Source of the DNA: a virus
Length of the DNA stretch: 64,000 nucleotides
Strand: one strand, 5' to 3'
Virus record (IMG/VR): IMGVR_UViG_3300035701_000002
The notes beneath the pieces were generated by a model. It did not search any database. It had not been told where the DNA came from and worked only from the letters and a program-made list of their open reading frames with translations. Shown piece after piece: positions 1 through 64,000 of this stretch (its first letter is position 1; each line of letters starts with the position of its first letter). Made by a program: the position numbers and the translations under genes.

Positions 1-1433
1 TCGCCCTCTTCACGCCCTTGTTCATGATGTCGGCCATCTTCCCGGGGCCGACGACGAAGACCATCTTCAGGCGCTGCTTGAAGTCCATCTGGTCGAAGCC
101 CTTGCCGAACGCCTGCATGAACCCCTTCACGGACCTCGGGTCCATTGTCTTGGAGAGGAGCTTCATCGTCCCGGTGAGCTCCTCTATCCGGTTGGTGAAG
201 AGGTCGAGGTTCGGGACGGCCTCGTGGAATATGTCCATGAACTTGTGAACGGGCATGCCGGCCTGGGTCGCCTGCTTCACAATGTTCCCCATCGTGGTCT
301 GCACGTTGTCCGCGCTGATTCCGATCTCGGTGACGAACCCGCCCATCATCTTCGCGACGTCCTCGGACGAAGCACCGATGACCTTCCCATAGAGCTGCGC
401 GTCCTTGGCGAACTTCACGAGCCCGACGTTCAAGTCGCCCTTCCCCATGTCGCGGAGCATCTTCTCGGTCTGGACTATCGAGCCGGAGGCCTCCTTGGCG
501 AAGGCGCCGACAGTCCTCAGGGAGCCCTCGGCGTCCATCCCGAAGCGGACGAGGGCGCCGCTGGACTGCATGGCCGCGGTCCGCATGTTGTTGAGGGCCT
601 TCGTGTACTCTCCGGCCCCGGCCCCCATGTCGCCAGCGAGCCCGATCCCTGAGGTCAGGGCCTTGTTCAGGGTGGCCGCGTTGCTGCTCAGGGACATGAA
701 GAGCTGCACGAGCTCGGCGAGGACCATGGCGGCGGTCCCGAGGGCCGCCACGGCGGAGCCCATCTGTCCGGCGGCCGCGTCGCCCTTCGGACCGCCTCCG
801 GCGGCCGCGTTCGCCGCCTTGGCGGCCAGGCCGCCGGCGCCCTTCCCGACGGCCCCGAGGGCCTTGGCGATGCCTGCCGACCCGCCCTGCGTAATCCCGG
901 ACACGACGCCCTTGAAGACGTCCGCGCCGCTGAACCCGGCGGCGGCCTTCCGGAGGGTGGCAGCGCCGTCCTGCTGGGCTTTGGAGGCCGCCTTGACGCT
1001 CTTGGCGTTGTCCTTCCAGACCTTGGACTGAGACTCGACCTGCTTGTACAGCTTTGAAAGGACGCCCTCGACCTTCTTGGACTCGATGGAGAGGCCGGCC
1101 TTCGCCCCGGGGTCGGAGGTCTCCCCCATCTTCTTGGCGACTTCTGCGGCCTCCTTCTTGGCCTCGTCGATGGCCTTTCCGAGGGAGCCGAGCTTCTTCC
1201 CGGCGTCCTGGGCGCCCCTGGATATGCTGCTCCCGAGCGCGGCCGCGGCCGCGCCGATCTTCATGAGCTCCTTGGCGTTGACCTGCTGGGTCTTGCCGAG
1301 CTTCGTCCAGTCGACGCTGGCCTTGGCCAGGCTCTTCTGGAGGGCCTTGAAGTCCCTCTCGGCCTCCTTGACGGACTTCGGATCGATCTTTACGACGATC
1401 GGGACTTCAAGCTTTACCTGTTCTTTAGCCATC
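1..1433 (-). CDS. tail tape-measure-like protein, N-terminal ~477 aa (partial; gene continues beyond window start)
   Basis: ATG at 1433 on the minus strand, preceded by GAAGGTGA. The frame stays open to the window edge, and the plus-strand ORFs at 18-1562 are fragmented shadows. The translation begins MAKEQVKLEVPIVVKIDPKSVKEAERDFKALQKSLAKAS and is Ala/Lys/Gly-rich and helical, with Gly-rich and hydrophobic segments as in phage tape measure proteins. The stop of the upstream ORF (1436) abuts this start. Confidence 0.4.
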
Positions 1434-1435
1434 CG

Positions 1436-2608
1436 TCACCTTCCCCCGTCCTTAGGTCCGCCGTCCAACGGCCCATCGGAGGTCTCTTCCTCGCCCGGGG
1501 AAACCACCCTCCGGTGCATCTCGAGCTGGTGCATCTTGGCGGCCTCCATCCTCGCGAGGTAAGCGTCGGCCTCGGCCCTCCCGCCGATGATCCTCGAACC
1601 GCCGCCCTGAGCGTCGTTCACCCTCGGACGGGAGAAATAAAGGCGCTTCTGGTCCTCTATGGCGGCGGCCCTGTCCCTGAGGCCCCTCTCACGTGCCTCG
1701 ACGACGGTGTCGTGGAAGTCCTTCTCTCCGGAGAGCGCCGCCGACAGCTGATCGGCGAGCTCCTCCACGGAGTCCGCCCGGAAGCGCTTGGCGACATCGG
1801 CCTGCCGGCCGTCGGGGAGCCTGACCGTCTCCGTCGGGTCGGGGGCGCCGGCGAGGCGGTTCAGGTATGCGTGGAGGGCCAGCATCTTGGCCTCCTCCCG
1901 GTCGACGCGCTCCTTCTCATGGCGCATCTTGTCCTTCTCGTCGACGGACCTGATGCTCTTTCCGGCAAAGCAGGAGCCGATGAACTTGGCGTGCGACCAG
2001 TCCTTCTCCATGGAGTCACGGAGGTCCTGTATGTTGTTCATCGCGGTCCAGACCTGCTGGCAGTAGTTCATGCCGAGGTCGTCCGTGCCGGGGATGCCGG
2101 TGCACGAGGACGCGTTGATAGGCTGGCCCTTCACCTGGAGCCACTTGTAGCGGGACCTGTTCTCGTACGAGTAGGGCTCGACGAGCGGGAAGAGCCTCGA
2201 CGCCCTCTCGTTCAGCGCGGACAGGTTCTCGACGACCTTGTTCTGGACCTGGACCGGGAGCCTCCCGACGAGCTTCATGAGGCGGACGATGTGGTTCGGC
2301 CTGTCGTGCAGCACGTTCTGGCCGTCGGCCATGAGCACGCTGTGTGCTATGAAGGAGCTCCGGAACGAGGCCCTGGACTCGGCAGACGTGGCCCCGTACG
2401 GCCTCATGAACTCTATCATCCTCACCTCGTTCGCGTTCAGGGTCTTGAACACGAAAGTCCTGCCCTGGACCACGGAGGAGCTGTGCAGGAAGCCGGTGAA
2501 GACGTACTTCTCGAGCTCAGACCAAACCCCGTCGTCTACCTTCTTGTAGACATCCGGGACCGTGATCTTTATCCTGCGCTTCCCTTCCTCAGGGACGGGT
2601 GCGCTCAT
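1436..2608 (-). CDS. hypothetical protein in the tail module (tail-assembly-chaperone position upstream of the TMP-like gene)
   Basis: 390-aa ORF with protein-like composition. ATG at 2606-2608 with GGTGA RBS; the upstream gene's TGA stop lies within the RBS. Confidence 0.6.
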   Translation of the reverse strand: MSAPVPEEGKRRIKITVPDVYKKVDDGVWSELEKYVFTGFLHSSSVVQGRTFVFKTLNANEVRMIEFMRPYGATSAESRASFRSSFIAHSVLMADGQNVLHDRPNHIVRLMKLVGRLPVQVQNKVVENLSALNERASRLFPLVEPYSYENRSRYKWLQVKGQPINASSCTGIPGTDDLGMNYCQQVWTAMNNIQDLRDSMEKDWSHAKFIGSCFAGKSIRSVDEKDKMRHEKERVDREEAKMLALHAYLNRLAGAPDPTETVRLPDGRQADVAKRFRADSVEELADQLSAALSGEKDFHDTVVEARERGLRDRAAAIEDQKRLYFSRPRVNDAQGGGSRIIGGRAEADAYLARMEAAKMHQLEMHRRVVSPGEEETSDGPLDGGPKDGGR

Positions 2609-2611
2609 TCG

Positions 2612-3580
2612 TCACCGAGGGGGAGGCTGAAAGCGAGGATTCCGGTTGGAGTGAGGCTTGTCGATTTCGGGAGGAGAGACTGCCGTCCGGCGTGACGGCT
2701 CCTCGATGACCTCGGACGGGACGGACGGCGTACCGACGTGCACGGGGCCGTGGACGCCAGGGTGGCGGCTGACGACCGGTACGGGTATGGGGCCGACGGC
2801 CTGCATCGGCGGGGGAGCGGGGGCTGCGTTCGGGTTCGGATGCTGGACGGGGGCTCCCGAGGGGGCGGCGTCCCTGAGCGCCGCATCCTCGGACTCCATG
2901 ATCTCCCTGGCCCTGCGCGGGACCGGATCCGGAGAGGGTGGGGCTCGGTCTGGCACCTGGCGGAACGGGTCGAAGTCGTCCCCCACGGGAGGGGCCGCCC
3001 GGACCGGCTCGTCGGGGACTTCCTCGTCGAGCTCCTCCCTCCGGGCGGGCTCATGGTCGGGATCCACGAGCTGGTTCATGCCGAGCTGCTCGCGTAGCTC
3101 TGTGACCTTCACCATGAGGTCGGCGAGCTCCTCGCGAGGATCCTTGGTGTTCTCGAACTTGACGTCCTTGAGGTTCTGCTTCTGGAATGACTCCATGAGG
3201 TCGGCGTAGACCGCGAACGCGTCGTCGACGAACTGGGCGCCCCATCCGGCCATCTTCCCGTACAGGTATCTGTCCAGGGACACCTTCACGGGCTTCCTTT
3301 CACGGTCCAGGGACGGAAAGACGGGCACGCCGTCCCTGTACGGGCGGAGGTCGGTCTCGTTGATGCCGACGACCGAGTGGGAGAGCGTGATGCGCTTCGT
3401 CTCCCCGATGACGTTCGACTTCGGATCCGCGCTCGTGATGGTCTCGACGACCTTCCCCTGTCCGACCATCGTGAGGGGGGCGATCCACAGCACAACGTCC
3501 CCGACCTTCCTCTTCCAGAGGACGTTGGTGCCGACGTTCGTGAGCGCCGACTCGAGATCGTTGAAGAAATCCGCTTCCAT
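2612..3580 (-). CDS. hypothetical protein with acidic Pro-rich C-terminal half
   Basis: 322-aa ORF with AAAGGCGA upstream of the ATG at 3580. In the same frame as 1436..2608, separated by TGA plus one codon. Confidence 0.55.
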   Translation of the reverse strand: MEADFFNDLESALTNVGTNVLWKRKVGDVVLWIAPLTMVGQGKVVETITSADPKSNVIGETKRITLSHSVVGINETDLRPYRDGVPVFPSLDRERKPVKVSLDRYLYGKMAGWGAQFVDDAFAVYADLMESFQKQNLKDVKFENTKDPREELADLMVKVTELREQLGMNQLVDPDHEPARREELDEEVPDEPVRAAPPVGDDFDPFRQVPDRAPPSPDPVPRRAREIMESEDAALRDAAPSGAPVQHPNPNAAPAPPPMQAVGPIPVPVVSRHPGVHGPVHVGTPSVPSEVIEEPSRRTAVSPPEIDKPHSNRNPRFQPPPR

Positions 3581-3688
3581 TCAGGGTCGCCTTTCGGATG
3601 GATGTCCGAACTGACCCTACCGGCGGACACGGATCGGCCCGGGCCGGGAGGTCCCGATCCGGGCCGAAGTTGGAGCCGGTCAGCCGGC

Positions 3689-4387
3689 TCAGGGAATCAG
3701 ACGTGCCGCCGCCGTGCCGCCGCTCGTGTAGAGGCGGGAGCCGAAGCCCTTGAGCGGGTTGTTGCCCGAGTCGAGGAGGTCGCCGTACGTGTCGGCCGAG
3801 ACGCCGTAGAGCGAAGTTCCGTCCGTGACGTCGGTGCAGGTCGCCGCGGCGTCCTCCACGACGATGGCCGAGTCGCTCGGGAACGAGACCGAGATGCTGT
3901 TGAGCCAGCAGGCCTCGAAGTACGTGATGAGGGCGAGGGTGCCGCCGTCCGTGTCGGGGGTCTTCATGAGGATCTGGCTGATGTCCTGGTTCACGACGAG
4001 CTCGGAGAACACGAGCTCCGAACGGATGTCGAAGGGCCACTTGTGCTGGCGGAGCGACCGGACGAGGCCGTCGACGCCGGCGCGGTAGCCGAGCTCCTGC
4101 ATGATTCCCGCGGTGTACAGGAGGGTCCTGTTCAGCGTGAGCGCCATGGGCTCGGTGACGCCAGGCACGAGCTCCTGAATCTTGTCCCCGAAGCCGACGC
4201 CGCGCACCGGGTCGACCGCCCTGGACTCGCTGAAGTCGAAGGTCGACAGGACGCCGACCTGCTTCTGCTTGGGGGTCGAGGACGTGTACGGCGTGCTGAA
4301 GACGCGGTTCTTCTGGGAGATCGCGACGCGGGTGTTCGGGGAACTGCCGCGCCTGTAGATGTAGGTGTCGCTATCTGCCCTGCTCAT
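3689..4387 (-). CDS. hypothetical protein (possible tail tube/tail-module protein)
   Basis: 232-aa ORF with Ser/Thr/Val-rich, beta-like composition, located upstream of the chaperone-like ORFs and the TMP-like gene. Confidence 0.45.
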   Translation of the reverse strand: MSRADSDTYIYRRGSSPNTRVAISQKNRVFSTPYTSSTPKQKQVGVLSTFDFSESRAVDPVRGVGFGDKIQELVPGVTEPMALTLNRTLLYTAGIMQELGYRAGVDGLVRSLRQHKWPFDIRSELVFSELVVNQDISQILMKTPDTDGGTLALITYFEACWLNSISVSFPSDSAIVVEDAAATCTDVTDGTSLYGVSADTYGDLLDSGNNPLKGFGSRLYTSGGTAAARLIP

Positions 4388-4429
4388 GCCAAAAAGGAGG
4401 CATTAAGCCTTTAGGAGTTTCCTACGTAC

Positions 4430-4729
4430 ATGAATATGTTCGATCCGGCGGCAGCGGCGCGGACGAAGGCGGCCAGAAGGAGGTTCCAGGCCAGGGAGCT
4501 CCTGCGCAAGCTGAAGACAGGGCCATGCGAGGACTGCGGGAACCCGGACCTCCAGTCCTGCCAGATGGACCTATGGAAGGACGAGGGGACAGAGTCGCCG
4601 TCCCGCATGCTCCTCCTCAGCCTGAAGAGGATAGCCGTCCGGGCGGCCGAGTGCACGCTCTTGTGCGCCAACTGCTCGAGGCTCAGGACGTGGAACCTGG
4701 ACAGGTTCCGAAGATCCGGTCCGACGTAG
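4430..4729 (+). CDS. small Cys-rich HNH-like/zinc-binding protein (possible degenerate HNH)
   Basis: 99-aa plus-strand ORF in a locally AT-richer patch. Motifs CEDCG ... LLCANCS resemble the zinc-binding ends of HNH nucleases. AGGAG lies 12 nt upstream. Confidence 0.3.
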   Translation: MNMFDPAAAARTKAARRRFQARELLRKLKTGPCEDCGNPDLQSCQMDLWKDEGTESPSRMLLLSLKRIAVRAAECTLLCANCSRLRTWNLDRFRRSGPT

Positions 4730-4765
4730 ACGAGCGGTACGATCAGACGATCGTACCGCTCGTGG

Positions 4766-5500
4766 TCACTCCTCCGGATCCCACTCCTCGGCCCGCTTCA
4801 GGAGGTTCCTGATGAGGGAGGACGCGGCGACCTGGACGGTCGAGACGGCCTTGCCGATCTCGTCCGCGACGACTCCGGCGTGATGCCCGGCGACCTTCTC
4901 GTGCTCGGCCTCGGCGAGCTCGGTCGAGAGCTTCTCGAGCTCGGCGGAGAGCTTCTCGAAGGCGGCCTTCGCCCTGGGCGCGGCCTTGCGGACCTTCTTG
5001 CCGTACTTCGAGATCTCCTTCTCGTAGCTCCTGTCGTCGCCCGGGCGGTCCATGATCTTCTTGACGATGGACGTCACGTCGCGCTTCCGGCCCTTAGCCT
5101 CGAAGAAGCGGGCGGCGACCTTCGAAGCGACCGTGTCCGCGCGGAGCTCCGGGCACGACGGATGGTGCACGCCGCCGGCGAACCGGACGGGTGACTGCTC
5201 CGGGCCGTGCCACGCGAACGTCGCGCAAGAGGCGCACTGGTGTTGTGGGACCGTGGACAGCCAGGACGCGGCGACGCGCGAGGCGACCGTCCCCAGGATG
5301 GGGACGGTCTCGCTCTTCTGCGCCCATTGGTCCTTGTCAGGAGTCTCGAACACAGTGCACCTATATCCCTGGATTGTGAGCTTGCCCGAGAGCGAGGCGC
5401 TCTCAAGGACGTCCGCGGGGATCTTCATGACCTCCCACTGGCCGTCCTCCCGAAGGTGGAAGCCCGGACCGGGCTGAAGCCTGGGCTCAAGCTCCGGCAC
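4766..5500 (-). CDS. hypothetical protein
   Basis: 244-aa ORF with a Lys-rich helical C-terminal half. Confidence 0.5.
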   Translation of the reverse strand: MPELEPRLQPGPGFHLREDGQWEVMKIPADVLESASLSGKLTIQGYRCTVFETPDKDQWAQKSETVPILGTVASRVAASWLSTVPQHQCASCATFAWHGPEQSPVRFAGGVHHPSCPELRADTVASKVAARFFEAKGRKRDVTSIVKKIMDRPGDDRSYEKEISKYGKKVRKAAPRAKAAFEKLSAELEKLSTELAEAEHEKVAGHHAGVVADEIGKAVSTVQVAASSLIRNLLKRAEEWDPEE

Positions 5501-5506
5501 GGCAGG

Positions 5507-5770
5507 TCAGCCGTGCTTCGAGAGCTTGCCGACCGCGGCCTTGAAAGCCGCCTCGTCGCCCGACTCGAGGGCCTCGTTCGCCTGATCGAGGAAGTCCTTG
5601 AGCATGCTCTTGCCGGCGTTCGACTTCGGGAGCGCGGTCTCCTCCATCGCGGCGAGGATCTTGCGGATGTCCCCCGCGACGAGCTCGGGGCTCGGGCTCT
5701 TGGAGGCGTCGATGGCGGCCGCGATCTTGCGGAGGTTCGTGGAGACGTCTGTCGGCTTCATGTTGGTCAC
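5507..5770 (-). CDS. hypothetical small helical protein
   Basis: 87-aa ORF whose ATGA overlaps the neighbour at 5767-5770. Confidence 0.5.
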   Translation of the reverse strand: MTNMKPTDVSTNLRKIAAAIDASKSPSPELVAGDIRKILAAMEETALPKSNAGKSMLKDFLDQANEALESGDEAAFKAAVGKLSKHG

Positions 5771-6276
5771 TTTCCTTCGCCGTGATGGCCCTTGTTGCGG
5801 CGCTCGAAGTAGAACGTCGCGTTCTTGCCCTGGTCGCCGTACAGGCCGTGGACGGCCTTCTCGATGGCCTCGAGGGGCTTCTCGAGGTCCTGGACGGTGT
5901 CGATCTCGGCGAAGACGCCGGCGACCTTCTCGATGATGCCCGCGATGCGAGGGCGGAGGTGCGCGTAGGCCGGGCGGCCCGACGCCTCATGGGCCCTGTG
6001 GAGGCCTGCAAGGATTGAGGCCATGCGGGCGTAGTTCCGGGCCGGGACCGCGGCCGCGGAATGGAGCTTCTTGATCTGATCCCCGATGGCCTCGAGGTCG
6101 GCCTTGGCCGAGCTCTCGCCGAAAGAGCCCTTGAAGCCGTCGGGCCTCTCGACCTCGCCGCCGCGGAGGAGGGCCGCCTCGTCGTTGAGGACCTGGACCG
6201 TGCGCGCCACGGCCGCATCCTGGGGGTCCATCTGTGCGAGGTGCTTGACGGCGGCGACGATCTTGCGTGTGTCCAT
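5767..6276 (-). CDS. hypothetical protein
   Basis: 169-aa ORF. Its N-terminus (RKIVAAVKHL) weakly resembles 5507..5770 (RKIAAAID). Confidence 0.5.
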   Translation of the reverse strand: MDTRKIVAAVKHLAQMDPQDAAVARTVQVLNDEAALLRGGEVERPDGFKGSFGESSAKADLEAIGDQIKKLHSAAAVPARNYARMASILAGLHRAHEASGRPAYAHLRPRIAGIIEKVAGVFAEIDTVQDLEKPLEAIEKAVHGLYGDQGKNATFYFERRNKGHHGEGK

Positions 6277-6381
6277 GTGAGGTCCTCTCGTTGATCTTGG
6301 TAAAGGAGGCCTATCGATCAGCCGCCGATGCGGATTTCCGCCTCGGCCTCGACGTAGTCATGAATGCAGTAAAGTTCTTTC

Positions 6382-6825
6382 ATGACCAAAATCTGTCCGA
6401 AGTGCGAAATTCGAAAGTCTCTCTCAGACTTCTTCAGAAACTCTTCCAAAAAAGACGGGCTGCAGGCAATATGTAAAAAGTGCGTCGGCCAGAACTCATC
6501 AAGCTACTACGACAAGAACAAAGACAGCCTAAAGTTGTCTATTGAAAAAAGTAGACTGAAGAGGGCGAAAGAGAACAAAGAGTACGTCCTGAAACACCTG
6601 AAGTCAAACCCGTGCGTCGACTGTGGAGAGAAAGACCCTTTGGTTCTCGACTTCGATCATGTGCGCGGGACTAAGAAGATGAACGTAGCAGCCATGATTC
6701 AGAGGGGAAACTCCGTTCAAGCCATCGAGGATGAGATAAAGAAGTGTGACGTCAGGTGTTCCAACTGTCACAGGCGCAAGACGGCCAAGCATCAGGGATG
6801 GTTCAAGGTAACATCGACCTTGTGA
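6382..6825 (+). CDS. HNH homing endonuclease (low-GC island)
   Basis: 147-aa plus-strand ORF with about 46% GC against about 67% background. N-terminal CPKC...CKKC zinc finger. HNH motif CVDCGEKDPLVLDFDHVRG...N...CDVRCSNCHRRK (DH, N, CxxCH). Confidence 0.8.
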   Translation: MTKICPKCEIRKSLSDFFRNSSKKDGLQAICKKCVGQNSSSYYDKNKDSLKLSIEKSRLKRAKENKEYVLKHLKSNPCVDCGEKDPLVLDFDHVRGTKKMNVAAMIQRGNSVQAIEDEIKKCDVRCSNCHRRKTAKHQGWFKVTSTL

Positions 6826-8297
6826 TGCTTGAGAGCCCTCTGACCCAATTGATAGTTCTTCATCACCTGGTCGGCCGACGCGTTCAGCTGGTCGGCCGTC
6901 AGGACGCAGACCCTGCCGTCGTCCGACACGCAGCCGTCGGCGGTCGCGCGGATGACGGCCGACTTGGCGAGCGCCTTCACGTAGGCCCCCGTAAGGCCCT
7001 CGGTCATGTTGATGAGGGTCTCCCAGGTCTCCTGGGACACGCTCGAGTCAACGACCGAGTGATACTGGATCAGGAACTTCTTGAGCATGTCCGACCGGTC
7101 CTGGGCGTCCGGGAACGGGATTTCGATCTTCACGTCAAAGCGTCCGGGCCTGTTGACGAGGGCCTCGTCCATGGAGGCGATGTCGTTCGTCGAGGCGAGG
7201 ACGACGACGCCGGCGTTCTCCTGGGCCCCGTCGAGGCACGCGAGGAACTCGTTCAGGACGTGAGGGTCGGATCCGAGCACGCCGCTCGAGCGGTCGCGGC
7301 CGAACAGGTCCATGTCCTCGATGAAGACGAGGCACGGGGCGAGGCCGCGGGCGGCCTCGAAGAGGGACGTGACGTCCCTGGAGCTCTCGATGGACTTGCC
7401 TGTGCACCAGACACGCGTGACCCGGCCGTCGACCTCGTGCGAGATGGCGCGGAAGATCGTCGTCTTCGCCATCCCGGGCGGCGAAATGAGGATGACGTTC
7501 TGGTTCGGGCACATCCCGAGGCCGGCGAGCGCGTCCATGTTCTCGAGGACGCCGACCGTGTTCTGGTGGATCGACTCCTTGATCGGGTCCTTCAGGACGA
7601 CCGAGGACCACGAGGTGGACGTCACGGCGGCGAAGTCGAGCTTGCCGCGGACGAAGTTCAGGCACTGCTTGAAGTAGATGTCGTTGGCGGCGATCGAGGC
7701 CTGAAGGTCGCTGAAGAAGGCCTCCGCCGCGGCCTGCTGGCCCGGGGCGACCATCGCGGACACCGCGCAGGCCATGGACTCATAGCACAGGTCGATCGAA
7801 ACGAACAGCCTCGACCCCGTCCCGCGGTGCTGGACGAAGAAGTTGCCGAATACGGGGAGGGTCTTCTGGACGCCCGGGGCGATCGAGAGCTGCTCGGACT
7901 GGACCCTGTAGGAGTAGTTGCCCTTGAGCATCTCCTTGAACTCGTAGGAGTCGAGGAACGGGACGAGCTCGTACTGGGCGAGGGGTCCGGCGAACATGTT
8001 GGCGATGGCCCACGCGTTCAGGTCGCGGAACACGGCCGGATACTGGCGGTTCAGCGTGACGCAAGTGTGGAGCTCGCACCCGAGCCACAGCTCCCGGACG
8101 TGGGCGTGGGGATCGGCCGGGACGCGGCGCTCAGGCACGCGACGAGAGTTCCTCTCGTCGATCTTCGCGAAGTACGAGTCGACCAGGTAGTTGACGACGC
8201 CCCCCATGGCGGCGTTGACCCCGTACTCGGATTCCTTCAGCCTCCCGAGGTAGGCCGCCGTCCTGTGCATAAGTCCGCCCATGCCGGGACCATACAA
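6792..8297 (-). CDS. AAA+ family ATPase (classical AAA clade) with atypical Walker motifs
   Basis: Walker A ISPPGMAKTTI (cf. GPPGTGKT). Walker-B region CLVFIEDMD has E and D swapped. The second region of homology is VVVLASTNDIASMDEALVNRPGRFDVKIEIPFPDAQDRSDML. The listed start is TTG; an ATG lies at 8282. Confidence 0.75.
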   Translation of the reverse strand: MYGPGMGGLMHRTAAYLGRLKESEYGVNAAMGGVVNYLVDSYFAKIDERNSRRVPERRVPADPHAHVRELWLGCELHTCVTLNRQYPAVFRDLNAWAIANMFAGPLAQYELVPFLDSYEFKEMLKGNYSYRVQSEQLSIAPGVQKTLPVFGNFFVQHRGTGSRLFVSIDLCYESMACAVSAMVAPGQQAAAEAFFSDLQASIAANDIYFKQCLNFVRGKLDFAAVTSTSWSSVVLKDPIKESIHQNTVGVLENMDALAGLGMCPNQNVILISPPGMAKTTIFRAISHEVDGRVTRVWCTGKSIESSRDVTSLFEAARGLAPCLVFIEDMDLFGRDRSSGVLGSDPHVLNEFLACLDGAQENAGVVVLASTNDIASMDEALVNRPGRFDVKIEIPFPDAQDRSDMLKKFLIQYHSVVDSSVSQETWETLINMTEGLTGAYVKALAKSAVIRATADGCVSDDGRVCVLTADQLNASADQVMKNYQLGQRALKHHKVDVTLNHP

Positions 8298-8318
8298 AAG
8301 GAGGCTAGGACGGGGGTG

Positions 8319-8570
8319 TCAGGGGGCGGGGCGAACCCATATCTCGAACGGCCCGTACTCGATCTCCACCATGAGCTTCTCGTTCGGGGGCACCGGGCCA
8401 GAGTTGCACACGGAGCTGAAGCAGCCCAACGGTTCCCCGGACTTGACGCCCTCGACGAGGTCCTCCACGACCTTCCGGTACACGTCTGCGCTCACGGACA
8501 TCTCGGTGGTCTCGCCGTCATCGTACGACTTCAGGAGAGCGCGGAGGTACTCGACGCTGACGGTGCCCAT
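8319..8570 (-). CDS. hypothetical small protein
   Basis: 83-aa ORF between the AAA ATPase and the next gene, with a 1-nt start/stop overlap at 8570. Confidence 0.45.
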   Translation of the reverse strand: MGTVSVEYLRALLKSYDDGETTEMSVSADVYRKVVEDLVEGVKSGEPLGCFSSVCNSGPVPPNEKLMVEIEYGPFEIWVRPAP

Positions 8571-9163
8571 CAGTCGTCCTCGTCCTTGCGGGCGGGGAGC
8601 TCCTTCAGGCGTGTCATGAGGTCCGGCTGGGTGAGCTTCTTCATGACCGCGTCCATGCCGGTCACCATGGCCTTGAGGCCCTGATCGCGCATCCGGCCCG
8701 GATCAATCTTGGACCGCGTGTCCTCGAGGCGCCGGATTCCGTTGTGAATGCGGCGCTTGTTCTGAAGAAAGTCGGTCCCGGCGACGTCGTCGTCGTCGAC
8801 GGTGGCCCGGATGCCGAGCTCCTGGTCGCGGGGGGCCGCGACGGACCTCCGGCCATAGCGGTCCCAGAGGGACCGTTTGATCGCCCCGATCTTCTTCCGG
8901 ATCATGACGACCTCGGGCGAGTCCGGGCCGGGAACCCTCGGCCTGATGATCGCATGCTTCGCGATCCAGGTGTACGGGACAAAGCGCATCGGCATGTGCT
9001 GTGCCGCCCAGTCCAAGAACTGGGCGGCACGATCCACCTCGTTGAGGGAATGATCGGGGACGAAGTCGCTGAACGAGGCGGACGCCGGTCGCGAACGCCC
9101 CCTGACGGGCTCGGTGTTGCGCGGTTTGCTAGCGGCCTTCATGATTTCTGTCTCCGTTCTCAT
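8570..9163 (-). CDS. hypothetical protein
   Basis: 197-aa ORF with protein-like composition. Confidence 0.5.
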   Translation of the reverse strand: MRTETEIMKAASKPRNTEPVRGRSRPASASFSDFVPDHSLNEVDRAAQFLDWAAQHMPMRFVPYTWIAKHAIIRPRVPGPDSPEVVMIRKKIGAIKRSLWDRYGRRSVAAPRDQELGIRATVDDDDVAGTDFLQNKRRIHNGIRRLEDTRSKIDPGRMRDQGLKAMVTGMDAVMKKLTQPDLMTRLKELPARKDEDD

Positions 9164-10106
9164 TCTTCAGTCCTTCCGCATACTTCTCCAGGACGGCGTA
9201 CGACTCGATCACAGCCTGATACTCTGACTGCGCGCTGTGCGACCCGTTGTTCCGGTCGGGGTGCAGCGGGCCTGCTCTCTTGAGCATCGTACGCTTGCAG
9301 AACCTGAGATCTACGGCATGCCCGTACACGTACGGGAGGTTCAGGACCTCGCACGCATGCCTGAAATGCTCGCGCGTGACCCTCTGCCTCCGGACGTCCT
9401 TCCGGGCGACCGACCTGGAGGCGGTGACGCGGCGCCTGAGGTCCTCGGCGGCCTCGCGCACATAGCTTAGGAAGTCGTCCTTCGCAATCCGAAGGTTGAG
9501 GGCCTCGTCAGCGTCAGGATCGGCGAGGCTAGAAAGGACATAACTGTCGGCCAGGGACATGAGCTCGGAGAGAAACTTCTTCGACCGGGAGTTCTGGGAC
9601 GACGATCCGTCGAAGTTGTAGTCCTTGGGACGGTCGGACGGCCCCGGAACGGACGGGGGGTCAGAAGGACGAGGGGTACGGCCGCCGGGGCCGGACTTCC
9701 GGAAGACCTTCCCTTCCGGGGAACGCGCCATGTACCCCAGAGAGTTGTACCCGTCGATCACGGACCTGACGGCGTCCTCGTGGGTGGCCTGCCCGGAGGT
9801 AACGATCTTGCGGGCGTCCCTGAAGAGGCGGATGACGGTGTACAGCGAGGCGCCGGAGTCCGCCATGCCCCAGAAGGGATCCGCCCAGGCACCAGCCCCG
9901 ATGAGATTGCTGCGGTGCTCATACTCGGCGGACGTCCCGCCGAGAGCGGAAGCGAGCCATTCCCTCCTGTCCCCCTTGGGGACGTCCGGGCCGAGAGAAG
10001 AATAGTGGACCGCCCAGATCCTCCTCTCGGACTCAGCCTTCTGCTTCTCGCTCATGGCGCCGCACTCGCTCTTGTAGGCGGCCACGAGCTTGTCGAGCTC
10101 ATTCAT
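9129..10106 (-). CDS. J-domain (DnaJ-like) containing protein
   Basis: The C-terminus LKRAGPLHPDRNNGSHSAQSEYQAVIESYAVLEKY matches the J-domain helix II - HPD loop - helix III pattern (KYHPDRNPG...EAYEVL). Confidence 0.55.
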   Translation of the reverse strand: MNELDKLVAAYKSECGAMSEKQKAESERRIWAVHYSSLGPDVPKGDRREWLASALGGTSAEYEHRSNLIGAGAWADPFWGMADSGASLYTVIRLFRDARKIVTSGQATHEDAVRSVIDGYNSLGYMARSPEGKVFRKSGPGGRTPRPSDPPSVPGPSDRPKDYNFDGSSSQNSRSKKFLSELMSLADSYVLSSLADPDADEALNLRIAKDDFLSYVREAAEDLRRRVTASRSVARKDVRRQRVTREHFRHACEVLNLPYVYGHAVDLRFCKRTMLKRAGPLHPDRNNGSHSAQSEYQAVIESYAVLEKYAEGLKNENGDRNHEGR

Positions 10107-11016
10107 CTTCGGACTCCTCGGAGAGGGCGTCGCGGAGGACGCAGATCTCTCCCGAAAGACGTCCGGCCGCCTCGGCGATCCTGGACATGCGATCGGACTC
10201 CATGCGCTCCGCTGCGGACTTCACAGCCCCGACTACCTCCTGCCGGATAGAATTTACAGACGAAACGGCCGACTCCAGCCTCGAGGAGAGGGACGCGACT
10301 TCTTCGCGAATGCCGGAGCTGTCGACGATGGACGGGGGAGCAGGATCGGCAGTCGCGGACTCCATGGACTTCAGCCTCTTGGAGAGGGAAGACTGTCTCT
10401 CCCTGATGGCCACGACCTCGTCCTTCACGAACACGAGGGTCTCGGCCATCTGAACCTGGAGGTCCACGGACTTGGCGAATCTCTCGACCATGAAAGACAG
10501 CAGATCGTAGACCGCGGCAGAGTCGACGCGGCGCGGACGGACGGGGACCTCGGGGGCGACATCGAGCTCGTCCTCTCCCGTCCCAGGACCGACGGCCAGG
10601 TCGGGCTCGGGCTCGAGCTCAGGCTCGAGGGGCGCAGGAAGGACTGCCCCCATGAACTCCGCGACGGCGGACGGCCCCTGAGTCTTGAGTTTTTCCATAA
10701 GGGAGCTCACGAAGAACCGGTTCTTCACCTTGTAGAACGGGGACCACTGGCCGACAGTCCTGCTGTCCATGGCGCCCTTTGCGACGAGGACGTCGAGGAA
10801 GGGGCCGACCCCGTCAAGAACCCCGTCCTCCTTGAATCGCCGATATGCGGCCTCCACGTCCTTGGAGGACCCGTGGGCGGGGACGGTCAGGTGGTCGAGC
10901 CGGATGGGCTCCCCCTTGGCAAGGGAGGAGAGGGCGACAAGGACGACCGCATGGAGATCCTCCCACCAGGACTCGCTGACCGGCTTCATGGAGATCGGTA
11001 CCCCGGCGGGGGTCAA
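10099..11016 (-). CDS. hypothetical protein with C-terminal coiled coil
   Basis: 305-aa ORF with an acidic Pro/Glu linker and heptad-like C-terminus. Confidence 0.5.
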   Translation of the reverse strand: MTPAGVPISMKPVSESWWEDLHAVVLVALSSLAKGEPIRLDHLTVPAHGSSKDVEAAYRRFKEDGVLDGVGPFLDVLVAKGAMDSRTVGQWSPFYKVKNRFFVSSLMEKLKTQGPSAVAEFMGAVLPAPLEPELEPEPDLAVGPGTGEDELDVAPEVPVRPRRVDSAAVYDLLSFMVERFAKSVDLQVQMAETLVFVKDEVVAIRERQSSLSKRLKSMESATADPAPPSIVDSSGIREEVASLSSRLESAVSSVNSIRQEVVGAVKSAAERMESDRMSRIAEAAGRLSGEICVLRDALSEESEDE

Positions 11017-11936
11017 GACTTACGCTCCGGGGGGTACGCGACGACGCGGTCCCTGATGATGGCCGTCTGGGCGTCAGCGCAGTTCAGGAGAAGCCCGAGG
11101 GAAGGGCTGTCCAAGTGCCTCTGGACGTCACGGTAAAGGTCGTACGCACGGACGCGCAAAATCCGAGGGAGGCGACCGCCGCCGGGGGAGGTGCGGAAGA
11201 CCAGAACGCACATGTTGGACCCGCGGCCCTCCTCGGACTCGCTGATATAGCTCATCCTCGCCATGACCGCCGGACGGTATCCGAGGTTCTCGGAAAGGTA
11301 GGACTCGACGGCGTCGAGGCGAGACTCGCAAGCGCCGGCGGCGGCGCGTGCGCGGCCCCTCTCCCTGCCCGAGGCGAAGGTGCACGCAACGACACCCCCG
11401 GGGCGGACCGCCCGGGCGGCCAGGAGGACCCTCTGGAGGGTGGCGGGGGAGACGTGGGAGGTGAAGTCCAGGTATGCGGAGGAGAGAGGGGCGGGGAGGA
11501 GGGGGAGGACGTTCCCGACGTCGGACACGGTGACGGTGACCCCGGGATAGGACTCGCAGAACAGGACCGCGGCGCTCGGGTCAGAGTCGACGGCGATCAT
11601 GGAGGCGTCGGGGACGCCGAGGCCGCGGAGCACGGACGCGTCCCCGCCCTCGCGGGAGCAGAGGAACAGGTGCGGGCCGCCGACGAACAGGGCCTCGCCG
11701 AGGCTGTCGCGGACGGCCTCCCACACCCTGAGGCGGACCGCCTTCTTGGCCCTGGAGTCCCCACGGTATGAGGAGAACCGGGGCATCGGACGGAGTCGGA
11801 CGGGCGAAGGAGGGCGCGCGGCCATGAAGTCGCGGACGGCCTCCATGACGGCGGAGCGGAACTCGTCGAGGACGATGTCGCGGACGAGAGAGCCGGGGGT
11901 CATCAGCGCAGGACTCCGCCGGACATCTCGTAGCAC
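11013..11936 (-). CDS. hypothetical protein (possible Rossmann-fold/methyltransferase-like)
   Basis: 307-aa ORF. The segment GVPDASMIAVDSDPSAAVLFCESYPGVTVTVSDVGNVLP loosely resembles SAM-MTase motifs II and III. The call is weak. Confidence 0.4.
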   Translation of the reverse strand: MLRDVRRSPALMTPGSLVRDIVLDEFRSAVMEAVRDFMAARPPSPVRLRPMPRFSSYRGDSRAKKAVRLRVWEAVRDSLGEALFVGGPHLFLCSREGGDASVLRGLGVPDASMIAVDSDPSAAVLFCESYPGVTVTVSDVGNVLPLLPAPLSSAYLDFTSHVSPATLQRVLLAARAVRPGGVVACTFASGRERGRARAAAGACESRLDAVESYLSENLGYRPAVMARMSYISESEEGRGSNMCVLVFRTSPGGGRLPRILRVRAYDLYRDVQRHLDSPSLGLLLNCADAQTAIIRDRVVAYPPERKS

Positions 11937-12403
11937 TTCCTGAGATGGTCGAACGTCATGTGCTTGGCCGCGGTCCTGTCGGTGCCGGCGGAGACGATCC
12001 GCGGGACCACGCCAGTATCGTCGATCGACGCGATCTCGACGACCCTCTTGGCGACGTTCTTGTTGTACGGCTTCCCGCGCCAGGTCTGTCCGACGGCGAG
12101 GCCCATGTCGCGGGCCGGCTTCGGGAGCCTAGACTGCTCCTTGCGGGCCTTGCGCGTGGCGGCGGCCTTCCTGCCGGCCCTCTGCCTGACGGAAGCCCTT
12201 TCGGCATGCTCGTTGGCCGAGGTCTCCTCGGGGTCGTCCGAGCCGTCGTCCCGGTCCGCGGAGGGTCCGGCGTCCATGAGCTCCTCCATGAGGATGTCGC
12301 GGACGGCCTGGCGAATGTCCTGCCCGACGACCTCACGAACGATGGTGCGGATTGCTTCACGAAGCTTCATGGCTGTCTCCTGACAGCAGCTTACGCCGGA
12401 CAC
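11903..12403 (-). CDS. hypothetical protein
   Basis: 166-aa ORF. An alternative start, MKLREAIR, lies near 12370. Confidence 0.45.
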   Translation of the reverse strand: MSGVSCCQETAMKLREAIRTIVREVVGQDIRQAVRDILMEELMDAGPSADRDDGSDDPEETSANEHAERASVRQRAGRKAAATRKARKEQSRLPKPARDMGLAVGQTWRGKPYNKNVAKRVVEIASIDDTGVVPRIVSAGTDRTAAKHMTFDHLRKCYEMSGGVLR

Positions 12404-12411
12404 GATCCAAT

Positions 12412-13776
12412 TTACGCAGGATCACCCCGGGGAGGGAAACGGTCCAGGTGGATGCCGCGATGGACGCCAACGCTGACGGGATCCGCCTCGACGGCCGGCT
12501 TCATGGAGTCGAGCGCCAGGTCCCTGAGGGCGCCAAGGTCGTCCGCGGTGTCGGAGAGCCGCTTGAGGAGGGCAGCACTGGTGCGAGGACGGGCCGTCCG
12601 GGAGGCAACCTCGGTGCGGAGCGACGCAATGGCCTCGAGGACGGGCGTGTCAGGACGGGAGGGCTGGTGGTGCGAGGACGCTATCGCGGCCGCGAGCTCC
12701 GACACGGCCTTCTTCACGAAGTCATGTCTGGACGACGAGGCCAGGGCCTCGGCCGAGGCAGACTTGTCCAGATCCGCGAGCCTCTTCCTTACGGAGTTCA
12801 GCTGGTGGCCAAGGGCGGAAGTCTCGAGCCCGGCCGCCTCGTGCTTCCTCTGCATCTCTATGGCGGCCTCCTCGGCGGAGGCGACCCCGTCCTTGAGCTC
12901 GTCCACGATGTCCGACAGGCCCTTGACGGTCTTGGCCAGTTCGAGGAGCGTGCTGAGGACCATGGAGTGCGACTTTGCCTGCGCGCCCAGCATCCCGGTG
13001 ATGGAGTCCAGGACGGAGAGGACCGCGGACTGGGCGCCGGCCTCCGGGGCGGAGGCGGGGGTCTGATCCGGCGGAGCCTCGGCCTCGGCCTCCGCGCTCT
13101 CAGGATCGCCGTCGGGCTCCGGGTCCCGGACGGGCTCTATCTCGAGCTGGACCTCGGGGGTGTCCAGGGGGGCCGACTCCGGGAGGGCGTGGTCCATGTC
13201 GCACGGGGAGTCAGGGAAGAGGAGCGTCATGAGGCAGTTGGGGCCCTTCTCCTTCCACTCGTAGATTCTCCGGAGGAGCTCTCTGTCGGCCGCCTCGTAC
13301 ACGACGGGGCTCCCGGAGGCCCGCACGGCGCCGACCTTCACGAGCGCGTCCATGAGCGGAACCTGCCACGTGGGGGTCCATGCGGCCCTCTCCTCGAACT
13401 TGTCGCCCCGCCTGGCCTTGAACAGGGAGGATCTCGACTGGGGCTCCGGGACGGACAGGAGCTTCTTCAGCACCCCGACCGAGACGTCCATCTTGCCCTT
13501 CCTCTCGGCCTCCTTGGCGGCGTACCTTCTGTTCCTCATCTCGGCCTCGCTTGTTCCGAAGGTGTCCGCGACCTCCCCGATCTCGTCCTCGAGAATCGCC
13601 ACGCTCCACAGACCGCCGGAGTTCGATTTCTCGTACATCTCCACGCCGCAGATCCGGCGCGACGAGACGTAGCCCTTCTTCATCATCGCGTCCACGACGG
13701 ACCTCTGGAGCTTCCTCCCGATCGTCCGGGGCCCGCGCGGGCCGCCGTACGCGGGGAAGATCTCGTCCAGGGTCAT
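12412..13776 (-). CDS. hypothetical coiled-coil protein
   Basis: The listed ORF (to 14190) overlaps the upstream gene, so the start was refined to Met-139, MTLDEIFPAYGG. The C-terminal half is strongly helical/coiled-coil. Confidence 0.5.
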   Translation of the reverse strand: MTLDEIFPAYGGPRGPRTIGRKLQRSVVDAMMKKGYVSSRRICGVEMYEKSNSGGLWSVAILEDEIGEVADTFGTSEAEMRNRRYAAKEAERKGKMDVSVGVLKKLLSVPEPQSRSSLFKARRGDKFEERAAWTPTWQVPLMDALVKVGAVRASGSPVVYEAADRELLRRIYEWKEKGPNCLMTLLFPDSPCDMDHALPESAPLDTPEVQLEIEPVRDPEPDGDPESAEAEAEAPPDQTPASAPEAGAQSAVLSVLDSITGMLGAQAKSHSMVLSTLLELAKTVKGLSDIVDELKDGVASAEEAAIEMQRKHEAAGLETSALGHQLNSVRKRLADLDKSASAEALASSSRHDFVKKAVSELAAAIASSHHQPSRPDTPVLEAIASLRTEVASRTARPRTSAALLKRLSDTADDLGALRDLALDSMKPAVEADPVSVGVHRGIHLDRFPPRGDPA

Positions 13777-13877
13777 CGGCAGCTCGGACTGGGCGAGCAC
13801 CGTGGCGGCGTACGCGATGATCCAGCGTCTGGCTTCAAGTCCGGGCACGTGACAGCTTACGCCGGGCGGGACAGGAC

Positions 13878-14369
13878 TTACGGCTTGACGGCCGTCATTC
13901 CCTCGCACGAAACGATCGGCGTCCCGCTCCGATCGGTAAGGCCGGACACGACATGAACATACGTCCTGCCGGTTCCGGCGCGGCCAAGATAGTCCAAAGG
14001 CGGCCCGATGTCGAAGGCCGTCTTGCCGCAAGAGGGGCACTTCAGAAGCGGAATGTCGTCCAGCATCTCCCCCGGAGACCAGTTCCGAACGTCGTGGACG
14101 ACGGAGGAAGACGGGGCCTTCGACGGGACGGCCATCCCGTAGGCGCGGACGAAGGCTTCTCTCTGGAAGACGACGGTGTCGCCGCCGCACAGGGCGTCGA
14201 CCCAGACGGCCCGGTCCGAGGGGCTCGACTTCCAGACCCCGGTCACGCTGAGGATGGCGCCGGGCTGGCAGAACTTCAGGAATCGCGGGTCCTGGAGGGA
14301 ATGCTCCAGGTCGTCGGCCCCGGGCGGGGAGGACCGCCTCCAGACGTCACCTACCTGAGGAAATGGCAT
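13878..14369 (-). CDS. hypothetical protein with CPSCG zinc-ribbon-like motif
   Basis: 163-aa ORF; the ATG at 14369 was verified in the sequence. Confidence 0.5.
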   Translation of the reverse strand: MPFPQVGDVWRRSSPPGADDLEHSLQDPRFLKFCQPGAILSVTGVWKSSPSDRAVWVDALCGGDTVVFQREAFVRAYGMAVPSKAPSSSVVHDVRNWSPGEMLDDIPLLKCPSCGKTAFDIGPPLDYLGRAGTGRTYVHVVSGLTDRSGTPIVSCEGMTAVKP

Positions 14370-14378
14370 GACGGAACC

Positions 14379-14558
14379 CTACGACTCCGTAACCTCGCGG
14401 GCCGGCTCGTCCCTGCGGGCGCGCTCCTTGAGCGAGTCCGCGTGCTTCCCGTAGCAGTCGGCGCTCCCGTGCGAGTAACGGACTTCCTCGCCGTAGCGCC
14501 TGCACAGCGCCTCGTAGTCCTCGATGTCGTCCCTGATCGCCGACATGATGCTTCCCAT
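14379..14558 (-). CDS. unlisted 59-aa small ORF (MGSIMSAIRDDIEDYEALCRRYGEEVRYSHGSADCYGKHADSLKERARRDEPAREVTES)
   Basis: Found by hand translation in the 200-bp gap downstream of the GIY-YIG gene. It falls below the ORF-track length cutoff. An internal ATG at 14546 has GGGAAG 6 nt upstream. Confidence 0.3.
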   Translation of the reverse strand: MGSIMSAIRDDIEDYEALCRRYGEEVRYSHGSADCYGKHADSLKERARRDEPAREVTES

Positions 14559-14572
14559 GCCGGAGGGTACAC

Positions 14573-15496
14573 CTAGGCTGCGAGGACGGCCGAGACGATG
14601 CGCGACCAGTAGAGGTCCTTCATCCGGGCGACCGCCTCGGGCGAGTGCTTCCTGCCCGTGGACGCGGCGGAGATCTTCGCCCTGGTCTCAGGGCTCGCCC
14701 GGTAGACGCGGCGCCTCTCGAGGAGCTCCGGGCGGCTCTGGGCCTCGCGGACGGCGGCCGAGTGCCTGGCCTTCACTTCGGGGTCGGAGAAAGCCTCCTT
14801 CGCCGCGGCGGAGATCCTCTCCTTCACTTCGGGGCGGGCGTTCGCGAGACGGGCGGCCTCGGACTGACGGGCCCTGGCGTCAGGATCGCTGAGGGAGGCC
14901 CTGAGAGACTCGGCGATGCGCTCCCGGTAGGCCGGGTCGTCCTGAAACGCCCGGCGCCTCTCTTGGACGGCGGGGTCGGCCATCACGGACTTCGCGGCGG
15001 CCGATCGCCTGGCCCTGGACTCCGGAGTGTTGAGCGCGGCCTTGGACCTGGCGCGAGCCTCCGGCGTGTGGCAGGCCCCGATGGTGACCGGGTGCTTCTC
15101 ACGGAAGCCGGGGCGGTCCCACGGATTGCGAACGGGGTGCGGCTGGTGATCACCACCAGACTTGAAGTTGAAGCCCTTCTCCGGGTTCGTCGTGTCGAAA
15201 TGGGCTACCCATCGCTTCTCCGCCTCGTTCGCGGAATCGAGGTCATGGCAAACCTCGAGAACCTCGTGCGAGAATGCGTCTTTACCGTAAACGCGAATGG
15301 CGTTCGCAAAGTGTGACCATCCTTTCATCTTTCCGTTTGCGGTGTAGACGTGCTGGTTCCAGCGCTTCAGCATCGTCTTCTTCGTCTGTCCGACGTAACG
15401 ACGCCCGGATTCGGTGTGGATATGACAGTAGATGGTGAATACGACTGAGGCCGCAGATCTCTCCGCGGCCTCACCCGATTTGTTGACTGAACTCAT
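14573..15496 (-). CDS. GIY-YIG homing endonuclease with NUMOD3-like repeats (I-TevI-like architecture)
   Basis: N-terminal motifs FTIYCHIHTESGRRYVGQTK...RWNQHV...N...EKGFN are GIY-YIG-like. The C-terminal half carries repeated SPE(V/T)(K/R)A(R/K)xS units (NUMOD3-like). The gene sits immediately downstream of the sheath gene. Confidence 0.8.
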   Translation of the reverse strand: MSSVNKSGEAAERSAASVVFTIYCHIHTESGRRYVGQTKKTMLKRWNQHVYTANGKMKGWSHFANAIRVYGKDAFSHEVLEVCHDLDSANEAEKRWVAHFDTTNPEKGFNFKSGGDHQPHPVRNPWDRPGFREKHPVTIGACHTPEARARSKAALNTPESRARRSAAAKSVMADPAVQERRRAFQDDPAYRERIAESLRASLSDPDARARQSEAARLANARPEVKERISAAAKEAFSDPEVKARHSAAVREAQSRPELLERRRVYRASPETRAKISAASTGRKHSPEAVARMKDLYWSRIVSAVLAA

Positions 15497-15544
15497 GATC
15501 TGAGATTAGCACAGGCCTTTCAGCCCGGCAATCTCAAATCGGTC

Positions 15545-18500
15545 TCAAAGTCTGATGCGAACCTGCATCGTAGCCACAATGTACTCGAGCGGGAAGACCG
15601 GGACGTAGATGGCCTCCGCGCGGAGGATCGTCGGGTCGTTCGCGTCGGTGAAGACCGCGAGCCCGGCGACCTTCGCCACGATCTGCTGGTCGATGAGGTT
15701 GCCGAACGCGCCGGTCAGCTGGGTCTCGACGGACTTGATGATGGCCCCGGTGAACTTCTGGCCGATGTACGGGTCGAGGACCTTGCGGATGGTCTGCTGG
15801 ACGAACTGGATCGTCAGCGTGACGGACGGGGTCCTGGTGATGACGGTGTCGGTCCGGGTCGTCAGGCCGTGGCGGATCCGGAGGCCGGTGTCCACCTGCT
15901 CGACGACCGTGACTCCGGAGACCGCCGTGGCGTTCGCGTCGGTCGGATCGAGGAGCCTGCCGAGGTTCTTGAACCCGATGAGGGACCTGCGCGTGATGGG
16001 CGTCGCGACGTCCACCGACGGGTTGCAGGTGGAGCCGGCCAGGGCCGCGGCGGCGTACGAGCCGTCCACGAGCTGGTCGAACGAGTTCCCCTGGTCGTCC
16101 GTCAGGGTGATGACGAACGAGTCGGGGTACGTGACGATCATGAGCTCGGACGAGAGGCCCCGGGCGATGGCCTGGACCCCGAGCGGCGACGTGCCGACCG
16201 CGACGCCGACGATGCCGGTGCGCTCGCCCTCCTGCCTCGGGCTGCTCATGAAGACGCAGTGCTGGTTGAGGTACGAGAAGATCTGCGGGTCGGTGGCCAG
16301 GGGCGTGATGACGTCCGGCTTGACCGAGCCGCTGATCGGCTTCTGCTGCTCGTCGATGGCCGCCACGTAGGACTGGAGGGTCGCCTGCGAGGAGCCCGGG
16401 GCCCTCTGGACCTGCTTCAGCCCGAGGAGGACCGCGCCGTTCAGGAGCGCGAAGCGCGCGCCGAGCGAGAGCGGATTGTCCGGGGTCGGAGGCCCGAAGG
16501 ACTGCTGGATCTTCTTGTTGTCCCGGTAGAGGCCGGTCGCGAGGTCCGTCTTCGCGTAGTCGTACGAGACGTAGTAGACGTCGCCGATCTTCGGGTGCGT
16601 CCCGGACCTCGGGTACGTCGTGAGGACCGCCGCGGTCCCGGGGTTCATGTTGTTCGTGTTGAACACGGTCGTCTCGACGCCGCCGATGCACCTGAGGGGG
16701 ATCGTCCCGTCGCAGGTGAAGGTCTGGCCGACGGCGAGCTTGAAGCTGCCGCCGTTGTCGTAGTCCCCGGCGGTGGCCGGGAGGACCGTGAAGCGGAGGC
16801 CCGTGGTCGCGTCCGTGTAGGTCTGGCCCGGGAACCCGGTCCCGTGGGAGCCTGCGAGGCCGGCCGAGCTGGAGACCGTGTACCCGGCCTGGGCGTTCTC
16901 GCCGACCGCGGAGCTCGAACCCGGGACGATCCCGAGGCCGGTGTCCGTGACGAAGGCAGTGCCTGCGACCGAGGTGAAGGCGATCGTCGAGGTGGACCCG
17001 GTCGACCTCGAGTTGATCTCGAGGTAGTTCCCGAGGCCCGGGACGGGGAGCCCGTACGCCACGGCGAGGGCGCCGAAGGCGACGTTCGCGTTCAGGGCGC
17101 TGGCGATGGCCTTCGCCGTGGGCTGAAGGCGCTGGGCGAGCGCCCCTCCGACGAAGCCGAGGACGTCGTTGGCGGTCCCGGTGCTCTTGATCCCGACGTT
17201 GGAGATCTGAGAGTTGACCCTCGAGGAGAGCCACAGCTGGCCGGCAATGGAGCCCGTGCCCGTGTGGGCGACGAGCTCGGAGAGCGTGGCCGTGGCCGCG
17301 TCGACGAGGTCGTTCGTCCCGTGGACGTGGTAGATGCCCTGGAGCTGGGTCCGGTGGGCGTTGTACGAGCCGAACGTCGTCGCGTAGCCGATGGCGTTCG
17401 CCAGGGCGATGACCGACGCGAGCCCCGCGGGCCCGACCGTGGTCGCGTTCGGGGCGACGATGACGTTCGTCGTGTCCGCCACGGCGTGGTACGCCGTGGA
17501 CGCGAGGTGGACGTTGAGCTTCGCCTTGATCTCGTTGGCGAGGGCCGCGAAGTTCGTGTACGGGCCGCCGGGGCCGTCCGGGACCGTGATCCCGAGGATC
17601 GTGTCCGTGACGTCGTTCACCTTGTGGACGCCCGACTGGAGGTAGTGAGCGTTGATCTTGGCCTTGAGGTCCGTGAGGAGGGCCTCCTCCGTCAGCTGGT
17701 CGACGGCGATGGCGACCGTCTCGGCGTTGACGGTGTCGTCGAACCCGTGGACGCCCTTCTGAAGGAGGTGGAAGTTGTACTTCTCCTTCAGGTCGTGGGC
17801 GAGCAGGATCGCGGTCGGGAGGTCCGTACAGGCCGGGAGGGCCGTCGGATTGACGGTGTCGCTCAGCTGATGGACGCCGGCCTGGGAAAGGTGGGCGTTG
17901 TAGTTCGTGCGGAACTCGTTGATCAGCGTGATGCTGGTGACGAGGTCCGTCGCGTTCGGCGACACGACCGGGTTCACCGCGTCTGCGATGAGGTGGTACG
18001 TGACCGACGGGATGTGGGAGTTGAAGGTCGCCTTCAGGTTGTTCGCCAGGGCGACGAGGTCGGCCGTGTACGTGGCGACGTCCGCCGCGGGGGCGACCGC
18101 GAGGTAGCCGTCGTTGATGGCGGTGACGACGTCCTCCAGGGTGGTGGCCGCGCCGGACGGCAGCGTGACGCCGAAGTCCAGGCCGTCCACGCTCATCTGG
18201 AAGTTGTTGTTCAGGCCGGACGTGATGTTGTACGGAGCGACCTTGGTTCCGACGAGGGTCGCCGGCTGGTTCATCGCGCTGTAGGAGCCGGCCGCCGACA
18301 TGTTCGGGGCGAGCCCGAACTTCGGGGAGCCGTCCGTCTGGCCGCCGGAGGTCGGGACGAGGACGAGGACGCTCGAGGTCAGGCCGTTCGTGAACGACTG
18401 GACGTTCCTGCCCTTGACCTGCAGGAGGGCCTGCGTCCCGTACGAGGTCGCGGAGGCGAGGGCGTTCGGCGCGGTCGAGAGGAACGTCGGGGACCCGTCC

Positions 18501-20641
18501 GCATGGACCTGAGCGTCGAGGTCGACGAAAGCGTTGATCGCCGCCGCGGCCGCGGCCACCGAGAGCGACAGCGAAACGTCGATCGGGCCGAGCGTCACGC
18601 CGTCGATCACCAGGACGATCCGGTCGGTCGCCAGCGGGGCGACCGGGTTGGTGACGGGGTTCCCGACGAGGACGGCCTTGTACGCCGTCGCGAGGTTCGG
18701 GGACACCGCGGGAGTCCCGTCGACCACGACGCCGCCGAAGATGCTGCTGGCGGAGTAGATGTCGTACGGCTCTTGCTGGGCGTTCGAGAACGAGGCGTGG
18801 GACGCCGGGTTCAGCGAGTTGCTGAAGAGGACGGTCACGGTCTCGGAGACGGGGGTCCCGGAGCCGGTGTGGAACGCGTCGGGGAGGTACTCGACGCCGG
18901 ACGGCCACTGGACCGTCTGGGAGAGACCGGACTTCGTCCCGTACTTGGCTCCGAAGAGGTTGGCCCCCGTCGCGCTCGACTCGATCGTGTACTGTCCGAC
19001 GCCCGAGGGGCCGGAGGTCACGACGCTGAAGGTGAAGGCGCTGTCCGAGATCCGGTTGTACCAGAAGGTGGCGAACGCCTGATAGTCGGCGGGGACCGGA
19101 TCGCGGAGGACGAAGGTGTTCGTCGCCGAGTCGGCCTCGAGGACGACGACCGACGGACGGGCCGCGGCGTCGCGCCACGTCTTGCCGACGTGGACGGTGA
19201 CGAGGTCCGGGCGGTTCGTCGGAAGGTCGATCCTTCCGTTCGTGATCGTCTGGTAGAGGGAGACGCCGAGGGGCGTATCCCTGCCGTTGCCGGTCGTCGG
19301 CGAGAGCGGCGTCACGAACTTCGTCTCGGAGACGGTCGCGGTGAGCGGATCCGTGAACCTCGCGCAGGGGACGCCGTAGATCCGGTTGTCGACGAGGAGG
19401 CCGGTGATCTGGGTGGAGTCGAAGGTGGTGAGGCCCGTCTTCTCGCCCGCGGTCACCAGGAAGGCCGTTCCCCACTGGATGATCGACTGCTCGCCCTGGT
19501 TGATGACGACGAAGTCGGGTCCGTTGAGGTAGTCGCGGCGGTTGGGCGCGATGCCCACGTTCCCGACGTTGACGATGTTGCTGTTCGGCAGGTAGTCGAA
19601 CGTGTCCTGCCACGTGTTGAAGTAGTACGTGATGGCGACCGTCGAGCCGGGCTTCGGCGCAAACGGAAGGGTGACCATCGAGTTGGCGCCGTCGAGGGTC
19701 TTCGCAAGGACCTGGACGCCGTTGACGATCACGACGACCCTGGAAGGATCCGTCGTGGTGATGCCGCCGCTGGAGCCGTCGACGACCGGGCCGTTGAGGA
19801 CGCGGAAGGCCGCGTTGCGGGCCGTGCTCGTCCCGGGATTGAACCCGAACACGCCGTTGGCGTTCCCGGATCCGATGAGGATGTTGCCCTGAGCCTGGAG
19901 CTGGACGTGGTTCAGGCCCGCGGCGTCGACGTGGACGGACGCGCTGAGGCCGGTCACGGCCGCAGCGTTGATGTCGTTCGCGACGTCCGAGGCGGCGCGG
20001 CCGGTGCCGACCGTCAGCGCGATCGAGACCTGGAGGACGTCGTCGACCGTGACGGCGAAGGTGTCGTTCACGCCGGCGAGGACGCTGTACGTCTCCGCCT
20101 GCGGAGCGACGAGGACGGCCGGGGTCGTCGTGACCTGGGACGAGACGTCGTCGGTGATCCGAGTGTCGCCGCGGTGGAAGAAGTAGTTGATCGTGACGAC
20201 GTCGTCCGCCTGGGGCGGGATCAGGAGCTGGACGATCCCGTTCGCCCCGTCGACGGACGCGACGACGGACTGCTGCCCGTTGACGGTGGCCGAGACCTTC
20301 GTGGCGTCGTAGGTCGTCTTTCCGATCCCGGAACCGTCCACGATCGGGAGGTTGCGGACCTTGAACTTCGTCCTGGCGCCGTCGAACGGGCCGAGCACGG
20401 GGGCGTTGTTCGGACCGGACACGACAGCGCGGCCCGCGGCGTCCTCCCCGAAGACGGGCGTGTCGGCGACGGAGCTTGAGCCCCTGACGAGCTCGTAGTC
20501 CGTCTGGCTCAGGGTCTCCTTTGCCGTCCCAATCAGCACCGGGACCCGAAGGCCTCCAAGGAGCTGGGTGACGACCGGCTCGGTGACGGTCCGGGTGTAA
20601 ACGCCGGGAGGCGCGTAGGTCGTAAAAGGTCCGATGCCCAT
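15545..20641 (-). CDS. giant contractile tail sheath-like protein (1698 aa) with large insertion domains
   Basis: N-terminus MGIGPFTTYAPPGVYTRTVTEP matches the sheath PGV(Y)xxE start motif. The C-terminus ...ILRAEAIYVPVFPLEYIVATMQVRIRL resembles the conserved sheath C-terminal strand pattern (cf. T4 gp18 ...FVATFYIQPARSINYITLNFV). Six tandem ~38-aa repeats (KxK(Y/F)NxHLxQxGVHxxxDTVN) and a duplicated ~70-aa beta domain lie in the insertion. ATG at 20641 is preceded by GGAGAAGGAGC. The other-frame ORFs 15534..19613 and 15869..20479 are shadows. Confidence 0.5.
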   Translation of the reverse strand: MGIGPFTTYAPPGVYTRTVTEPVVTQLLGGLRVPVLIGTAKETLSQTDYELVRGSSSVADTPVFGEDAAGRAVVSGPNNAPVLGPFDGARTKFKVRNLPIVDGSGIGKTTYDATKVSATVNGQQSVVASVDGANGIVQLLIPPQADDVVTINYFFHRGDTRITDDVSSQVTTTPAVLVAPQAETYSVLAGVNDTFAVTVDDVLQVSIALTVGTGRAASDVANDINAAAVTGLSASVHVDAAGLNHVQLQAQGNILIGSGNANGVFGFNPGTSTARNAAFRVLNGPVVDGSSGGITTTDPSRVVVIVNGVQVLAKTLDGANSMVTLPFAPKPGSTVAITYYFNTWQDTFDYLPNSNIVNVGNVGIAPNRRDYLNGPDFVVINQGEQSIIQWGTAFLVTAGEKTGLTTFDSTQITGLLVDNRIYGVPCARFTDPLTATVSETKFVTPLSPTTGNGRDTPLGVSLYQTITNGRIDLPTNRPDLVTVHVGKTWRDAAARPSVVVLEADSATNTFVLRDPVPADYQAFATFWYNRISDSAFTFSVVTSGPSGVGQYTIESSATGANLFGAKYGTKSGLSQTVQWPSGVEYLPDAFHTGSGTPVSETVTVLFSNSLNPASHASFSNAQQEPYDIYSASSIFGGVVVDGTPAVSPNLATAYKAVLVGNPVTNPVAPLATDRIVLVIDGVTLGPIDVSLSLSVAAAAAAINAFVDLDAQVHADGSPTFLSTAPNALASATSYGTQALLQVKGRNVQSFTNGLTSSVLVLVPTSGGQTDGSPKFGLAPNMSAAGSYSAMNQPATLVGTKVAPYNITSGLNNNFQMSVDGLDFGVTLPSGAATTLEDVVTAINDGYLAVAPAADVATYTADLVALANNLKATFNSHIPSVTYHLIADAVNPVVSPNATDLVTSITLINEFRTNYNAHLSQAGVHQLSDTVNPTALPACTDLPTAILLAHDLKEKYNFHLLQKGVHGFDDTVNAETVAIAVDQLTEEALLTDLKAKINAHYLQSGVHKVNDVTDTILGITVPDGPGGPYTNFAALANEIKAKLNVHLASTAYHAVADTTNVIVAPNATTVGPAGLASVIALANAIGYATTFGSYNAHRTQLQGIYHVHGTNDLVDAATATLSELVAHTGTGSIAGQLWLSSRVNSQISNVGIKSTGTANDVLGFVGGALAQRLQPTAKAIASALNANVAFGALAVAYGLPVPGLGNYLEINSRSTGSTSTIAFTSVAGTAFVTDTGLGIVPGSSSAVGENAQAGYTVSSSAGLAGSHGTGFPGQTYTDATTGLRFTVLPATAGDYDNGGSFKLAVGQTFTCDGTIPLRCIGGVETTVFNTNNMNPGTAAVLTTYPRSGTHPKIGDVYYVSYDYAKTDLATGLYRDNKKIQQSFGPPTPDNPLSLGARFALLNGAVLLGLKQVQRAPGSSQATLQSYVAAIDEQQKPISGSVKPDVITPLATDPQIFSYLNQHCVFMSSPRQEGERTGIVGVAVGTSPLGVQAIARGLSSELMIVTYPDSFVITLTDDQGNSFDQLVDGSYAAAALAGSTCNPSVDVATPITRRSLIGFKNLGRLLDPTDANATAVSGVTVVEQVDTGLRIRHGLTTRTDTVITRTPSVTLTIQFVQQTIRKVLDPYIGQKFTGAIIKSVETQLTGAFGNLIDQQIVAKVAGLAVFTDANDPTILRAEAIYVPVFPLEYIVATMQVRIRL

Positions 20642-20794
20642 CTTAGCTCCTTCTCCTGAGCAGAAGTCTAATTATCCGTCTACGTATCCGCCGGTGACAG
20701 GTCTTCGTACGGGTATTCGTATGGGCTGAGTGAGCCTTAGTTTCAAGGCCACCGACCATAGAAAACCCATGAATGGGCGGAGCGAGCAGGTTAG
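20642..20794 (-). promoter_or_regulatory. AT-rich (~50% GC) intergenic region upstream of sheath gene; putative promoter plus strong RBS
   Basis: The only about 150-bp non-coding stretch in the region. On the coding strand: TTGAAA-19nt-TACGAAT, then GGAGAAGGAG-5nt-ATG. Confidence 0.35.
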
Positions 20795-21226
20795 CTAGGA
20801 GCTCTTCTTGACCTGGTCGAGCTTCGTAATCGCGGCCCCGCGAAGGCCGAGGATGTCGGCCTTCGCGGGTGCGACCTTCCCGTCGACCTTGGACAGGGCG
20901 TTCGTCCCGGACTCCCTCCGGGTCTTCTCCCTGTCGACGCGCTCCGCGTTGATCCTCTCCCACTTCTTCTCGGAGGAGCGCCCCACGGCCTTGTCGAGAG
21001 TCGGATAGTCGAGATCGTGAGATCCGGAGTTCCCGTGGACGCCGCTCTCCCCGCGAACGCCGCCGGCGAACTGAAAATTGGTGATGGAGATGGCGAGCCT
21101 GCGGGCCCTACCTCCGCAGGTCGGGCACGGATGCCACTGCGAGTACTTCTTGACCTCGTCGGTCTGGGTGAGGAGCTCCTCGAACTCAGCCTCGCACGGA
21201 TCGCACTTGTACTCGAACGTGGGCAT
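20795..21226 (-). CDS. FmdB-like zinc-ribbon protein (paralog of 62027..62452)
   Basis: The refined start MPTFEYKCDPCEAEFEEL...HPCPTCGG gives CxxC...CxxC. It is about 143 aa, the same length and N-terminal signature as the MPTYSFKCPSETCE...PCPKCGG protein at 62027. Confidence 0.6.
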   Translation of the reverse strand: MPTFEYKCDPCEAEFEELLTQTDEVKKYSQWHPCPTCGGRARRLAISITNFQFAGGVRGESGVHGNSGSHDLDYPTLDKAVGRSSEKKWERINAERVDREKTRRESGTNALSKVDGKVAPAKADILGLRGAAITKLDQVKKSS

Positions 21227-21252
21227 CGTACGGGACGATACCGAAATCGGTG

Positions 21253-22524
21253 TCAGCGGACGGACTCGTACGTGAGCTTCTTGCCCCTGCCGCGCCCGAT
21301 CCACACCGGGATTCCGGCAATCTCCGTCGGGCCGCCCTCCGAAAGGAGGTCGAGGGGGAACGACCCGTCGAGGTACCCGCGGTCCTGCTCCGCCGACTTG
21401 GAGGTGAGCTCTATCCTGTTGACGACGCCCGGAAGCGGGATGTAAGTCTCCCAGTCGACGCGGAGGGACAGCGACACAGAGCTCTCGTAGTAGTACTCGT
21501 CAGTCTCAGCGTTGTACACCTCCTCGTTCTCGCCGCCGGGCGATATGTCGAGAAGCTCGAGGCCGTCGTATCCGAGGTCCTTCTGACTCTCCAGGAACTT
21601 CACGACGACGTAGTCGGTCATCCTCTCCCTGTCCTCGGTGTCCCTGGTGAATACGATGAGGTCGAAGGTGACCTCGAACTTCCCTCCGTAGACCTCGGCG
21701 ACGTCGGATCTCGTGTCGGTCACGACTATCGCTACCTTGTCGCAGTTCTGGGCCCTGTCGCCGAACGCGAGGACCGCACCGGGGAGGGCGGTCGTGTTGG
21801 CCGTGTCGCGGAAGAACTCGAAGGGGCCCTGCAGGCCTATCCTGTAGCGGTAGTCCGCATAGACGGCCATCCCGGGCGGCGTGGCCTTCAGGAAGGTGAC
21901 GTGGCCTGTGGGATAGTCCACGTGATAGTCGACGTCCGGAACGAGGACCCGGCGGTTGTCCAGCCACAGCCTGAGAGAGCCGTCGTACACGTTGTCGTGC
22001 GAGAGCTGAGCGTCCGTGTCGACCGAGCTCGTGAAGAAGATGAGCGGTTCCTGGGTGACGGTCAGGACTGGGTCGATGGTGAAGAGGCCGGCGATCGTGT
22101 TGGCGTCGTCGGGAATCTTGGTCACGGAGAGGAAGTACACGCCCGGCGGGCTCGGGAAGGAGTTCCTGTCGACGCAGTACTGCTCCAGGACGTTGAAGTT
22201 CTCACGGACCCACTCGATGGTGGTACCCGGGAGGTTCTCCACGGGGGCCTGCATGACGAACGAGGCCAGCCGGCCGATATAGTTGTCGGCGGACAGGCGA
22301 ACACGGTCCGCCGACGCATTGTTGACGATAATCCCGCGCTGGGGACGGAGCTCGAAGGAGAACTTGGACTGAACGTTCTCCGAGTCCGCCCGGTAGCGCG
22401 GGTGGTCGTAGAGAATCTTCTTGAGCTCCCGCACCACCCTCTTCTTGGTGGCGTTTATCAACCAGTTCTTGATAGCACACCCCCTTCCTGCCGCGACGAG
22501 GTCCTTTCTACGTGGCACCAGCAA
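21253..22524 (-). CDS. hypothetical protein, probable virion/baseplate structural protein
   Basis: 423-aa beta-rich ORF. The listed start overlaps the upstream HNH gene by 66 nt, so the true start is probably internal. Confidence 0.5.
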   Translation of the reverse strand: MLVPRRKDLVAAGRGCAIKNWLINATKKRVVRELKKILYDHPRYRADSENVQSKFSFELRPQRGIIVNNASADRVRLSADNYIGRLASFVMQAPVENLPGTTIEWVRENFNVLEQYCVDRNSFPSPPGVYFLSVTKIPDDANTIAGLFTIDPVLTVTQEPLIFFTSSVDTDAQLSHDNVYDGSLRLWLDNRRVLVPDVDYHVDYPTGHVTFLKATPPGMAVYADYRYRIGLQGPFEFFRDTANTTALPGAVLAFGDRAQNCDKVAIVVTDTRSDVAEVYGGKFEVTFDLIVFTRDTEDRERMTDYVVVKFLESQKDLGYDGLELLDISPGGENEEVYNAETDEYYYESSVSLSLRVDWETYIPLPGVVNRIELTSKSAEQDRGYLDGSFPLDLLSEGGPTEIAGIPVWIGRGRGKKLTYESVR

Positions 22525-23072
22525 CAGACGAGGTCACATTTCGACATCTCAGCTTCAATCTTGTCGAACCTCCACCCACCGGAGACCGCACTGGCGATAT
22601 CGATCAGTTTGGTTTCCTCGGGACGATGATCCCAGTCCATCAACAGAGGGTCGAACGAAGTCCCGCAGTCAGAACATGGACGATCTTTCTTCAGATCCGA
22701 CACTTTCCGGCGCAAGACCGAACTGCGTGTGCGGCGACGATCGGCAATACCGCACATCCTGCAGCTGACAACATGGGCGGGGTGACTCTTGCAAGAGTAC
22801 CTGTCCATCCTTATGACCCTGGAAGCAGTCCTAGCCCTGTGACATCCGACGCATACCAGGTCACATTTACCGATCTCGAGAAGAAGTTTTTCAACGCTGC
22901 AAGCTCTGTAGACAAGGGCGCTGATGTGAAAGACCTTAACTTCATCCGGCCGATGATCAAAGTGCATCGCCTCCGAACGAAACGACCGCGAGCAATCGCC
23001 GCACAGGCCAGACTTCAGTCGACAAACGATCGACTCTAGTCTTTCCTGCTGACGTTGCTTCCGCTGTCTCAA
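22458..23072 (-). CDS. tandem-HNH endonuclease (two HNH modules; low-GC island)
   Basis: Two modules: CGDCSRSF...HFDHRPDE...CDLVCVGCH and CSDCGTSF...DWDHRPEE...CDLVCCWCH. About 52% GC against about 67% background. Confidence 0.75.
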   Translation of the reverse strand: MRQRKQRQQERLESIVCRLKSGLCGDCSRSFRSEAMHFDHRPDEVKVFHISALVYRACSVEKLLLEIGKCDLVCVGCHRARTASRVIRMDRYSCKSHPAHVVSCRMCGIADRRRTRSSVLRRKVSDLKKDRPCSDCGTSFDPLLMDWDHRPEETKLIDIASAVSGGWRFDKIEAEMSKCDLVCCWCHVERTSSRQEGGVLSRTG

Positions 23073-23098
23073 GGGACGCCTCCTTCGGCCGGGGGGCC

Positions 23099-23356
23099 CT
23101 ACTGTCCCTTCTTGGACTTCTTCGACTTGGTCTCGACCGGCTCCGAAGGCTCTGACTCGTCAGAGGGAACCACAGGGTCGTCGTCCTGTGCCGGCTCCGG
23201 CTCCGGCTCCGGGGACGGCTCCGGCTCAGGGACGGGCGCCGGCGCCGGCGCGGGCGCGGGCGCGGGGGCCGTTCCAGAAAGGTGGGGGTAGGAGTGGTCG
23301 ATGAGGTCGCTCACCGTCTCCACGATCTTGCCAACGTAAACGCCCTTATGGTGCAT
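23099..23356 (-). CDS. small protein with (AP)n/(EP)n low-complexity tail
   Basis: 85-aa ORF. The DNA simple repeat ggcgccggcgccggcgcgggcgcgggcgcggg at 23234-23268 encodes APAPAPAPAP. Confidence 0.4.
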   Translation of the reverse strand: MHHKGVYVGKIVETVSDLIDHSYPHLSGTAPAPAPAPAPAPVPEPEPSPEPEPEPAQDDDPVVPSDESEPSEPVETKSKKSKKGQ

Positions 23357-23380
23357 TCTATCCTCCTGCCCTCGAGATGA

Positions 23381-23905
23381 TTAAGGCCTCAGGGCCGACT
23401 CGACGGACTCGATGTATGAACGGTGATAGTGGTGATGTCCGTAGCTCGACACCGGTCCCGGGGTCGCGTAGTTCGCGGCCTGCGACCAGTCGTCCTTCCC
23501 GGTCTGGATGGCGCGAAGAGCGTCTTGCTTCGGCATCTGGAACACCCACCGGAGGACGGCGTATGCGAAGGCGGGGCTCCGGGATCCGCCCTGCTGGCAG
23601 TGGACGTAGACCGGGCCGTGCCCCACGTTCAGATGGGCGAAGGAGACCGCGTGCCTGACCAGGCCGGCCGGGAACGGGGTGCCGTCGTCGGGGACGCGGC
23701 ACTCGCTCAGGACCGGTATGCCCTTCCCCTCGTCCGAGTGCTCCGTCTCGACGTTGAGGACGGATCGGACGCCAAAGTCGTCCCTGAGGTGGGCCCAGTC
23801 GGCCTGGTCGAATATGCTCCCCCCGACTATGACGAGCGGGTGCACCGACCATCGGTGGCACGCGTGGCCGAGATACAGGCGGTTCGCGTACTGCTCGATG
23901 ATCAC
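23381..23905 (-). CDS. dual-specificity/tyrosine protein phosphatase
   Basis: CX5R P-loop VHCQQGGSRSPAFAYAVL, with a conserved Asp upstream. A GTG start overlaps the upstream stop (GTGA). Confidence 0.8.
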   Translation of the reverse strand: MIIEQYANRLYLGHACHRWSVHPLVIVGGSIFDQADWAHLRDDFGVRSVLNVETEHSDEGKGIPVLSECRVPDDGTPFPAGLVRHAVSFAHLNVGHGPVYVHCQQGGSRSPAFAYAVLRWVFQMPKQDALRAIQTGKDDWSQAANYATPGPVSSYGHHHYHRSYIESVESALRP

Positions 23906-24408
23906 GGGCTACCGACTTTCTCGACCGAGTTGGCGTGGAACCTCGACACCGTCCCGTCCTTGTCGTCCTCGACGTAGAACTCTCCGAAGCTGATCACTTT
24001 CCCTGACATGGCGCGCCCGTTCCGGACGTACCGGGGCATACGGACCGAGTCCCCGACCTTGACGTCCCCGGCGGCACGGATGGACGAGTCCCAGTCGGCG
24101 ACCGGGTGTTCCGGGGACGGGGCGAATGGCAGGTCGTTCGGATGGTAGCAGCAGAAGCCGAGGAAGATGTCCGCCGCGGCGCCGTTGTGCACGCGGATCT
24201 TCTGCTTGACGGTGACAACGTAGTCCTTATATCCGCGCGGATCGTTGTCGGATCCGGAGGACTCTCCGTCCGGATCCTTCTCGATCGTCATGATGCACGG
24301 TCGGGACGAGTACTTCGATATCTTGTACGAGATGGCGTACAGCCACGACTCGTTCTCCTCGCGTGTCCATGCGAGGACCGGACCGCGGACGCTCATGGGC
24401 TGTTCCAT
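23902..24408 (-). CDS. hypothetical protein
   Basis: 168-aa ORF coupled to its neighbours by overlapping start/stop. Confidence 0.5.
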   Translation of the reverse strand: MEQPMSVRGPVLAWTREENESWLYAISYKISKYSSRPCIMTIEKDPDGESSGSDNDPRGYKDYVVTVKQKIRVHNGAAADIFLGFCCYHPNDLPFAPSPEHPVADWDSSIRAAGDVKVGDSVRMPRYVRNGRAMSGKVISFGEFYVEDDKDGTVSRFHANSVEKVGSP

Positions 24409-25412
24409 CAGTCGTCCATCTGGGCGAGGAGGAGGAGGCCCGTGGCGACGGCCGTCATCGGATCGCCGGCGGCGCGGATCTCGGAGATCTGGATGGGGAA
24501 CTTCGAACGGTGGACCTCAAAGCGCTCCTTGAACTTCTCGAGGAAGCCGCCGGCCAGGGACGTCCCGCCGGACACGATGATCGGTATGGGCTTCGGGACG
24601 AGGATCTCGCTCTTGGCTCTGGCGAAATGCTTGATCACGTTGTCGATAGTGTAATCGATCAGGGTCTGGACGAAGAGGGTGATCGCCTCCTCGTCGCGGT
24701 TCTTCGGGGACGTGATGTCAATCCCGCCCTCCTTCAGGGCGCACATCTTGGCGGCCGTGGTGTTAACGGCCCGTCCGGCGCCAGCGTCGATCCAGTCACC
24801 GCCCCGTCCAAGCGAGAACTCGAGCGCGGACATAGCGTTGTACGAAAGGCAGACGTTCGTCATGCCCGATCCGTACGAGATCCCGAGGCCGGAGAAGCTC
24901 TCCTTTCCGCATTCGGAGAAGACGACGGCGAGAGCCTCGTTCGCCGGCTCCGGAAGATAGCCGAGCTCCTTCAGAATCTTGCTGATGACCATCCCGTGGT
25001 AGGTCACATCCGAGTTCGCGACGTCCACGGCCGCGGCCGGGACCGAAAAGCAGCACTTCTCGCCGGACTTCGACGGATCCCCGAGGATCTGCTTCATCAT
25101 GAGGGCGATGACCTGCTGGGCGTCGATCTCGCCGGAGGCGATCAGGCCCCCGGACATGGGGCGGCGGGCCTCGCGATTGAAGATGTTGGCCGTCTCGAGA
25201 GCCTTATCCCCGATGACGAGGAGCTTTCCGTCGAGCTCGACATAGTCCGTCCCGGATAGCTTGAGCATGCGCTTGTGCTCGGGCGGGAGATCGAGGAACG
25301 CGTCCCGGACGCGCTTGTGCTCGATCTTCTTGTTCAGGCGCCTTGCGGCGACGAAGTTCATCGTGCCACAGTCGAGTCCGACCCCGCTGTCTCCGTTCTT
25401 TGACATGGTCAT
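24408..25412 (-). CDS. actin-like ATPase (ParM/Alp/MreB-Hsp70 superfamily)
   Basis: Phosphate-1 motif VGLDCGTMNF near the N-terminus and phosphate-2/adenosine motifs ...IVSGGTSLAGGF. Start refined to ATGACCATG (MTMSKNG) with ACGGAGACC upstream. Confidence 0.6.
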   Translation of the reverse strand: MTMSKNGDSGVGLDCGTMNFVAARRLNKKIEHKRVRDAFLDLPPEHKRMLKLSGTDYVELDGKLLVIGDKALETANIFNREARRPMSGGLIASGEIDAQQVIALMMKQILGDPSKSGEKCCFSVPAAAVDVANSDVTYHGMVISKILKELGYLPEPANEALAVVFSECGKESFSGLGISYGSGMTNVCLSYNAMSALEFSLGRGGDWIDAGAGRAVNTTAAKMCALKEGGIDITSPKNRDEEAITLFVQTLIDYTIDNVIKHFARAKSEILVPKPIPIIVSGGTSLAGGFLEKFKERFEVHRSKFPIQISEIRAAGDPMTAVATGLLLLAQMDD

Positions 25413-25498
25413 GGTCTCCGTAGAGGTATTCAAGTCCGGCTGGACCTTACCGGGCCTAAACATGACGAGGAAGACTCGGGGGCGGAAAGGACGCCCGC

Positions 25499-26071
25499 CT
25501 ACTTCTTCCGCATCTTGCTGAGGGCCTTCCTGGACTCGTCGAACTCCTTAGAGTCGGTCTCGGACGAGGCAACCGTAATCTTCGCCTCGGCGTCCGGGAC
25601 GACCTTGCTCGGGATGAAGAAAGGATCCTGGGACGGCTGCTGGAAGTGGGGCGACTGGGCGGGGAGCGAGAGGCCGGACGGAGCCCCTCCCCTCTTGAGT
25701 ATCGATAGGATCTCGGACATCATTCCGTCGAGGTGGGAGACGGAGCTCACGAGAGAGGAAACGTCCTGGACGGGCGGGATGACGGCGGCGGGGGGCGGGG
25801 CAGCTGCGGGGGCAGGCTGCGCAGGGACGTCAACAGGAGACGTGCGAATTCCGGACAAAGGCCAAACGGGGACGGGACTCACGGCCGGCGGCCTCGACGA
25901 GACGGTCACCCACCTCATCTGGATCATCTTCCTGAGGTCAGAGGAGGAGTCGCGCATGTTCTGGGTGATGACCCTGGAGCTGTCGAGACCGCCCCTGGCC
26001 TGAAGGGACACACCTATGTCCTCGACGACAAGGCTCGTGCTCAGGTTGTTGGAGACCTCGTACAGCATCAC
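25499..26071 (-). CDS. hypothetical protein (Pro/Ala-rich middle)
   Basis: 190-aa ORF. Confidence 0.45.
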   Translation of the reverse strand: MMLYEVSNNLSTSLVVEDIGVSLQARGGLDSSRVITQNMRDSSSDLRKMIQMRWVTVSSRPPAVSPVPVWPLSGIRTSPVDVPAQPAPAAAPPPAAVIPPVQDVSSLVSSVSHLDGMMSEILSILKRGGAPSGLSLPAQSPHFQQPSQDPFFIPSKVVPDAEAKITVASSETDSKEFDESRKALSKMRKK

Positions 26072-26769
26072 TTCATGTACCTGGCCATGGCCTGGTCGAG
26101 TTCCGGGACGAAAACGTCGGAGATGACCTTCTTGAGGCGGTCCATGAAGTCCTTCATGACCCCGTCGAACTTGCCCTCCGGATACTTGGTCTCACCCTCG
26201 TCCGTCTTCGTCATGGTCCTCTGGAACGACAGGGAGACCTTACCCTCCTTCGTGACGCGGATGCCCTTCATCCCGGCGAGCGCCCTGGGGGCAGCCTTGG
26301 CGGCGGCGTGATCGACCTTGCGGGCCATGGATCCGCGTCCGGCCGGCCTTCGGGCGTCCCGTGCCGGCCTTCGGGCGTCCCGTGCCGGCCTTCGGGCGTC
26401 CTGGACCGGAGATCGGGCATCCTTCATCCTGGAGATTCGCGACACGTCGCCGCCCTTCGTAAGACCGTAGGTTCTGAAAACGAGATTGTCTATCTCCGAC
26501 TCCAGAATCTCAGCGGACTGTGAGGCCTCGTCGAGCTTCTCCGGAGGGACATCCATCGAGTCGATGTCGAGGACTATCTCGAAGAGGATGGTGTTCCCGG
26601 AGACGTGCGAGAAGACCTCGTAGTCCTTGAGCTTCTCCATCTTCTGGAACCCGGCGTCGTCGAGGGCCTTCTTCAGGGCCTTGAGACCGAGCTTGGCCAC
26701 GTCGTCGACCACAGACGACACGACAATGCGGTTCAGGGCGGTGGTCAGGGATGTGGCGAGGTCCGACAT
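26068..26769 (-). CDS. hypothetical protein containing DARRPAR x4 tandem repeat
   Basis: 233-aa ORF; ATG at 26769 verified. Its start abuts the TAG stop of the GIY-YIG gene (TAGATG). Confidence 0.5.
   Translation of the reverse strand: MSDLATSLTTALNRIVVSSVVDDVAKLGLKALKKALDDAGFQKMEKLKDYEVFSHVSGNTILFEIVLDIDSMDVPPEKLDEASQSAEILESEIDNLVFRTYGLTKGGDVSRISRMKDARSPVQDARRPARDARRPARDARRPAGRGSMARKVDHAAAKAAPRALAGMKGIRVTKEGKVSLSFQRTMTKTDEGETKYPEGKFDGVMKDFMDRLKKVISDVFVPELDQAMARYMK
26336..26406. repeat. 21-bp tandem repeat (cggccttcgggcgtcccgtgc) x ~3.3, in-frame coding
   Basis: Direct inspection of 26336-26406. It encodes the repeated RDARRPA units of the 26068..26769 product. Confidence 0.8.
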
Positions 26770-27657
26770 CTAACGATGCTCGTGATAAGAAATTGCTTTC
26801 CTCGTGACACCCAAGACATTGGCGATTTCCGACTGAGTGAAACCGTCCGTTCTGAGCAGACGAATTAGGCTTATGTCCATAGGACTAAGCTTGGCACACA
26901 CTTCCCTGTGCCTCTGACGAGCCTCATCGGTTTGAGTCGAGGCGATAGTGTTCAAAGACCTGGAAGTCTTGGACCTCCGATCCCTATCTTTCCGAACGTC
27001 TTCATCAGTCCAAGATTCCATGGAAATTCGCAATGATTCCCTCATCTTTCGGGAATGTGCCGCCCGCAACTCCGGAGGCTTCAAAAAGTTCTGAATCGAA
27101 ACGTTGTTCGAAATCTTAGCCCGGTGCTCCGGACTAAGAGCCTTACCCCTATGGGATTCGGAATTCCTGGAGCGAGCCTCTGGAGTCCCATGGATAGCCC
27201 GGTTTATCTCCGAACGTTTGGCCTTCGACTCCGGGGTCGAATATGCTGAACTTCGCTTCTCGTTGGACCTAGGGGAATGAAGATGGCTCTTATCAACGAG
27301 AGCCTGTTTGGAGCGATACGCTGGATTATCCCACGGATTTTGGATCGGGTGTGGCGTATGACTGCCGCCCTTCGCCAGGTTGAAGCCCTTCTCCGGGTTC
27401 CTAGTATCTAGAAGGAAGATCCAGGCCTCCTCGACAAGATTCGCCTCGTCAAGGGAGTCGCAGACCCCGAGGACGTGGTGAGAGAAGGCCTGAGGTCCAT
27501 ACCTCCGGATGGCGTTCGGGAAATGCCACCGACCGCCCTTCGAAGAACGAGACTGAGTGACGTGCTGAGACCAGCGACGACCTATGGACCTAGAAGTCAG
27601 ACCGATGTAACGGCGCCCGTCAGCGATGAGCGTATGGCAATAGATCGTCCAGGGCAT
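26770..27657 (-). CDS. GIY-YIG homing endonuclease with NUMOD3-like repeats and C-terminal HTH (paralog of 14573..15496)
   Basis: GIY-YIG region WTIYCHTLIADGRRYIGLT...RWSQHV...EKGFN. Repeats SPE(H/A)RAKIS and TPEARSRNS. C-terminal HTH LRTDGFTQSEIANVLGVTRKAISYHE. Confidence 0.8.
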   Translation of the reverse strand: MPWTIYCHTLIADGRRYIGLTSRSIGRRWSQHVTQSRSSKGGRWHFPNAIRRYGPQAFSHHVLGVCDSLDEANLVEEAWIFLLDTRNPEKGFNLAKGGSHTPHPIQNPWDNPAYRSKQALVDKSHLHSPRSNEKRSSAYSTPESKAKRSEINRAIHGTPEARSRNSESHRGKALSPEHRAKISNNVSIQNFLKPPELRAAHSRKMRESLRISMESWTDEDVRKDRDRRSKTSRSLNTIASTQTDEARQRHREVCAKLSPMDISLIRLLRTDGFTQSEIANVLGVTRKAISYHEHR

Positions 27658-27684
27658 CCTGAACGGTACTGTTCCACAAAGGCT

Positions 27685-29112
27685 CTAGCGTCTCTGCGTG
27701 TTCTCGAAAACGACAGTGTTTCCCCTGATCTCCCTCTCGTCCGGGATCGAGTCGCGCTCGGTCGTCATCGGGGTCGAGTCGCCCCTTCCAGGTACGATGT
27801 ACCTGGTCTGCGGGGATACGAGGACGGTGGTGTCGAGGACCGGGACCGTCGTCCGCATGTCGTTGGAGTCGAGCTTGGAGATGGAGAAGAACTGCTGGAG
27901 TTGCATCCCGCGGTTCGTCGGCATCCTGACTGCGCCGACGCCATAGCGGTCGCCGTTCAGCTTCACGAGGAAGTCCCTCTGAGAGAGGAGCGGGCTCGGG
28001 CCGGTCCATGTGTCGTACGGATGGGCGACCGTGCGGCCGCGGTTGTTCTGGCCGACGGCCCTCTCGCCGTCCTCCGGCGAGATGATGATGTCGAACGGGC
28101 CGTCATAGCCGCCGACTATCCCAGTACCGAAGCAGACAGCGCAGTCGGCGGACGGCTGCTTGTTCGTAACACTGTAGCACCCGCACCTCGGACCGACGGT
28201 CTTACGGATGAAGACCTTCACCCTCTCGCCGCCCTGGTAGAGGAGCCATTTGTTCCTACGGACCGCCTCCCGCCATATGTAGTCGAGCTGCTCAACCTGC
28301 CTGTTGTTGCAGGTCGCCGCGCGGTCGAGGGGGGTCTCGACGACCTCGCCGGTCCTCACGTCGCGGCCGACCGTGGTGGCGCGGTAGAAGATCTTCTGGT
28401 CGAGGCCGTTCGGGATCTCGTCCTGCGGGAGGTACCGGTATGTGACGAGCGTCACGTCGCCGGGCACGCCGGACGAGCCGGGGCCCGCGCTTCCGCCAGA
28501 GCCGACGGCGCCGGTCGGGAGGTACTTCCGCGGCGCGAACGGGTCGCACGTCCCGTCCAAGGGCGGGACGGACGGAAGGACGGCCGGCTTCAGGACCTGG
28601 GACGCGACGTCGAAGGTCGGGTACTTCCGGAGCTTGATCTCCCCCGTGAGGGTGTTGATGCTCTCGACGTACGCCTGGACGCCGTTTATCGTGACGACGG
28701 CATTCAGGTTCGTGCAGTTCGAAGTCCCGGTGTCCGTGACGACGATGGGGGGATTCTTTACCTTGATGATCCAGTCGCCGTTCGGATCGGTCGCGCCCGT
28801 GGCCACGTACGAGTTCGAGGCGTCCTCCTGGACGGCCACCTTCGTGAGGACCTTGTCCCTGTAGAAGTTCGTGCCGATGGGCAGAAGGTTCAGGCGGTAG
28901 AACGGCCCGTACTCGGAGTCGTAGCTCCTGTAGACGTTCACGCCGAGGATGTCGAAGTCGGTGTTCGCCTGGAGCTCGGTCGGGGAGGACCATCGCAGGT
29001 CCGTCGTCCACTTCTCGAACCCGGAGAAGCACATCAGGTTCAGAGGCGGAAGCGGGCAAGCGGGCAGCGACTGCTCGAGTATGTGAACCGGCCTGTCGGG
29101 AGGGTAGGGCAT
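27685..29112 (-). CDS. hypothetical protein, probable structural (beta-rich, Cys cluster CGCYS...CAVCFG)
   Basis: 475-aa ORF. Confidence 0.5.
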   Translation of the reverse strand: MPYPPDRPVHILEQSLPACPLPPLNLMCFSGFEKWTTDLRWSSPTELQANTDFDILGVNVYRSYDSEYGPFYRLNLLPIGTNFYRDKVLTKVAVQEDASNSYVATGATDPNGDWIIKVKNPPIVVTDTGTSNCTNLNAVVTINGVQAYVESINTLTGEIKLRKYPTFDVASQVLKPAVLPSVPPLDGTCDPFAPRKYLPTGAVGSGGSAGPGSSGVPGDVTLVTYRYLPQDEIPNGLDQKIFYRATTVGRDVRTGEVVETPLDRAATCNNRQVEQLDYIWREAVRRNKWLLYQGGERVKVFIRKTVGPRCGCYSVTNKQPSADCAVCFGTGIVGGYDGPFDIIISPEDGERAVGQNNRGRTVAHPYDTWTGPSPLLSQRDFLVKLNGDRYGVGAVRMPTNRGMQLQQFFSISKLDSNDMRTTVPVLDTTVLVSPQTRYIVPGRGDSTPMTTERDSIPDEREIRGNTVVFENTQRR

Positions 29113-29146
29113 ATCCCCTCACCGGGAGCGATTAGAGGCCGCGCGG

Positions 29147-29476
29147 TCAGGCCTCGGCCGGAGCGGGGGACGGAGAGCCGTTCTGACCCTCGGGGGAGGG
29201 TTCCTGGGCGGGAGCCGGGTCCTGACAGAGGACGTTGAGGACGCCGTCGTCCATGAGCTCCGCGTGGTTGACCTGCGCCGGGTCGATTCCGGCCTCGGCA
29301 TAGACCCTCTCGAAAAGCTTCTGGCGGGCGAGCCAGATGCTGCGGACGGCCCCCTTCGCGTCGTCCGCCTGGATGGCCAGCTTCGTGTGCTGCGTCGACC
29401 AGTGCTCGATGGACGCCTCGAACTTCTTGAGGCTCTCGATGTCATCCGGGGAGAGCTTCGCCTGACGGTGTACCAT
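29147..29476 (-). CDS. hypothetical protein
   Basis: 109-aa ORF. Confidence 0.45.
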   Translation of the reverse strand: MVHRQAKLSPDDIESLKKFEASIEHWSTQHTKLAIQADDAKGAVRSIWLARQKLFERVYAEAGIDPAQVNHAELMDDGVLNVLCQDPAPAQEPSPEGQNGSPSPAPAEA

Positions 29477-29496
29477 GGCCGTACGATACCGTCCGG

Positions 29497-29994
29497 CTAG
29501 TCGTCGGAGTCCTCATAGTCGTCGGAGGAGAGGTCCGTGACGGCTATGGCCACCTCGATGGGCTTCATGACAACGCCGGTGGAGCGAAGGGAGAGCTCCT
29601 TCGCGGTGGTGGCGACGGCCTCCTTCACGGCGGCGAAGAGCTCCGACTGGAACTTCTTCAGAAGCTTGTTCTTGGACGAGTCCCCCTCGAAGTCGGCGGT
29701 CAGGGAAAGCTCCACGTTGAGGGAGTACTCAGTCCCGGGCTTGAGGACGTCCTTCCTGGGCTTCGACACCTTCTTGACGGGCTTCTTCGCCGGCTTCCTG
29801 CGAGCTGCGACGACGGTCGCAGGCTGATGCGGGCCGGTCCGGACGCACTCGGCGCACATGGCGGCGGCGACTTCGGAGACGGACAGGTCCCCTCCGCACT
29901 GGGCGCATTTCCCGGCCGTTCCTGCATACCCGGTGGCGACGCGGGCGGCGACGTGGATGAGGTCCATGCGGGGCCGCGGGGATAAGAGGCCCAC
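29497..29994 (-). CDS. zinc-ribbon protein with Lys-rich basic linker and acidic tail (possible DNA-binding)
   Basis: CAQCGG...CAECV, then RRKPAKKPVKKVSKPRK, and a ...SSDDYEDSDD C-terminus. Confidence 0.45.
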   Translation of the reverse strand: MGLLSPRPRMDLIHVAARVATGYAGTAGKCAQCGGDLSVSEVAAAMCAECVRTGPHQPATVVAARRKPAKKPVKKVSKPRKDVLKPGTEYSLNVELSLTADFEGDSSKNKLLKKFQSELFAAVKEAVATTAKELSLRSTGVVMKPIEVAIAVTDLSSDDYEDSDD

Positions 29995-29995
29995 G

Positions 29996-30895
29996 TCAGA
30001 TCCCGAGGAACCGGCGGGGCGTGAGGGCGCCGCGGCCGACGGAAGGGCCGAACGACGACCTGATGCCGACGCCGAAGCGGGACTGCTTGAGGCCGCGGAT
30101 GACCTTGACGGTCTCCTTGGCCGCGACCACGAACTCGGAGAAGCGGGACTGGGCGTCGCCCGCCATGCTCTGGTACTTCGAGCTCTTCTCCAGGTCGAGG
30201 GACACCCCGCCGATGGAGTACGAGAACTCGTCCAGGACCCAGTTCAGGGTGAGTGCCGATATGGAGTGCACCATAGCGCCGGTCAGGAGGAGAGTCCGCC
30301 AGTTCCTGTGCTGCGAGATCAGCATGTCGAGCGTCTCGTAGAAGGTCTGGGGAGGGTACATGTTGATCGCGTCGTTCGAGACGCGGAGGAACTCGAGGAG
30401 CTCGTAGTCCTCCCAGATGTACCCGAAGACGCGCGTGAACTGGTTGACCGTCTCCTCGCCCGCCGGGGGCGCGAAGTGATAGTTCCTGGCCGGGTTATTG
30501 TCGCGGAGCATGATCCGGAGCCCGCGCACGAGGTCGTACTCGACCGGGGTGATCCCGCAGATCGTGACGACCTGAGTGGCATTGTCGACGATGGCGAACT
30601 CCTGTACCACCTGGGCCTGGGGCGAGTTCACGTACTCGTTGAAGTACCATCGCACCCGGTATTTCCCGATGTTCGCGTCGATCGGGACGATGAAGGAGGC
30701 ATAATACTCCCCGACGGCCGGGTTGACCGGCTGGCGAGGGGCCGGCGGGAGGGTGACCTCGACCCCGGTGGTGAAGTCGTACAGGGCGTACGATATCTTC
30801 GCCGCGTTCTTCGGCGACCCGTCCTTGGACTTCAGGAAGATGTTGAGGCCGTTGGCCCGGGAGAGCTCTTGGCCGCGGCGGAATGTGACGGACAT
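29996..30895 (-). CDS. hypothetical protein
   Basis: 299-aa ORF. Confidence 0.5.
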   Translation of the reverse strand: MSVTFRRGQELSRANGLNIFLKSKDGSPKNAAKISYALYDFTTGVEVTLPPAPRQPVNPAVGEYYASFIVPIDANIGKYRVRWYFNEYVNSPQAQVVQEFAIVDNATQVVTICGITPVEYDLVRGLRIMLRDNNPARNYHFAPPAGEETVNQFTRVFGYIWEDYELLEFLRVSNDAINMYPPQTFYETLDMLISQHRNWRTLLLTGAMVHSISALTLNWVLDEFSYSIGGVSLDLEKSSKYQSMAGDAQSRFSEFVVAAKETVKVIRGLKQSRFGVGIRSSFGPSVGRGALTPRRFLGI

Positions 30896-30903
30896 GATGG
30901 ACC

Positions 30904-31173
30904 CTACTTGCCGCCCTTCATGTGCTTGAACATCTCGACGTCCTCAAGGCGGTCGTCTGCCTCGCCCTTGGTCGGGTAGCACCCGCCAGACCAGTCCGGA
31001 TTCTTCTCGGACTTGACACAGTACCCCTTCCCCGGAGTCTTCCTGATGACGCCCGTTTCCTCTCTCTGGGACAGGACCTCACGACCCCCGTAGTCCGGAC
31101 GATCGGAGAGAGGCTGGGTGAGGCCGGCAGCCACGCGGGCGGCGATCCGGAGGAGGCTCATGAAAACGGGCAT
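30904..31173 (-). CDS. hypothetical small protein
   Basis: 89-aa ORF divergent from the ligase gene. Confidence 0.4.
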   Translation of the reverse strand: MPVFMSLLRIAARVAAGLTQPLSDRPDYGGREVLSQREETGVIRKTPGKGYCVKSEKNPDWSGGCYPTKGEADDRLEDVEMFKHMKGGK

Positions 31174-31223
31174 GGATTAGAAGGCCAGCCGTAAATGATC
31201 ATGGGGACGATGTAGGGGGCAGC

Positions 31224-31868
31224 ATGACGGAGACACGCCCATCGGTCCCCTCGTGGTGGCTCTTCCCCTTCAAGCCCGTCAGGGTCCGCGAGTCCATCTT
31301 CGAGTCCATCGACCCTCAGAAGTACATCCTCGAGAAGAAGTACGACGGATGGAGGGCGCTCCTGATCGCCGGTCCGGTGCCGACCCTGTGGACCAGGGAG
31401 AAGACCAGGATCGACATGCCGGACAACCTTCGCCCGCAGATCGAGTCCCTAAACCTCCCCGACGGGACGGTCCTGGACGGGGAGATCTGGACTCCGGAGA
31501 AGAGAGGGGCCTGGCGGCACAACAAGGGAGTGGACTGCAGGCTAACGCTCTGGGACGCAATCCGGTCCGGGAAGCGCGACCTTTCGGCCCTCCCGCTCGA
31601 GGCGCGGCGGACGGAGCTCGAGTCCCTCCTCGGCGCCGGGACCCGGGACGTCGGGATCGTCGAGTGGCTGCCCGCCGACGCGGCGTCGTACGCGACGGTC
31701 AGGGCGGAGGCCGAGTCATTTCGCGAGCAGGCTCAGTCCAGGTCGGGCTTCATCCACGGCGCCGTTCTGAAGAGGAGAGGGTCTCCTCGACGAGATCACG
31801 CTGTCCGGTGCGTCGAGCACGCAGACTGGCTGAAGATTGTCGTGGACGGGATGAACTCCGGCGCCTAG
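31224..31868 (+). CDS. minimal ATP-dependent DNA/RNA ligase-like nucleotidyltransferase (adenylation domain only)
   Basis: Motif I EKKYDGWRALL (KxDGxR), motif III VLDGEIW, motif V HGAVLKRR. AGGGGG lies 5 nt upstream of the ATG. Only 214 aa, with no room for an OB domain. Its 3' end overlaps the UGD ORF convergently. Confidence 0.6.
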   Translation: MTETRPSVPSWWLFPFKPVRVRESIFESIDPQKYILEKKYDGWRALLIAGPVPTLWTREKTRIDMPDNLRPQIESLNLPDGTVLDGEIWTPEKRGAWRHNKGVDCRLTLWDAIRSGKRDLSALPLEARRTELESLLGAGTRDVGIVEWLPADAASYATVRAEAESFREQAQSRSGFIHGAVLKRRGSPRRDHAVRCVEHADWLKIVVDGMNSGA

Positions 31869-33197
31869 GTCGCGGGAGCTGCGCCGGCGTCCGCGGCATA
31901 TGCTGTAGAAACGCAACCCGAAAGAGTCGAAGTCAGACTGATCCCAGACATTCCTTCCGTCGAAGACGGTGATGTCGGGGGACTGCTTCTTGATCTCCTC
32001 GATGTCCGGACTCCTGTACTGGCGCCATTCGGTGCACAGGACGAGAGCGTCCGCACCGGAGGCGGACGCGTATATGTCGTCGCAGTAGGACACCCTGTCG
32101 CCGTACAGGGAGCGGAACTGCTCCATGGCCTGCGGATCGTGGACCGTGACGGACGCGCCGTGCTTCAGCATCTCGTCCACGAGCGGGATGCTCGGTGAAT
32201 CCCGGACGTCGTCGGTCTCCGCCTTGAAGGAGAGGCCCCATACGGTGATGCGCCTCCCTCGAAGATTTCCGAGGCACTTTCGGACAAGCCTGGGGAGGAG
32301 CCTCCTCTGGAAGTCGTTCGCCTCCTTCGCGGCCCTAACGACCCTAAGGTCGTGGCCGGCGGACTCCGCCATGTGGAGGAGGGCCGAGACGTCCTTCGGG
32401 AGGCAGGATCCGCCGTAGCCCGGACCGGGATAGAGGTACTGGGGGCCGATGCGGGAGTCCGCGCCGACGCTCTCGCGGACCTTGTTAATGTCCGCCCCGA
32501 CGGACATGGCGAAGTTCGAGAGCTCGTTCATGAACGAGATTCGGGTGGCGAGGATGGAGTTCGAGGCGTACTTCACGAGCTCCGAAGACTCCGGATCCAT
32601 GACGAAGAACTTCGACGTTCCGGCGAACGGCTTATAGAGCCTGAGGAGGAGGTCCCGGGCGACCGGGCTCTCAGTGCCGATCACGACCCGGTCCGGACGC
32701 ATGAAGTCCTCGCATGCCGTCCCCTCGCGCAGGAACTCCGGGTTGGACGCGACGTGCGCCCACCCTCCCTCGACGTACGAGGCGAGTATTCTGGCGAATG
32801 TCCTTGTCGTGCCGACCGGGACGGTGCTCTTGATGACCACGACCTTCCCGGTATCCCCGGTCTTCCTCATGACCTCGCCGACCGTCCGGGCGGAAGACAT
32901 GACCTGCGACAGGTCGGCAGACCCGTCGTTGGCCTGGGGGGTACCGACGGCGACGAACACGATGTCGGCCATCTCGACGGCCATCGCGACGTCGGAAGTA
33001 AAGTCGATACGGCCCTCCTCAAGGTTGTTCTCGAGAAGGCGGTCCAGGCCGGGCTCGTAGATGGGGAGTACCCCGTCCTTCAGAGAGCGAACCTTGTCCA
33101 CGTTCGTGTCAGCGCACACGACCTCGTTGCCGAATTCGGAAAGGCCGATTCCGGTCACGAGTCCGACGTACCCAGCCCCTAGGATCGTGATTTTCAT
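31716..33197 (-). CDS. ugd: UDP-glucose 6-dehydrogenase
   Basis: N-terminal NAD-binding motif MKITILGAGYVGLVTG, catalytic region GGSCLPKD, and a UDP-binding C-terminal domain. A C-terminal tail of about 50 aa extends past the usual end. ATG at 33197 verified. Confidence 0.9.
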   Translation of the reverse strand: MKITILGAGYVGLVTGIGLSEFGNEVVCADTNVDKVRSLKDGVLPIYEPGLDRLLENNLEEGRIDFTSDVAMAVEMADIVFVAVGTPQANDGSADLSQVMSSARTVGEVMRKTGDTGKVVVIKSTVPVGTTRTFARILASYVEGGWAHVASNPEFLREGTACEDFMRPDRVVIGTESPVARDLLLRLYKPFAGTSKFFVMDPESSELVKYASNSILATRISFMNELSNFAMSVGADINKVRESVGADSRIGPQYLYPGPGYGGSCLPKDVSALLHMAESAGHDLRVVRAAKEANDFQRRLLPRLVRKCLGNLRGRRITVWGLSFKAETDDVRDSPSIPLVDEMLKHGASVTVHDPQAMEQFRSLYGDRVSYCDDIYASASGADALVLCTEWRQYRSPDIEEIKKQSPDITVFDGRNVWDQSDFDSFGLRFYSICRGRRRSSRDLGAGVHPVHDNLQPVCVLDAPDSVISSRRPSPLQNGAVDEARPGLSLLAK

Positions 33198-34744
33198 TTT
33201 GCCACCGGTTTGTCGTTCGAACGGAGGATGAAGCCCGGAAGGGCTCCCTGCCCCATGGAGTGCTCGTACCGGACCCCGGGGGACCCCGGATTGAACGGGA
33301 TTGCGAGCTTCGAGCGGACCTCGCTCTCCACCTGGTCGCGGAGGACCACTATCTGCTCTCCGCTCAGGTGGTCGGTGAAGACATAAGAGTGGTACCCGCC
33401 GGAAGGGTCACCCTTGTAGTAGTCCGCGATCTCGCAGTAGTCCACGTCGTGGGAGTGGAGACGGTCCCCGGACTTCTTGCACGTGTATGTCCAGACGTTC
33501 GGCATGTCCGGATGTGGGACCGCCTCGTCGTAGTACGGAGTTCCGGGATACGTGGTTATGGTGGTGCAGTCGAAGTCGTCCGGGGCCTGCTGTATGAGCC
33601 AGTCGCGGACATCCAGTATCGACTTCTCGGACTCCCCAGGGTGGCCGACGCTCATCAGGGCCTTGACCTTCAGCCCGTACTTCCTGGAGATCTCGACGAC
33701 CTTGTTGTTGTCCTCGAGCGTGGCCCTCTTGTTTATGTTCTCGAGGATGCGAGGGTTGGCGGCCTCGAACCCGCACAGGATCCACCTGAAGCCCGCGCGA
33801 TACATGGACCGGGCCTGCTCCTCTGTGAAGAGCTCGGACTTCACAAAGCCGCGGAGGCGGAACTCGACGCCGAGCCTGGACTGAAGGTCCGCTATGGCGT
33901 CCATGAGCTCAACGATGCTCTTGTTCACGTTGAGCTCATCGTCATACATCATGAAGCCGGTGAAGCCGTACGTCTTGTGGAGGTACTCGATCTCGCCGAC
34001 GATCGACTCGGTGGAGCGAGTCCTGATGCGGCGGAGCATGTTCGAGTTCCGGCCGCCACAGAAGCCGCACCCGAACGGACACCCGAGCTGGGCGATGAGG
34101 GACGTGGCCGGGAACCCCTCGATCGCATATTTGTAGGAGGGGACGTCGACGAGATGGCGGGCGGGGTACGGCGTAGACTCGTACTCCGCGTTTGTCATGA
34201 ACAGGCCGCCCTTCGGGACGTCCGCGTCCACGACCTTCGGAGCTCCGTCCCGCATGGCCTCGAATATGGCGCTCTCGCCGTCCCCCGAGACGAGAACGTC
34301 GAATATGGATTCGAGCTTCTCGAGCGCCTTGTGGGCGCGCCCCGCCCGCCCGGCCTTCTGCTCGAGCTTCACGGCCGAATGGACCAGGGTGACGTGCGGC
34401 CCCCCGGCTATGATCCTGATGTCCGGACGGACCGACCTCAGGCGCTCGGCGATCTTCACCGCAGCCGGGAGCTGGGGGGTCGTGGCCGTTATCGCGACGA
34501 AACGCGACTCCGTGCGGGCGGCCTGAATGGCGGCCACCTCGACGAAATTCTCTATGCCGGACAGGTCAAGGAACTCGACCGGGTGTCCGGCCTTCTCGAG
34601 GGAGGCCGCAACCTTCAGAATCCCGAGGCTCATGAATACGCGCTCGTCCAGAAGGAACAGGGAGGGCGGAGTGACGAGGAGGACTCTGTCGTTCGGCACC
34701 GCACGGGCCGGAGTAGGACGAATGAGGTTGCCTGCCGGAATCAT
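33194..34744 (-). CDS. cobalamin-binding (class B) radical SAM enzyme
   Basis: N-terminal B12-binding-like Rossmann region (RVLLVTPPSLF...). Canonical radical-SAM cluster CPFGCGFC (CxxxCxxC). The start was refined to MIPAGNL (ATGA overlap with the upstream GT stop), so the listed N-terminal 18 aa are probably not translated. Confidence 0.8.
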   Translation of the reverse strand: MIPAGNLIRPTPARAVPNDRVLLVTPPSLFLLDERVFMSLGILKVAASLEKAGHPVEFLDLSGIENFVEVAAIQAARTESRFVAITATTPQLPAAVKIAERLRSVRPDIRIIAGGPHVTLVHSAVKLEQKAGRAGRAHKALEKLESIFDVLVSGDGESAIFEAMRDGAPKVVDADVPKGGLFMTNAEYESTPYPARHLVDVPSYKYAIEGFPATSLIAQLGCPFGCGFCGGRNSNMLRRIRTRSTESIVGEIEYLHKTYGFTGFMMYDDELNVNKSIVELMDAIADLQSRLGVEFRLRGFVKSELFTEEQARSMYRAGFRWILCGFEAANPRILENINKRATLEDNNKVVEISRKYGLKVKALMSVGHPGESEKSILDVRDWLIQQAPDDFDCTTITTYPGTPYYDEAVPHPDMPNVWTYTCKKSGDRLHSHDVDYCEIADYYKGDPSGGYHSYVFTDHLSGEQIVVLRDQVESEVRSKLAIPFNPGSPGVRYEHSMGQGALPGFILRSNDKPVAK

Positions 34745-35853
34745 CTCTTGCGTTTCTCCAGAATGATCTCCTCGAGACGACCCGCAAGGACTGACCACCT
34801 GTGGGCGTTCGCGAGCTTCAGGGACTTCTCCCTGACAGAGTTCTGGAAGACCTTGTCCTGAAGGCCCTTCACAACAAACTCAGCGAACTCGGGCAGCCTG
34901 TCCCTGACGGGGGCGCGAACGGCCGGTATGTGATCCCCGTATATCTGTCCTAGCGAGTCGACCGCCGATATGACCGGTATGGCGCCGGCCGCGCAGGCCT
35001 CCATGGTGGTGACGGAGAACCCCTCCGTGAACCGGATAGTGTCGCACGGATATGCGAGGACCTCGGCCTCGGACATCTCCCTGGCCATCTGCTTTCGGCT
35101 GACGGATCCGACCCTCGCTATGTCGAGGCCGGCCATGCGCCCCATGGAGAGGTCTATATACCTGGCCCTCCTGCCGAATTCGATGAAGTCGGGGATGTCG
35201 TGATGCTCGACAGGGATGAACCTGGAGACCCAGCCGTCCATGTTGTAGAAAACGCGCAGGTGGGCGTGAGGGACGGCCCTCTTGATGGACGGCCAGGCCT
35301 GCATGAGGAGGTGGAGCCCCCTGTCCGGGGACGAAGCGTAGACGACGCGACCGGGGACCTTGAGGGCAGGGTCGTACTGGTTCGGGTCGCACCCGTTCGG
35401 GAGGACGGTCCACTTGTGGGGCGAGGGAGTGTGGGAGCGGATGTACTCCATGTGGGACTGGGACGGGCTCGTGTACACGTCCACGAAGTCGTCGAACCCC
35501 GGACGGCAGTAGCCAAAGTCGTTGAGCTGCTGGTTCACCAGCCGCAGGACGCCGGGGGCGACGGCGCGGAGAACGTCGGGCTCGTTCCACGCGCAGACGG
35601 CGTCATATCCGTAGGACTCGCCGGCGAGGTTTCCGAACTCGCGGAGCGGTACGCCGTCGAACTCCGGGGCGTTGGGGCCCTGGACGAACAGGGACACCTG
35701 GTGGCCCATCCGGGCCATCTCCCTTGCAAAGCATATGCACGAGAGCTCAGAGCCCGTCAGGCCGCGAGGGGAGTCCCAGAGGGTGTTGAAGTCGATGAGG
35801 CGGCCGGCGAGGGTGAAAGGACCGTATACGAAGGCTATTTTTAGTCCTTGCAT
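34741..35853 (-). CDS. GT4-family glycosyltransferase (paralog A)
   Basis: EX7E motif FTEGFSVTTMEACAAG. Start refined to MQGLKIAF by alignment with the paralog at 36619..37764 (MRIAFLL...RGLTGSE...MGH.V.LF). GGTG lies 6 nt upstream. Confidence 0.75.
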   Translation of the reverse strand: MQGLKIAFVYGPFTLAGRLIDFNTLWDSPRGLTGSELSCICFAREMARMGHQVSLFVQGPNAPEFDGVPLREFGNLAGESYGYDAVCAWNEPDVLRAVAPGVLRLVNQQLNDFGYCRPGFDDFVDVYTSPSQSHMEYIRSHTPSPHKWTVLPNGCDPNQYDPALKVPGRVVYASSPDRGLHLLMQAWPSIKRAVPHAHLRVFYNMDGWVSRFIPVEHHDIPDFIEFGRRARYIDLSMGRMAGLDIARVGSVSRKQMAREMSEAEVLAYPCDTIRFTEGFSVTTMEACAAGAIPVISAVDSLGQIYGDHIPAVRAPVRDRLPEFAEFVVKGLQDKVFQNSVREKSLKLANAHRWSVLAGRLEEIILEKRKR

Positions 35854-35882
35854 GACCCACACCTTTTGTGATACGGCATTCG

Positions 35883-36668
35883 ATGGTCCAAAATCTGTGC
35901 AAGATACACGGGGTAACGGCCTTCCGAGTTCGTCATCGCCTGAAGCGCGGGTCACGCAGTCTCGTAAAAGAGTGCTTGCTCTGTGAAGCGGAAAGGGCGA
36001 AGGCACACTACCAAGGCCATAAAGCGGAGCGGAGCCAAGACAACCGGCGACGCTATCAGGAAAACAGAGACGCTGTTCGTGCAAGAACGAAGACCTATGC
36101 GGCTAGAATTCGCTATGAGGCCCTTCAAAGATACTCAGATGTTGAACCCCGATGCGCACACTGCGGAGAAGACAAGGTCGAGTCCCTGGGCCTGGACCAT
36201 ATAGTCAACAACGGATCGGACCACAGACGCAGAGAGGGACTCTTCAGTGGTCAGTCGACATATCTATGGGCGCGAAGGAACGACTATCCAACAATATTCC
36301 AAGTGCTATGCCATAACTGCAACATTCGAAAACAACTGGATAGAATCACCTCGATTTCGCCAAGTGCTCAGTATAGAGCGAGGTTGAAAACAGAAGTGCT
36401 GAGTCACTACGCGAGTCCGATAAAGTGTGCGCTTTGTAAAGAAAACGATCTGTCCGTCATGACAATCGACCACGTCAACGGTGGCGGGAATATTCATCGG
36501 AAGACTGCCTGGGGCAACAAAAGCAATTTTTATCTATGGTTCAAGAGAAACGAATTCCCATCGGGTTTCCGTGTCCTTTGCTTCAACCACAATCTAGGTA
36601 TCAGGTGTAGCGGTATGCCTACCCTGTCCAGTCCACCCTTGGTAGACCCTCGGCCCCTCTGGTTTTGA
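35883..36668 (+). CDS. tandem-HNH endonuclease (low-GC island inserted between the two GT4 paralogs)
   Basis: Two modules: CAHCGEDKVESLGLDHIVNNG...VLCHNCN and CALCKENDLSVMTIDHVNGGG...VLCFNHN. About 50% GC. The listed start is GTG at 35868; the first ATG is at 35883. Confidence 0.75.
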   Translation: MVQNLCKIHGVTAFRVRHRLKRGSRSLVKECLLCEAERAKAHYQGHKAERSQDNRRRYQENRDAVRARTKTYAARIRYEALQRYSDVEPRCAHCGEDKVESLGLDHIVNNGSDHRRREGLFSGQSTYLWARRNDYPTIFQVLCHNCNIRKQLDRITSISPSAQYRARLKTEVLSHYASPIKCALCKENDLSVMTIDHVNGGGNIHRKTAWGNKSNFYLWFKRNEFPSGFRVLCFNHNLGIRCSGMPTLSSPPLVDPRPLWF

Positions 36669-37764
36669 GACAGCGCTCGAGGTCCGACGCCAGGACCGAC
36701 CACTCGAACTTCTTGGCGTGAGAGACGCACCGCTCGGACACCTCGGCGCGGTAGGGCTCGTCTGTCAGAAGACGAACCATCTTCTGGAAGAACTCCTGGC
36801 GGTGATCCTTGAAGGGAGGAGGGACGCACTCCGCCGCGGACCCCCAGAGCTCCCCGAACGCGTCGTCCGTGCAGATCACCGGGGCGGTCCCGGACGCGCA
36901 GGCTTCCAGGACGACGACTCCGAAGGTCTCCGTGAAGTAGACCGCGTCCAGAGGGTAGGCGAGGACGCTCGAAGTCCTCATCTCCTCCTCCATCCGGTCG
37001 CGGCTCACGGACTTGTGAGCGTGGACGCCCATCCCGGACATGCGGCGGATCCCCTCCAGTATGTACCTGGAGCGGTTCCCGAGCTCGAGGTGGACCGGGG
37101 TTATGTACGCCGGCCCGGGGACGTACTCGACGGCCATGTGGTTGATGGAGTGGAAGTCGTAGAAGACGTGGAGCTCGGCGTTCGGGACAGCCCTCTTCAG
37201 GGCGGGGAACATCGAGAGCATCCAGTGAAAACCGCGGTCCAGGGACGAAGCCCAGATGATCTTCCCCGGGACCTTGACGCCGGGGCTGAACTTCACGATG
37301 TCGACGCCGTTGTACAGGACCCTCCACCTGTCGCGGGGGAACCCCGTCTCGTGGACGATCCGCCTCGCATGCGTGTGCGACAGTGGGGCGATCATGTCCA
37401 CGTGGCCCTCCCACCCGGGCGGGCTCGTGCTGAAGCCGTTGCACTGATGGTTCAGGAAGCGGAAAGTGCCGGGACTGGCGAGGAAGAGAGGGTCGGCCAT
37501 AGTCCACCCGCATGCCGCGTCCCATGACTGCTTGCAGTACACGCTCTCCCACTCCGAATAGGGAGAGCACTTCGCCATGCCGAACAAGCCGGGGGCCGAG
37601 AAATTGGAGAAAAGGGTCACGTCGTGGCCCATGGAGGCCATGGCCTCGGCGAACTTGAAGTAAGCTATCTCGGAGCCCGTCAGCCCTCTCTGGGACGTCC
37701 ATATGGAGGCGGGGTCGAACGGGACTCTCACCCCCTTCGGGTGCAGGAGGAAGGCGATCCTCAT
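36619..37764 (-). CDS. GT4-family glycosyltransferase (paralog B)
   Basis: EX7E motif FTETFGVVVLEACASG. Start refined to MRIAFLL, with an ATGA overlap to the upstream stop. Confidence 0.75.
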   Translation of the reverse strand: MRIAFLLHPKGVRVPFDPASIWTSQRGLTGSEIAYFKFAEAMASMGHDVTLFSNFSAPGLFGMAKCSPYSEWESVYCKQSWDAACGWTMADPLFLASPGTFRFLNHQCNGFSTSPPGWEGHVDMIAPLSHTHARRIVHETGFPRDRWRVLYNGVDIVKFSPGVKVPGKIIWASSLDRGFHWMLSMFPALKRAVPNAELHVFYDFHSINHMAVEYVPGPAYITPVHLELGNRSRYILEGIRRMSGMGVHAHKSVSRDRMEEEMRTSSVLAYPLDAVYFTETFGVVVLEACASGTAPVICTDDAFGELWGSAAECVPPPFKDHRQEFFQKMVRLLTDEPYRAEVSERCVSHAKKFEWSVLASDLERCLKTRGAEGLPRVDWTG

Positions 37765-39071
37765 CTTCCGGCAAGCCGTACGAGCTCGACGTGGTTCATC
37801 GGGGGTGAGGCGTGCCTTGCATGGCTTCCGGACGGGACCTCCTCGGAGGTGACCAGGACGTCGCACCTGATGCTGGAGGCCTTGGACGAGTCCAGGACGT
37901 CGATGAAGTCGAACACGCCCTCGGAGTACGGGGCGGTGCAGGGCTTGTAGAAGGAGACCCTATGGCCGAGGGCCGCGAGGGCCTTGGCCAGCGGCATGGT
38001 GTGGGACTCGGGAGACGAGTCGTAGAACGCGAAGCTGTACCCAGGCCATATCGTCGGCGCAGTGGCGGCGGCCTCCGTACAGACGATGCCCTGCCCAGGA
38101 ACGTCCTTGGCAACAGAGTGGGTCATGACATAGCAGTCCTTAACCCAGAACCCGGCCTTCCGGAAATTCGCGACGGTAGACCAGACGGTTGGGGCGATGA
38201 GGTGAGCTCTGGGCTTGCGAGCGAGCCAGGTGTGACCTTCATTGTACCAGACCCACGGGTGAGCCCACGAGACGAACTGACCTCTGTACCAAGCGCCGTG
38301 CGGGGCTACGAGGAGGGCCTTCCCGTCACCGCGGAGAAGCTTCCGGGCGGGAACCAGGAGGTCGGCCACAGGGTCGATGATGTGCTCGTAGGTGTGGGCG
38401 CAAGTAAACGCGTCGAACGAGCTGTTCGGAAGGGCGTCCGGGGCGTCCCGGAAGAAAGAGCATAGATGGCGGGCCCCGGTCCCATACTCGGCGGCCTTCG
38501 CGTTGGCGATGGACACGGAGTTGTGGCTCATGTCGACGCCAGTGACCTTGAAGCCGGCAAGACCCCAGCGGTTCGTCATGGTCCCATCGATGCATCCGAA
38601 GTCGACTAGGGAACACCCGGCGGGGAGCCTGTCCTGGATCCACCTCGTGCACTCAGAGAGCTGCCCGGTGAGGGGGAGAGGGAGCGGGTTGGCTATCTCG
38701 TTCGTGAGAGGGACGCCGTTCGGATCCATCGGCGTGTTCACGGAGTCCGAATGGACCCTGCTCTTCATCCATTCCATGGTGGAGCGAGTGATGGAGAGAG
38801 CCTTCTCGGTGGCGGCGGTGTGGCGGACCCTGTATGGGGCGTTCTCGAGGAAGCTGATCGCCGACAGAATCTCGTCGTTGATCATGAACTCGTGCCACAC
38901 GGAGATAACCATGGACTGGAGCTGCCCGTCGGACGTCCGGAGGGGGAGGGACTCGACGTCGAACAACGACGGGATACCCCAGGCCTGGTGGTGGGGAGTC
39001 TCGACAGCCACGGGGAAGTCGGAGTCGGACGGGATTCCGGTGAAGGCCGGAGAGGGAGGGTTCCAGTTCAT
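37761..39071 (-). CDS. class I SAM-dependent methyltransferase fused to a GT-B-like half domain
   Basis: Motif I LVDFGCIDG, post-I GVDMS, motif II FDAFTC, motif III LRGDGKALLV. The C-terminal ~90 aa (LAKALAALGHRVSFY...DVLVTSEE) resemble the N-terminal half of a GT-B fold. Confidence 0.65.
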   Translation of the reverse strand: MNWNPPSPAFTGIPSDSDFPVAVETPHHQAWGIPSLFDVESLPLRTSDGQLQSMVISVWHEFMINDEILSAISFLENAPYRVRHTAATEKALSITRSTMEWMKSRVHSDSVNTPMDPNGVPLTNEIANPLPLPLTGQLSECTRWIQDRLPAGCSLVDFGCIDGTMTNRWGLAGFKVTGVDMSHNSVSIANAKAAEYGTGARHLCSFFRDAPDALPNSSFDAFTCAHTYEHIIDPVADLLVPARKLLRGDGKALLVAPHGAWYRGQFVSWAHPWVWYNEGHTWLARKPRAHLIAPTVWSTVANFRKAGFWVKDCYVMTHSVAKDVPGQGIVCTEAAATAPTIWPGYSFAFYDSSPESHTMPLAKALAALGHRVSFYKPCTAPYSEGVFDFIDVLDSSKASSIRCDVLVTSEEVPSGSHARHASPPMNHVELVRLAGR

Positions 39072-40069
39072 TTCCTGAAGCTTTCTTTGAACCATCTAGC
39101 AGTCATGCGAATGCCGTCCACATATCCGACTTTCGGGTTCCAGTCCAGCATGGCCCTGGCCCTCGAGATGTCGGGGCACCTCTGCCTTGGATCGTCCTGC
39201 GGAAGAGGGCGGAACTCGACGGTCGCGGCCGACCTCGGAGAGTCGTACGGCCTGCCGGAGTCCAGGTCCAGGATGGCGGTCGCCACGTCCTCCGCCACGG
39301 AGAGGATCGACCTCTCGTCGGGATTTCCGACGTTGACGACCGGGATGGGGTGCGGTGAGAACGCCGCGCGGCGCTCGACGGTTATCTCGACCTCCATGAG
39401 CCTCAGGAGGGCCTCGACCGTGTCGGACACGAAGCAGAAGCTCCTGGTCTGACCGCCCGATCCGTAGACCGTCATGGGCTCACCGCGCATGGCCTGGAGC
39501 ATGAAGTTCGGGATGAGGCGTCCGTCCTCGAAGGCCATTCTCGGCCCGTACGTGTTGAAGAGGCGCGCGATGCGGACGTCGGTCCCGTACTGCTGGGCCC
39601 AGGACGTGGCGAGGCTCTCGCCGACCCTCTTTCCCTCGTCGTAGCAGGCGCGGATCCCGGTGGGGTTCACGTGGCCCCAGTATGTCTCCGGCTGCGGATG
39701 GACGGAAGGGTCGCCGTAGACTTCGGAGGTGGACGTGATGAGCAGGCGCGCACCAGTGTCCCTAGCGCACTCGAGGGCGTTCAGAGTGCCGATGGTCGCC
39801 GTCTTGATGGTCCTGACCGGGTTGCGCTGATAGTGGACCGGGCTTGCGGGGCAAGCCAGGTGGTAGATCCTGTCGCACTCGATGTGCCACGGATCGCACA
39901 CGTCGTGGCGCAGGAACTCGAACCTCGGGTTCCCGAGAAGGTGAAGGACGTTCGCCTTGCTCGACGTGAACAGGTTGTCCACGCACACGACGTCGTGGCC
40001 GAGCTCGACAAGGCTGTCGCAAAGGTGGGATCCGATGAACCCGGACCCTCCCGTAACTACGACCTTCAC
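39068..40069 (-). CDS. uxs: UDP-glucuronate decarboxylase (UDP-xylose synthase), SDR family
   Basis: VVVTGGSGFIGSHL ... NPRFEFLRHDV ... IYHLACPASPVHYQRNPVRTIKT...GTLN ... SEVYGDP..HPQPETYWG.VNP.G.R.CYDEGKR ... FNTYGPRM ... DDPRQRCPDIS. Near-diagnostic by eye for UXS. Confidence 0.85.
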   Translation of the reverse strand: MKVVVTGGSGFIGSHLCDSLVELGHDVVCVDNLFTSSKANVLHLLGNPRFEFLRHDVCDPWHIECDRIYHLACPASPVHYQRNPVRTIKTATIGTLNALECARDTGARLLITSTSEVYGDPSVHPQPETYWGHVNPTGIRACYDEGKRVGESLATSWAQQYGTDVRIARLFNTYGPRMAFEDGRLIPNFMLQAMRGEPMTVYGSGGQTRSFCFVSDTVEALLRLMEVEITVERRAAFSPHPIPVVNVGNPDERSILSVAEDVATAILDLDSGRPYDSPRSAATVEFRPLPQDDPRQRCPDISRARAMLDWNPKVGYVDGIRMTARWFKESFRK

Positions 40070-42453
40070 ATGGCCCCCTTATACGGTGGCATCACGTCGC
40101 GCTGGACGTCCTCCATCGTCTTCCTGAACATCGTGACCCACTCGTCCGCGAGAGAGTCCCATCCGAAGTTCTCGGTCGCGTACTTCTGAAGCTCAGACCG
40201 GTCGGAGTCGTCCGTGCGCTGCATGGCGGCAACGACCCCGTCGATGAACCGGTTCTGATAGTCCAGGGTCAGCCAGTCCCCGGGGACCATCGTCCCGCGC
40301 GGCCCGACGGTCTCGTTGAGGGCGGCTATCGGGGACGTGACCATCCGGAGCCCGGCGGCTTGGGCCTCCATGGCCGAGATGCAGCTCGTCTCCGTGAACC
40401 AAGTCGGGTAGGCCCAGACGCCGCTCTTCAGGTACTCGTCCGCGAGGACGTCCTGGGCAACGCGCCCGTGGAAGACGACGCCGGCGGTCTCGTAATCGTG
40501 GAGCATCTTCTTGAGGTTGTTGATGAGCCCCATCTGGGAGGCGTCAGCGCAGGCCTCCCACGTCTGGAATCCGTAGAAGATGTGGAGCTCGGCCCCCGGC
40601 ACCCTCTCCCTGACGCGGGGCCACACGCAGATGGCGACCTGCATCCCGCGGTCGGGGCTCGAGCTGTAGACGGCCCTCTTCGGGTCGCGCGGAGGGGACT
40701 TGACGAACCTTTCGAGATCTATGCCGTTCCGGGTCACGAGGACCTGGTCCGGATGAACGACCTGGTGGTGGTTCAGGAAATATCCGCGGTGCCACTGGCT
40801 GAGGGTCAAGAATTTGTCTATCCGGATGGCGCGAGCGTGGGTCAGCTCCCCGCCGCAGTGGACGTCGTGAACCCAGCAGAGCCTGGCCTTGGAGGACACG
40901 TTGTGGGAGTCGTCGACGGCGGACGGCCGACGGGAAGTGACGAGGACGTCGCAGTCCAGGTTGCCGTACTTACCGTGGTGGATGTATTCGACGCCCGAGA
41001 AGCTGCCCTCGATGCCAGGGCACTCGCCGAAGACCCGCACTCGGTGGCCCCTGCCGGCGAGCCTCTTGGACATCTCGATGACGGCGGTCTCGGACCCCCC
41101 GATCCCCTTCTTGGAGGCAGTCTCCGGATTCCAGGGCTCCACGGCGTTCCCGACATAGAAAACGATGTCCAGGACGTCCCCATGACCGTCGGGGCGCGAC
41201 CCGGACGGGGCCTGGAACCTGTTCTTCGAAACGACGGAGTCGACGTGCGCCCTGACGTCCGGAGACAGGTCCCCTGTGTCGACAAGGGCCGTGAGGGCCG
41301 ACGACAGCTTGTCCTTGGCCAGGTGCTTCTCGAACACCTTCTTGTTCACGAGGAGGTGCGGATCGTCGGGCTTCGCCCTCAGCCCTGTGTTGACGCTCTC
41401 TAGCGCCTCGGCGACGCGGCCCGTGTTGCTGAGGGCGACGTTGAGGAACTTGTGTACCTCGAGGTTCCTGTCGAACGGGTTGATGAAGAGGGATGTGTTC
41501 GTAGGGGGGAGCGAAAGGCCAAGGCGCGCGAAGTGGGCGCACCGCTCCCAGTTCCTGTACGTGTCCTTGCCCCTCTGGGCCAGAAAGTAGAAGCACTTGG
41601 CGAGGGTGAAGTAAGCCTCACCCCACTTCTCATGGATGATGGTGGCCCTGCTGGCCCACGGGATGGCGTCGTCGTAGGCCCCGCGGCCGATGTGATGGTC
41701 GGCGATCTTCAGGCAGGCGAGATACTTCTCATCGTCCCATCCGGAGCGGTCGACGTACTTGCTCAGGAACTTCACGGCATTGTCGAAGTCACCGTTGTTC
41801 CCGTACTCGAGACCGAGGTAGTACAGGTGCCGGGCGTCGGAGTCACCCTCATCCTCGTACTGCTCTTTGAGGATCCGGAGGTTCCGGCCGGGTTCGACCT
41901 TCTTGCGGGACAGGTCGCGACGGTGGACGATCTTGACCCTCTCGGTCCTCTGCCTGAGGTCTCCTGCGAGCGGGACGAGGACCTCATGGACCCTCCCGAC
42001 CCACCTGAAGCCGGCCTTCGGGGAGACGAGCCTCTCGCGGTCGTGGAGGAGGGTGACGTTCCCATGCTCGTCATGGGCATACTCGTACGGCATCATGACC
42101 ATGGAAGGTCCGCCGTTCCGGGCGCGATCGTACTCCTCCACGAGGGACGCCAAGTGCTCCGCACCGGCAACCTCGTCGTCCCCGTCGATCCACATGGTCC
42201 ATGGCTGCGTGGCGAGGCTGAAGCTCTTCTGCCGTGCGTCCGCGAACGACCTCATCAGGCCGCTAGGATGATTGCACCCCGTGTAGACCTCGAACTTGTC
42301 GGCGAAGCGGCGAGCGACGTCCTGAGAGGAGTCGGTTGATCCAGTGTCGACGACGACGATCTCGGCAACGTAGGGCCGGACGGAGCTCAGGCATTTTTCG
42401 AGCTGGGCGATCTCGTCGCGGACGATGAGGCAGACGGATATGGGCGCTGTCAC
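40066..42453 (-). CDS. multidomain glycosyltransferase: N-terminal GT2 - TPR-like repeats - C-terminal GT4
   Basis: GT2 region: SVCLIVRDE...VVDTGSTD...WIDGDD. TPR-like helical repeats lie in the middle. GT4 region: EX7E FTETSCISAMEAQAAG. ATGA overlap with uxs. Confidence 0.8.
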   Translation of the reverse strand: MTAPISVCLIVRDEIAQLEKCLSSVRPYVAEIVVVDTGSTDSSQDVARRFADKFEVYTGCNHPSGLMRSFADARQKSFSLATQPWTMWIDGDDEVAGAEHLASLVEEYDRARNGGPSMVMMPYEYAHDEHGNVTLLHDRERLVSPKAGFRWVGRVHEVLVPLAGDLRQRTERVKIVHRRDLSRKKVEPGRNLRILKEQYEDEGDSDARHLYYLGLEYGNNGDFDNAVKFLSKYVDRSGWDDEKYLACLKIADHHIGRGAYDDAIPWASRATIIHEKWGEAYFTLAKCFYFLAQRGKDTYRNWERCAHFARLGLSLPPTNTSLFINPFDRNLEVHKFLNVALSNTGRVAEALESVNTGLRAKPDDPHLLVNKKVFEKHLAKDKLSSALTALVDTGDLSPDVRAHVDSVVSKNRFQAPSGSRPDGHGDVLDIVFYVGNAVEPWNPETASKKGIGGSETAVIEMSKRLAGRGHRVRVFGECPGIEGSFSGVEYIHHGKYGNLDCDVLVTSRRPSAVDDSHNVSSKARLCWVHDVHCGGELTHARAIRIDKFLTLSQWHRGYFLNHHQVVHPDQVLVTRNGIDLERFVKSPPRDPKRAVYSSSPDRGMQVAICVWPRVRERVPGAELHIFYGFQTWEACADASQMGLINNLKKMLHDYETAGVVFHGRVAQDVLADEYLKSGVWAYPTWFTETSCISAMEAQAAGLRMVTSPIAALNETVGPRGTMVPGDWLTLDYQNRFIDGVVAAMQRTDDSDRSELQKYATENFGWDSLADEWVTMFRKTMEDVQRDVMPPYKGAM

Positions 42454-42489
42454 GAGCCCACTCTACCCGCCTGCCCGTCCGGGAAGAGA

Positions 42490-43404
42490 TCAGGCCATCA
42501 GCAGGTAGGAGGCATAAGCGTCGACGGACTGACCGCGGAAGCTCGCGTTGGCGTTCGGAGCGGCGGTGAACGCCGCCGAGATCGCCGCATGGGCGGTCTC
42601 CATCGCCGCCTTCGCGCCGGCCGCGCCGGTCCAGTACGACTGAGCGCCGAGGCCCTGACCGGTCTCCGATCCGCACCAGAGGCCGTAGTTCCTGCCCGAC
42701 TGGCTCGCATAGTCGAACCACTTCTGGAAGGTGGCGATCTGCTGGGCCGAGTTGTTGTAGTAGCATCCGACGGACACGAAGTCCGCGCAGTCCATCAGGT
42801 TCAGGCCTTCGAGCTGGGTCGGGCCTCCGCCGTAGGAGAAGCTCAGGGCGGCGGACGCGGGGTCGGCGAGCCACTGGCTGGTGAAGCAGCCGACGGGCAC
42901 GTTCAGGACCGCCCTGGCGGCCTTCATGAGGTCGCACAGGCCCTGGGGATCGGCGGCCGTATAGCCGGGGACGGTCCAGTACTCGACGTCGAGCATGAGG
43001 CCGTCGAAGGCCGCAGCGTCGGTCGTGGTGCTGGCGGCGTCCGCGAGGGCGTTGTACTGGGCGACGTGGCGGACGATGTTGTTCATCACCCACTGCTGGT
43101 TCTGGCCCCAGTCCGTGTTCCCGGCCAGGGCCATCACGCGAATCCCGGATGCGTGCGCGTAGTGGACGAACTTCGTGACCGCCTGGTAGTTGGCGGTCGA
43201 CCAGTTGCCGCCCCCGAGGCGCCCCCAGACGTCGAGGAACACGACGTTGACGCCGTTCGAGGAGCAGAAGCTGAGGAGGCTCTGGACCTTCGCGTCGGTC
43301 GCGAGCGGATCTCCGGCCGATCCGGCGGCTCCGCACCACACGAACATGGAGCGGTCGAGGTTGCTGTTCGGGGGGACAGGGATTGCTACGGCTGAAACGG
43401 TCAT
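42490..43404 (-). CDS. TIM-barrel glycoside hydrolase-like protein (GH18/GH114-like motif DGLMLDVEYW)
   Basis: 304-aa ORF with alternating beta-alpha pattern and a D-x-x-x-x-D-x-E motif. It is the first gene of the sugar operon. Confidence 0.45.
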   Translation of the reverse strand: MTVSAVAIPVPPNSNLDRSMFVWCGAAGSAGDPLATDAKVQSLLSFCSSNGVNVVFLDVWGRLGGGNWSTANYQAVTKFVHYAHASGIRVMALAGNTDWGQNQQWVMNNIVRHVAQYNALADAASTTTDAAAFDGLMLDVEYWTVPGYTAADPQGLCDLMKAARAVLNVPVGCFTSQWLADPASAALSFSYGGGPTQLEGLNLMDCADFVSVGCYYNNSAQQIATFQKWFDYASQSGRNYGLWCGSETGQGLGAQSYWTGAAGAKAAMETAHAAISAAFTAAPNANASFRGQSVDAYASYLLMA

Positions 43405-43453
43405 TTGATGGGATCTCCTCTACAAGTTTCATGGAAGCGGCCCATGAAAGTTC

Positions 43454-44422
43454 TCAGAACTGGACGTATTCGAACCCGCCGACGGCGGTGGACGCGGTCG
43501 CCGCCACGGGGCGCTCGACGATCCAGATCAGATCCGGGCCCGGGACCTGGAGCCAGACCTGGAACGAGTGGTCGAGCTGGCCGGCCGCGACGTGGACGAC
43601 GGTCTGCCCGATCTGGAGCTGCGGGAGGTTCGCATTCGACGGATCGCCCGACCGGTTCAGGTTCGCCTGACCGGAGACGACGGTGGCCCCGGCGGAGAAG
43701 GAAATGATGCAGCAGGTGAGGCCCGACGGCACATAGTGGTGAGCCCAGAACGTCTGGTTGTCGCTCGCGGCGATGGAGCCCCAGACGGACCCGCCGGCGG
43801 CGGTCGCGGTCCAGACCTGGATCGTCCCGACGTTCCCGCCGACCGATCCGACGGACGCGACCACGATGCTCTCTATGTATGCGATGTCCGTGGCCACGGT
43901 GTTGACGGCCGCCGTGCCGTTCATGGTGACTGTCTCGGACTTGAGGACGAAGGCGGCGGTCAGGTAGTTGATCGTGACGGTCCGGGCCCCCGTGCCGGCG
44001 GACGTATCGTTCGCGCTCGTCGAGTTGACACTGCGCTGGGCGTTCGCGCCCTGAGGCGCGTAAGCCGTCGCTCGTATAGCCTTTCCTGACGTGGCGGACG
44101 TGCCGACGTAGCCCTGGACTCTCCCGTAGGAGCTCACGGACGTGCTCGGGACTCCGACGGAGAACTGCTGGAACGCGTCTGCGCCGCCGAGCGGTACGCC
44201 CTGATGGGCGGCGACCACGGCGTTCAGAGTGGTCTGGTCGCCGCCGGATAGGACGTCCTTGAACAGGATGGCGCAGTTGTTCGAGGCGGTGCTGGTGCTG
44301 ATGGAGTCGAGGGCCGTGACGATCGACGACGCACGGATCTCCACCGTGAGCCGGTCCGTCGCCACCTTCCCGTTCGGAAAGGCGGTGGATATTGTGTAGT
44401 TATAGGTCGTGGGGGTCGGCAT
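43454..44422 (-). CDS. fibre-associated structural protein (Thr/Ser/Ala-rich beta protein)
   Basis: 322-aa ORF directly downstream of the collagen-like fibre genes. Confidence 0.5.
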   Translation of the reverse strand: MPTPTTYNYTISTAFPNGKVATDRLTVEIRASSIVTALDSISTSTASNNCAILFKDVLSGGDQTTLNAVVAAHQGVPLGGADAFQQFSVGVPSTSVSSYGRVQGYVGTSATSGKAIRATAYAPQGANAQRSVNSTSANDTSAGTGARTVTINYLTAAFVLKSETVTMNGTAAVNTVATDIAYIESIVVASVGSVGGNVGTIQVWTATAAGGSVWGSIAASDNQTFWAHHYVPSGLTCCIISFSAGATVVSGQANLNRSGDPSNANLPQLQIGQTVVHVAAGQLDHSFQVWLQVPGPDLIWIVERPVAATASTAVGGFEYVQF

Positions 44423-44459
44423 TAGAGGGCCTCGTCGGTCATGTCGGAAAAGCGCTCCA

Positions 44460-47400
44460 TCAGCCGATCTTCTGGATGATCATGTTCCGGTTCGTCATAG
44501 TCCCCGTACCCGTGGAGACGCGCCACCAGATCTCGATGGTCTGGCCGGCCCCGACGCCCGTTATGAACTCCTGGAGCACGCCAGCCATACCAGCGCCGCC
44601 GGCCGTCACGCGGATGGCGCGCTCGGAGCCGGCCATCTGGGCGCCATTCACATAGACCGAGAACGTCGCGGAGAGGGAGGCGGAAGATCCTGACCAACTA
44701 ATGTTGGCCGAGACTAGGTAGTTTCCGGCGCCGGGAGTCGTCGTCAGGCTGTCCGCGAGGACGTCCGTCGTGGACGTGGTCGTGACGGTACTGGTTCCCG
44801 AGATCTCCGTGATGGCCAGGCCAGGCCCGGTGGCCCCCGTCGGTCCCTGCGGGCCAGTATAGCCTGTCGCGCCCTGGGGTCCCGTGGGCCCGGTGACTCC
44901 GGCAGGGCCGGCCGGACCAACGCCGCCGACCGTGCTGATAGAAAACTGGGCACTGCGAACCTTCACGTCACCGGTGGTGAAGGTGGCACCCCGCATGCGG
45001 ACGTCCAGGACATCCCCGGGCACGAGGCTCTTGATGCTGTTGAAGCCAACGTTGGACGTGCCTGAAGCCCCGGTACCGCCTCTTATCGGGACGGACGAAG
45101 ATGCGTCGTCCTGTCGAATACCGTTGAGGAACAAGGCGGAGACTGCCACATAGTTGCCTGTGGCCTGACCGAAAATCGCAGCGTCGAACTGAACATCGTA
45201 TACGCCGGGCTGTTGGATCGTGTAGCCGGTAGCCCCGGCAACGACGTTCGCGGTAGCTCCCGTGGCCGCCCATCCGGTGAACTTCGCGAACGTTCCGGTA
45301 GGCATCGTAGGCCAGCCGGTTAGAGTGGGAACGCTCACCACGCCCCAAGCCCCGGTCGGAGCTCCGGGGCCGGTCGGGCCAGTTGCTCCGGTCGCGCCCT
45401 GCGGGCCGGTGGCGCCCTGAGGTCCAGTCGGGCCCTGCGGTCCCGTAGCTCCAGTCGGGCCCCCGGGACCGGTCGGGCCGGGTGAGCCCTGCGGGCCGGT
45501 GAATCCCTGCGGGCCCGTGCCGCCACGAGGGCCCGTAGGGCCTGTCGCTCCAGTCGGGGCCCCGGGACCAGTCGGGCCGGGCGATCCTTGCGGGCCCGTG
45601 GCGCCCTGAGGTCCGGTAGGACCCTGCGGACCCGCAGGTCCTGTGGAGCCCTGCGGACCCGCAGGTCCGGTAGAACCCTGCGGACCAGTCGGACCGGTGG
45701 CTCCGGTGATGCCGGGCGATCCCTGAGGGCCGGTCGCTCCGATGGAGCCCGTAAGGCCTTGAGGGCCCGTCGGTCCGGTGGCGCCGACAGGGCCGGTAGC
45801 CCCTTGAGGCCCGGTCGAACCCTGCAGTCCTGTAACGCCGGGAGATCCCTGAAGGCCTGCAGTACCGGGTGATCCTTGAGGACCAGTAGAGCCGGTGACG
45901 CCAGGTGAACCCTGAGGTCCCGTAGCTCCCTGAGGGCCTGCGGACCCGGTGGACCCTGCGCCCGTAGCACCCTGGGGGCCGGTCGCACCCGTGACCCCGT
46001 CAGATCCGGTGGCGCCCTGAGAGCCGGTCGCACCCTGCGGTCCGGTGGCTCCCTGAGGTCCCGTTACTCCGGGTGACCCTTGAGGACCTGAAGGTCCGGT
46101 AAAGCCTGTGGCGCCGGGTGAACCCTGAGGGCCGGTCGGGCCGGGAGATCCTTGGGCGCCTTGCTGGCCCGTGGCGCCCTGCTGGCCCGTGGCGCCCTGC
46201 GGGCCCGTAGATCCGGTAAATCCAGGGAAGCCCTGGGGGCCGGTTGCACCCTGAGGACCGGTGGAACCTGTGATGCCCGGAGATCCTTGCGGTCCAATAG
46301 ACCCAGGAGATCCTTGAGGCCCGGTTGAGCCCGTGGCCCCCTGCGGTCCGGTGAGTCCCGGAGATCCTTGAGGCCCTGTGGGTCCCGGAGATCCTTGAGG
46401 CCCGGTACTACCACGGGGCCCGGTCGGTCCTGTAACTCCAGTGACACCAGGAGATCCCTGCGGGCCGGTCGATCCGGTCGCTCCAACAGACCCGGCGGGA
46501 CCGGTCGATCCCTGAGGGCCTGTAGACCCGGCGGGACCGGTCGATCCCTGAGGGCCTGTAACGCCAGGCGATCCTTGAAGGCCTGGAGAACCTTGTGCTC
46601 CCGTGGAGCCCGTGACTCCAGGCGATCCCTGCGGGCCGATCGAACCCGTGACTCCAGGCGAGCCTTGTGGCCCCGTGACTCCAGGCGAGCCTTGTGGCCC
46701 CGTGGCACTCTGCGGACCAGTCGCACCCTGCGGCCCGGTCGCCCCCGTGACGCCGGGCGACCCCTGCGGGCCTGTCGCACCCTGAGGGCCTGTCGCCCCG
46801 CGCGGGCCCGTAGGCCCGGTAACACCCTGTGGCCCAGTAGACCCCGTTGCGCCGCGCGGCCCGGTGGCGCCGAATCCGGGGACGGGAGGGGTCGTGACGT
46901 TAGTCAGGAGCCGAACACGGTCGAGGTAGAACCCGGACAGTCCGCCAGACTTGATGACGTAGAACCTGAGGCGAGTAATGCTAGACTGGTTCGTCAGGTT
47001 GAACGCGGTGAGCGGGAAAGACAGGACCTGGTACGAGGTCGTGTTGTTCTTGTCGAACCCGCCCGACCCGTCCGCTATGTACTTCCACTGGCCGTTGAGC
47101 ACATTGTCCGGCGACTCGAAGCAGAAGTAGAGGTACGATCCCGACCAGTCCGCAGACTTGCACTTGATCGCGAACTCGAGCTTCGTGTACGTGGAGCCGT
47201 TGAAGGTCCCGGACGGGTCGAAAAAGATCTGGTCGCCCGTGACGGGGCTCGTCGCGCTAACGTCTTTCGTGCCGGTGAACGGGCTGGTCGTGTCGGCCAG
47301 AGCTACCCGCGCAGCCGCGTTCGTCGTAGCGTTCCACTCCCCGCCCGCGATGCCGACGTTCTCGTCATAGACGAGAGTCCCCGAGACGCCGGACGGGGTC

Positions 47401-48140
47401 GTCGCGCCCGCCCCGACGGTGACGAAGCTGACCTCGACCTGGTCGATTCCGATCTCGGGCTTGACCGGAGAGGCAGACGGCGTACCTGTGACCACGCTCA
47501 CAGTCCCGTTGGTGTCCGCAACGATTACGTCTATCCTGTCGAACGTCGGGTCCGCGACAGATAGGGTGACCTGGGTCGGCTGGGAGGTGTAGTAGGTGCC
47601 GCCTATGACGTACTTGAGAAGAGTGACGTTGTACGTGAGGCCGGTGTCCCACGAGGCTCCGCCGTCGTAGAGGCCGTCCTGGAGCGGAGGGCCGACGATC
47701 GTGATGTCGGCCTGAGTCGGGTTGGCGGGGTTGGCGGTTGCACGGACGATAGGACCGACGAAGTTGAGGGCGGACTTTCCGGGCCCGGTTATCCCGGTCC
47801 CCTCGTCCTTGACCGTGATACCGCTGTTGGTCGGCCCGGTGGCGCCAGTCGGGCCCACCGTAGTGAGAACCCCGGTGTCCGTCATGTAGACGTTCCACGG
47901 GGTTCCGCTCGGGGACAGGATGGTGAGTGGAGGGGCAGAGCCGGTCGGGTAGGATCCGACGTACGGGACGAACCCCTTCTGGGCCATCGCGATGTCGAGA
48001 TCCGGCTTCAGGGCGTCGTTCGACAGCGTGATGTCGACGTAGACGACCGTAGCCGAAGCGCCGATGACCAACGACGGGTCGATGACACCCTTGAGGAATG
48101 CCAGGTCTATCGAGTTGGACTGATAGCGGAAGGTGCTCAT
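44460..48140 (-). CDS. collagen-like fibre protein (1226 aa): ~420-aa N-terminal domain, ~600 aa of G-X-Y repeats, two BclA/C1q-like C-terminal domains
   Basis: Uninterrupted [12 protein letters not shown] triplets. The C-terminal beta-rich segments resemble the Bacillus BclA C-terminal TNF/C1q-like domain. ATGA overlap with the 2989-aa gene. Confidence 0.85.
45080..46865. repeat. collagen G-X-Y triplet-coding repeat region of the 1226-aa gene (approximate bounds)
   Basis: Periodic GGN-CCN/ACN-... 9-nt periodicity over about 1.8 kb. Confidence 0.7.
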
Positions 48141-51100
48141 ACGAACTCGACCGTCACTGTGATCTGGCTGACAGCGCCGACGTTGGCAGATTTCGTGAGC
48201 TTAATAACGATCTGGTCCCCCGCGCTGACGGAAACCGAGTCCGTCGTGTTCTGTGCAGTGGTTGCGGTCGGGAGGATCCCGACGGTGAGGGCCGAGTCAA
48301 CACCGGCCACGACGACCGTGTATGTGATCGTAGCGGTTCCCGTACCCGGGTTGTTCTGCATCACATAGAGGTTTCGAAGCGTCCCCGCTCGAGTCACTCT
48401 GATCGCATACTGATTGGACGTGGATGCGAGAGAACCCTCGTATCCGGGGTACATATACCTGGTCGTGGTCGTGGTGCCGGAGTTGTCAGCGCCCCAGACG
48501 AGAGGGTATCCGTTCGAAGGGCCGACAGGGCCGGTCGGGCCAGTGACTCCCTGAACTCCGGTGACACCCTGAGGACCGGTAGCTCCGGTGACTCCTTGAG
48601 GACCGGTGACGCCAGTAATGCCCGGAGATCCTTGAGGACCGGTGACTCCGACAGGGCCGGTCGCACCAGTGACTCCAGGAGAGCCCTGAGGTCCAGTCGC
48701 GCCCGTGACACCATCAGATCCGGTGGCACCCTGTGGTCCGATCGGACCAGTAGCACCAGGAGAACCCTGCGGCCCCGTAGCTCCGATCGGACCTGTCGCT
48801 CCTGTGACTCCGGGCGAACCCTGAGGTCCGGTCGGGCCAGTGACTCCATTCGCGCCGGTTGCACCCTGCGCGCCGGTTGCACCCTGCGGACCGTCCGGGC
48901 CAGTAGCGCCCTGCGGTCCGGTCGCGCCCTGCGGTCCAGTAACACCTGTGGAGCCGGGCGAGCCCTGAGGACCGGTGGCGCCAGGAGAGCCCTGAGGACC
49001 AGTGGCGCCAGGAGAGCCCTGAGGACCAGTGGCGCCCTGCGGGCCAGTGGCGCCTGTCGATCCAACAGGACCCGTGTGCCCGGTGGAGCCTTGCGATCCG
49101 GTCGGTCCTTCCGGGCCTGTCGATCCGGTTATTCCCTGAACTCCGGTGGCGCCAGCAGGGCCGGTAGATCCTGTCACCCCCGCAGGACCTGTCGCTCCCG
49201 TAACTCCATCGACTCCGGTCGCGCCCTGAGGACCAGTGGCTCCCTGCGGACCTGTGGCTCCCTGAGGCCCAGTGGCGCCGTCGGCTCCGGTGGCTCCCTG
49301 TGGACCGGTCGGGCCTGTGACGCCCGGTGAACCAGTAGCACCCGTAACACCAGGAGAACCGGTAGCTCCCTGGGGTCCGGTTACACCCGTCGCGCCCTGC
49401 GGTCCGGTAGGACCTTGAGCGCCAGTGGAACCTTGAGGACCGGTAGATCCGGTGATTCCAGGTGAACCCTGCGGCCCGGTGATTCCAGGTGAACCTTGTG
49501 GTCCGGTAGCCCCCTGCGGGCCTGTGACGCCCGGTGACCCCTGCGGGCCTGTGGCTCCCTGCGGTCCTGTAGGACCGGTTGCGCCCGTCGCGCCCGGCGG
49601 CCCTCCGAACGGGCCTGTGGCTCCCTGCGGACCGGTAGCGCCTGTGACGCCGAAGCCGCCGATCGTGTGAAGGTTGAAGCACCCGACCTGGACGTTGAAG
49701 GTGGACGAGTTAAAGTTTGAACTGACCCTGACGTCGAGGACGTCATTGGCGTTGAGCTGAACGAGGTCTCGCACGGCCACGCTTGCCGTGCCGTTCGACG
49801 TGAAGTCGGCGATGGCCACGCCGTCGTCGTGGAGAACACCGTTGATGAAAAACGCGATCGTGTACGTCTTGTTGTTGTCGCCCTGGAAGGAGAGCGTGAA
49901 GCCGACGATGTAGATGCCGCCGGAGCTGATGGTAATGTCGTTCGTGGAGAGACTCGGGGTCGTCCCGAAGTACTCACCGACGGACGTCCACTGGGTGACC
50001 TTGTAGTACGTCCCGGCGGTCGTGAGGGTGCCGGTTCCAGGAGTTTCGCAGTCGAGCTCGCCGTATACGGCGGGGGACCCGACGGGGCCCGTGACGCCCT
50101 GCACTCCGGTTGCGCCCTGAGGGCCGGTAGGTCCGGTCGCGCCGGGTGATCCTTGCGGGCCTGTCGCGCCCTGAGGGCCCGTCGGTCCGGTGACGCCCGG
50201 AGATCCCTGAGGACCGGTCGCACCCGTCGCACCCGTCGCACCCGTGACTCCAGGGGATCCCTGGGGACCTGTAGCGCCTGTGACTCCGTCCGCCCCAGTA
50301 GCACCTTGCGGACCGGTAGCTCCAGTAGCTCCCGGAGAGCCTTGAGGACCCGTCGGACCAGTAGAACCGGGCGATCCCTGAGGCCCTGTGGCTCCAGTGA
50401 CACCGTCGGATCCAGTCGCACCCTGCGGTCCGGTGGAACCCTGGGGGCCCGTGGCTCCCGTGGCTCCGGGAGATCCCTGCGGGCCGGTGGCACCCTGAGA
50501 TCCAGTGGCACCCTGCGGACCTGTCGCGCCCGTGACTCCGTCCGCTCCGGTGGCACCCTGCGGTCCCGTGGGGCCAGTCGCGCCGGTTGCTCCGGGCGAT
50601 CCCTGCGGGCCGGTAACACCGGTGACACCAGGGGACCCTTGGGGGCCAGTCGAGCCGGTGACTCCATCCGCGCCCGTCGCACCCTGCGGGCCAGTGGCAC
50701 CGGTTTCGCCTCTGGGTCCGGTCGCACCCGTGGCGCCCGGGGAACCCTGCGGCCCGGTCGGGCCTGTGGCACCATCGGATCCGGTCGCGCCCTGGGGCCC
50801 AGTTGCACCCGTGACTCCGGGAGACCCCTGGGGGCCAGTCGAGCCGGTGGCGCCGTCGGCGCCGGTGGCACCTTGAAGGCCGGTAGGTCCGGTGGCGCCC
50901 TGAGGGCCGGTCGCCCCGGTGACTCCGGGCGACCCCTGCGGTCCAGTGGAGCCCTGCGGTCCAGTCGAACCCGTAGCTCCGTAGGGGCCGGTTGCACCCT
51001 GAGGACCGGTCGGGCCGGTGGCACCAATCGGGCCGGTCGCCCCGGTAACCCCGTCCGCACCGGTGGCGCCCTGTGGACCGGTGGCGCCAGGTGAACCCTG

Positions 51101-54100
51101 CGGGCCCGTAGCGCCGGTGGCACCCTGGGGCCCGGTCGGACCTATGGCGCCAGTGACACCATCCGCGCCGGTCGCACCTTGGGGTCCAGTCGGGCCCGTG
51201 ACTCCAGGAGATCCCTGCGGGCCCGTAGCCCCGGTGACTCCGGGCGATCCCTGCGGTCCTGTCGCGCCCGTGACACCGTCAGCTCCGGTTGCGCCCTGCG
51301 GTCCCGTAGCCCCGGTGACTCCGGGCGATCCCTGGAGTCCCGTGGCTCCCTGCGGGCCCGTGGGTCCAGTTGCACCGGTCGGGCCCTGAGAACCAGTGGC
51401 ACCCTGCGGGCCCGTAGGTCCGGTGGCGCCCTGAGGTCCGGTCTCACCTTGGGGCCCGGTGGAGCCAGTGACTCCATTCGCACCTGTTGGGCCTTGCGGC
51501 CCTGTGGCGCCAGTAACACCGTCAGATCCGGTCGCTCCCTGGGGTCCGGTGGCACCCGTGACGCCGTCCGCACCCGCGGCACCAGTTGCGCCTTGGGGGC
51601 CGGTCGCGCCCGTGACTCCGGGTGAACCCTGGGGGCCGGTGGCCCCCAGAGGGCCGGTGGCCCCCAGAGGGCCCGTCGGTCCGGCCGCACCCGTGACACC
51701 GTCCTGCCCCGTCGCACCTTGAGGTCCGGTCGGGCCAGTGTCTCCTCGAGGACCCGTGGATCCGGTGACTCCGCCCGCCCCTGTGGCACCCTGAGGCCCT
51801 GTGACACCCGTGACTCCGGGAGATCCCTGAGGCCCAGTCGACCCCTCTGGACCAGTCGCTCCCTGCGGTCCAGTCGGACCCGTGACGCCGTCAGCTCCGG
51901 TGGCTCCAGTGACACCCGGAGACCCCTGAGGTCCGGTAGGACCTGTAACTCCAGGCAATCCCGTTGCGCCCTGCTGTCCCGTGGCACCCTGAGGCCCGGT
52001 GGCACCCATGACCCCGTCAGGTCCGGTGGCACCCTGAGGACCGGTAGGACCGGTAGGACCGGTGGCCCCGGTTACACCATCGACGCCGGTGACGCCACGG
52101 GGTCCAGTTTCACCCTGAGGGCCGGTGGGACCTGTGGCGCCCGTGACGCCGGGCGCTCCCTGCGGGCCCGTCGATCCGGTAACCCCGTCGGCACCGGTGG
52201 CACCCTGAGGACCGGTGGCACCCGTGACACCATCAGATCCAGTCGGACCCTGCGGTCCCGTTGCGCCACGGGGACCCGTTGCGCCTTGGGGACCGGTAGA
52301 ACCCGTGACTCCGGGGGATCCCTGAGGACCGGTGGTCCCCTGAGGACCAGTCGGACCCATAACTCCATCAGCACCAGTTGCACCCTGCGGTCCCGTTGGA
52401 CCGGTGGCGCCTGTTACTCCTTCAGCACCCGTGGCTCCCTGCGGGCCCGTGGCACCGGTTACCCCGTCCGGACCTGTAACTCCAGGAGATCCTTGGGGGC
52501 CGGTCGCTCCCGTGGCGCCGGGCGATCCCTGAGGACCCGTGGCGCCAGTGACGCCGTCGGATCCGGTGGCACCTCGGGGCCCGGTCGGTCCGGTGGCGCC
52601 GGTAATACCGTCCGCTCCAGTTGCACCTTGAGGACCAGTGACACCAGTGACGCCGTCTGCGCCGGTTGCACCCTGCGGGCCGGTGGCACCTTGGGATCCA
52701 GTAGGGCCAGTTGCGCCAGTAACGCCGTCTGCGCCGGTTGCACCCCGTGGGCCCGTCGGACCGGTGGCGCCCGTGACGCCGGGTGAACCCTGCGGCCCGG
52801 TCGATCCGGTGATACCGTCAGCACCAGTTGAACCCTGAGGACCAGTTGAACCCTGAGGTCCGGTCGGCCCCGTGGCACCGGTGACGCCGTCCGCTCCCGT
52901 CGCACCCTGCGGTCCTGTCGCTCCAGTGACTCCGGGCGATCCCTGCGGTCCTGTGGCCCCGTCCGCACCGGTGGCGCCTTGAGGACCGGTGGCACCCGTG
53001 ACGCCGCCGACGCCAGTCGCCCCCTGGGGACCGGTCTGGCCTGTGTCTCCTCGAGGCCCTGTCGCGCCGGTGACACCGTCCGCGCCGGTGGCGCCCTGGG
53101 GGCCGGTGGCGCCGGTCACGCCGTCAGGACCAGTAACTCCAGGCGAACCCTGAGGACCGGTAGCACCCGTGACACCGGGAGAACCTTGAGGGCCCGTAGT
53201 GCCATCCGATCCCGTGACACCCTGGGAGCCAGTAGGCCCGACAGCGCCTGTAGGTCCTTGAGCTCCAGTCGCGCCCTGCGGGCCGGTTGCACCGGTGACT
53301 CCGTCAGGTCCGGTGACCCCGGGGGAACCCTGAGGTCCGGTGGCTCCCGTGGCGCCAGGAGATCCGGTTGCGCCCTGAGGGCCCGTAGCCCCGGTGACTC
53401 CGGGCGATCCCTGCGGTCCTGTCGCTCCGTCAGAACCGGTCGAACCATTCTGTCCGGTCGCTCCCTGCGGACCGGTCGCCCCCTGGGGCCCAGTAGAACC
53501 TGTAGCGCCGTCGATGCCAGTCGCGCCCTGCGGGCCGGTGGAACCCTGGGGGCCGGTAGGTCCGGCCGCACCCGTAACACCGCGAGGGCCTGTCTGACCG
53601 GTTGCTCCGTCCGATCCGGTGGCGCCCTGCGGTCCGGTCGGACCCGGTGAGCCCTGCGGGCCCGTGGCGCCCTGAGGACCTGTAGCTCCGGTTTCACCCC
53701 GAGGGCCCGTCGCGCCGGTGACGCCGTCCGCACCGGTCGCTCCCTGCGAGCCAGTGGCGCCGGGCGATCCCGCAGGACCTGTCGCTCCCGTAACTCCATC
53801 GACTCCGGTCGCGCCCTGAGGACCAGTGGCTCCCGTGGCACCGCCGGGGCCGGTCGATCCCTGCGGACCGGTGGTTCCAGTCGCGCCATCCTGACCGGTG
53901 GCGCCCTGAGGCCCGGTCGCGCCCTGGAGGCCGGTGGCGCCCTGAGGTCCAGTAGGACCCGTCGCTCCAGTGACTCCGTCCGCGCCCGTTGCGCCTTGAG
54001 GACCCGTAGGTCCAGTTGATCCGTCTGCGCCGGTCGCCCCTTGGGGGCCGGTGGGGCCGGCGGTTCCGGCGGTTCCAGTAGACCCGGCAGGTCCGGTGGC

Positions 54101-57100
54101 CCCGATGACTCCAGGGGAGCCCTGAGGCCCGGTCGCGCCCGTGACACCGTCCGCACCGGTCGCTCCCTGCGGACCTGTCGCGCCAGTGACTCCGGGCGAT
54201 CCCTGCGGCCCGGTGGCGCCATGCGGTCCGGTAGGTCCTGTGACTCCGTCCGCGCCAGTGGACCCCTGAGGGCCCGTGACTCCGTCCGCGCCCGTCGACC
54301 CCTGAGGTCCGGTGGGGCCAGTAGCACCGGTGGCTCCATCTATGCCAGTGGCTCCCTGGGGTCCGGTCGCACCCTGCGGACCGGTGGGGCCGGCGCTGCC
54401 GGTGACGCCATCCGCGCCCGTGGCCCCCTGAGGACCTGTCGGACCCATGACTCCGGGCGATCCCTGAGGACCGGTCGCGCCCGTGACGCCATCAGCGCCG
54501 GTGGCACCCCGGGGGCCCGTCGGGCCGGTCATACCGTCCGCTCCGGTCGCTCCCTGCGGACCGGTCGATCCCTGAGGTCCGGTGGGTCCCGTGACGCCAT
54601 CCGATCCAGTTGCACCCTGCGGACCTGTGGCACCCGTTACCCCGGGAGATCCTTGTGGGCCCGTGGGCCCGTTCGCACCCGTGGGGCCCTGAGGACCGGT
54701 CGCTCCGGTGGCGCCGTCAGGACCGGTAGCGCCCGTTACGCCGGGAGATCCCTGAGGGCCCGTCGTTCCGTCCGCCCCGGTCGCTCCCTGAGGTCCGGTG
54801 GCACCCTGCGGGCCAGTGGCTCCCTGCGGGCCAGTCGGGCCCGTGACACCATCGATACCGGTCGCTCCCCGGGGGCCGGTGGAACCCTGCGGTCCGGTGG
54901 AACCGTCCTGACCAGTGGCTCCCTGAGGGCCGGTCGCGCCGGTAAGTCCATCGGATCCGGTGGCGCCCTGCGGTCCAGTCGGGCCCGGGGATCCTTGAGG
55001 GCCAGTTACACCCTGAGGACCCGTAGCTCCGGTAGCTCCGTCTATACCGGTTGCGCCCTGCGGTCCGGTGGAGCCGGGAGAACCCTGCGGCCCAGTCACT
55101 CCAGCAGGACCGATAGGTCCGGTCGATCCGGTCGCGCCCTGCGGGCCGGTGGAACCCTGCGGGCCGGTCGCGCCCGTAACGCCGTCCGGGCCTGTCGGAC
55201 CGGTCGCACCAGTCGGGCCTTGAGGACCAGTCGGGCCCGGGGATCCCTGGGGACCCGTCGACCCCTGAGGTCCGGTGGGGCCGGCAGCGCCGGTGGGGCC
55301 GGCAGCGCCGGTCTGGCCGGTGGAGCCGCCGATTCCGGGAGATCCCTGTACGCCCTGAGTTCCTGGTACGCCGGTGGCGCCGCGAACGCCCTGAGGGCCG
55401 GTAGGCCCGATCGGTCCTGTGGCGCCCTGAGGTCCTGTGGAGCCGGTGACTCCGTCGACACCAGTGGCGCCACGAGTACCGGTCGCGCCCTGAGGTCCCG
55501 TAGCACCCTGAGGCCCGGTGGGACCTGTCGAGCCCTGAGGCCCGGTGGGACCTGTCGAGCCCTGCGGTCCGGTCGCGCCCTGCGGTCCCGTAGCACCCTG
55601 GGAACCTGTAGGTCCGACCGCACCCGTCGGCCCCTGAGGGCCGGTGGAGCCCTGAGGGCCGGTCGGTCCCTGAGAACCCGTCTGCCCCTGGGAGCCGGTC
55701 GGACCCTGGAGACCAGTAGACCCCTGGAGACCAGTCGCCCCCTGCGGGCCGGTGACACCCTGCGGTCCGGTGGCCCCGGTTTCGCCCCGAGGCCCGGTCG
55801 GACCTGTGGCGCCTTGCGGCCCGGTGGAGCCAGGAGAGCCCTGAGGGCCGGTCGGGCCCTGAGGGCCGGTAGGACCCTGAGCGCCGGTGGAGCCAGGAGA
55901 GCCTTGAACACCCTGCTGGCCAGTCTGGCCTTGGGAGCCAGTGGGCCCCTGAGATCCTGTTACGCCCTGGGGGCCGGTAGCTCCCTGAAGCCCGGTGGAA
56001 CCCTGAGGGCCGGTGGACCCCTGCGGCCCGGTCGGTCCGGTGGCGCCGGTGGACCCCTGCGGGCCGGTGGCGCCCTGGGGGCCCGTCGCACCCTGAGGGC
56101 CTGTGGCTCCCGTAAGTCCAGGAGGACCCTGGACACCCGTGGCGCCCTGCGGGCCGGGCGAACCCTGCGGGCCCGTCGCTCCCTGCGGTCCGGTGGCCCC
56201 CGTAAGCCCGGGAGGGCCTATCGGACCCGTAGGTCCAGGAGATCCGACCGGACCGATGGGACCTTGGATGCCCGTAGCACCCCTGAGCCCAGGGGATCCC
56301 TGGGGACCCTGAGGGCCTCCTGGGCCTGTCGGGCCGGTGACGCCCTGCGGGCCTGTCGGGCCGGTAGAGCCCTGAAGGCCGGTGGCACCCTGAGGGCCGG
56401 TTTGACCCTGCGGCCCGGTCTGACCCTGGGGACCGGTAGGTCCCTGGACACCGGTGGCGCCCTGCGGGCCGGTCTGTCCCTGAGGGCCTGTCTGTCCTTG
56501 GGGTCCAGTAGGGCCGACAGAGCCGGTGGGGCCCTGGACTCCGGTAGAGCCCTGAGGGCCGGTAGAGCCCTGAGGACCGGTCGGACCGGTGACTCCGGGA
56601 GATCCCTGAGGACCGTCGAGGCCGGTCGATCCCTGCGGGCCAGTCGATCCCTGCGGTCCAGTCGATCCCTGCGGGCCAGTAGGGCCGTCGAGCCCGGTCG
56701 ATCCCTGAATCCCGGTGGAACCCTGAGGGCCGGTAGTTCCGATCGATCCGGTCTGTCCTTGAGGCCCGGTCGGGCCGTCGATCCCAGTGGCTCCCTGCAG
56801 GCCTGTGGCTCCCTGCGGACCTGTAGATCCCTGGGGGCCGGTCGGGCCGGGCGAACCGGCGGGACCTGGAGAGCCGGTGGAGCCTGAGCCGGTCGCCCCC
56901 TGCGGGCCGGTGACACCCTGCGGACCCGTGGTGCCCTGCGGCCCCGTGGGCCCAGGGGGGCCCGCGGGGCCTGTGGGGCACGGCGATCCCTGCGGGCCCG
57001 CAGGGCCCGTCGCTCCGGCAGGACCGGTAGGCCCGGTGGCCCCGGTCGCTCCGGCAGGTCCGGTGTTTCCGACACCGGATATTGAGCGAGGATTTTCGAG

Positions 57101-57106
57101 TCCCAT
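48137..57106 (-). CDS. giant collagen-like fibre protein (2989 aa) with internal and C-terminal BclA/C1q-like globular domains
   Basis: ATG at 57106 verified. The protein is collagenous from residue ~15, with about 2500 residues of G-X-Y enriched in Thr/Gln/Pro/Ser/Ala. An internal globular domain begins [28 protein letters not shown]. The C-terminal globular domain runs [14 protein letters not shown]...VTVEFV. Confidence 0.85.
48620..57060. repeat. ~8.4 kb of collagen G-X-Y triplet-coding repeats (approximate bounds; interrupted once by a globular-domain coding segment)
   Basis: Direct inspection shows ggNccNgtN-type periodicity throughout. Long plus-strand and other-frame ORFs here are shadows. 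Confidence 0.75.
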
Positions 57107-57110
57107 CTAG

Positions 57111-58391
57111 TCAGTCCGTGGCCGCGGTGAGTGTGATCCCAACAATCCCTGGAGCTCCGGGAACCCCTTTCTCTGCGGCTATAAGCCTGGCGGTCTTGGC
57201 CCCTCCGGGCACGATGCCCTCAATTACAAAACTGATCGGGTTTCCGTCGCTCGGGGTCGGACCGTTCATCTCCTGCAGGTATGTGTTCTGGGACGAAAGA
57301 GGCTCGTTGGTGAAGGTGGCGAGGTCCAGGAGGGTCTCCTGGGACTCGGTGACTCCGTCGCCCCACATGAGGCGTACGACGACGAAGCCCCCCGGGGCGC
57401 CCCTTGTGTAGGTCACGTAGAAGGCGACCTTCCTGACGCACTTCGGGATGACGAAGTACGGCTGATTGGTGAAGCCTCCGGACGGAGGGAGGTATCCGGT
57501 CTCGACGTGTATCGTCCTGGGGACCTCGTAGCAGCAGCCTCCCGGCGACGGCGGGCTCGGAGGGAACGGCGGAGCTGGAGGCATTGGAGGGCAGGGGGTG
57601 AAAAAGCTGTTGAAGGAGCAAGGCGGTCCTGGGTCACAGCACCCGACGGCAGCTCGGGCGTATATGATCGGAGGCGAATAACAGGCCGTTGATCCGTAGC
57701 CCCCGCACACGGAGGGCATCCACATGACGGGCTCCACGAGCTCGAAGGGGGCCGCCGGGCAGACGACGCTGAAGCCGGTGCTGACGGACTCGAGAGGGGA
57801 GCTCTGGTCCTGCTGAAACTCCCACGCGACCACGTAGTCGCCGCTCCCGACGCACACGTACCACGGGGCGAAGTACGTCCCGACCGCCGACCTCCCGGCC
57901 GCAGCCCTCGACGCCACCGGCCTTCGGGCAACGTCGAGGATCGTGAAGAAGACCGCGAAAGCATCCTGGAGGAACCCGCTGGAGTTCCGGAGGTAGAGGG
58001 GGAGGTCTCCGGGGCCGAGGCCCTGCCCGGTGAGGAAGGTGAACTGTCCCGGAGCCGGGACTCCGGCGGGAGTGACATGGCCGCAAGGGTATGCGGACGG
58101 GTCGACGACGAAGAAGTAGTCGGTCTTCTTCACGAAAGAGGATCCGAACTCCTCCTGAATCTCCCAGTCGACGCGGTAGTTCCCGTTCGGCACGTCGGCG
58201 ATCCACGGGACGTAGTATTCCCCCGTCCTTCGCCTGATCGCGGGGAGTTTGTTCCCGGAGGCCTCCGATCCGTCGCGCGAGAAGATGGTGTAGCGTACCG
58301 AGGCGGCGTCCTGGGCATACCCGTTCCAGTTGCTCAGGTAGAGCCTCAGGTCACCTCTGGAGAGGTAGCTTCGGGCGAGGAAGGCCGCCAT
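57111..58391 (-). CDS. Cys-rich structural protein with two N-terminal ~110-aa repeat domains, a Pro-rich Cys cluster and a C-terminal domain
   Basis: Repeats DLRLYLSNWNGYAQDA...GEYYVPWIADVPNGNYRVDWE and DLPLYLRNSSGFLQDA...GTYFAPWYVCVGSGDYVVAWE. Cys/Pro stretch CGGYGSTACYSPP...CCDPGPPCS...PCPPMPPAPPFPPSPPSPGGCC. Confidence 0.6.
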   Translation of the reverse strand: MAAFLARSYLSRGDLRLYLSNWNGYAQDAASVRYTIFSRDGSEASGNKLPAIRRRTGEYYVPWIADVPNGNYRVDWEIQEEFGSSFVKKTDYFFVVDPSAYPCGHVTPAGVPAPGQFTFLTGQGLGPGDLPLYLRNSSGFLQDAFAVFFTILDVARRPVASRAAAGRSAVGTYFAPWYVCVGSGDYVVAWEFQQDQSSPLESVSTGFSVVCPAAPFELVEPVMWMPSVCGGYGSTACYSPPIIYARAAVGCCDPGPPCSFNSFFTPCPPMPPAPPFPPSPPSPGGCCYEVPRTIHVETGYLPPSGGFTNQPYFVIPKCVRKVAFYVTYTRGAPGGFVVVRLMWGDGVTESQETLLDLATFTNEPLSSQNTYLQEMNGPTPSDGNPISFVIEGIVPGGAKTARLIAAEKGVPGAPGIVGITLTAATD

Positions 58392-58394
58392 AAG

Positions 58395-58790
58395 TCACGC
58401 CGGCCCCGGAGGGAGGAAGGAGGCGTTCAGGCCGTTCGGAGGGCCGACGGGGCCCGCCGGAGTGACGTCGAACTCCCTCACCACCTCCGCACTGAGCGCG
58501 GCGTTTTTGAGAACAACTCTCCAGTATCCGGTCCTGTCGGGATAGAACCTGACCGAGTAGAACCCTGGGGATCCGGAGATCTCGTTGAAGTAAACGGTCC
58601 CGGCCGAGATGGAGGAGTCCGGGATTAGCGTCCCGTCGGCAAGCGGCCAGGGAAGGAGGCCGTTCTCGGCGAACGCGGTGAGCGTCAGCTGAGCCGCGAC
58701 CACGCCGGTCGCACGGTTGGCCCCTCCGCCCGGCAGGAAGAAGTCCGCCTGATCTCGGACCAGAACGCCAGCGGATACAAGTCGTCCCAT
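58395..58790 (-). CDS. repeat-domain protein homologous to the N-terminal repeats of 57111..58391
   Basis: 131-aa ORF. ...GTVYFNEISGSPGFYSVRFYPDRTGYWRVVL...FDVTPAGPVGPP parallels GEYYVPW...YRVDWE...HVTPAGVPAPG. In frame with the next gene, separated by TGA-CTT-ATG. Confidence 0.5.
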   Translation of the reverse strand: MGRLVSAGVLVRDQADFFLPGGGANRATGVVAAQLTLTAFAENGLLPWPLADGTLIPDSSISAGTVYFNEISGSPGFYSVRFYPDRTGYWRVVLKNAALSAEVVREFDVTPAGPVGPPNGLNASFLPPGPA

Positions 58791-58801
58791 GTCCGGACGC
58801 G

Positions 58802-59212
58802 ATGATTGGAGCTCTAGTACGTAGCCGTCCGATGAACCTCAGGAGCAAGCTCGAGGCCCTGAGGGGCAGCCTGGCCGCGGCCGCGCAGGGCGCGATCGAC
58901 GAGTGGCTGCCGGACGACGAGGGCTGGGACGAGGAGCTCGGGGCCGGAGGGGCGTGCGACGCCGTGTCCAGGGCCATGTCCGAGGTCCTCGGCTCTCTCG
59001 AGGGGGTGGATGTGGCGGACGGGGGACACGAGGGCGACGACCACGCCTTCCTTGTCGTCTACGACCATGATGAGGCCTACGCGGTCGACGTTCCGCCGGG
59101 AGTCTACGAGACGGGCGGCGGATACTCCTGGAGGAAGATAGACGGGGCCTCCGTGGAGCCCGGAGATGTGACGATCTCCGAGGTCGACCGGGATCTGGTC
59201 GCGGACTGGTGA
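58802..59212 (+). CDS. hypothetical acidic protein (plus strand)
   Basis: 136-aa ORF. An internal ATG at 58832 (MNLRSKLE) is a more likely start. Confidence 0.4.
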   Translation: MIGALVRSRPMNLRSKLEALRGSLAAAAQGAIDEWLPDDEGWDEELGAGGACDAVSRAMSEVLGSLEGVDVADGGHEGDDHAFLVVYDHDEAYAVDVPPGVYETGGGYSWRKIDGASVEPGDVTISEVDRDLVADW

Positions 59213-59213
59213 C

Positions 59214-59528
59214 TTACCAGTCTCCGAGAAAGTAGTGGGCCTCGGACACGTACGCGATGCCCTGATAGCCGCACCCGAGCGGGCACGGCTTCTCAGCGGT
59301 GAAGCACCCGCGAGGCCATCGCCTCTTCACCTCGGCGGACACCGGGTTCCCCATGACGAAGTCCACGTCGCTCTTCGGAGCCCAGCCGTCCAGAATCCTG
59401 CGAGCCTCGTCCTCGTCGAAGACGAGGCCGTGCGAGCATTTCTTCGGATCGGGAGTGGAGCCGTCAAGGGGCTTTCCGTTGGATCCTAAAATCATGGGGG
59501 CCGACATGCGCCGAAACCTGCCGATCAA
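59214..59528 (-). CDS. hypothetical protein
   Basis: 104-aa ORF. Confidence 0.4.
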   Translation of the reverse strand: MIGRFRRMSAPMILGSNGKPLDGSTPDPKKCSHGLVFDEDEARRILDGWAPKSDVDFVMGNPVSAEVKRRWPRGCFTAEKPCPLGCGYQGIAYVSEAHYFLGDW

Positions 59529-59534
59529 CTCTCG

Positions 59535-59771
59535 TCAAGTCTCGAAGCATAGTTGTTTGAAGTTCACAATCTGCTGAGCGTACGGGTTGGCCTTCACGGT
59601 CGCCTTGTTCGAGTAGTACGCTTCCCGGAGGTCCTTGATCGGACCGGCCGGGTTCGTGAAGACGAACATGACCTTGTTCCCGGTCTTCCTGCGCCGAACA
59701 AGTTCACACCCGGCCAGGTTCAGGTACGCGGCAAGATAGATGTCGTCGGTCTCGTATTCTTCGATCGGCAT
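59535..59771 (-). CDS. hypothetical small protein
   Basis: 78-aa ORF with a YLAAYLNLAG motif. Confidence 0.45.
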   Translation of the reverse strand: MPIEEYETDDIYLAAYLNLAGCELVRRRKTGNKVMFVFTNPAGPIKDLREAYYSNKATVKANPYAQQIVNFKQLCFET

Positions 59772-59829
59772 TTGAGGTCCGTCCGTCTTCGTTTCAGTAT
59801 GGGACTACTCTACTGAGCGACGGCCGGAG

Positions 59830-59883
59830 GCGAAAGCCGGACATGCGAAAGCCCCCGCCGGATGGTCCGAACGAGGGCTTTCG
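59830..59883 (-). terminator. putative stem-loop terminator/regulatory element in a 164-bp intergenic region
   Basis: Direct repeats GCGAAAGCC at 59830-59838 and 59845-59853, and the inverted copy GGGCTTTCG at 59875-59883. These give a 9-bp perfect stem, CGAAAGCCC/GGGCTTTCG, around a 20-nt loop. There is no U-run. Confidence 0.25.
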
Positions 59884-59935
59884 TCGCGCGTGCCGAAGGA
59901 CTAACACAGCCTCCCCAGGCTGAGAGTCTCAACCG

Positions 59936-60694
59936 CTAAATCGTGAAGGGGGTGACGCCGTCGTTGGCCACGATGGCGGCCGCGTGGCCGACCGGAAGGC
60001 CAACTCGAAGCTGCGTGGCGACCTGGGGGGCCCCGGGGATGAAGGCCGCCGAGCTGAGCTTCCCGAGCTTCCCGTAGACGAACGAGAGGAGCACGGGGCC
60101 CGTCTCGACGAGGCTCGGAGCGATCAGGTTCTGGAGCTCGAGGGTGATGGCCGCCTTCGGACCGGCCGCGAGGCCGACGATTCCGGCGAGGGCCTGGATC
60201 GTGGCCGTCGAGACGTTCACGCTGAGCGTAACGTACTCGGTCCACGTCACGAGGCCAACGGCGACCACGGCGTCGGCGTTCGCGACCTTGACCGACGACG
60301 CCGAGACGAAGTCGGTGATGCGGAACGTCCCGTTGTTCCCAGCGGGGACAGCGAGGGAGATCGTGATGCACTTGCCGACGTCCGCCGCCGTCATGCCGGT
60401 GAGGCCGGTGAGGGTCGCCTTGACCCCGTCCGCCGCCGAAACCACGCCCGCGACGCCGGTCTGGCCGGCCACGGCCGTGACTCCGACGTAGACGGCGTTC
60501 TTGAGCACGGCGACCGGAAGGACGCCCTGCGTGATGCCGTACTTCGTCTCGATGGCGATGAGCTCCGCGTCGGTCGGCATGTGGAAGTACCGGCTCTGAC
60601 CGACGGGCTCCGAGGAGAAGCATCTCTGGGAGGTGTTCTCGACGTCGTCGAGGTAGACCTTGCTGATGTCTGAGCGGACGATGGCAACGCGCAT
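59936..60694 (-). CDS. probable virion structural protein (Ala/Val/Gly/Thr-rich beta protein)
   Basis: 252-aa ORF whose composition is typical of phage tube/decoration/baseplate proteins. Confidence 0.5.
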   Translation of the reverse strand: MRVAIVRSDISKVYLDDVENTSQRCFSSEPVGQSRYFHMPTDAELIAIETKYGITQGVLPVAVLKNAVYVGVTAVAGQTGVAGVVSAADGVKATLTGLTGMTAADVGKCITISLAVPAGNNGTFRITDFVSASSVKVANADAVVAVGLVTWTEYVTLSVNVSTATIQALAGIVGLAAGPKAAITLELQNLIAPSLVETGPVLLSFVYGKLGKLSSAAFIPGAPQVATQLRVGLPVGHAAAIVANDGVTPFTI

Positions 60695-60743
60695 GGTGAT
60701 CTCCTAATTCCTTCGACTCATCAAAACGTGAAGACGCCCGCCC

Positions 60744-61298
60744 TCAGGGGAGGGTGAAGACGTTGCTCGCCTTCGAGTTCCCCTGGACCTTCACCTTCCA
60801 GCCGGTGCCGGGGGTCCCGATGGTGACCGTCGCGTCCGCGATGGTGATCAGGATGTTGGTCTGGGACGCGAACGCGGACTGGGGGATGATCTGGGAGGAT
60901 CCGCCGGGGTTCGTCAGCGTGACGTACGTGATGTCGGGAAGGAGCGACAGGAAGGTCGTCCCGTTGATCGTCGTCGTGAGGGCCGCGTGGGTGGCCGACG
61001 TGATGACCGGCGTCTTGGTCAGCGCGGAGTTGAACGCCGTCAGGGCGCAGTAGCCCTTCACGACGAGCTGGGCGATCACGCCCTTCCCGTTCGTCTGGAG
61101 GAGGACCTCGTCCGTGGGGACGAGGTCGACATACCCCTTGACCGACGTGTCGGACGGGTTGACATACGGGACGTACAGCTTCTGCTTCGCCCTCGAGGCG
61201 TAGCCCGTGAAGTTCCCCTGCGACCTGTCGATCTTGTCGAGGAGGATCGAGCGGCGCAGAACCTGCTGGTTGATCACCCTGAAGAGAGTAGCTGACAT
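60744..61298 (-). CDS. probable virion structural protein
   Basis: 184-aa Thr/Ser/Val-rich ORF. Confidence 0.5.
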   Translation of the reverse strand: MSATLFRVINQQVLRRSILLDKIDRSQGNFTGYASRAKQKLYVPYVNPSDTSVKGYVDLVPTDEVLLQTNGKGVIAQLVVKGYCALTAFNSALTKTPVITSATHAALTTTINGTTFLSLLPDITYVTLTNPGGSSQIIPQSAFASQTNILITIADATVTIGTPGTGWKVKVQGNSKASNVFTLP

Positions 61299-61336
61299 TC
61301 CGGATCTCCTGGCTGGTACGCTCGATTAAAGCTGAA

Positions 61337-61990
61337 TCAGACGTTTGGGTTGTTGCGGAGCTCCGCCATGATCTGGATGACCGTGGCCGCCGGGCCGCGG
61401 ACGAAGAGCTGCGAGAAGGACGGGTACGTCATCGCGACGTCCGTGAACTCGACGGACAGGGCTGGGACGCGGAACTCGGGTCCGCCGGGCTCGAAGGCCA
61501 CGAAAGCGTCGCCCGCACCGTCCACCTGGAACCTCGGGTTCTGGCACTGCATCGGAAGCTGAATCTCGAACGAGCTCGAGATCGAAGGGCCGGCGGGGGC
61601 CGTCCCGACGAGGACGATCGGCCGGTTCGGCATCGAGCTGTACGGGAGAATGAGGTGCTGGGCCTCCGCCGGATGGACAGTCCCGTCCCAGTCGGTCTGG
61701 ATGATCCGGACGTAGAACGGCTTGGAGTCGTCCATGGCCGGGACCGTGGCCGTGTAGTCGGCGGGGTTGAAGAGGAACCGAGTCTTGCCGCGGAACTGAC
61801 CGTCCGCCATTCCGACGTCCGGGACTCCCGGAGAGCGGAAGCCGAAGGCCGGCACGACCTGGAACGAGACCATGACGGTGTCCCAGTTGGGCGCGACCTG
61901 GAACTGGTAGGACTTGGCGCCGGGGCGCGCCGGGAAAGCGATGTCCACGAGGCCCGGGCGCCGGCGGTATACGGAGAGGTTCCTAGCCAT
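61337..61990 (-). CDS. probable virion structural protein
   Basis: 217-aa ORF. Confidence 0.5.
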   Translation of the reverse strand: MARNLSVYRRRPGLVDIAFPARPGAKSYQFQVAPNWDTVMVSFQVVPAFGFRSPGVPDVGMADGQFRGKTRFLFNPADYTATVPAMDDSKPFYVRIIQTDWDGTVHPAEAQHLILPYSSMPNRPIVLVGTAPAGPSISSSFEIQLPMQCQNPRFQVDGAGDAFVAFEPGGPEFRVPALSVEFTDVAMTYPSFSQLFVRGPAATVIQIMAELRNNPNV

Positions 61991-62026
61991 CGCCGACCAC
62001 GGGGGATTAAAAGCCGGGAGTCCTGG

Positions 62027-62452
62027 TCAGAGTTTGACGCCCTTGTCGGCAGCCTTCTCCTCGGACACCTTCTGGTTGAACGTGGAGGCGCTCTCGACCC
62101 CCTTGTCCCTCATGGCCTCGACCTGAGCCTCCTTCCAGGACTCGGTCTCCTGGCCGTTGTAGTTCGGGATCGCGTCCTTCCGGATGTGGCCGAAGCGCTC
62201 CTGCTGGCGGCGGCCGGCGGCCTCGGACTGTTTGGCCCGGTACTGCTTGAACCTCTCGCCCTTGGAGGGCCAGGAGCCGGTCGGACCGTCCTTCAGGACG
62301 CCGTGTACGAGGTACGGGACGTAAACGTAGTTGCAGGGGCCTCCGCACTTCGGACAGGGAGGATGGTGCTCCTCGTACGTCTTGATCGAGGCGTCGTCCT
62401 CGATGATAGTTTCGCATGTCTCCGAAGGGCATTTGAAGGAGTACGTGGGCAT
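62027..62452 (-). CDS. FmdB-like zinc-ribbon protein (paralog of 20795..21226)
   Basis: The listed start is GTG; the refined start is the ATG at 62452 (MPTYSFKCPSETCE ... PCPKCGG). Confidence 0.6.
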   Translation of the reverse strand: MPTYSFKCPSETCETIIEDDASIKTYEEHHPPCPKCGGPCNYVYVPYLVHGVLKDGPTGSWPSKGERFKQYRAKQSEAAGRRQQERFGHIRKDAIPNYNGQETESWKEAQVEAMRDKGVESASTFNQKVSEEKAADKGVKL

Positions 62453-62463
62453 CGCCACATACT

Positions 62464-63885
62464 CTACTCTTCAGGCTCTTCTTTCGGTTTCGGAGGCCCC
62501 GGAGCTTCATACTCCTCGGGTTCCGGCTCGGGTTCCGGTTCGGGTTCCGGTTCCGGTTCGGGCTCGGGTTCGGTCTCGATTTCCGGCTCCTCGAAGTCCT
62601 CAGATTCCGGCTCCTCGAAGTCCTCGGTCTCCGTGCCTTCGACCAACTCCGGCTCCTCGAACTCTTCCACAACCTCATAGTCGGAGGGAGCCTCTTCAGG
62701 GACCTCAGACTCATCCGATAGATCGTAGTCCTCAGCTCCCATGTCGGGAGCAGGCTCGGTGTCGGCGGTCGCGTCCACGTCGTCGTCCGGGATCCCGGAC
62801 CAATCGACTTCAAGCTTCACGTCGTCCTTCTCGAGCTCGTCGAGCGGGATCTTCGTGGCCAGAGAAAGACGATCCCACTCTTCGTCGACCTGCTTCATCA
62901 GGTCCTCCTCGTCGAGGTCCCAGTTCTCGGACACGACGTCCTCTACGAAGTCGTCGAGCCTCTTGAGGACGGCGTAGGCATGCTTGCACAGGAAGTACTC
63001 CCTGTCCGGGTCTCTGACGTCGGGGGGAGACGCGGTCCCGAACGGCTGTCCGAGCATATAGTCCTCGGACTTTGCGTGGAACTCGGGTCCGTTCCACCTC
63101 CAGAACGGACAGTTGCACGAGAGCGCAACCTGGTCGATCTCGGAGAGGAAGGCCTGGACCACCCTCGCAGCCTTCCCGCCGGTGACGGAGAAGGTGAAGA
63201 CCTTGTTCTTCTTGCTGTATGAAGTGAGGCCGACGGTGCACGAGGCCGCGTTCTTTTTGATCTTGTCCGGGGTCCTCGGGGCGAGGGCCTCGGGCTTCAC
63301 TGCGATCCTCGCGAAGACGACCGCGGGAATCTTCGACGCGGCGGCCCGGAAGGACGCGCGGCGGCGCCCGGACATGGAGCGAAGCGCGCTACCGGCCGAC
63401 CTGACGTCGAAAGAGTGGCGGACGGGCTGCTCCTTCGTCCTGTAAGGATAGTCCCAGTACTGCGTCATGTCCACGTCGGACATGTAGCTCGTGTCCGACG
63501 GGGCCTGGACGTTCTGATCGAAGTCGTAGTCCTGATGGTGCGTGATCTCGTCAGCGCCGTCGATGTCGAATATCGACCCGGGATCGGACTGCGGGACGGT
63601 CGGCTGCACGTCGTCGTACGTGAAGGTCTTCGTTCCGAACAGGTCCGCATCCTCGGTGTTCCCGGACGGAGAGGTGTCGTCGGACGTCCTGAGAGACGCG
63701 ACTCTGGCCACAGAGTCCGAGGCGACAACCGTCTCGAGCTTCACGGGTATGAGGAATAGGGGCTTGAGGTGGTCCGGGATCGCGGCAGAGAAGCTCACGA
63801 TGTCCTGATATACCTCCTGGCAGAGGAACGCGTACTGCGCGGCCTCGGAGAGGACATATCCGTGAGGGAAGTCTCCTGCGGGCAT
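62464..63885 (-). CDS. SWIM zinc-finger domain protein with poly-acidic (EP)n C-terminal tail
   Basis: SWIM CxCxnCxH motif ...VALSCNCPFWRWNGPEFHAKSEDYMLGQ...YFLCKHAYAVL. The listed start at 63912 is TTG; the refined start is ATG at 63885 with GGAGGAG 5 nt upstream. Confidence 0.55.
   Translation of the reverse strand: MPAGDFPHGYVLSEAAQYAFLCQEVYQDIVSFSAAIPDHLKPLFLIPVKLETVVASDSVARVASLRTSDDTSPSGNTEDADLFGTKTFTYDDVQPTVPQSDPGSIFDIDGADEITHHQDYDFDQNVQAPSDTSYMSDVDMTQYWDYPYRTKEQPVRHSFDVRSAGSALRSMSGRRRASFRAAASKIPAVVFARIAVKPEALAPRTPDKIKKNAASCTVGLTSYSKKNKVFTFSVTGGKAARVVQAFLSEIDQVALSCNCPFWRWNGPEFHAKSEDYMLGQPFGTASPPDVRDPDREYFLCKHAYAVLKRLDDFVEDVVSENWDLDEEDLMKQVDEEWDRLSLATKIPLDELEKDDVKLEVDWSGIPDDDVDATADTEPAPDMGAEDYDLSDESEVPEEAPSDYEVVEEFEEPELVEGTETEDFEEPESEDFEEPEIETEPEPEPEPEPEPEPEPEPEEYEAPGPPKPKEEPEE
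62521..62572. repeat. hexanucleotide (ggttcc/ggttcg)n coding repeat giving (EP)8
   Basis: Direct inspection. Confidence 0.8.
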
Positions 63886-64000
63886 CTCATCTCCTCCGTG
63901 CGGAATCAGCAAGGTCGTCGATCAGATCTTCGACGCTCCGGGAAGACCTGCGGACTTTGGTCGCCGGAGGCGACGGCTCACGGTCGTAGTCCGTGTCGGG

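Follow-up and report, generated by a model that had tools for sequence, protein, structure and literature searches.

A conserved radical SAM protein of class B architecture in the sugar operon of a divergent large phage

In a viral sequence of 64,000 nucleotides (IMG/VR record IMGVR_UViG_3300035701_000002; the window), we identified a radical SAM gene, called rSAM below, in whose product a B12-type Rossmann domain at the N-terminus precedes a radical SAM core (class B architecture). The gene is part of a sugar operon that lies among the virion genes of a divergent large phage, and its relatives form a conserved family in glycan gene clusters. Our preferred reading, to which we assign a probability of about 40%, is that the protein is a functional class-B-architecture radical SAM enzyme of a conserved glycan-tailoring family which may C-methylate a sugar and which, in the phage, may act on a glycan directed to the virion.

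The sugar operon and its phage context

The operon consists of eight genes, namely a GT2/GT4 fusion, a UDP-xylose synthase, a methyltransferase, two GT4 genes, rSAM, ugd and an inserted HNH endonuclease gene:

40066..42453, minus strand: GT2 + GT-B fusion glycosyltransferase, 795 aa, first gene of the operon (PHROG, Pfam)
39068..40069, minus strand: UDP-glucuronate decarboxylase (UDP-xylose synthase, UXS) (phmmer, SDR Pfam domains)
37761..39071, minus strand: class I SAM-dependent methyltransferase-domain protein, 436-444 aa (Pfam, gene call)
36619..37764, minus strand: second GT4-like glycosyltransferase, 381 aa (Pfam Glyco_trans_1_4, Glycos_transf_1)
35883..36668, plus strand: HNH homing endonuclease between the two GT4 genes, on the opposite strand (PHROG HNH, E 7e-13)
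34741..35853, minus strand: GT4-like (GT-B) glycosyltransferase, 370 aa, stop overlapping the rSAM start (weak Pfam)
33194..34744, minus strand: rSAM (open reading frame, ATGA overlaps at both ends, Pfam Radical_SAM and B12-binding above cut-offs)
31716..33197, minus strand: ugd, UDP-glucose 6-dehydrogenase, start overlapping the rSAM stop (Pfam, NCBIfam)

The rSAM reading frame is intact with all motifs present, and runs from an ATG at 34744 to a TGA stop at 33196-33194 on the minus strand (516 aa). A longer alternative with a GTG start extends to 34798; the 516-aa form is the gene callers' choice on identical public contigs. The first-pass annotation had placed the gene between a GT4 gene and ugd with ATGA overlaps, and both overlaps were read in the sequence: the start overlaps the stop of the upstream GT4-like gene at 34744-34741, and the stop overlaps the ATG of ugd at 33197-33194. 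This translational coupling to sugar genes within a viral genome also bears out the description of the locus as a viral sugar operon. It is very improbable that rSAM is degenerating, or is a passenger that does nothing for the phage. The mobile endonuclease genes in the operon fit such a view and nothing else does, whereas the intact frame and motifs, the 4-nt overlaps with both neighbors, the identical protein (P0001) on 19 contigs (8 in the cluster table) and the family-wide identity given below speak against it; the conservation already contradicts it.

The assignments of the neighboring genes differ in strength. The fusion protein matched PHROG glycosyltransferases (E 3e-33 and 2e-16) and Pfam Glycos_transf_2 and Glyco_trans_1_4, and UXS aligned over its full length with the human UXS1 structures 4GLL and 2B69 (phmmer E 1.7e-104). 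The methyltransferase carries Pfam Methyltransf_11/12/23/25 domains at residues of about 154-281. The GT4 assignment of the gene directly upstream of rSAM depends on weak but consistent GT-B Pfam matches (26-30 bits), and a homologue 52% identical to it is encoded on a syntenic viral contig (L025). Ugd has all three UDPG_MGDP_dh Pfam domains (E 1e-58 to 2e-33) and scores 436 bits against the NCBIfam nucleotide-sugar dehydrogenase model (cut-off 190).

A collagen-like tail-fibre gene lies close upstream (PHROG E 2e-139), a Ser/Thr-rich protein is encoded nearby at 43454-44422, and homologues of the structural module of the window were found only in huge phages. The window also contains several homing endonuclease genes, and most of its genes are ORFans on one strand. 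A haloarchaeal virus, considered for a Volactin match and a GC content of 65%, was rejected as the source in view of the non-acidic proteins (pI about 6). Hydrophobic segments of transmembrane grade are absent from all operon proteins, and no Wzx, Wzy or priming transferase is annotated in the region. Since the operon lies among virion genes and is not accompanied by a flippase, polymerase or membrane priming transferase, its glycan is most likely attached to virion proteins such as fibres. The phage rSAM would be one step of a soluble, cytoplasmic operon in which Ugd and UXS would provide UDP-glucuronate and UDP-xylose, three glycosyltransferase proteins (one of them the GT2/GT-B fusion) would assemble the glycan and the SAM methyltransferase would decorate it.

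Domain architecture and curated families

The following parts of the rSAM protein were delimited:

34175..34687, minus strand: N-terminal Rossmann (B12-binding-type) domain, residues about 20-190 (PF02310, AF2 model, motifs)
34058..34081, minus strand: CPFGCGFC, the C222-x3-C226-x2-C229 [4Fe-4S]/SAM motif, residues 222-229 (read directly)
33515..34159, minus strand: radical SAM core (partial TIM barrel), residues about 196-410
33197..33514, minus strand: C-terminal domain specific to the family, residues about 411-516 (strong conservation in the core family)

The class B assignment of the first-pass annotation, made from a B12-type Rossmann N-terminus and the CPFGCGFC cluster, agrees with Pfam, in which both domains exceed their thresholds: Radical_SAM with 87.9 bits (cut-off 29.5, residues 219-383) and B12-binding PF02310 with 51.4 bits (cut-off 32.1, residues 39-125). 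The B12-binding signature, the absence of which had been named as a refutation, is therefore present. The protein has the CX3CX2C motif and the partial TIM-barrel core of the radical SAM superfamily. C222, C226 and C229 are the sole invariant cysteines among 24 and among 44 homologues, and are also invariant in an alignment of distant relatives (down to 31% identity). The C-terminal auxiliary Fe-S domain with conserved cysteines, which marks anaerobic sulfatase maturases and other SPASM/twitch proteins and had been named as the second refuting case, was not found, and these enzymes were rejected.

The AF2 model (pLDDT 87) shows a five-strand beta/alpha pattern in the N-domain, and its best fold matches are all two-domain enzymes (TsrM, AprD4, MgmA, TokK and CysS), with cobalamin-bound TsrM ranked first by Foldseek. 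The N-domain shares its AGGPHV and GDGE (GxGE) motifs with cobalamin-bound TokK and 4Q37; the latter was the sole match (E 0.04) when the N-domain profile alone was compared with PDB sequences. P26, S28, L31, G41, D60, G114, G115 and H117 are conserved to 94% or more in relatives with as little as 31% identity, and the strand-end residues PPS, D60 and GGPH are kept over the same range. Judged from its sequence, the N-domain resembles those that bind cobalamin. No match to Pfam or to PDB sequences covers the C-terminal domain. This domain has strongly conserved motifs within the core family (e.g. YYKGDP..GGY and YEHSMGQ) and is the least conserved part of the protein among distant relatives; it probably serves substrate recognition.

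An NCBIfam search returned 22 matches, every one far below its cut-off: PhpK 94 bits (cut-off 600), HpnR 82 (650), RiPP C-methyltransferase 71 (282), MgmA 60 (360), KedN5 26 (700) and TsrM 22 (500), with HpnJ (94 bits) among the best three. The alignments with the BchE, PhpK, ApyD, HpnR and BzaD profiles begin at residue about 20-40 and extend across the core. BchE, the anaerobic Mg-protoporphyrin cyclase (TIGR02026), was rejected at 99 bits against a cut-off of 481, the photosynthesis context being absent. Many homologues bear the name BchE in JGI annotation. A thymidine-hypermodification radical SAM enzyme (PMC8989533) is SPL-like and unrelated. PHROGs gave one weak match, to a family without assigned function, and our literature search found no characterised member of the family. 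By these profile comparisons, no characterised family claims the protein. The GenK- or Fom3-type label of the first-pass annotation was not supported: no equivalog model came near its cut-off, and the matches included neither a GenK nor a Fom3 model. We have corrected it, since a cobalamin-dependent methylase of GenK/Fom3 type is too specific for the data; C-methylation of this type is one candidate among several.

A possible, if rather doubtful, alternative is a cobalamin-independent radical 1,2-diol dehydratase resembling AprD4, in which the 5'-deoxyadenosyl radical would abstract a ring hydrogen and the adjacent hydroxyl would leave to give a deoxy-keto sugar, for an SDR to reduce or a DegT enzyme to transaminate; the Rossmann domain would then be structural or bind substrate. 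AprD4 and ArsL do have related domains that do not bind cobalamin (review PMC12931638). However, the AprD4 model (NF033070) scored 66 bits (cut-off 500) and was rejected as the family of this protein: its profile skips the N-domain, aligning only from residue 190, and its cluster motif is GCPYPCRFYC (CX3CX3C) rather than the GCPFGCGFC (CX3CX2C) of the rSAM family. The high conservation of the N-domain with the GGPH and GxGE motifs of TokK, the first rank of TsrM, and the fact that the sole SDR of the phage operon is a clear UXS, leaving no candidate ketoreductase, also argue against a dehydratase.

Family distribution and neighboring genes

The family comprises upwards of 120 protein clusters with identities of 66-89%, and close relatives occur on at least 122 viral contigs of IMG/VR. 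Syntenic contigs are present in IMG/VR as well, among the close viral relatives. Homologues with 56-62% identity were found in metagenome-assembled genomes of CPR, Nitrospinae and Nitrospirae. Insertions the size of inteins occur in at least 20 homologue clusters, mostly at the Fe-S cysteines (C222 and C229), and three of these clusters have recorded intein Pfam domains. The high identity across clusters, the conservation in CPR and other assembled genomes and the insertions at catalytic cysteines indicate, at the sequence level, that the family is under functional constraint.

The only match among 50,697 deposited phage records was Streptomyces phage SF3 gp36 (28% identity over 35% of the query), which adjoins thymidylate kinase and NUDIX genes, is non-syntenic with the window and was set aside as a different family in a different context. 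No plasmid homologue exceeded 29% identity, and BFVD viral structures contained only distant B12-like radical SAM proteins (11-16% identity). The view that such an enzyme is unusual cargo for a virus therefore holds for deposited phages but not for the contigs of IMG/VR, and radical SAM proteins, taken as a whole, are frequent among those of viruses.

The flanking genes of the family are mostly glycosyltransferase and nucleotide-sugar genes. Among 150 of them from 86 non-redundant loci, the commonest Pfam domains were GT group 1 (17), GT2 (16) and Glyco_trans_1_2 (13), followed by SDR (10), Methyltransf_24 (8), FkbM (4) and Ugd (4). Within 10 kb, an SDR was present at 47 of 97 loci, DegT at 24 and ugd at 20. 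The SDRs adjoining rSAM vary in kind (UXS, GDP-mannose dehydratase and others), and therefore no single nucleotide-sugar pathway co-varies with the gene; no conserved partner that would name the substrate was found at these loci, ugd and DegT each occurring in a minority. These neighborhoods suggest that the family tailors a sugar in glycan pathways.

It is quite unlikely that the substrate is instead a protein or lipid of the same cluster, for example a residue of the collagen-like fibre or another virion protein that is later glycosylated. The fibre gene close upstream, the PLOD-type collagen glycosyltransferase domains encoded at some related viral loci, the lack of a single conserved nucleotide-sugar partner and the substrates of MgmA and TsrM, two relatives of solved structure that act on a protein residue or an amino acid, would agree with it. 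Against it, the family is also present in glycan clusters of CPR and other bacteria, which contain Wzy_C, PMT_2, DegT and many glycosyltransferases and are devoid of phage virion genes. That identity stays at 56-62% across settings so unlike one another suggests a substrate that is small and universal.

Cobalamin, the putative reaction and known systems

Under the preferred reading of a glycan-tailoring enzyme, the [4Fe-4S] cluster on C222, C226 and C229 would cleave SAM reductively, and the 5'-deoxyadenosyl radical would take a hydrogen from an unactivated carbon of the sugar, either in a nucleotide sugar or in the nascent glycan. Most likely, though only narrowly so, methylcobalamin in the N-domain would then quench the sugar radical to give a C-methyl sugar. 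C-methyltransferases make up the majority of the characterised class B enzymes, and GenK, GenD1, Fms7 and MoeK5 among them act on sugars (review PMC12931638). Cobalamin use by the protein is putative, as cobalamin-bound TsrM, MgmA and TokK score almost equally well in the structural ranking, which does not separate cobalamin-binding from non-binding domain types. No cobalamin riboswitch, other Rfam family or tRNA was detected in the whole window, and no cobalamin-related gene is among the Pfam-annotated genes that cover almost all of it. Many carriers of the family are CPR bacteria, which are not known to make cobalamin. These carriers weigh against the preferred reading, as do the cobalamin-free domains of AprD4 and ArsL and the variety of the adjoining SDRs.

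Individual residues were also compared. TokK has the hydrophobic Trp76 under the corrin and the bulky Trp215 between cobalamin and the cluster, features of Csp3 methylases. The latter position, two residues after the third cysteine, is Glu236 in TsrM, where it likewise sits between cobalamin and the cluster, and Val in MgmA, itself a methylase; by cluster-anchored alignment it is the invariant Gly231 in the rSAM family, followed by the invariant Arg232. The lower-axial residue is Trp or Leu in radical methylases where it is named (review PMC12931638), and this position maps, in weak alignments only, onto the invariant T88-T89-P90-Q91 of rSAM. Both positions may count against the preferred reading. 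They also bear on an unlikely alternative, a cobalamin-dependent rearrangement in which cobalamin would be a redox partner and not a methyl carrier: a ring contraction as by HpnJ or OxsB, or a radical decarboxylation or epimerisation of the glucuronate supplied by Ugd. The family is without a stacked bulky residue, as is OxsB, and its residues at the candidate lower-axial site are small and polar, like those of enzymes that do not methylate (review text; alignments). The rank of HpnJ in the NCBIfam search and the translational coupling of rSAM to ugd, in the window and its closest relatives, also fit this alternative.

Radical SAM enzymes with a B12-type domain are among the largest enzyme groups without assigned chemistry. 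The present family is notable for its strong conservation, its consistent location in glycan gene clusters, its sharing by uncultivated phages and CPR bacteria and its insertions at catalytic cysteines. It is a well-defined target for enzyme discovery, as one biochemical assignment would explain a gene in hundreds of glycan clusters of viruses and bacteria and could reveal a new sugar on phage particles. It is possible, if rather doubtful, that the family performs a sugar modification new to glycobiology, spread by phages to decorate their virions and shaping CPR surface glycans as well. In it a uronic acid or pentose, as nucleotide sugar or within the glycan, would undergo radical C-methylation, lose an oxygen or be rearranged. 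If the enzyme is truly cobalamin-dependent, virion chemistry in such phages would hinge on how much B12 the host supplies.

In mycobacteriophage virion glycosylation and in the glycan operons of chloroviruses and giant viruses, soluble glycosyltransferases and sugar-nucleotide enzymes are encoded beside structural genes. No radical SAM enzyme is known from these machineries, and in contrast to them the virion target of the present operon is an inferred one. AprD4 (radical SAM 1,2-diol dehydratase of apramycin biosynthesis, PDB 6FD2) is 20-21% identical to rSAM and has no counterpart of its conserved C-terminal domain. TsrM (6WTE), MgmA/QCMT (9CCB), TokK (7KDX) and CysS (9N1B) are 14-22% identical and have C-terminal domains unlike that of rSAM; they act, respectively, on tryptophan, on a glutamine in a protein, on a carbapenem and on a polyketide bound to a carrier, none of them a sugar. 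GenK, GenD1, Fom3 and MoeK5 have class B architecture as rSAM does, and GenK, GenD1 and MoeK5 act on sugars (review PMC12931638). No sequence-level link of these four to rSAM was found, none being among the NCBIfam matches, and they belong to actinomycete antibiotic clusters whereas rSAM occurs in glycan clusters of phages or CPR bacteria. Two enzymes combine the same architecture with non-methylating radical chemistry on a sugar ring: HpnJ, in the ring contraction of hopanoid glucosamine, and OxsB, in that of oxetanocin. MoeK5 C-methylates a unit derived from a uronic acid, and this substrate parallels the coupling of rSAM to ugd.

The radical SAM gene and its sugar operon

The gene encodes 516 amino acids on the minus strand, from an ATG at 34744 to a stop at 33196-33194. 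An alternative GTG 54 nt upstream could lengthen the ORF; the 516-aa form is that used by gene callers on identical public contigs. The first-pass annotation had described a CPFGCGFC cluster behind a B12-type N-terminus, and both were found. The motif occupies residues 222-229 (window 34058-34081), and the Pfam Radical_SAM (87.9 bits, cut-off 29.5) and B12-binding (51.4 bits, cut-off 32.1) domains exceed their cut-offs. Because the three cluster cysteines are the only ones conserved in homologue alignments, the protein lacks an auxiliary cluster. The AlphaFold model (pLDDT 87.1, pTM 0.88) predicts a two-domain "Rossmann + radical SAM" fold. In short, the radical SAM enzyme is intact, under constraint and class B in architecture.

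Eight genes make up the operon, with the radical SAM gene in seventh place; they are co-directional except for an HNH gene and are mostly linked by 4-nt overlaps.

Genes of the sugar operon (GT, glycosyltransferase)
40066-42453, minus: GT2 and GT-B fusion, 795 aa
39068-40069, minus: SDR, UDP-glucuronate decarboxylase (UDP-xylose synthase), full-length match to human UXS1 (E 1.7e-104)
37761-39071, minus: class I methyltransferase-domain protein
36619-37764, minus: GT4-like
35883-36668, plus (opposite strand): HNH homing endonuclease, lying between the two GT4-like genes and interrupting the operon
34741-35853, minus: GT4-like
33194-34744, minus: radical SAM protein
31716-33197, minus: ugd, UDP-glucose 6-dehydrogenase

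The position between a GT4-like gene and ugd is as previously described, and so are the ATGA overlaps at both ends, with the upstream stop (34744-34741) and the ugd ATG (33197-33194). The gene is thereby translationally coupled to glycosyltransferase and ugd genes. Since the SDR is a UDP-xylose synthase and ugd accompanies it, the operon can make UDP-GlcA and UDP-Xyl. The ugd ORF runs ~70 aa past its Pfam domains in a putative C-terminal tail (31716-31868), which shares ~150 nt with a convergent DNA-ligase-like gene (31224-31868, 214 aa); the ugd stop may be misplaced, or the tail may not be real.

No operon protein has a transmembrane-grade hydrophobic segment, and the region has no annotated flippase, polymerase or priming transferase. 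As the operon is soluble, without export functions and located in the virion module, we infer that its glycan decorates virion proteins; it might instead modify a host envelope precursor. Upstream, two ORFans (42490-43404 and 43454-44422, both minus) separate the operon from a collagen-like tail-fibre gene (1,226 aa, PHROG E 2e-139). The second is rich in Ala, Val, Thr and Ser (11% Thr, 11% Ser), has a single weak PHROG match of unknown function and is a candidate glycosylation target. After the fibre gene comes a giant ORF (48137-57106, minus; 2,725 aa by gene call, 2,989 aa as the longest ORF) with no Pfam match, whose GC content is in part 70-74%, especially at 50000-57000, against ~64% elsewhere. 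Downstream of the operon, ORFans follow in a head-module-like order.

Viral context and distribution of the family

The viral origin of the window is well supported. Nearly all of its genes are ORFans, and for the structural-module proteins homologues came solely from huge phages (uncultured LR745208, Tunturiibacter phage Tunturi_5 and Bacillus phage G). None of the genes could be named as portal, terminase or capsid, and no tRNA or Rfam family was found in the window. A 160-kb ENA metagenome contig matches it; positions 1-722 run 722 nt past the end of that contig, and the window therefore comes from an assembly that is longer or permuted differently. Four homing-endonuclease genes occur in the 64 kb.

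Homing-endonuclease genes
35883-36668, plus: HNH
26770-27657, minus: GIY-YIG
22458-23072, minus: HNH
14573-15496, minus: GIY-YIG

The expected position of the major capsid gene is occupied by a 351-aa protein (24408-25463, minus) with a full-length match to Pfam Volactin, an archaeal actin-like family (E 2.9e-69), and no PHROG or meaningful PDB sequence match. Huge uncultured phages encode homologues (55% identity in LR745208, 29% in LR756511), and the one in LR745208 lies near the homologue of window 27685-29112. Given this position, it may be an actin-like protein of huge-phage head modules, or the Pfam family may be broader than its name.

The first-pass annotation considered the enzyme unusual cargo for a virus. 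This holds for deposited phages, where 50,697 genomes yielded one distant, non-syntenic homologue, in Streptomyces phage SF3, but not for IMG/VR, where relatives are encoded on at least 122 contigs. We retained 80 IMG/VR loci, each at least 51% identical, on contigs of 5 to 393 kb; the window protein falls in a cluster with 12 IMG/VR sequences (identity 65% or more). Cultured phages thus rarely carry the gene, but it recurs in uncultivated ones and is strongly constrained. No plasmid match exceeded 29% identity. A large protein search returned upwards of 120 clusters (66-89% identity), named only by COG-derived labels ("BchE", "YgiQ"). With clusters drawn at 50%, 332 representatives had E <= 1e-30. 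In species-representative genomes, relatives at 56-62% identity were all in MAGs (Saccharibacteria, Yanofskybacteria, Paceibacterota, Nitrospinae and Nitrospirae). Sequences from CPR, the tiny-genome bacteria, form a separate cluster that also holds IMG/VR contigs. The "bacterial" homologue nearest the window clade, on contigs binned as Polyangiaceae (loci L005/L006), is 79% identical to IMG/VR sequences and lies near dCMP deaminase, thioredoxin and transglycosylase genes; a transglycosylase is also present on the 160-kb phage contig just outside the window. The Polyangiaceae contig may be mis-binned phage.

At least 20 homologue clusters (P0037, P0049, P0055, P0063, P0121-P0146 and others) are 650-930 aa long because of insertions of ~140-430 residues, at C222, at or near C229, or near residue ~267 (DDELN motif). 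Pfam records list intein, LAGLIDADG or homing-endonuclease domains in three of them (P0037, P0049 and P0055). It looks as if the catalytic site had been invaded several times independently. Two distant relatives (22-26% identity), P0224 (2,096 aa) and P0243 (2,331 aa), carry four tandem B12-domain radical SAM modules per polypeptide.

The glycan context extends across the family. Within 10 kb of the gene in 97 loci (ORFs called on fetched sequence), 47 have an SDR gene, 24 a DegT aminotransferase gene and 20 a ugd gene.

Pfam families among 150 immediately flanking genes (86 non-redundant loci)
Glycosyl transferases group 1: 17
GT2: 16
Glyco_trans_1_2: 13
SDR epimerase/dehydratase: 10
Methyltransf_24: 8
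FkbM: 4
Ugd: 4

Other neighbours encode GT10/GT11-like, PLOD-type and RXYLT1-like transferases and, in bacteria, Wzy_C and PMT_2 membrane proteins. On these counts the link to glycan biosynthesis is robust. The adjoining SDRs are of differing kinds (UXS, GDP-mannose dehydratase and others), and no single nucleotide-sugar pathway co-varied with the gene among them. One Saccharibacteria glycan cluster (L023) holds a second radical SAM paralogue (8194-9726, minus; ~25% identical), 5.5 kb from the family member.

Cofactor, reaction and relation to known enzymes

The enzyme would cleave SAM at the C222/C226/C229 cluster and abstract hydrogen at a sugar carbon, either in a nucleotide sugar or in the growing glycan; a non-sugar substrate is unlikely. 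The sugar radical might then be resolved by methyl transfer from cobalamin, our leading but tentative reading (probability about 0.4). The C-methylation proposed earlier is one of several possible outcomes. The first-pass interpretation holds only in part, and its claims of cobalamin dependence, C-methylation and rarity among viruses call for more cautious wording. Cobalamin dependence, also claimed earlier, draws support from the Pfam domain and from AGGPHV and GDGE motifs shared with cobalamin-bound TokK and the 4Q37 domain. Alignments to the profiles of presumed cobalamin enzymes (BchE, PhpK, ApyD, HpnR and BzaD) also extend through the N-domain. Its strand-end residues (PPS, D60 and GGPH) keep at least 94% conservation in relatives down to 31% identity, which fits a cofactor crevice. 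On the cautionary side, the window showed no cobalamin riboswitch and, among its Pfam-annotated genes, none related to cobalamin. Many carriers of the family are CPR bacteria, which to our knowledge cannot make cobalamin. The predicted structure alone would not tell a cobalamin-bound from a cobalamin-free protein.

Two sequence features call for caution over cobalamin and methyl transfer. Anchored on the cluster motif, the alignment with TokK and TsrM is reliable; in it TokK Trp215 and TsrM Glu236 occupy the position of invariant Gly231, two residues past the third cysteine and followed by invariant Arg232. According to a review, this residue lies between cobalamin and cluster and is usually hydrophobic, and non-methylating OxsB has none there (PMC12931638). 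In two weak alignments the lower-axial position falls in the small, polar and invariant stretch T88-T89-P90-Q91; those radical methylases for which the review gives the residue have Trp or Leu there (PMC12931638).

An AprD4-like dehydration is a less likely resolution of the radical. AprD4 is the best PDB sequence match (E 7.6e-15 with the single sequence, 9e-21 with a profile), followed by MgmA (3.5e-14), TsrM (5e-8) and TokK, but its equivalog model scores 66 of the 500 bits required and its CX3CX3C motif differs from the one found here. The AprD4 profile aligns from residue 190 only. Another rearrangement or a decarboxylation is less likely still. Foldseek ranks TsrM (2e-21) ahead of AprD4 (1e-19), MgmA (9e-19) and TokK (4e-17). 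All 22 NCBIfam matches fall far below their cut-offs, and membership in the AprD4, BchE, PhpK, HpnR, HpnJ and MgmA families was rejected, as the protein fails each of these models.

NCBIfam scores (bits / cut-off)
BchE: 99 / 481
PhpK: 94 / 600
HpnJ: 94 / 578
HpnR: 82 / 650
AprD4: 66 / 500
MgmA: 60 / 360

We found no published description of this family in the literature, and it would reward biochemical work. The window protein is an ordinary-looking member; what is unusual is the family's distribution over phages and CPR bacteria and its insertions at catalytic cysteines. It is an uncharacterised family within a known superfamily; models of GenK and Fom3, the types named in the first-pass annotation, did not appear among the NCBIfam matches. 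The protein would act as a sugar-tailoring enzyme of the class B radical SAM type and stands outside every curated family.

Follow-up and report, generated by a model that had tools for sequence, protein, structure and literature searches.

What kind of virus would carry two adjacent collagen-like genes, one of them specifying close to 3,000 residues, and what would such proteins do for it? The question is raised by two genes, here termed P1 and P2, in a 64,000-nt stretch of viral DNA from IMG/VR (record IMGVR_UViG_3300035701_000002; the window). We consider it likely, if well short of certain, that P1 and P2 are trimeric, collagen-like structural fibers of an uncultured jumbo myophage. Homologous contigs and proteins are cited by L and P numbers.

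Two giant collagen-like genes

The coordinates of both open reading frames (ORFs) are exact, and the boundaries noted earlier are confirmed. P1 (44460..48140, minus strand) encodes a collagen-like, putative fiber protein of 1226 aa and 117 kDa, and P2 (48137..57106, minus strand) encodes one of 2989 aa, 260 kDa, and pI 4.05; the two genes are joined by an ATGA stop/start overlap. Based on their translations, matches to Pfam Collagen (PF01391, cut-off 27.2; 240 bits and E 1e-72 for P1, 1235 bits and E 0 for P2), and triplet counts, the claim of the initial annotation that these are real collagen-like genes in viral DNA is borne out. The near-perfect G-X-Y repeats that it described over roughly 10 kb were likewise found (1080 triplets, 9.7 kb), with the dominant triplets, GST among them, that it had given. 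P1 has 177 triplets, or 43% of its residues, and P2 has 903, or 91%. In P1, a globular region (aa 1-423) is followed by collagen (aa 424-926; 45363..46871, minus strand; 165 triplets in 4 runs), a domain (aa 927-1071), a short collagen linker (aa 1072-1107; 44820..44927, minus strand; 12 triplets), and a terminal domain (aa 1108-1226). P2 has no N-terminal globular domain; it begins with a 12-aa peptide (57071..57106, minus strand) and continues with collagen (aa 13-2345; 50072..57070, minus strand), which holds the longest uninterrupted run of 756 triplets (aa 78-2345), a domain (aa 2346-2482), a second collagen region (aa 2483-2864; 48515..49660, minus strand; 127 triplets), and a terminal domain (aa 2865-2989).

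The composition of these tracts, with Pro at 36-41% of X positions and Thr and Gln at 46-53% and 25-28% of Y positions in the two proteins, is that of the Thr-rich bacterial/viral type of collagen (PMC11923368). There are 529 Thr and 4 Lys residues in P2, which has no KGE or KGD salt-bridge triplet, and 18 Lys residues in P1. How long could such chains be? A collagen triple helix rises by 0.286 nm per residue, at which the P2 collagen would measure ~0.78 micrometre, so that the original estimate of ~0.7 micrometre holds, and the P1 collagen ~0.15 micrometre. These lengths suppose extended fibers; a fiber of 0.8 micrometre could instead be coiled or bundled.

The P2 tract is not an assembly artifact, being reproduced by independent metagenome assemblies. 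L024 is 100% identical over 10.8 kb, and L022, from a different sample, has an intact P2 version that differs by in-frame indels of 9 and 198 nt and one synonymous change, such that the full ORF was obtained from two samples, at 2989 and 3058 aa. Variants of P1, with 1040, 1187, 1220, and 1247 aa, differ in every case by a whole number of triplets. Could the giant ORFs nonetheless be collapsed or expanded repeats, or GC-rich repeats that are open and non-coding? Public gene callers missed both in every public assembly examined, leaving on record just tails of 105 or 74 aa and wrong-frame ORFs; 6 of the 8 contigs retrieved for the C-terminal piece of P2 (L023, L025-L029) begin within its collagen, which indicates that short-read assemblies struggle there; and high-GC DNA yields spurious long ORFs in other frames, a 948-aa ORF on the plus strand being an example. 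Against such a reading stand the complete P2 ORF in two samples, indels that are all multiples of 9 nt and a lone substitution that is synonymous, same-frame non-collagen domains that have homologs and fold with a pLDDT of ~95, a DNA repeat so degenerate that its copies share 60-80% identity and no exact repeat exceeds 66 nt, and a diverged relative (L030) that retains a collagen ORF of at least 2583 aa. We regard it as extremely improbable.

Globular domains and knobs

The layout of collagen plus knobs proposed in the initial annotation stands, with positions shifted slightly and with the globular region of P1, which had been overlooked. That region opens with a module of ~95 aa (47856..48140, minus strand) that is kept in the P1-like protein of L030 and in P0047, where collagen comes straight after it; this module may be the virion-attachment end. 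It is followed by a domain of ~300 aa (aa 104-423; 46872..47831, minus strand) from a large phage fiber domain family (2634 representative clusters at E <= 1e-3), which occurs alongside tail-fiber modules and, in P0056, with a tip like that of P1. The ~300-aa domain has no Pfam or PDB sequence matches, and the PHROG matches of the P1 N-domain are weak and to "virion structural" families only. PHROG tail-fiber matches of P1 (E down to 1e-139) span the collagen repeats and are largely compositional.

Directly C-terminal of each collagen segment lies a knob: the internal (44928..45362) and C-terminal (P1_C; 44463..44819) knobs of P1, and the internal (49661..50071) and C-terminal (P2_C; 48140..48514) knobs of P2, all on the minus strand. 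Are these, as first suggested, BclA/C1q-like domains? Structure prediction yielded a compact jelly-roll of C1q/TNF topology for the two C-terminal knobs (pLDDT ~95), with P1_C modeled in the TNF/C1q/BclA-CTD fold and P2_C as a TNF-like jelly-roll; this part of the suggestion stood, and membership of BclA_C, C1q, or TNF at the sequence level did not. The best Pfam match was that of the P1 internal knob to BclA_C (PF18573), which at 14.7 bits (E 0.029) falls short of the cut-off of 38; BclA_C gave no match at E <= 10 for the remaining three knobs, and none of the five domains searched matched Pfam C1q or TNF at E <= 10. The internal knobs of P1 and P2 are homologs (30% identical, E 8e-12), and hhalign connects them to the P1_C family (90% probability, E 1.6e-6), a profile link that is all that ties them to a modeled knob. 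The P2 internal knob has sub-threshold PDB profile matches to TNFSF9 and is, as judged from sequence, probably a TNF-like jelly-roll as well.

What do the relatives of these knobs do? Homologs of P1_C sit at the extreme C terminus of phage proteins whose remainder matches tail-fiber or minor-tail PHROGs. P2_C matches TNF ligands and the tail fibers of cyanophages and an Agrobacterium phage about equally to cement proteins. Three tandem copies of the knob domain occur per chain in L008-L011, L015, and L018, which fits a domain that works as a trimer, and small proteins with P1_C- or P2_C-type ends carry alike N-terminal adaptor motifs, as read by eye. Other searches returned nothing: tblastn of P1_C and P2_C against 50,697 GenBank phage records; tblastn of the P1 N-terminal region and the 426-aa protein described below against the phage collection; tblastn with 1001 aa of collagen, for which the low-complexity filter accounts; megablast of 12 kb against GenBank phages; pattern scans of IMG/VR for relatives of the P1 N-domain or internal knobs; and, at significance, PDB sequence searches with the P2 internal knob, the A3, A4, and A8 profiles, and the 304-aa protein described below. 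In a sample of 129 long collagen ORFs from IMG/VR, the knob families of this locus were absent throughout, and the family link thus rests on L021, L030, L151, P0003, P0005, and P0047.

Phage context of the locus

Based on gene content, the window reads as the structural region of a jumbo myophage. Its 1698-aa protein matches tail sheaths, including those of Tunturiibacter phage Tunturi_5 and the 485-kb huge phage LR745208.1, and the window is syntenic with these relatives through a virion protein, a tail-terminator-like protein, a minor tail protein, and a head-tail connector. A haloarchaeal origin (considered for a Volactin match and 65% GC) and a eukaryotic giant-virus origin were both ruled out by the tail sheath, the connector genes, and the phage synteny. 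The collagen and sugar-modification genes form a block directly upstream of the connector gene, flanked upstream by genes without assigned function and on the other side by the connector, minor tail, terminator, and sheath run; P1 and P2 lie, as tail-fiber genes do, within a structural/tail module. The block is missing from the syntenic 50 kb of LR745208.1 and is therefore accessory, so that relatives cannot reveal the attachment site.

Packing within the block is tight: from a 131-aa gene through a gene for an SDR epimerase/dehydratase, neighboring genes lie -4 to 49 nt apart. The 131-aa gene and a 426-aa gene lie upstream of P2 (57111..58790, minus strand), separated by 3 nt and, from the 426-aa stop to the P2 start, by 4 nt; both contain repeated beta-sandwich-like modules, and the 426-aa gene is kept in L022 and L024. 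Downstream of P1 are genes for proteins of 322 and 304 aa (42490..44422, minus strand, with one gene of the pair at 42490-43404). The 322-aa protein belongs to phrog_8198, a PHROG without assigned function, and the 304-aa protein has a weak match to a GH18-like TIM barrel; both genes are kept in L023, L025, and L026, and L151 has a short stretch like the 322-aa protein (47.7% over 65 aa). None of the 13 block proteins has a signal peptide or membrane segment, which makes the fibrils on the infected cell envisaged by the initial annotation unlikely.

A sugar-modification cluster beside the collagen-like genes

The suggestion that the Thr-rich triplets are glycosylated gains support from an adjoining glycosylation gene cluster that the initial annotation had not described. 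A 795-aa fusion of GT2, TPR repeats, and GT4/GT1 (40066..42453, minus strand; Pfam) weakly resembles the SunS peptide-glycosyltransferase family and is a candidate protein glycosyltransferase; its TPR domain suggests a protein substrate. Further sugar-nucleotide and modification genes (31716..40069, minus strand) encode the SDR epimerase/dehydratase, a UDP-glucose 6-dehydrogenase, a SAM methyltransferase, two GT4/GT1 glycosyltransferases, and a B12-binding radical SAM enzyme; every NCBIfam equivalog score of the sugar-nucleotide enzymes is below cut-off. A gene of the 795-aa type adjoins collagen genes in L030, whose tip is 54% identical, and in L151, and the linkage is present in three diverged lineages of 65%, 66.5%, and 44% GC.

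The analogy first drawn with Mimivirus for the Thr sites is imprecise, given that Mimivirus collagen is glycosylated on hydroxylysine and Lys is so scarce in P2. In the window genes that were scanned against Pfam, neither a 2OG-oxygenase nor a PLOD-like domain turned up; a lysyl hydroxylase was likewise not seen in the window, and the neighborhood of P1 and P2 showed no gene for a prolyl hydroxylase.

A proposed mechanism and its alternatives

We propose a mechanism in which the TNF/C1q-type jelly-roll C-terminal to each collagen segment would trimerize three chains and set their register, and the triple helix would zip from C to N starting at the knob, as in BclA, C1q, and collagens VIII and X. 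We posit that the helix is probably stabilized by O-glycosylation of Thr in the cytoplasm, based on the near absence of Lys, the absence of KGE and KGD, the lack of a nearby prolyl hydroxylase, and the presence of Thr at roughly half of the Y positions. The sugar would be supplied by the adjoining phage cluster, through the GT2-TPR-GT4 fusion, two more glycosyltransferases, the UDP-glucose dehydrogenase, the SDR enzyme, and methyltransferases. Gene position and tip-domain homology suggest association with the virion; the chains would be anchored there by their N-terminal end (in P1 the 95-aa module, in P2 the 12-aa peptide), which would leave the C-terminal knobs as distal tips that likely bind glycans. 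The outcome would be flexible filaments of ~0.15 and up to ~0.8 micrometre, with which the particle could first touch host cells, or the polysaccharide of those cells, from farther away and whose length in the population would change by gain or loss of whole triplets. Trimerization, attachment site, orientation, and a role in adsorption are all predictions of this model.

Do the neighboring sugar genes act on the fibers at all? Other virion proteins or host glycans could be the substrates of the glycosyltransferases, and it is conceivable that the fibers are real, with a helix stable via Pro and Thr alone, while the sugar genes modify the capsid, the tail tube, or a host surface polysaccharide. 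Virion glycosylation in mycobacteriophages, on which a literature exists, targets capsid and tail-tube proteins; L151 keeps glycosyltransferases without the UDP-glucose dehydrogenase and the radical SAM enzyme; and glycosyltransferases are frequent accessory genes of phages (PMC11924767). We nevertheless think it unlikely that the fibers are bypassed in this way: the linkage of collagen to GT2-TPR-GT4 genes is maintained across lineages that have diverged, the TPR domain points to a protein substrate, P2 offers few alternative stabilizers (529 Thr, 4 Lys, and zero salt-bridge triplets), and, according to a passage of PMC11923368 citing Bann et al. 2000, (Gly-Pro-Thr)10 makes a triple helix only with galactosylated Thr and does not fold without the glycan.

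And if P1 and P2 are virion fibers, must they be receptor-binding tail fibers? They might instead be neck whiskers or the fibers of a capsid "hairy head," in which case the cement-like jelly-roll at the C terminus of P2 might hold the protein to the capsid and leave its collagen end free. The block lies immediately upstream of the connector gene, much as the T4 whisker gene wac precedes neck genes 13 and 14, and P2 lacks an N-terminal domain. There is precedent in the capsid/tail hairs of jumbo phages PTm1 and Y3 (PMC13282480) and in SPP1 gp12, a collagen-like capsid binder (PMC7602432). However, gene order is weak evidence for a mosaic accessory block; P1_C-type tips are found on proteins with tail-fiber or minor-tail modules; P2_C is about as similar to TNF ligands and phage tail fibers as to cement proteins; and in small homologs of both tip types the C-terminal tip stands behind alike N-terminal adaptors, which implies the usual distal position. 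A neck or capsid location is, in our judgment, doubtful. Bacterial collagen-like proteins often serve adhesion and biofilm formation, and the block is accessory; could the proteins then be made in, or released from, the infected cell as a matrix or aggregate, for example, shielding cells or trapping competitors? The missing signal peptides and membrane segments, the placement of the genes inside the late structural region, and the phage fiber proteins among the tip-domain homologs make this very improbable.

Returning to structural fibers of the virion, we speculate on a bolder version, which is less likely than not when its parts are taken jointly. The jumbo phage would bear sub-micrometre glycosylated collagen filaments of ~0.15 and ~0.8 micrometre, several particle lengths; no helix would assemble until phage-encoded enzymes had O-glycosylated Thr in the cytoplasm, with TNF-like knobs nucleating folding in each segment; the collagen-plus-knob module, common to this phage and giant eukaryotic viruses, would mean that fiber modules are exchanged between phages and Nucleocytoviricota; and triplet gain and loss in the population would tune length. 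The sugars, or the Gln-rich chain, might also be methylated by radical-SAM or SAM enzymes.

Relation to known systems

The design of a collagen shaft with a knob is already known in phage and spore fibers; what stands out here is extreme size. Long collagens are frequent among phages. Prokaryotic collagens of up to 2000 triplets have been reported (PMC11923368), and an arbitrary IMG/VR sample held a further ORF of 3275 aa with 908 triplets. In the BclA/Bcl proteins of the Bacillus cereus group exosporium (also F-BclA and ExsFA), triplet number sets filament length as it would here, the C-terminal fold is the TNF/C1q-like jelly-roll that is modeled for P1 and P2, and a short N-terminal anchor may have its counterpart in P2; no exosporium-targeting motif was seen by inspection in the N-terminal 12 and 10 residues of the two proteins. 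The differences are that P1 and P2 belong to a phage rather than a spore, carry several knobs per chain, and have 2709 collagen residues in P2 compared with 27-1158 reported for Bcl proteins (PMC8968730). BclA is a glycosylated collagen-like protein (PMC8968730) that is made in the cytoplasm, as P1 and P2 would be; for glycosylation of P1 and P2, genes point to candidate enzymes only.

PHROGs already catalogues collagen-like tail fiber families (6320, 5073, 819, and 1806, "collagen like minor tail"). These, together with PRD1 spike P5, the E. coli prophage protein EPclA, and the tail fibers of cyanophages A-1(L) and A4, resemble P1 and P2 in location within a phage structural region and in a trimeric fiber (predicted for P1 and P2) with a collagen-like shaft and/or TNF-like distal knob. 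Characterized shafts run to tens to a few hundred residues, in contrast to up to 756 uninterrupted triplets in P2, and this locus also stands apart in having two knobs on each chain and a sugar gene cluster dedicated to it. The giant eukaryotic virus collagens (Klosneuvirus, Edafosvirus, Solumvirus, Fadolivirus, and the Mimivirus lineage) have a P2_C-type terminal domain (Foldseek E 3e-10, TM 0.73-0.87, 28-34% identity) and also come from large viruses with their own glycosylation genes, but P1 and P2 come from a tailed prokaryote phage. T4 fibritin is likewise trimeric (as P1 and P2 would be), folds from a small C-terminal trimerization domain, and is encoded just upstream of neck genes; its shaft is a coiled coil of ~50 nm with a foldon rather than collagen with a jelly-roll, and there is no homology. 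The cuticle collagen of Riftia pachyptila is also unusually long, and Thr in the Y position there replaces hydroxyproline and bears a sugar that stabilizes the helix (Mann 1996 and Bann 2000, as relayed in a passage of PMC11923368). Riftia collagen is an extracellular protein of an animal, no evolutionary kinship being implied, and glycosylation of P1 and P2 is suggested by genes.

Outlook

The locus exposes a practical blind spot of standard gene callers, and since both giant ORFs were missed, such proteins are under-represented in protein databases. A prokaryote-type system with its own stabilizing enzymes could also be useful for recombinant collagen materials. Salt bridges between Lys and Glu/Asp have been proposed as a general stabilizing mechanism (PMC11923368). 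If our interpretation is true, Thr glycosylation would take their place, and a knob after every segment combined with that glycosylation would provide a simple model for the folding of very long hydroxyproline-free collagens. If real and extended, the P1 and P2 fibers would rank among the longest tailed-phage appendages, and the locus would offer a model for why large viruses bring their own glycosylation machinery.

Two giant collagen-like genes

The initial annotation had described two Thr-rich collagen-like fibre genes in the window, and its placement of both proved exact: they lie on the minus strand, P2 (2989 aa) at 57106..48137 and P1 (1226 aa) at 48140..44460, joined by an ATGA overlap. 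The Pfam Collagen model scores P2 at 1235 bits and P1 at 240 bits (cut-off, 27). Based on script counts, P2 contains 903 Gly-X-Y triplets, which make up 91% of the protein and include an unbroken run of 756, and P1 contains 177. The commonest triplets are [15 protein letters not shown] and GST; Pro occupies 36-41% of X positions, while Thr and Gln occupy 46-53% and 25-28%, respectively, of Y positions. P1 consists of a globular part (residues 1-423), collagen (424-926), a non-collagen globular domain or "knob" (927-1071), a short second collagen segment (1072-1107), and a C-terminal knob (P1_C; 1108-1226). In P2, a 12-residue N terminus precedes collagen (13-2345), an internal knob (2346-2482), collagen (2483-2864), and a C-terminal knob (P2_C; 2865-2989). 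Taking 0.286 nm per residue as the textbook rise, the collagen would span ~0.78 micrometre in P2 and ~0.15 micrometre in P1.

Is such a tract real, or was it created by assembly? We retrieved eight independent contigs with P0034, a miscalled 105-aa C-terminal piece, as the query. Six of these (L023 and L025-L029) start inside the P2 collagen, and short-read assemblies therefore do break at the tract. The full-length versions agree with each other: over 10.8 kb, L024 and the window have the same sequence, and L022, from another sample, has an intact P2 of 3058 aa, set apart by 9-nt and 198-nt indels and a single synonymous change. P1 occurs in lengths of 1040, 1187, 1220, 1226, and 1247 aa, and all of these differences are whole triplets. 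Furthermore, the collagen frame also holds the non-collagen domains, which have homologues and fold with confidence, and an artefact is therefore very unlikely; the misassembly that the initial annotation had named as its potential undoing was not borne out.

As DNA, the tract is degenerate, with repeat copies only 60-80% identical (Tandem Repeats Finder) and a longest exact repeat of 66 nt within 12.6 kb. In the collagen genes (44460-57106), GC at third codon positions is 0.62, versus 0.82-0.96 in their neighbours, and GGA and GGT together supply 55% of Gly codons versus 17% elsewhere. This synonymous scrambling keeps the DNA copies dissimilar; it may be selected or may reflect a foreign origin. 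Public gene calls missed both giant ORFs in all of the assemblies examined (the window and L022-L030), reporting instead a 105-aa or 74-aa C-terminal piece (P0034, P0035, and P0037-P0040), tiny antisense ORFs, or wrong-frame ORFs (e.g., a 547-aa Pro/Arg/Ala-rich "protein" in L030). Such genes are therefore under-represented in protein databases.

Knobs and other fibre modules

A TNF/C1q/BclA-like fold had been proposed for the globular domains. Structure modelling upheld this fold for the two C-terminal knobs, and it is inferred for the two internal ones; by sequence, none of the knobs belongs to BclA_C, C1q, or TNF. The internal knobs of P1 and P2 are 30% identical (E 8e-12), are linked to the P1_C family (hhalign probability 90%, E 1.6e-6), and give sub-threshold matches to BclA_C and TNFSF9; P1_C itself is weakly related to both. 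Database searches found P1_C-type domains in 31 proteins, among which no Pfam domains were detected, and in 19 IMG/VR loci, several of them on contigs of 120-450 kb. The domain nearly always forms the extreme C terminus of proteins of 158-1372 aa, the remaining parts of which match tail-protein, minor-tail, and tail-fibre PHROGs. In three protein families (L008-L011, L015, and L018/L019), three tandem copies occur per chain, placed N-terminally in chains of up to 2244 aa. These would be single-chain pseudo-trimers, as expected after fusion of a domain that works as a trimer. The AlphaFold model of P1_C (34-sequence alignment; pLDDT 96.4, pTM 0.87) has a lectin as its top structural match, and the CBD domain of a cyanophage tail fibre is another.

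P2_C (48140-48514, minus strand) belongs to a separate sequence family, which comprises 13 proteins and is unrelated to P1_C at the profile level. Its model (pLDDT 94.8) best matches, in a viral structure library, collagen-repeat proteins of Klosneuvirus, Edafosvirus, Solumvirus, Fadolivirus, and uncultured Caudovirales (identity 28-34%, TM 0.73-0.87, E ~1e-10). This modelled likeness to the collagens of giant eukaryotic viruses hints at module exchange between phages or bacteria and Nucleocytoviricota.

The N-terminal globular part of P1 had been left out of the initial annotation. A module formed by residues 1-95 recurs in the related locus L030, in P1-like proteins where collagen follows it directly, and in protein P0047; the module is likely the attachment end. 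Residues ~150-420 have no sequence match in Pfam or PDB and fall in a very large, as yet uncharacterised family with 2634 representative clusters at E <= 1e-3; this family occurs in fibre-like phage proteins, including P0056, which combines this domain with a P1_C-type tip and has no collagen. P1 is thus a mosaic in which collagen spacers connect common phage fibre modules.

Phage context and gene order

Window GC is ~65%, and nearly all genes are on the minus strand. A 1698-aa protein (15545-20641, minus strand) matches tail sheaths, best those of LR745208.1 (a 485-kb uncultured huge phage) and Tunturiibacter phage Tunturi_5, a 309-kb myovirus (PMC11924767). Synteny with both extends to a virion protein, a tail-terminator-like protein, a minor tail protein, and the head-tail connector; together, these matches and the synteny show that the phage is a jumbo myophage and that the window covers its late structural region. 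Immediately upstream of the connector gene is the collagen block. The syntenic 50 kb in LR745208.1 lack this block, which is therefore accessory.

The fibre part is transcribed in the order 131-aa gene, 426-aa gene, P2, P1, 322-aa gene, 304-aa gene, and then a 795-aa GT2-TPR-GT4 glycosyltransferase fusion. An SDR epimerase/dehydratase, a SAM methyltransferase, two GT4/GT1 enzymes, a B12-binding radical SAM enzyme, and UDP-glucose 6-dehydrogenase follow. Intergenic gaps from the 131-aa gene through the SDR gene are -4 to 49 nt, and none of the 13 block proteins has a signal peptide or membrane segment. The 131-aa and 426-aa proteins (57111-58790, minus strand), just upstream of P2, have a common repeated beta-sandwich-like module, with an additional Cys/Pro-rich linker in the latter. 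Neither has a homologue in PHROGs, Pfam, or NCBIfam, and the 426-aa protein has no tblastn match in the phage collection; a role as fibre adaptors or chaperones is possible for both. Between the fibre and glycosyltransferase genes, the 304-aa protein (42490-43404, minus strand) shows weak, below-cut-off similarity to GH18-like TIM barrels (E 6e-4). Beside the sugar cluster is a plus-strand ORF (31224-31868) that weakly resembles an ATP-dependent DNA ligase domain.

Several features of the wider structural module merit mention. A length of 1698 aa is very large for a sheath, and the last ~350-390 residues alone align to the listed actinobacteriophage sheaths; the rest probably makes up additional domains at the surface of the tail. 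A Volactin-family actin homologue (24408-25463, minus strand; PF25216, E 2.9e-69), an unexpected gene within a phage tail module, is flanked by the minor-tail and tail-terminator/sheath genes. It is conserved in two huge phages, LR745208.1 (55% identity) and LR756511.1 (29%), as well as in the related locus L151 (67%). Two minus-strand GIY-YIG homing-endonuclease genes (14573-15496 and 26770-27657), one with a NUMOD3 motif, also lie inside the module, and both proteins match the same two L151 sites, one best at each.

Linkage of collagen and glycosyltransferase genes is also seen in two relatives. In L030 (GC 66.5%), one collagen ORF is at least 2583 aa long, contains 809 triplets, and includes a non-collagen domain internally; a second collagen, of 749 aa, bears a P2_C-type tip that is 54% identical to that of the window, and a 1012-aa gene is P1-like. 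The next genes encode GT2-TPR-GT4, an epimerase, glycosyltransferases, and a methyltransferase. In L151 (IMGVR_UViG_3300031772_000410), the order is collagen (inside which the contig starts), a P1_C-type tip protein, a short stretch like the 322-aa protein (47.7% over 65 aa), the glycosyltransferase fusion, another glycosyltransferase, and the connector, with identities of 82% for the connector, 72% for the glycosyltransferase, and 61% for the minor tail protein. Thus, collagen fibres and GT2-TPR-GT4 beside neck genes have been kept in three diverged lineages. The GC content of L151 is 44% versus 65% in the window, a very large shift for closely related syntenic phages.

A proposed mechanism

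The model that we propose is, as a whole, mostly inferred. A knob lies immediately C-terminal to every collagen segment of P1 and P2, and exactly this type of domain is used by BclA, C1q, and collagens VIII and X. Because collagens nucleate C-terminally and zip toward the N terminus (PMC11923368), the knobs are best interpreted as nodes at which chains trimerise and are set in register; the terminal knobs would be distal tips as well.

How, then, might such long triple helices be stabilised? Lys salt-bridge clamps have been proposed as a general collagen stabiliser (PMC11923368); P2 has 4 Lys, and neither P1 nor P2 contains a KGE or KGD triplet, so these clamps are absent. No prolyl hydroxylase was seen. 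A (Gly-Pro-Thr)10 peptide is reported to fold only with galactosylated Thr (Bann 2000, as cited in PMC11923368), and BclA is a glycosylated collagen-like protein (PMC8968730). Given these precedents and the presence of Thr in about half of the Y positions, we posit that the adjacent soluble glycosyltransferases, one with a TPR fusion, are plausible candidates for collagen-Thr glycosyltransferases. In this model, an acidic or pentose sugar would come from UDP-glucose dehydrogenase and the SDR enzyme and would be decorated by the methyltransferases. The B12-binding radical SAM enzyme (33194-34798, minus strand) is weakly like C-/P-methyltransferases, including methyl-coenzyme M reductase glutamine C-methyltransferase; it could methylate the sugar or, conceivably, the Gln-rich collagen. 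With a lectin and a cyanophage tail-fibre CBD domain among the matches to the P1_C model, it is reasonable to guess that the tips bind glycans. Long filaments that are flexible and glycosylated would widen the capture radius of the particle, the fibres being attached perhaps at the baseplate, neck, or capsid, with P2 in either orientation.

Relation to known collagens

The general design of collagen-like phage fibres is already known: in PHROGs, many families carry the annotation tail fibre or "collagen like minor tail"; characterised proteins of this type include PRD1 P5 and the collagens of E. coli prophages (PMC3368898); and Thr-rich triplets are over-represented in viral collagens (PMC11923368). 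Great length is likewise common among phage collagens. In prokaryotes, collagens with as many as 2000 triplets are on record (PMC11923368), and at least 120 stretches of 65 or more consecutive triplets came out of our IMG/VR scan; the matches listed include an ORF of 3275 aa with 908 triplets and one of at least 2800 aa with 663. Among these listed matches, the longest unbroken run is 329 triplets versus 756 in P2. Collagen goes unmentioned in a 2026 review of jumbo phage biology (PMC13282480).

What is distinctive here is the length of the unbroken run, the knob after every segment, the conserved and dedicated sugar cluster, the domain in common with giant-virus collagens, and the escape of the genes from gene callers. 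The locus is thus an extreme example of its kind, and it comes with a clear, testable hypothesis, namely, that folding of the collagen depends on glycosylation.
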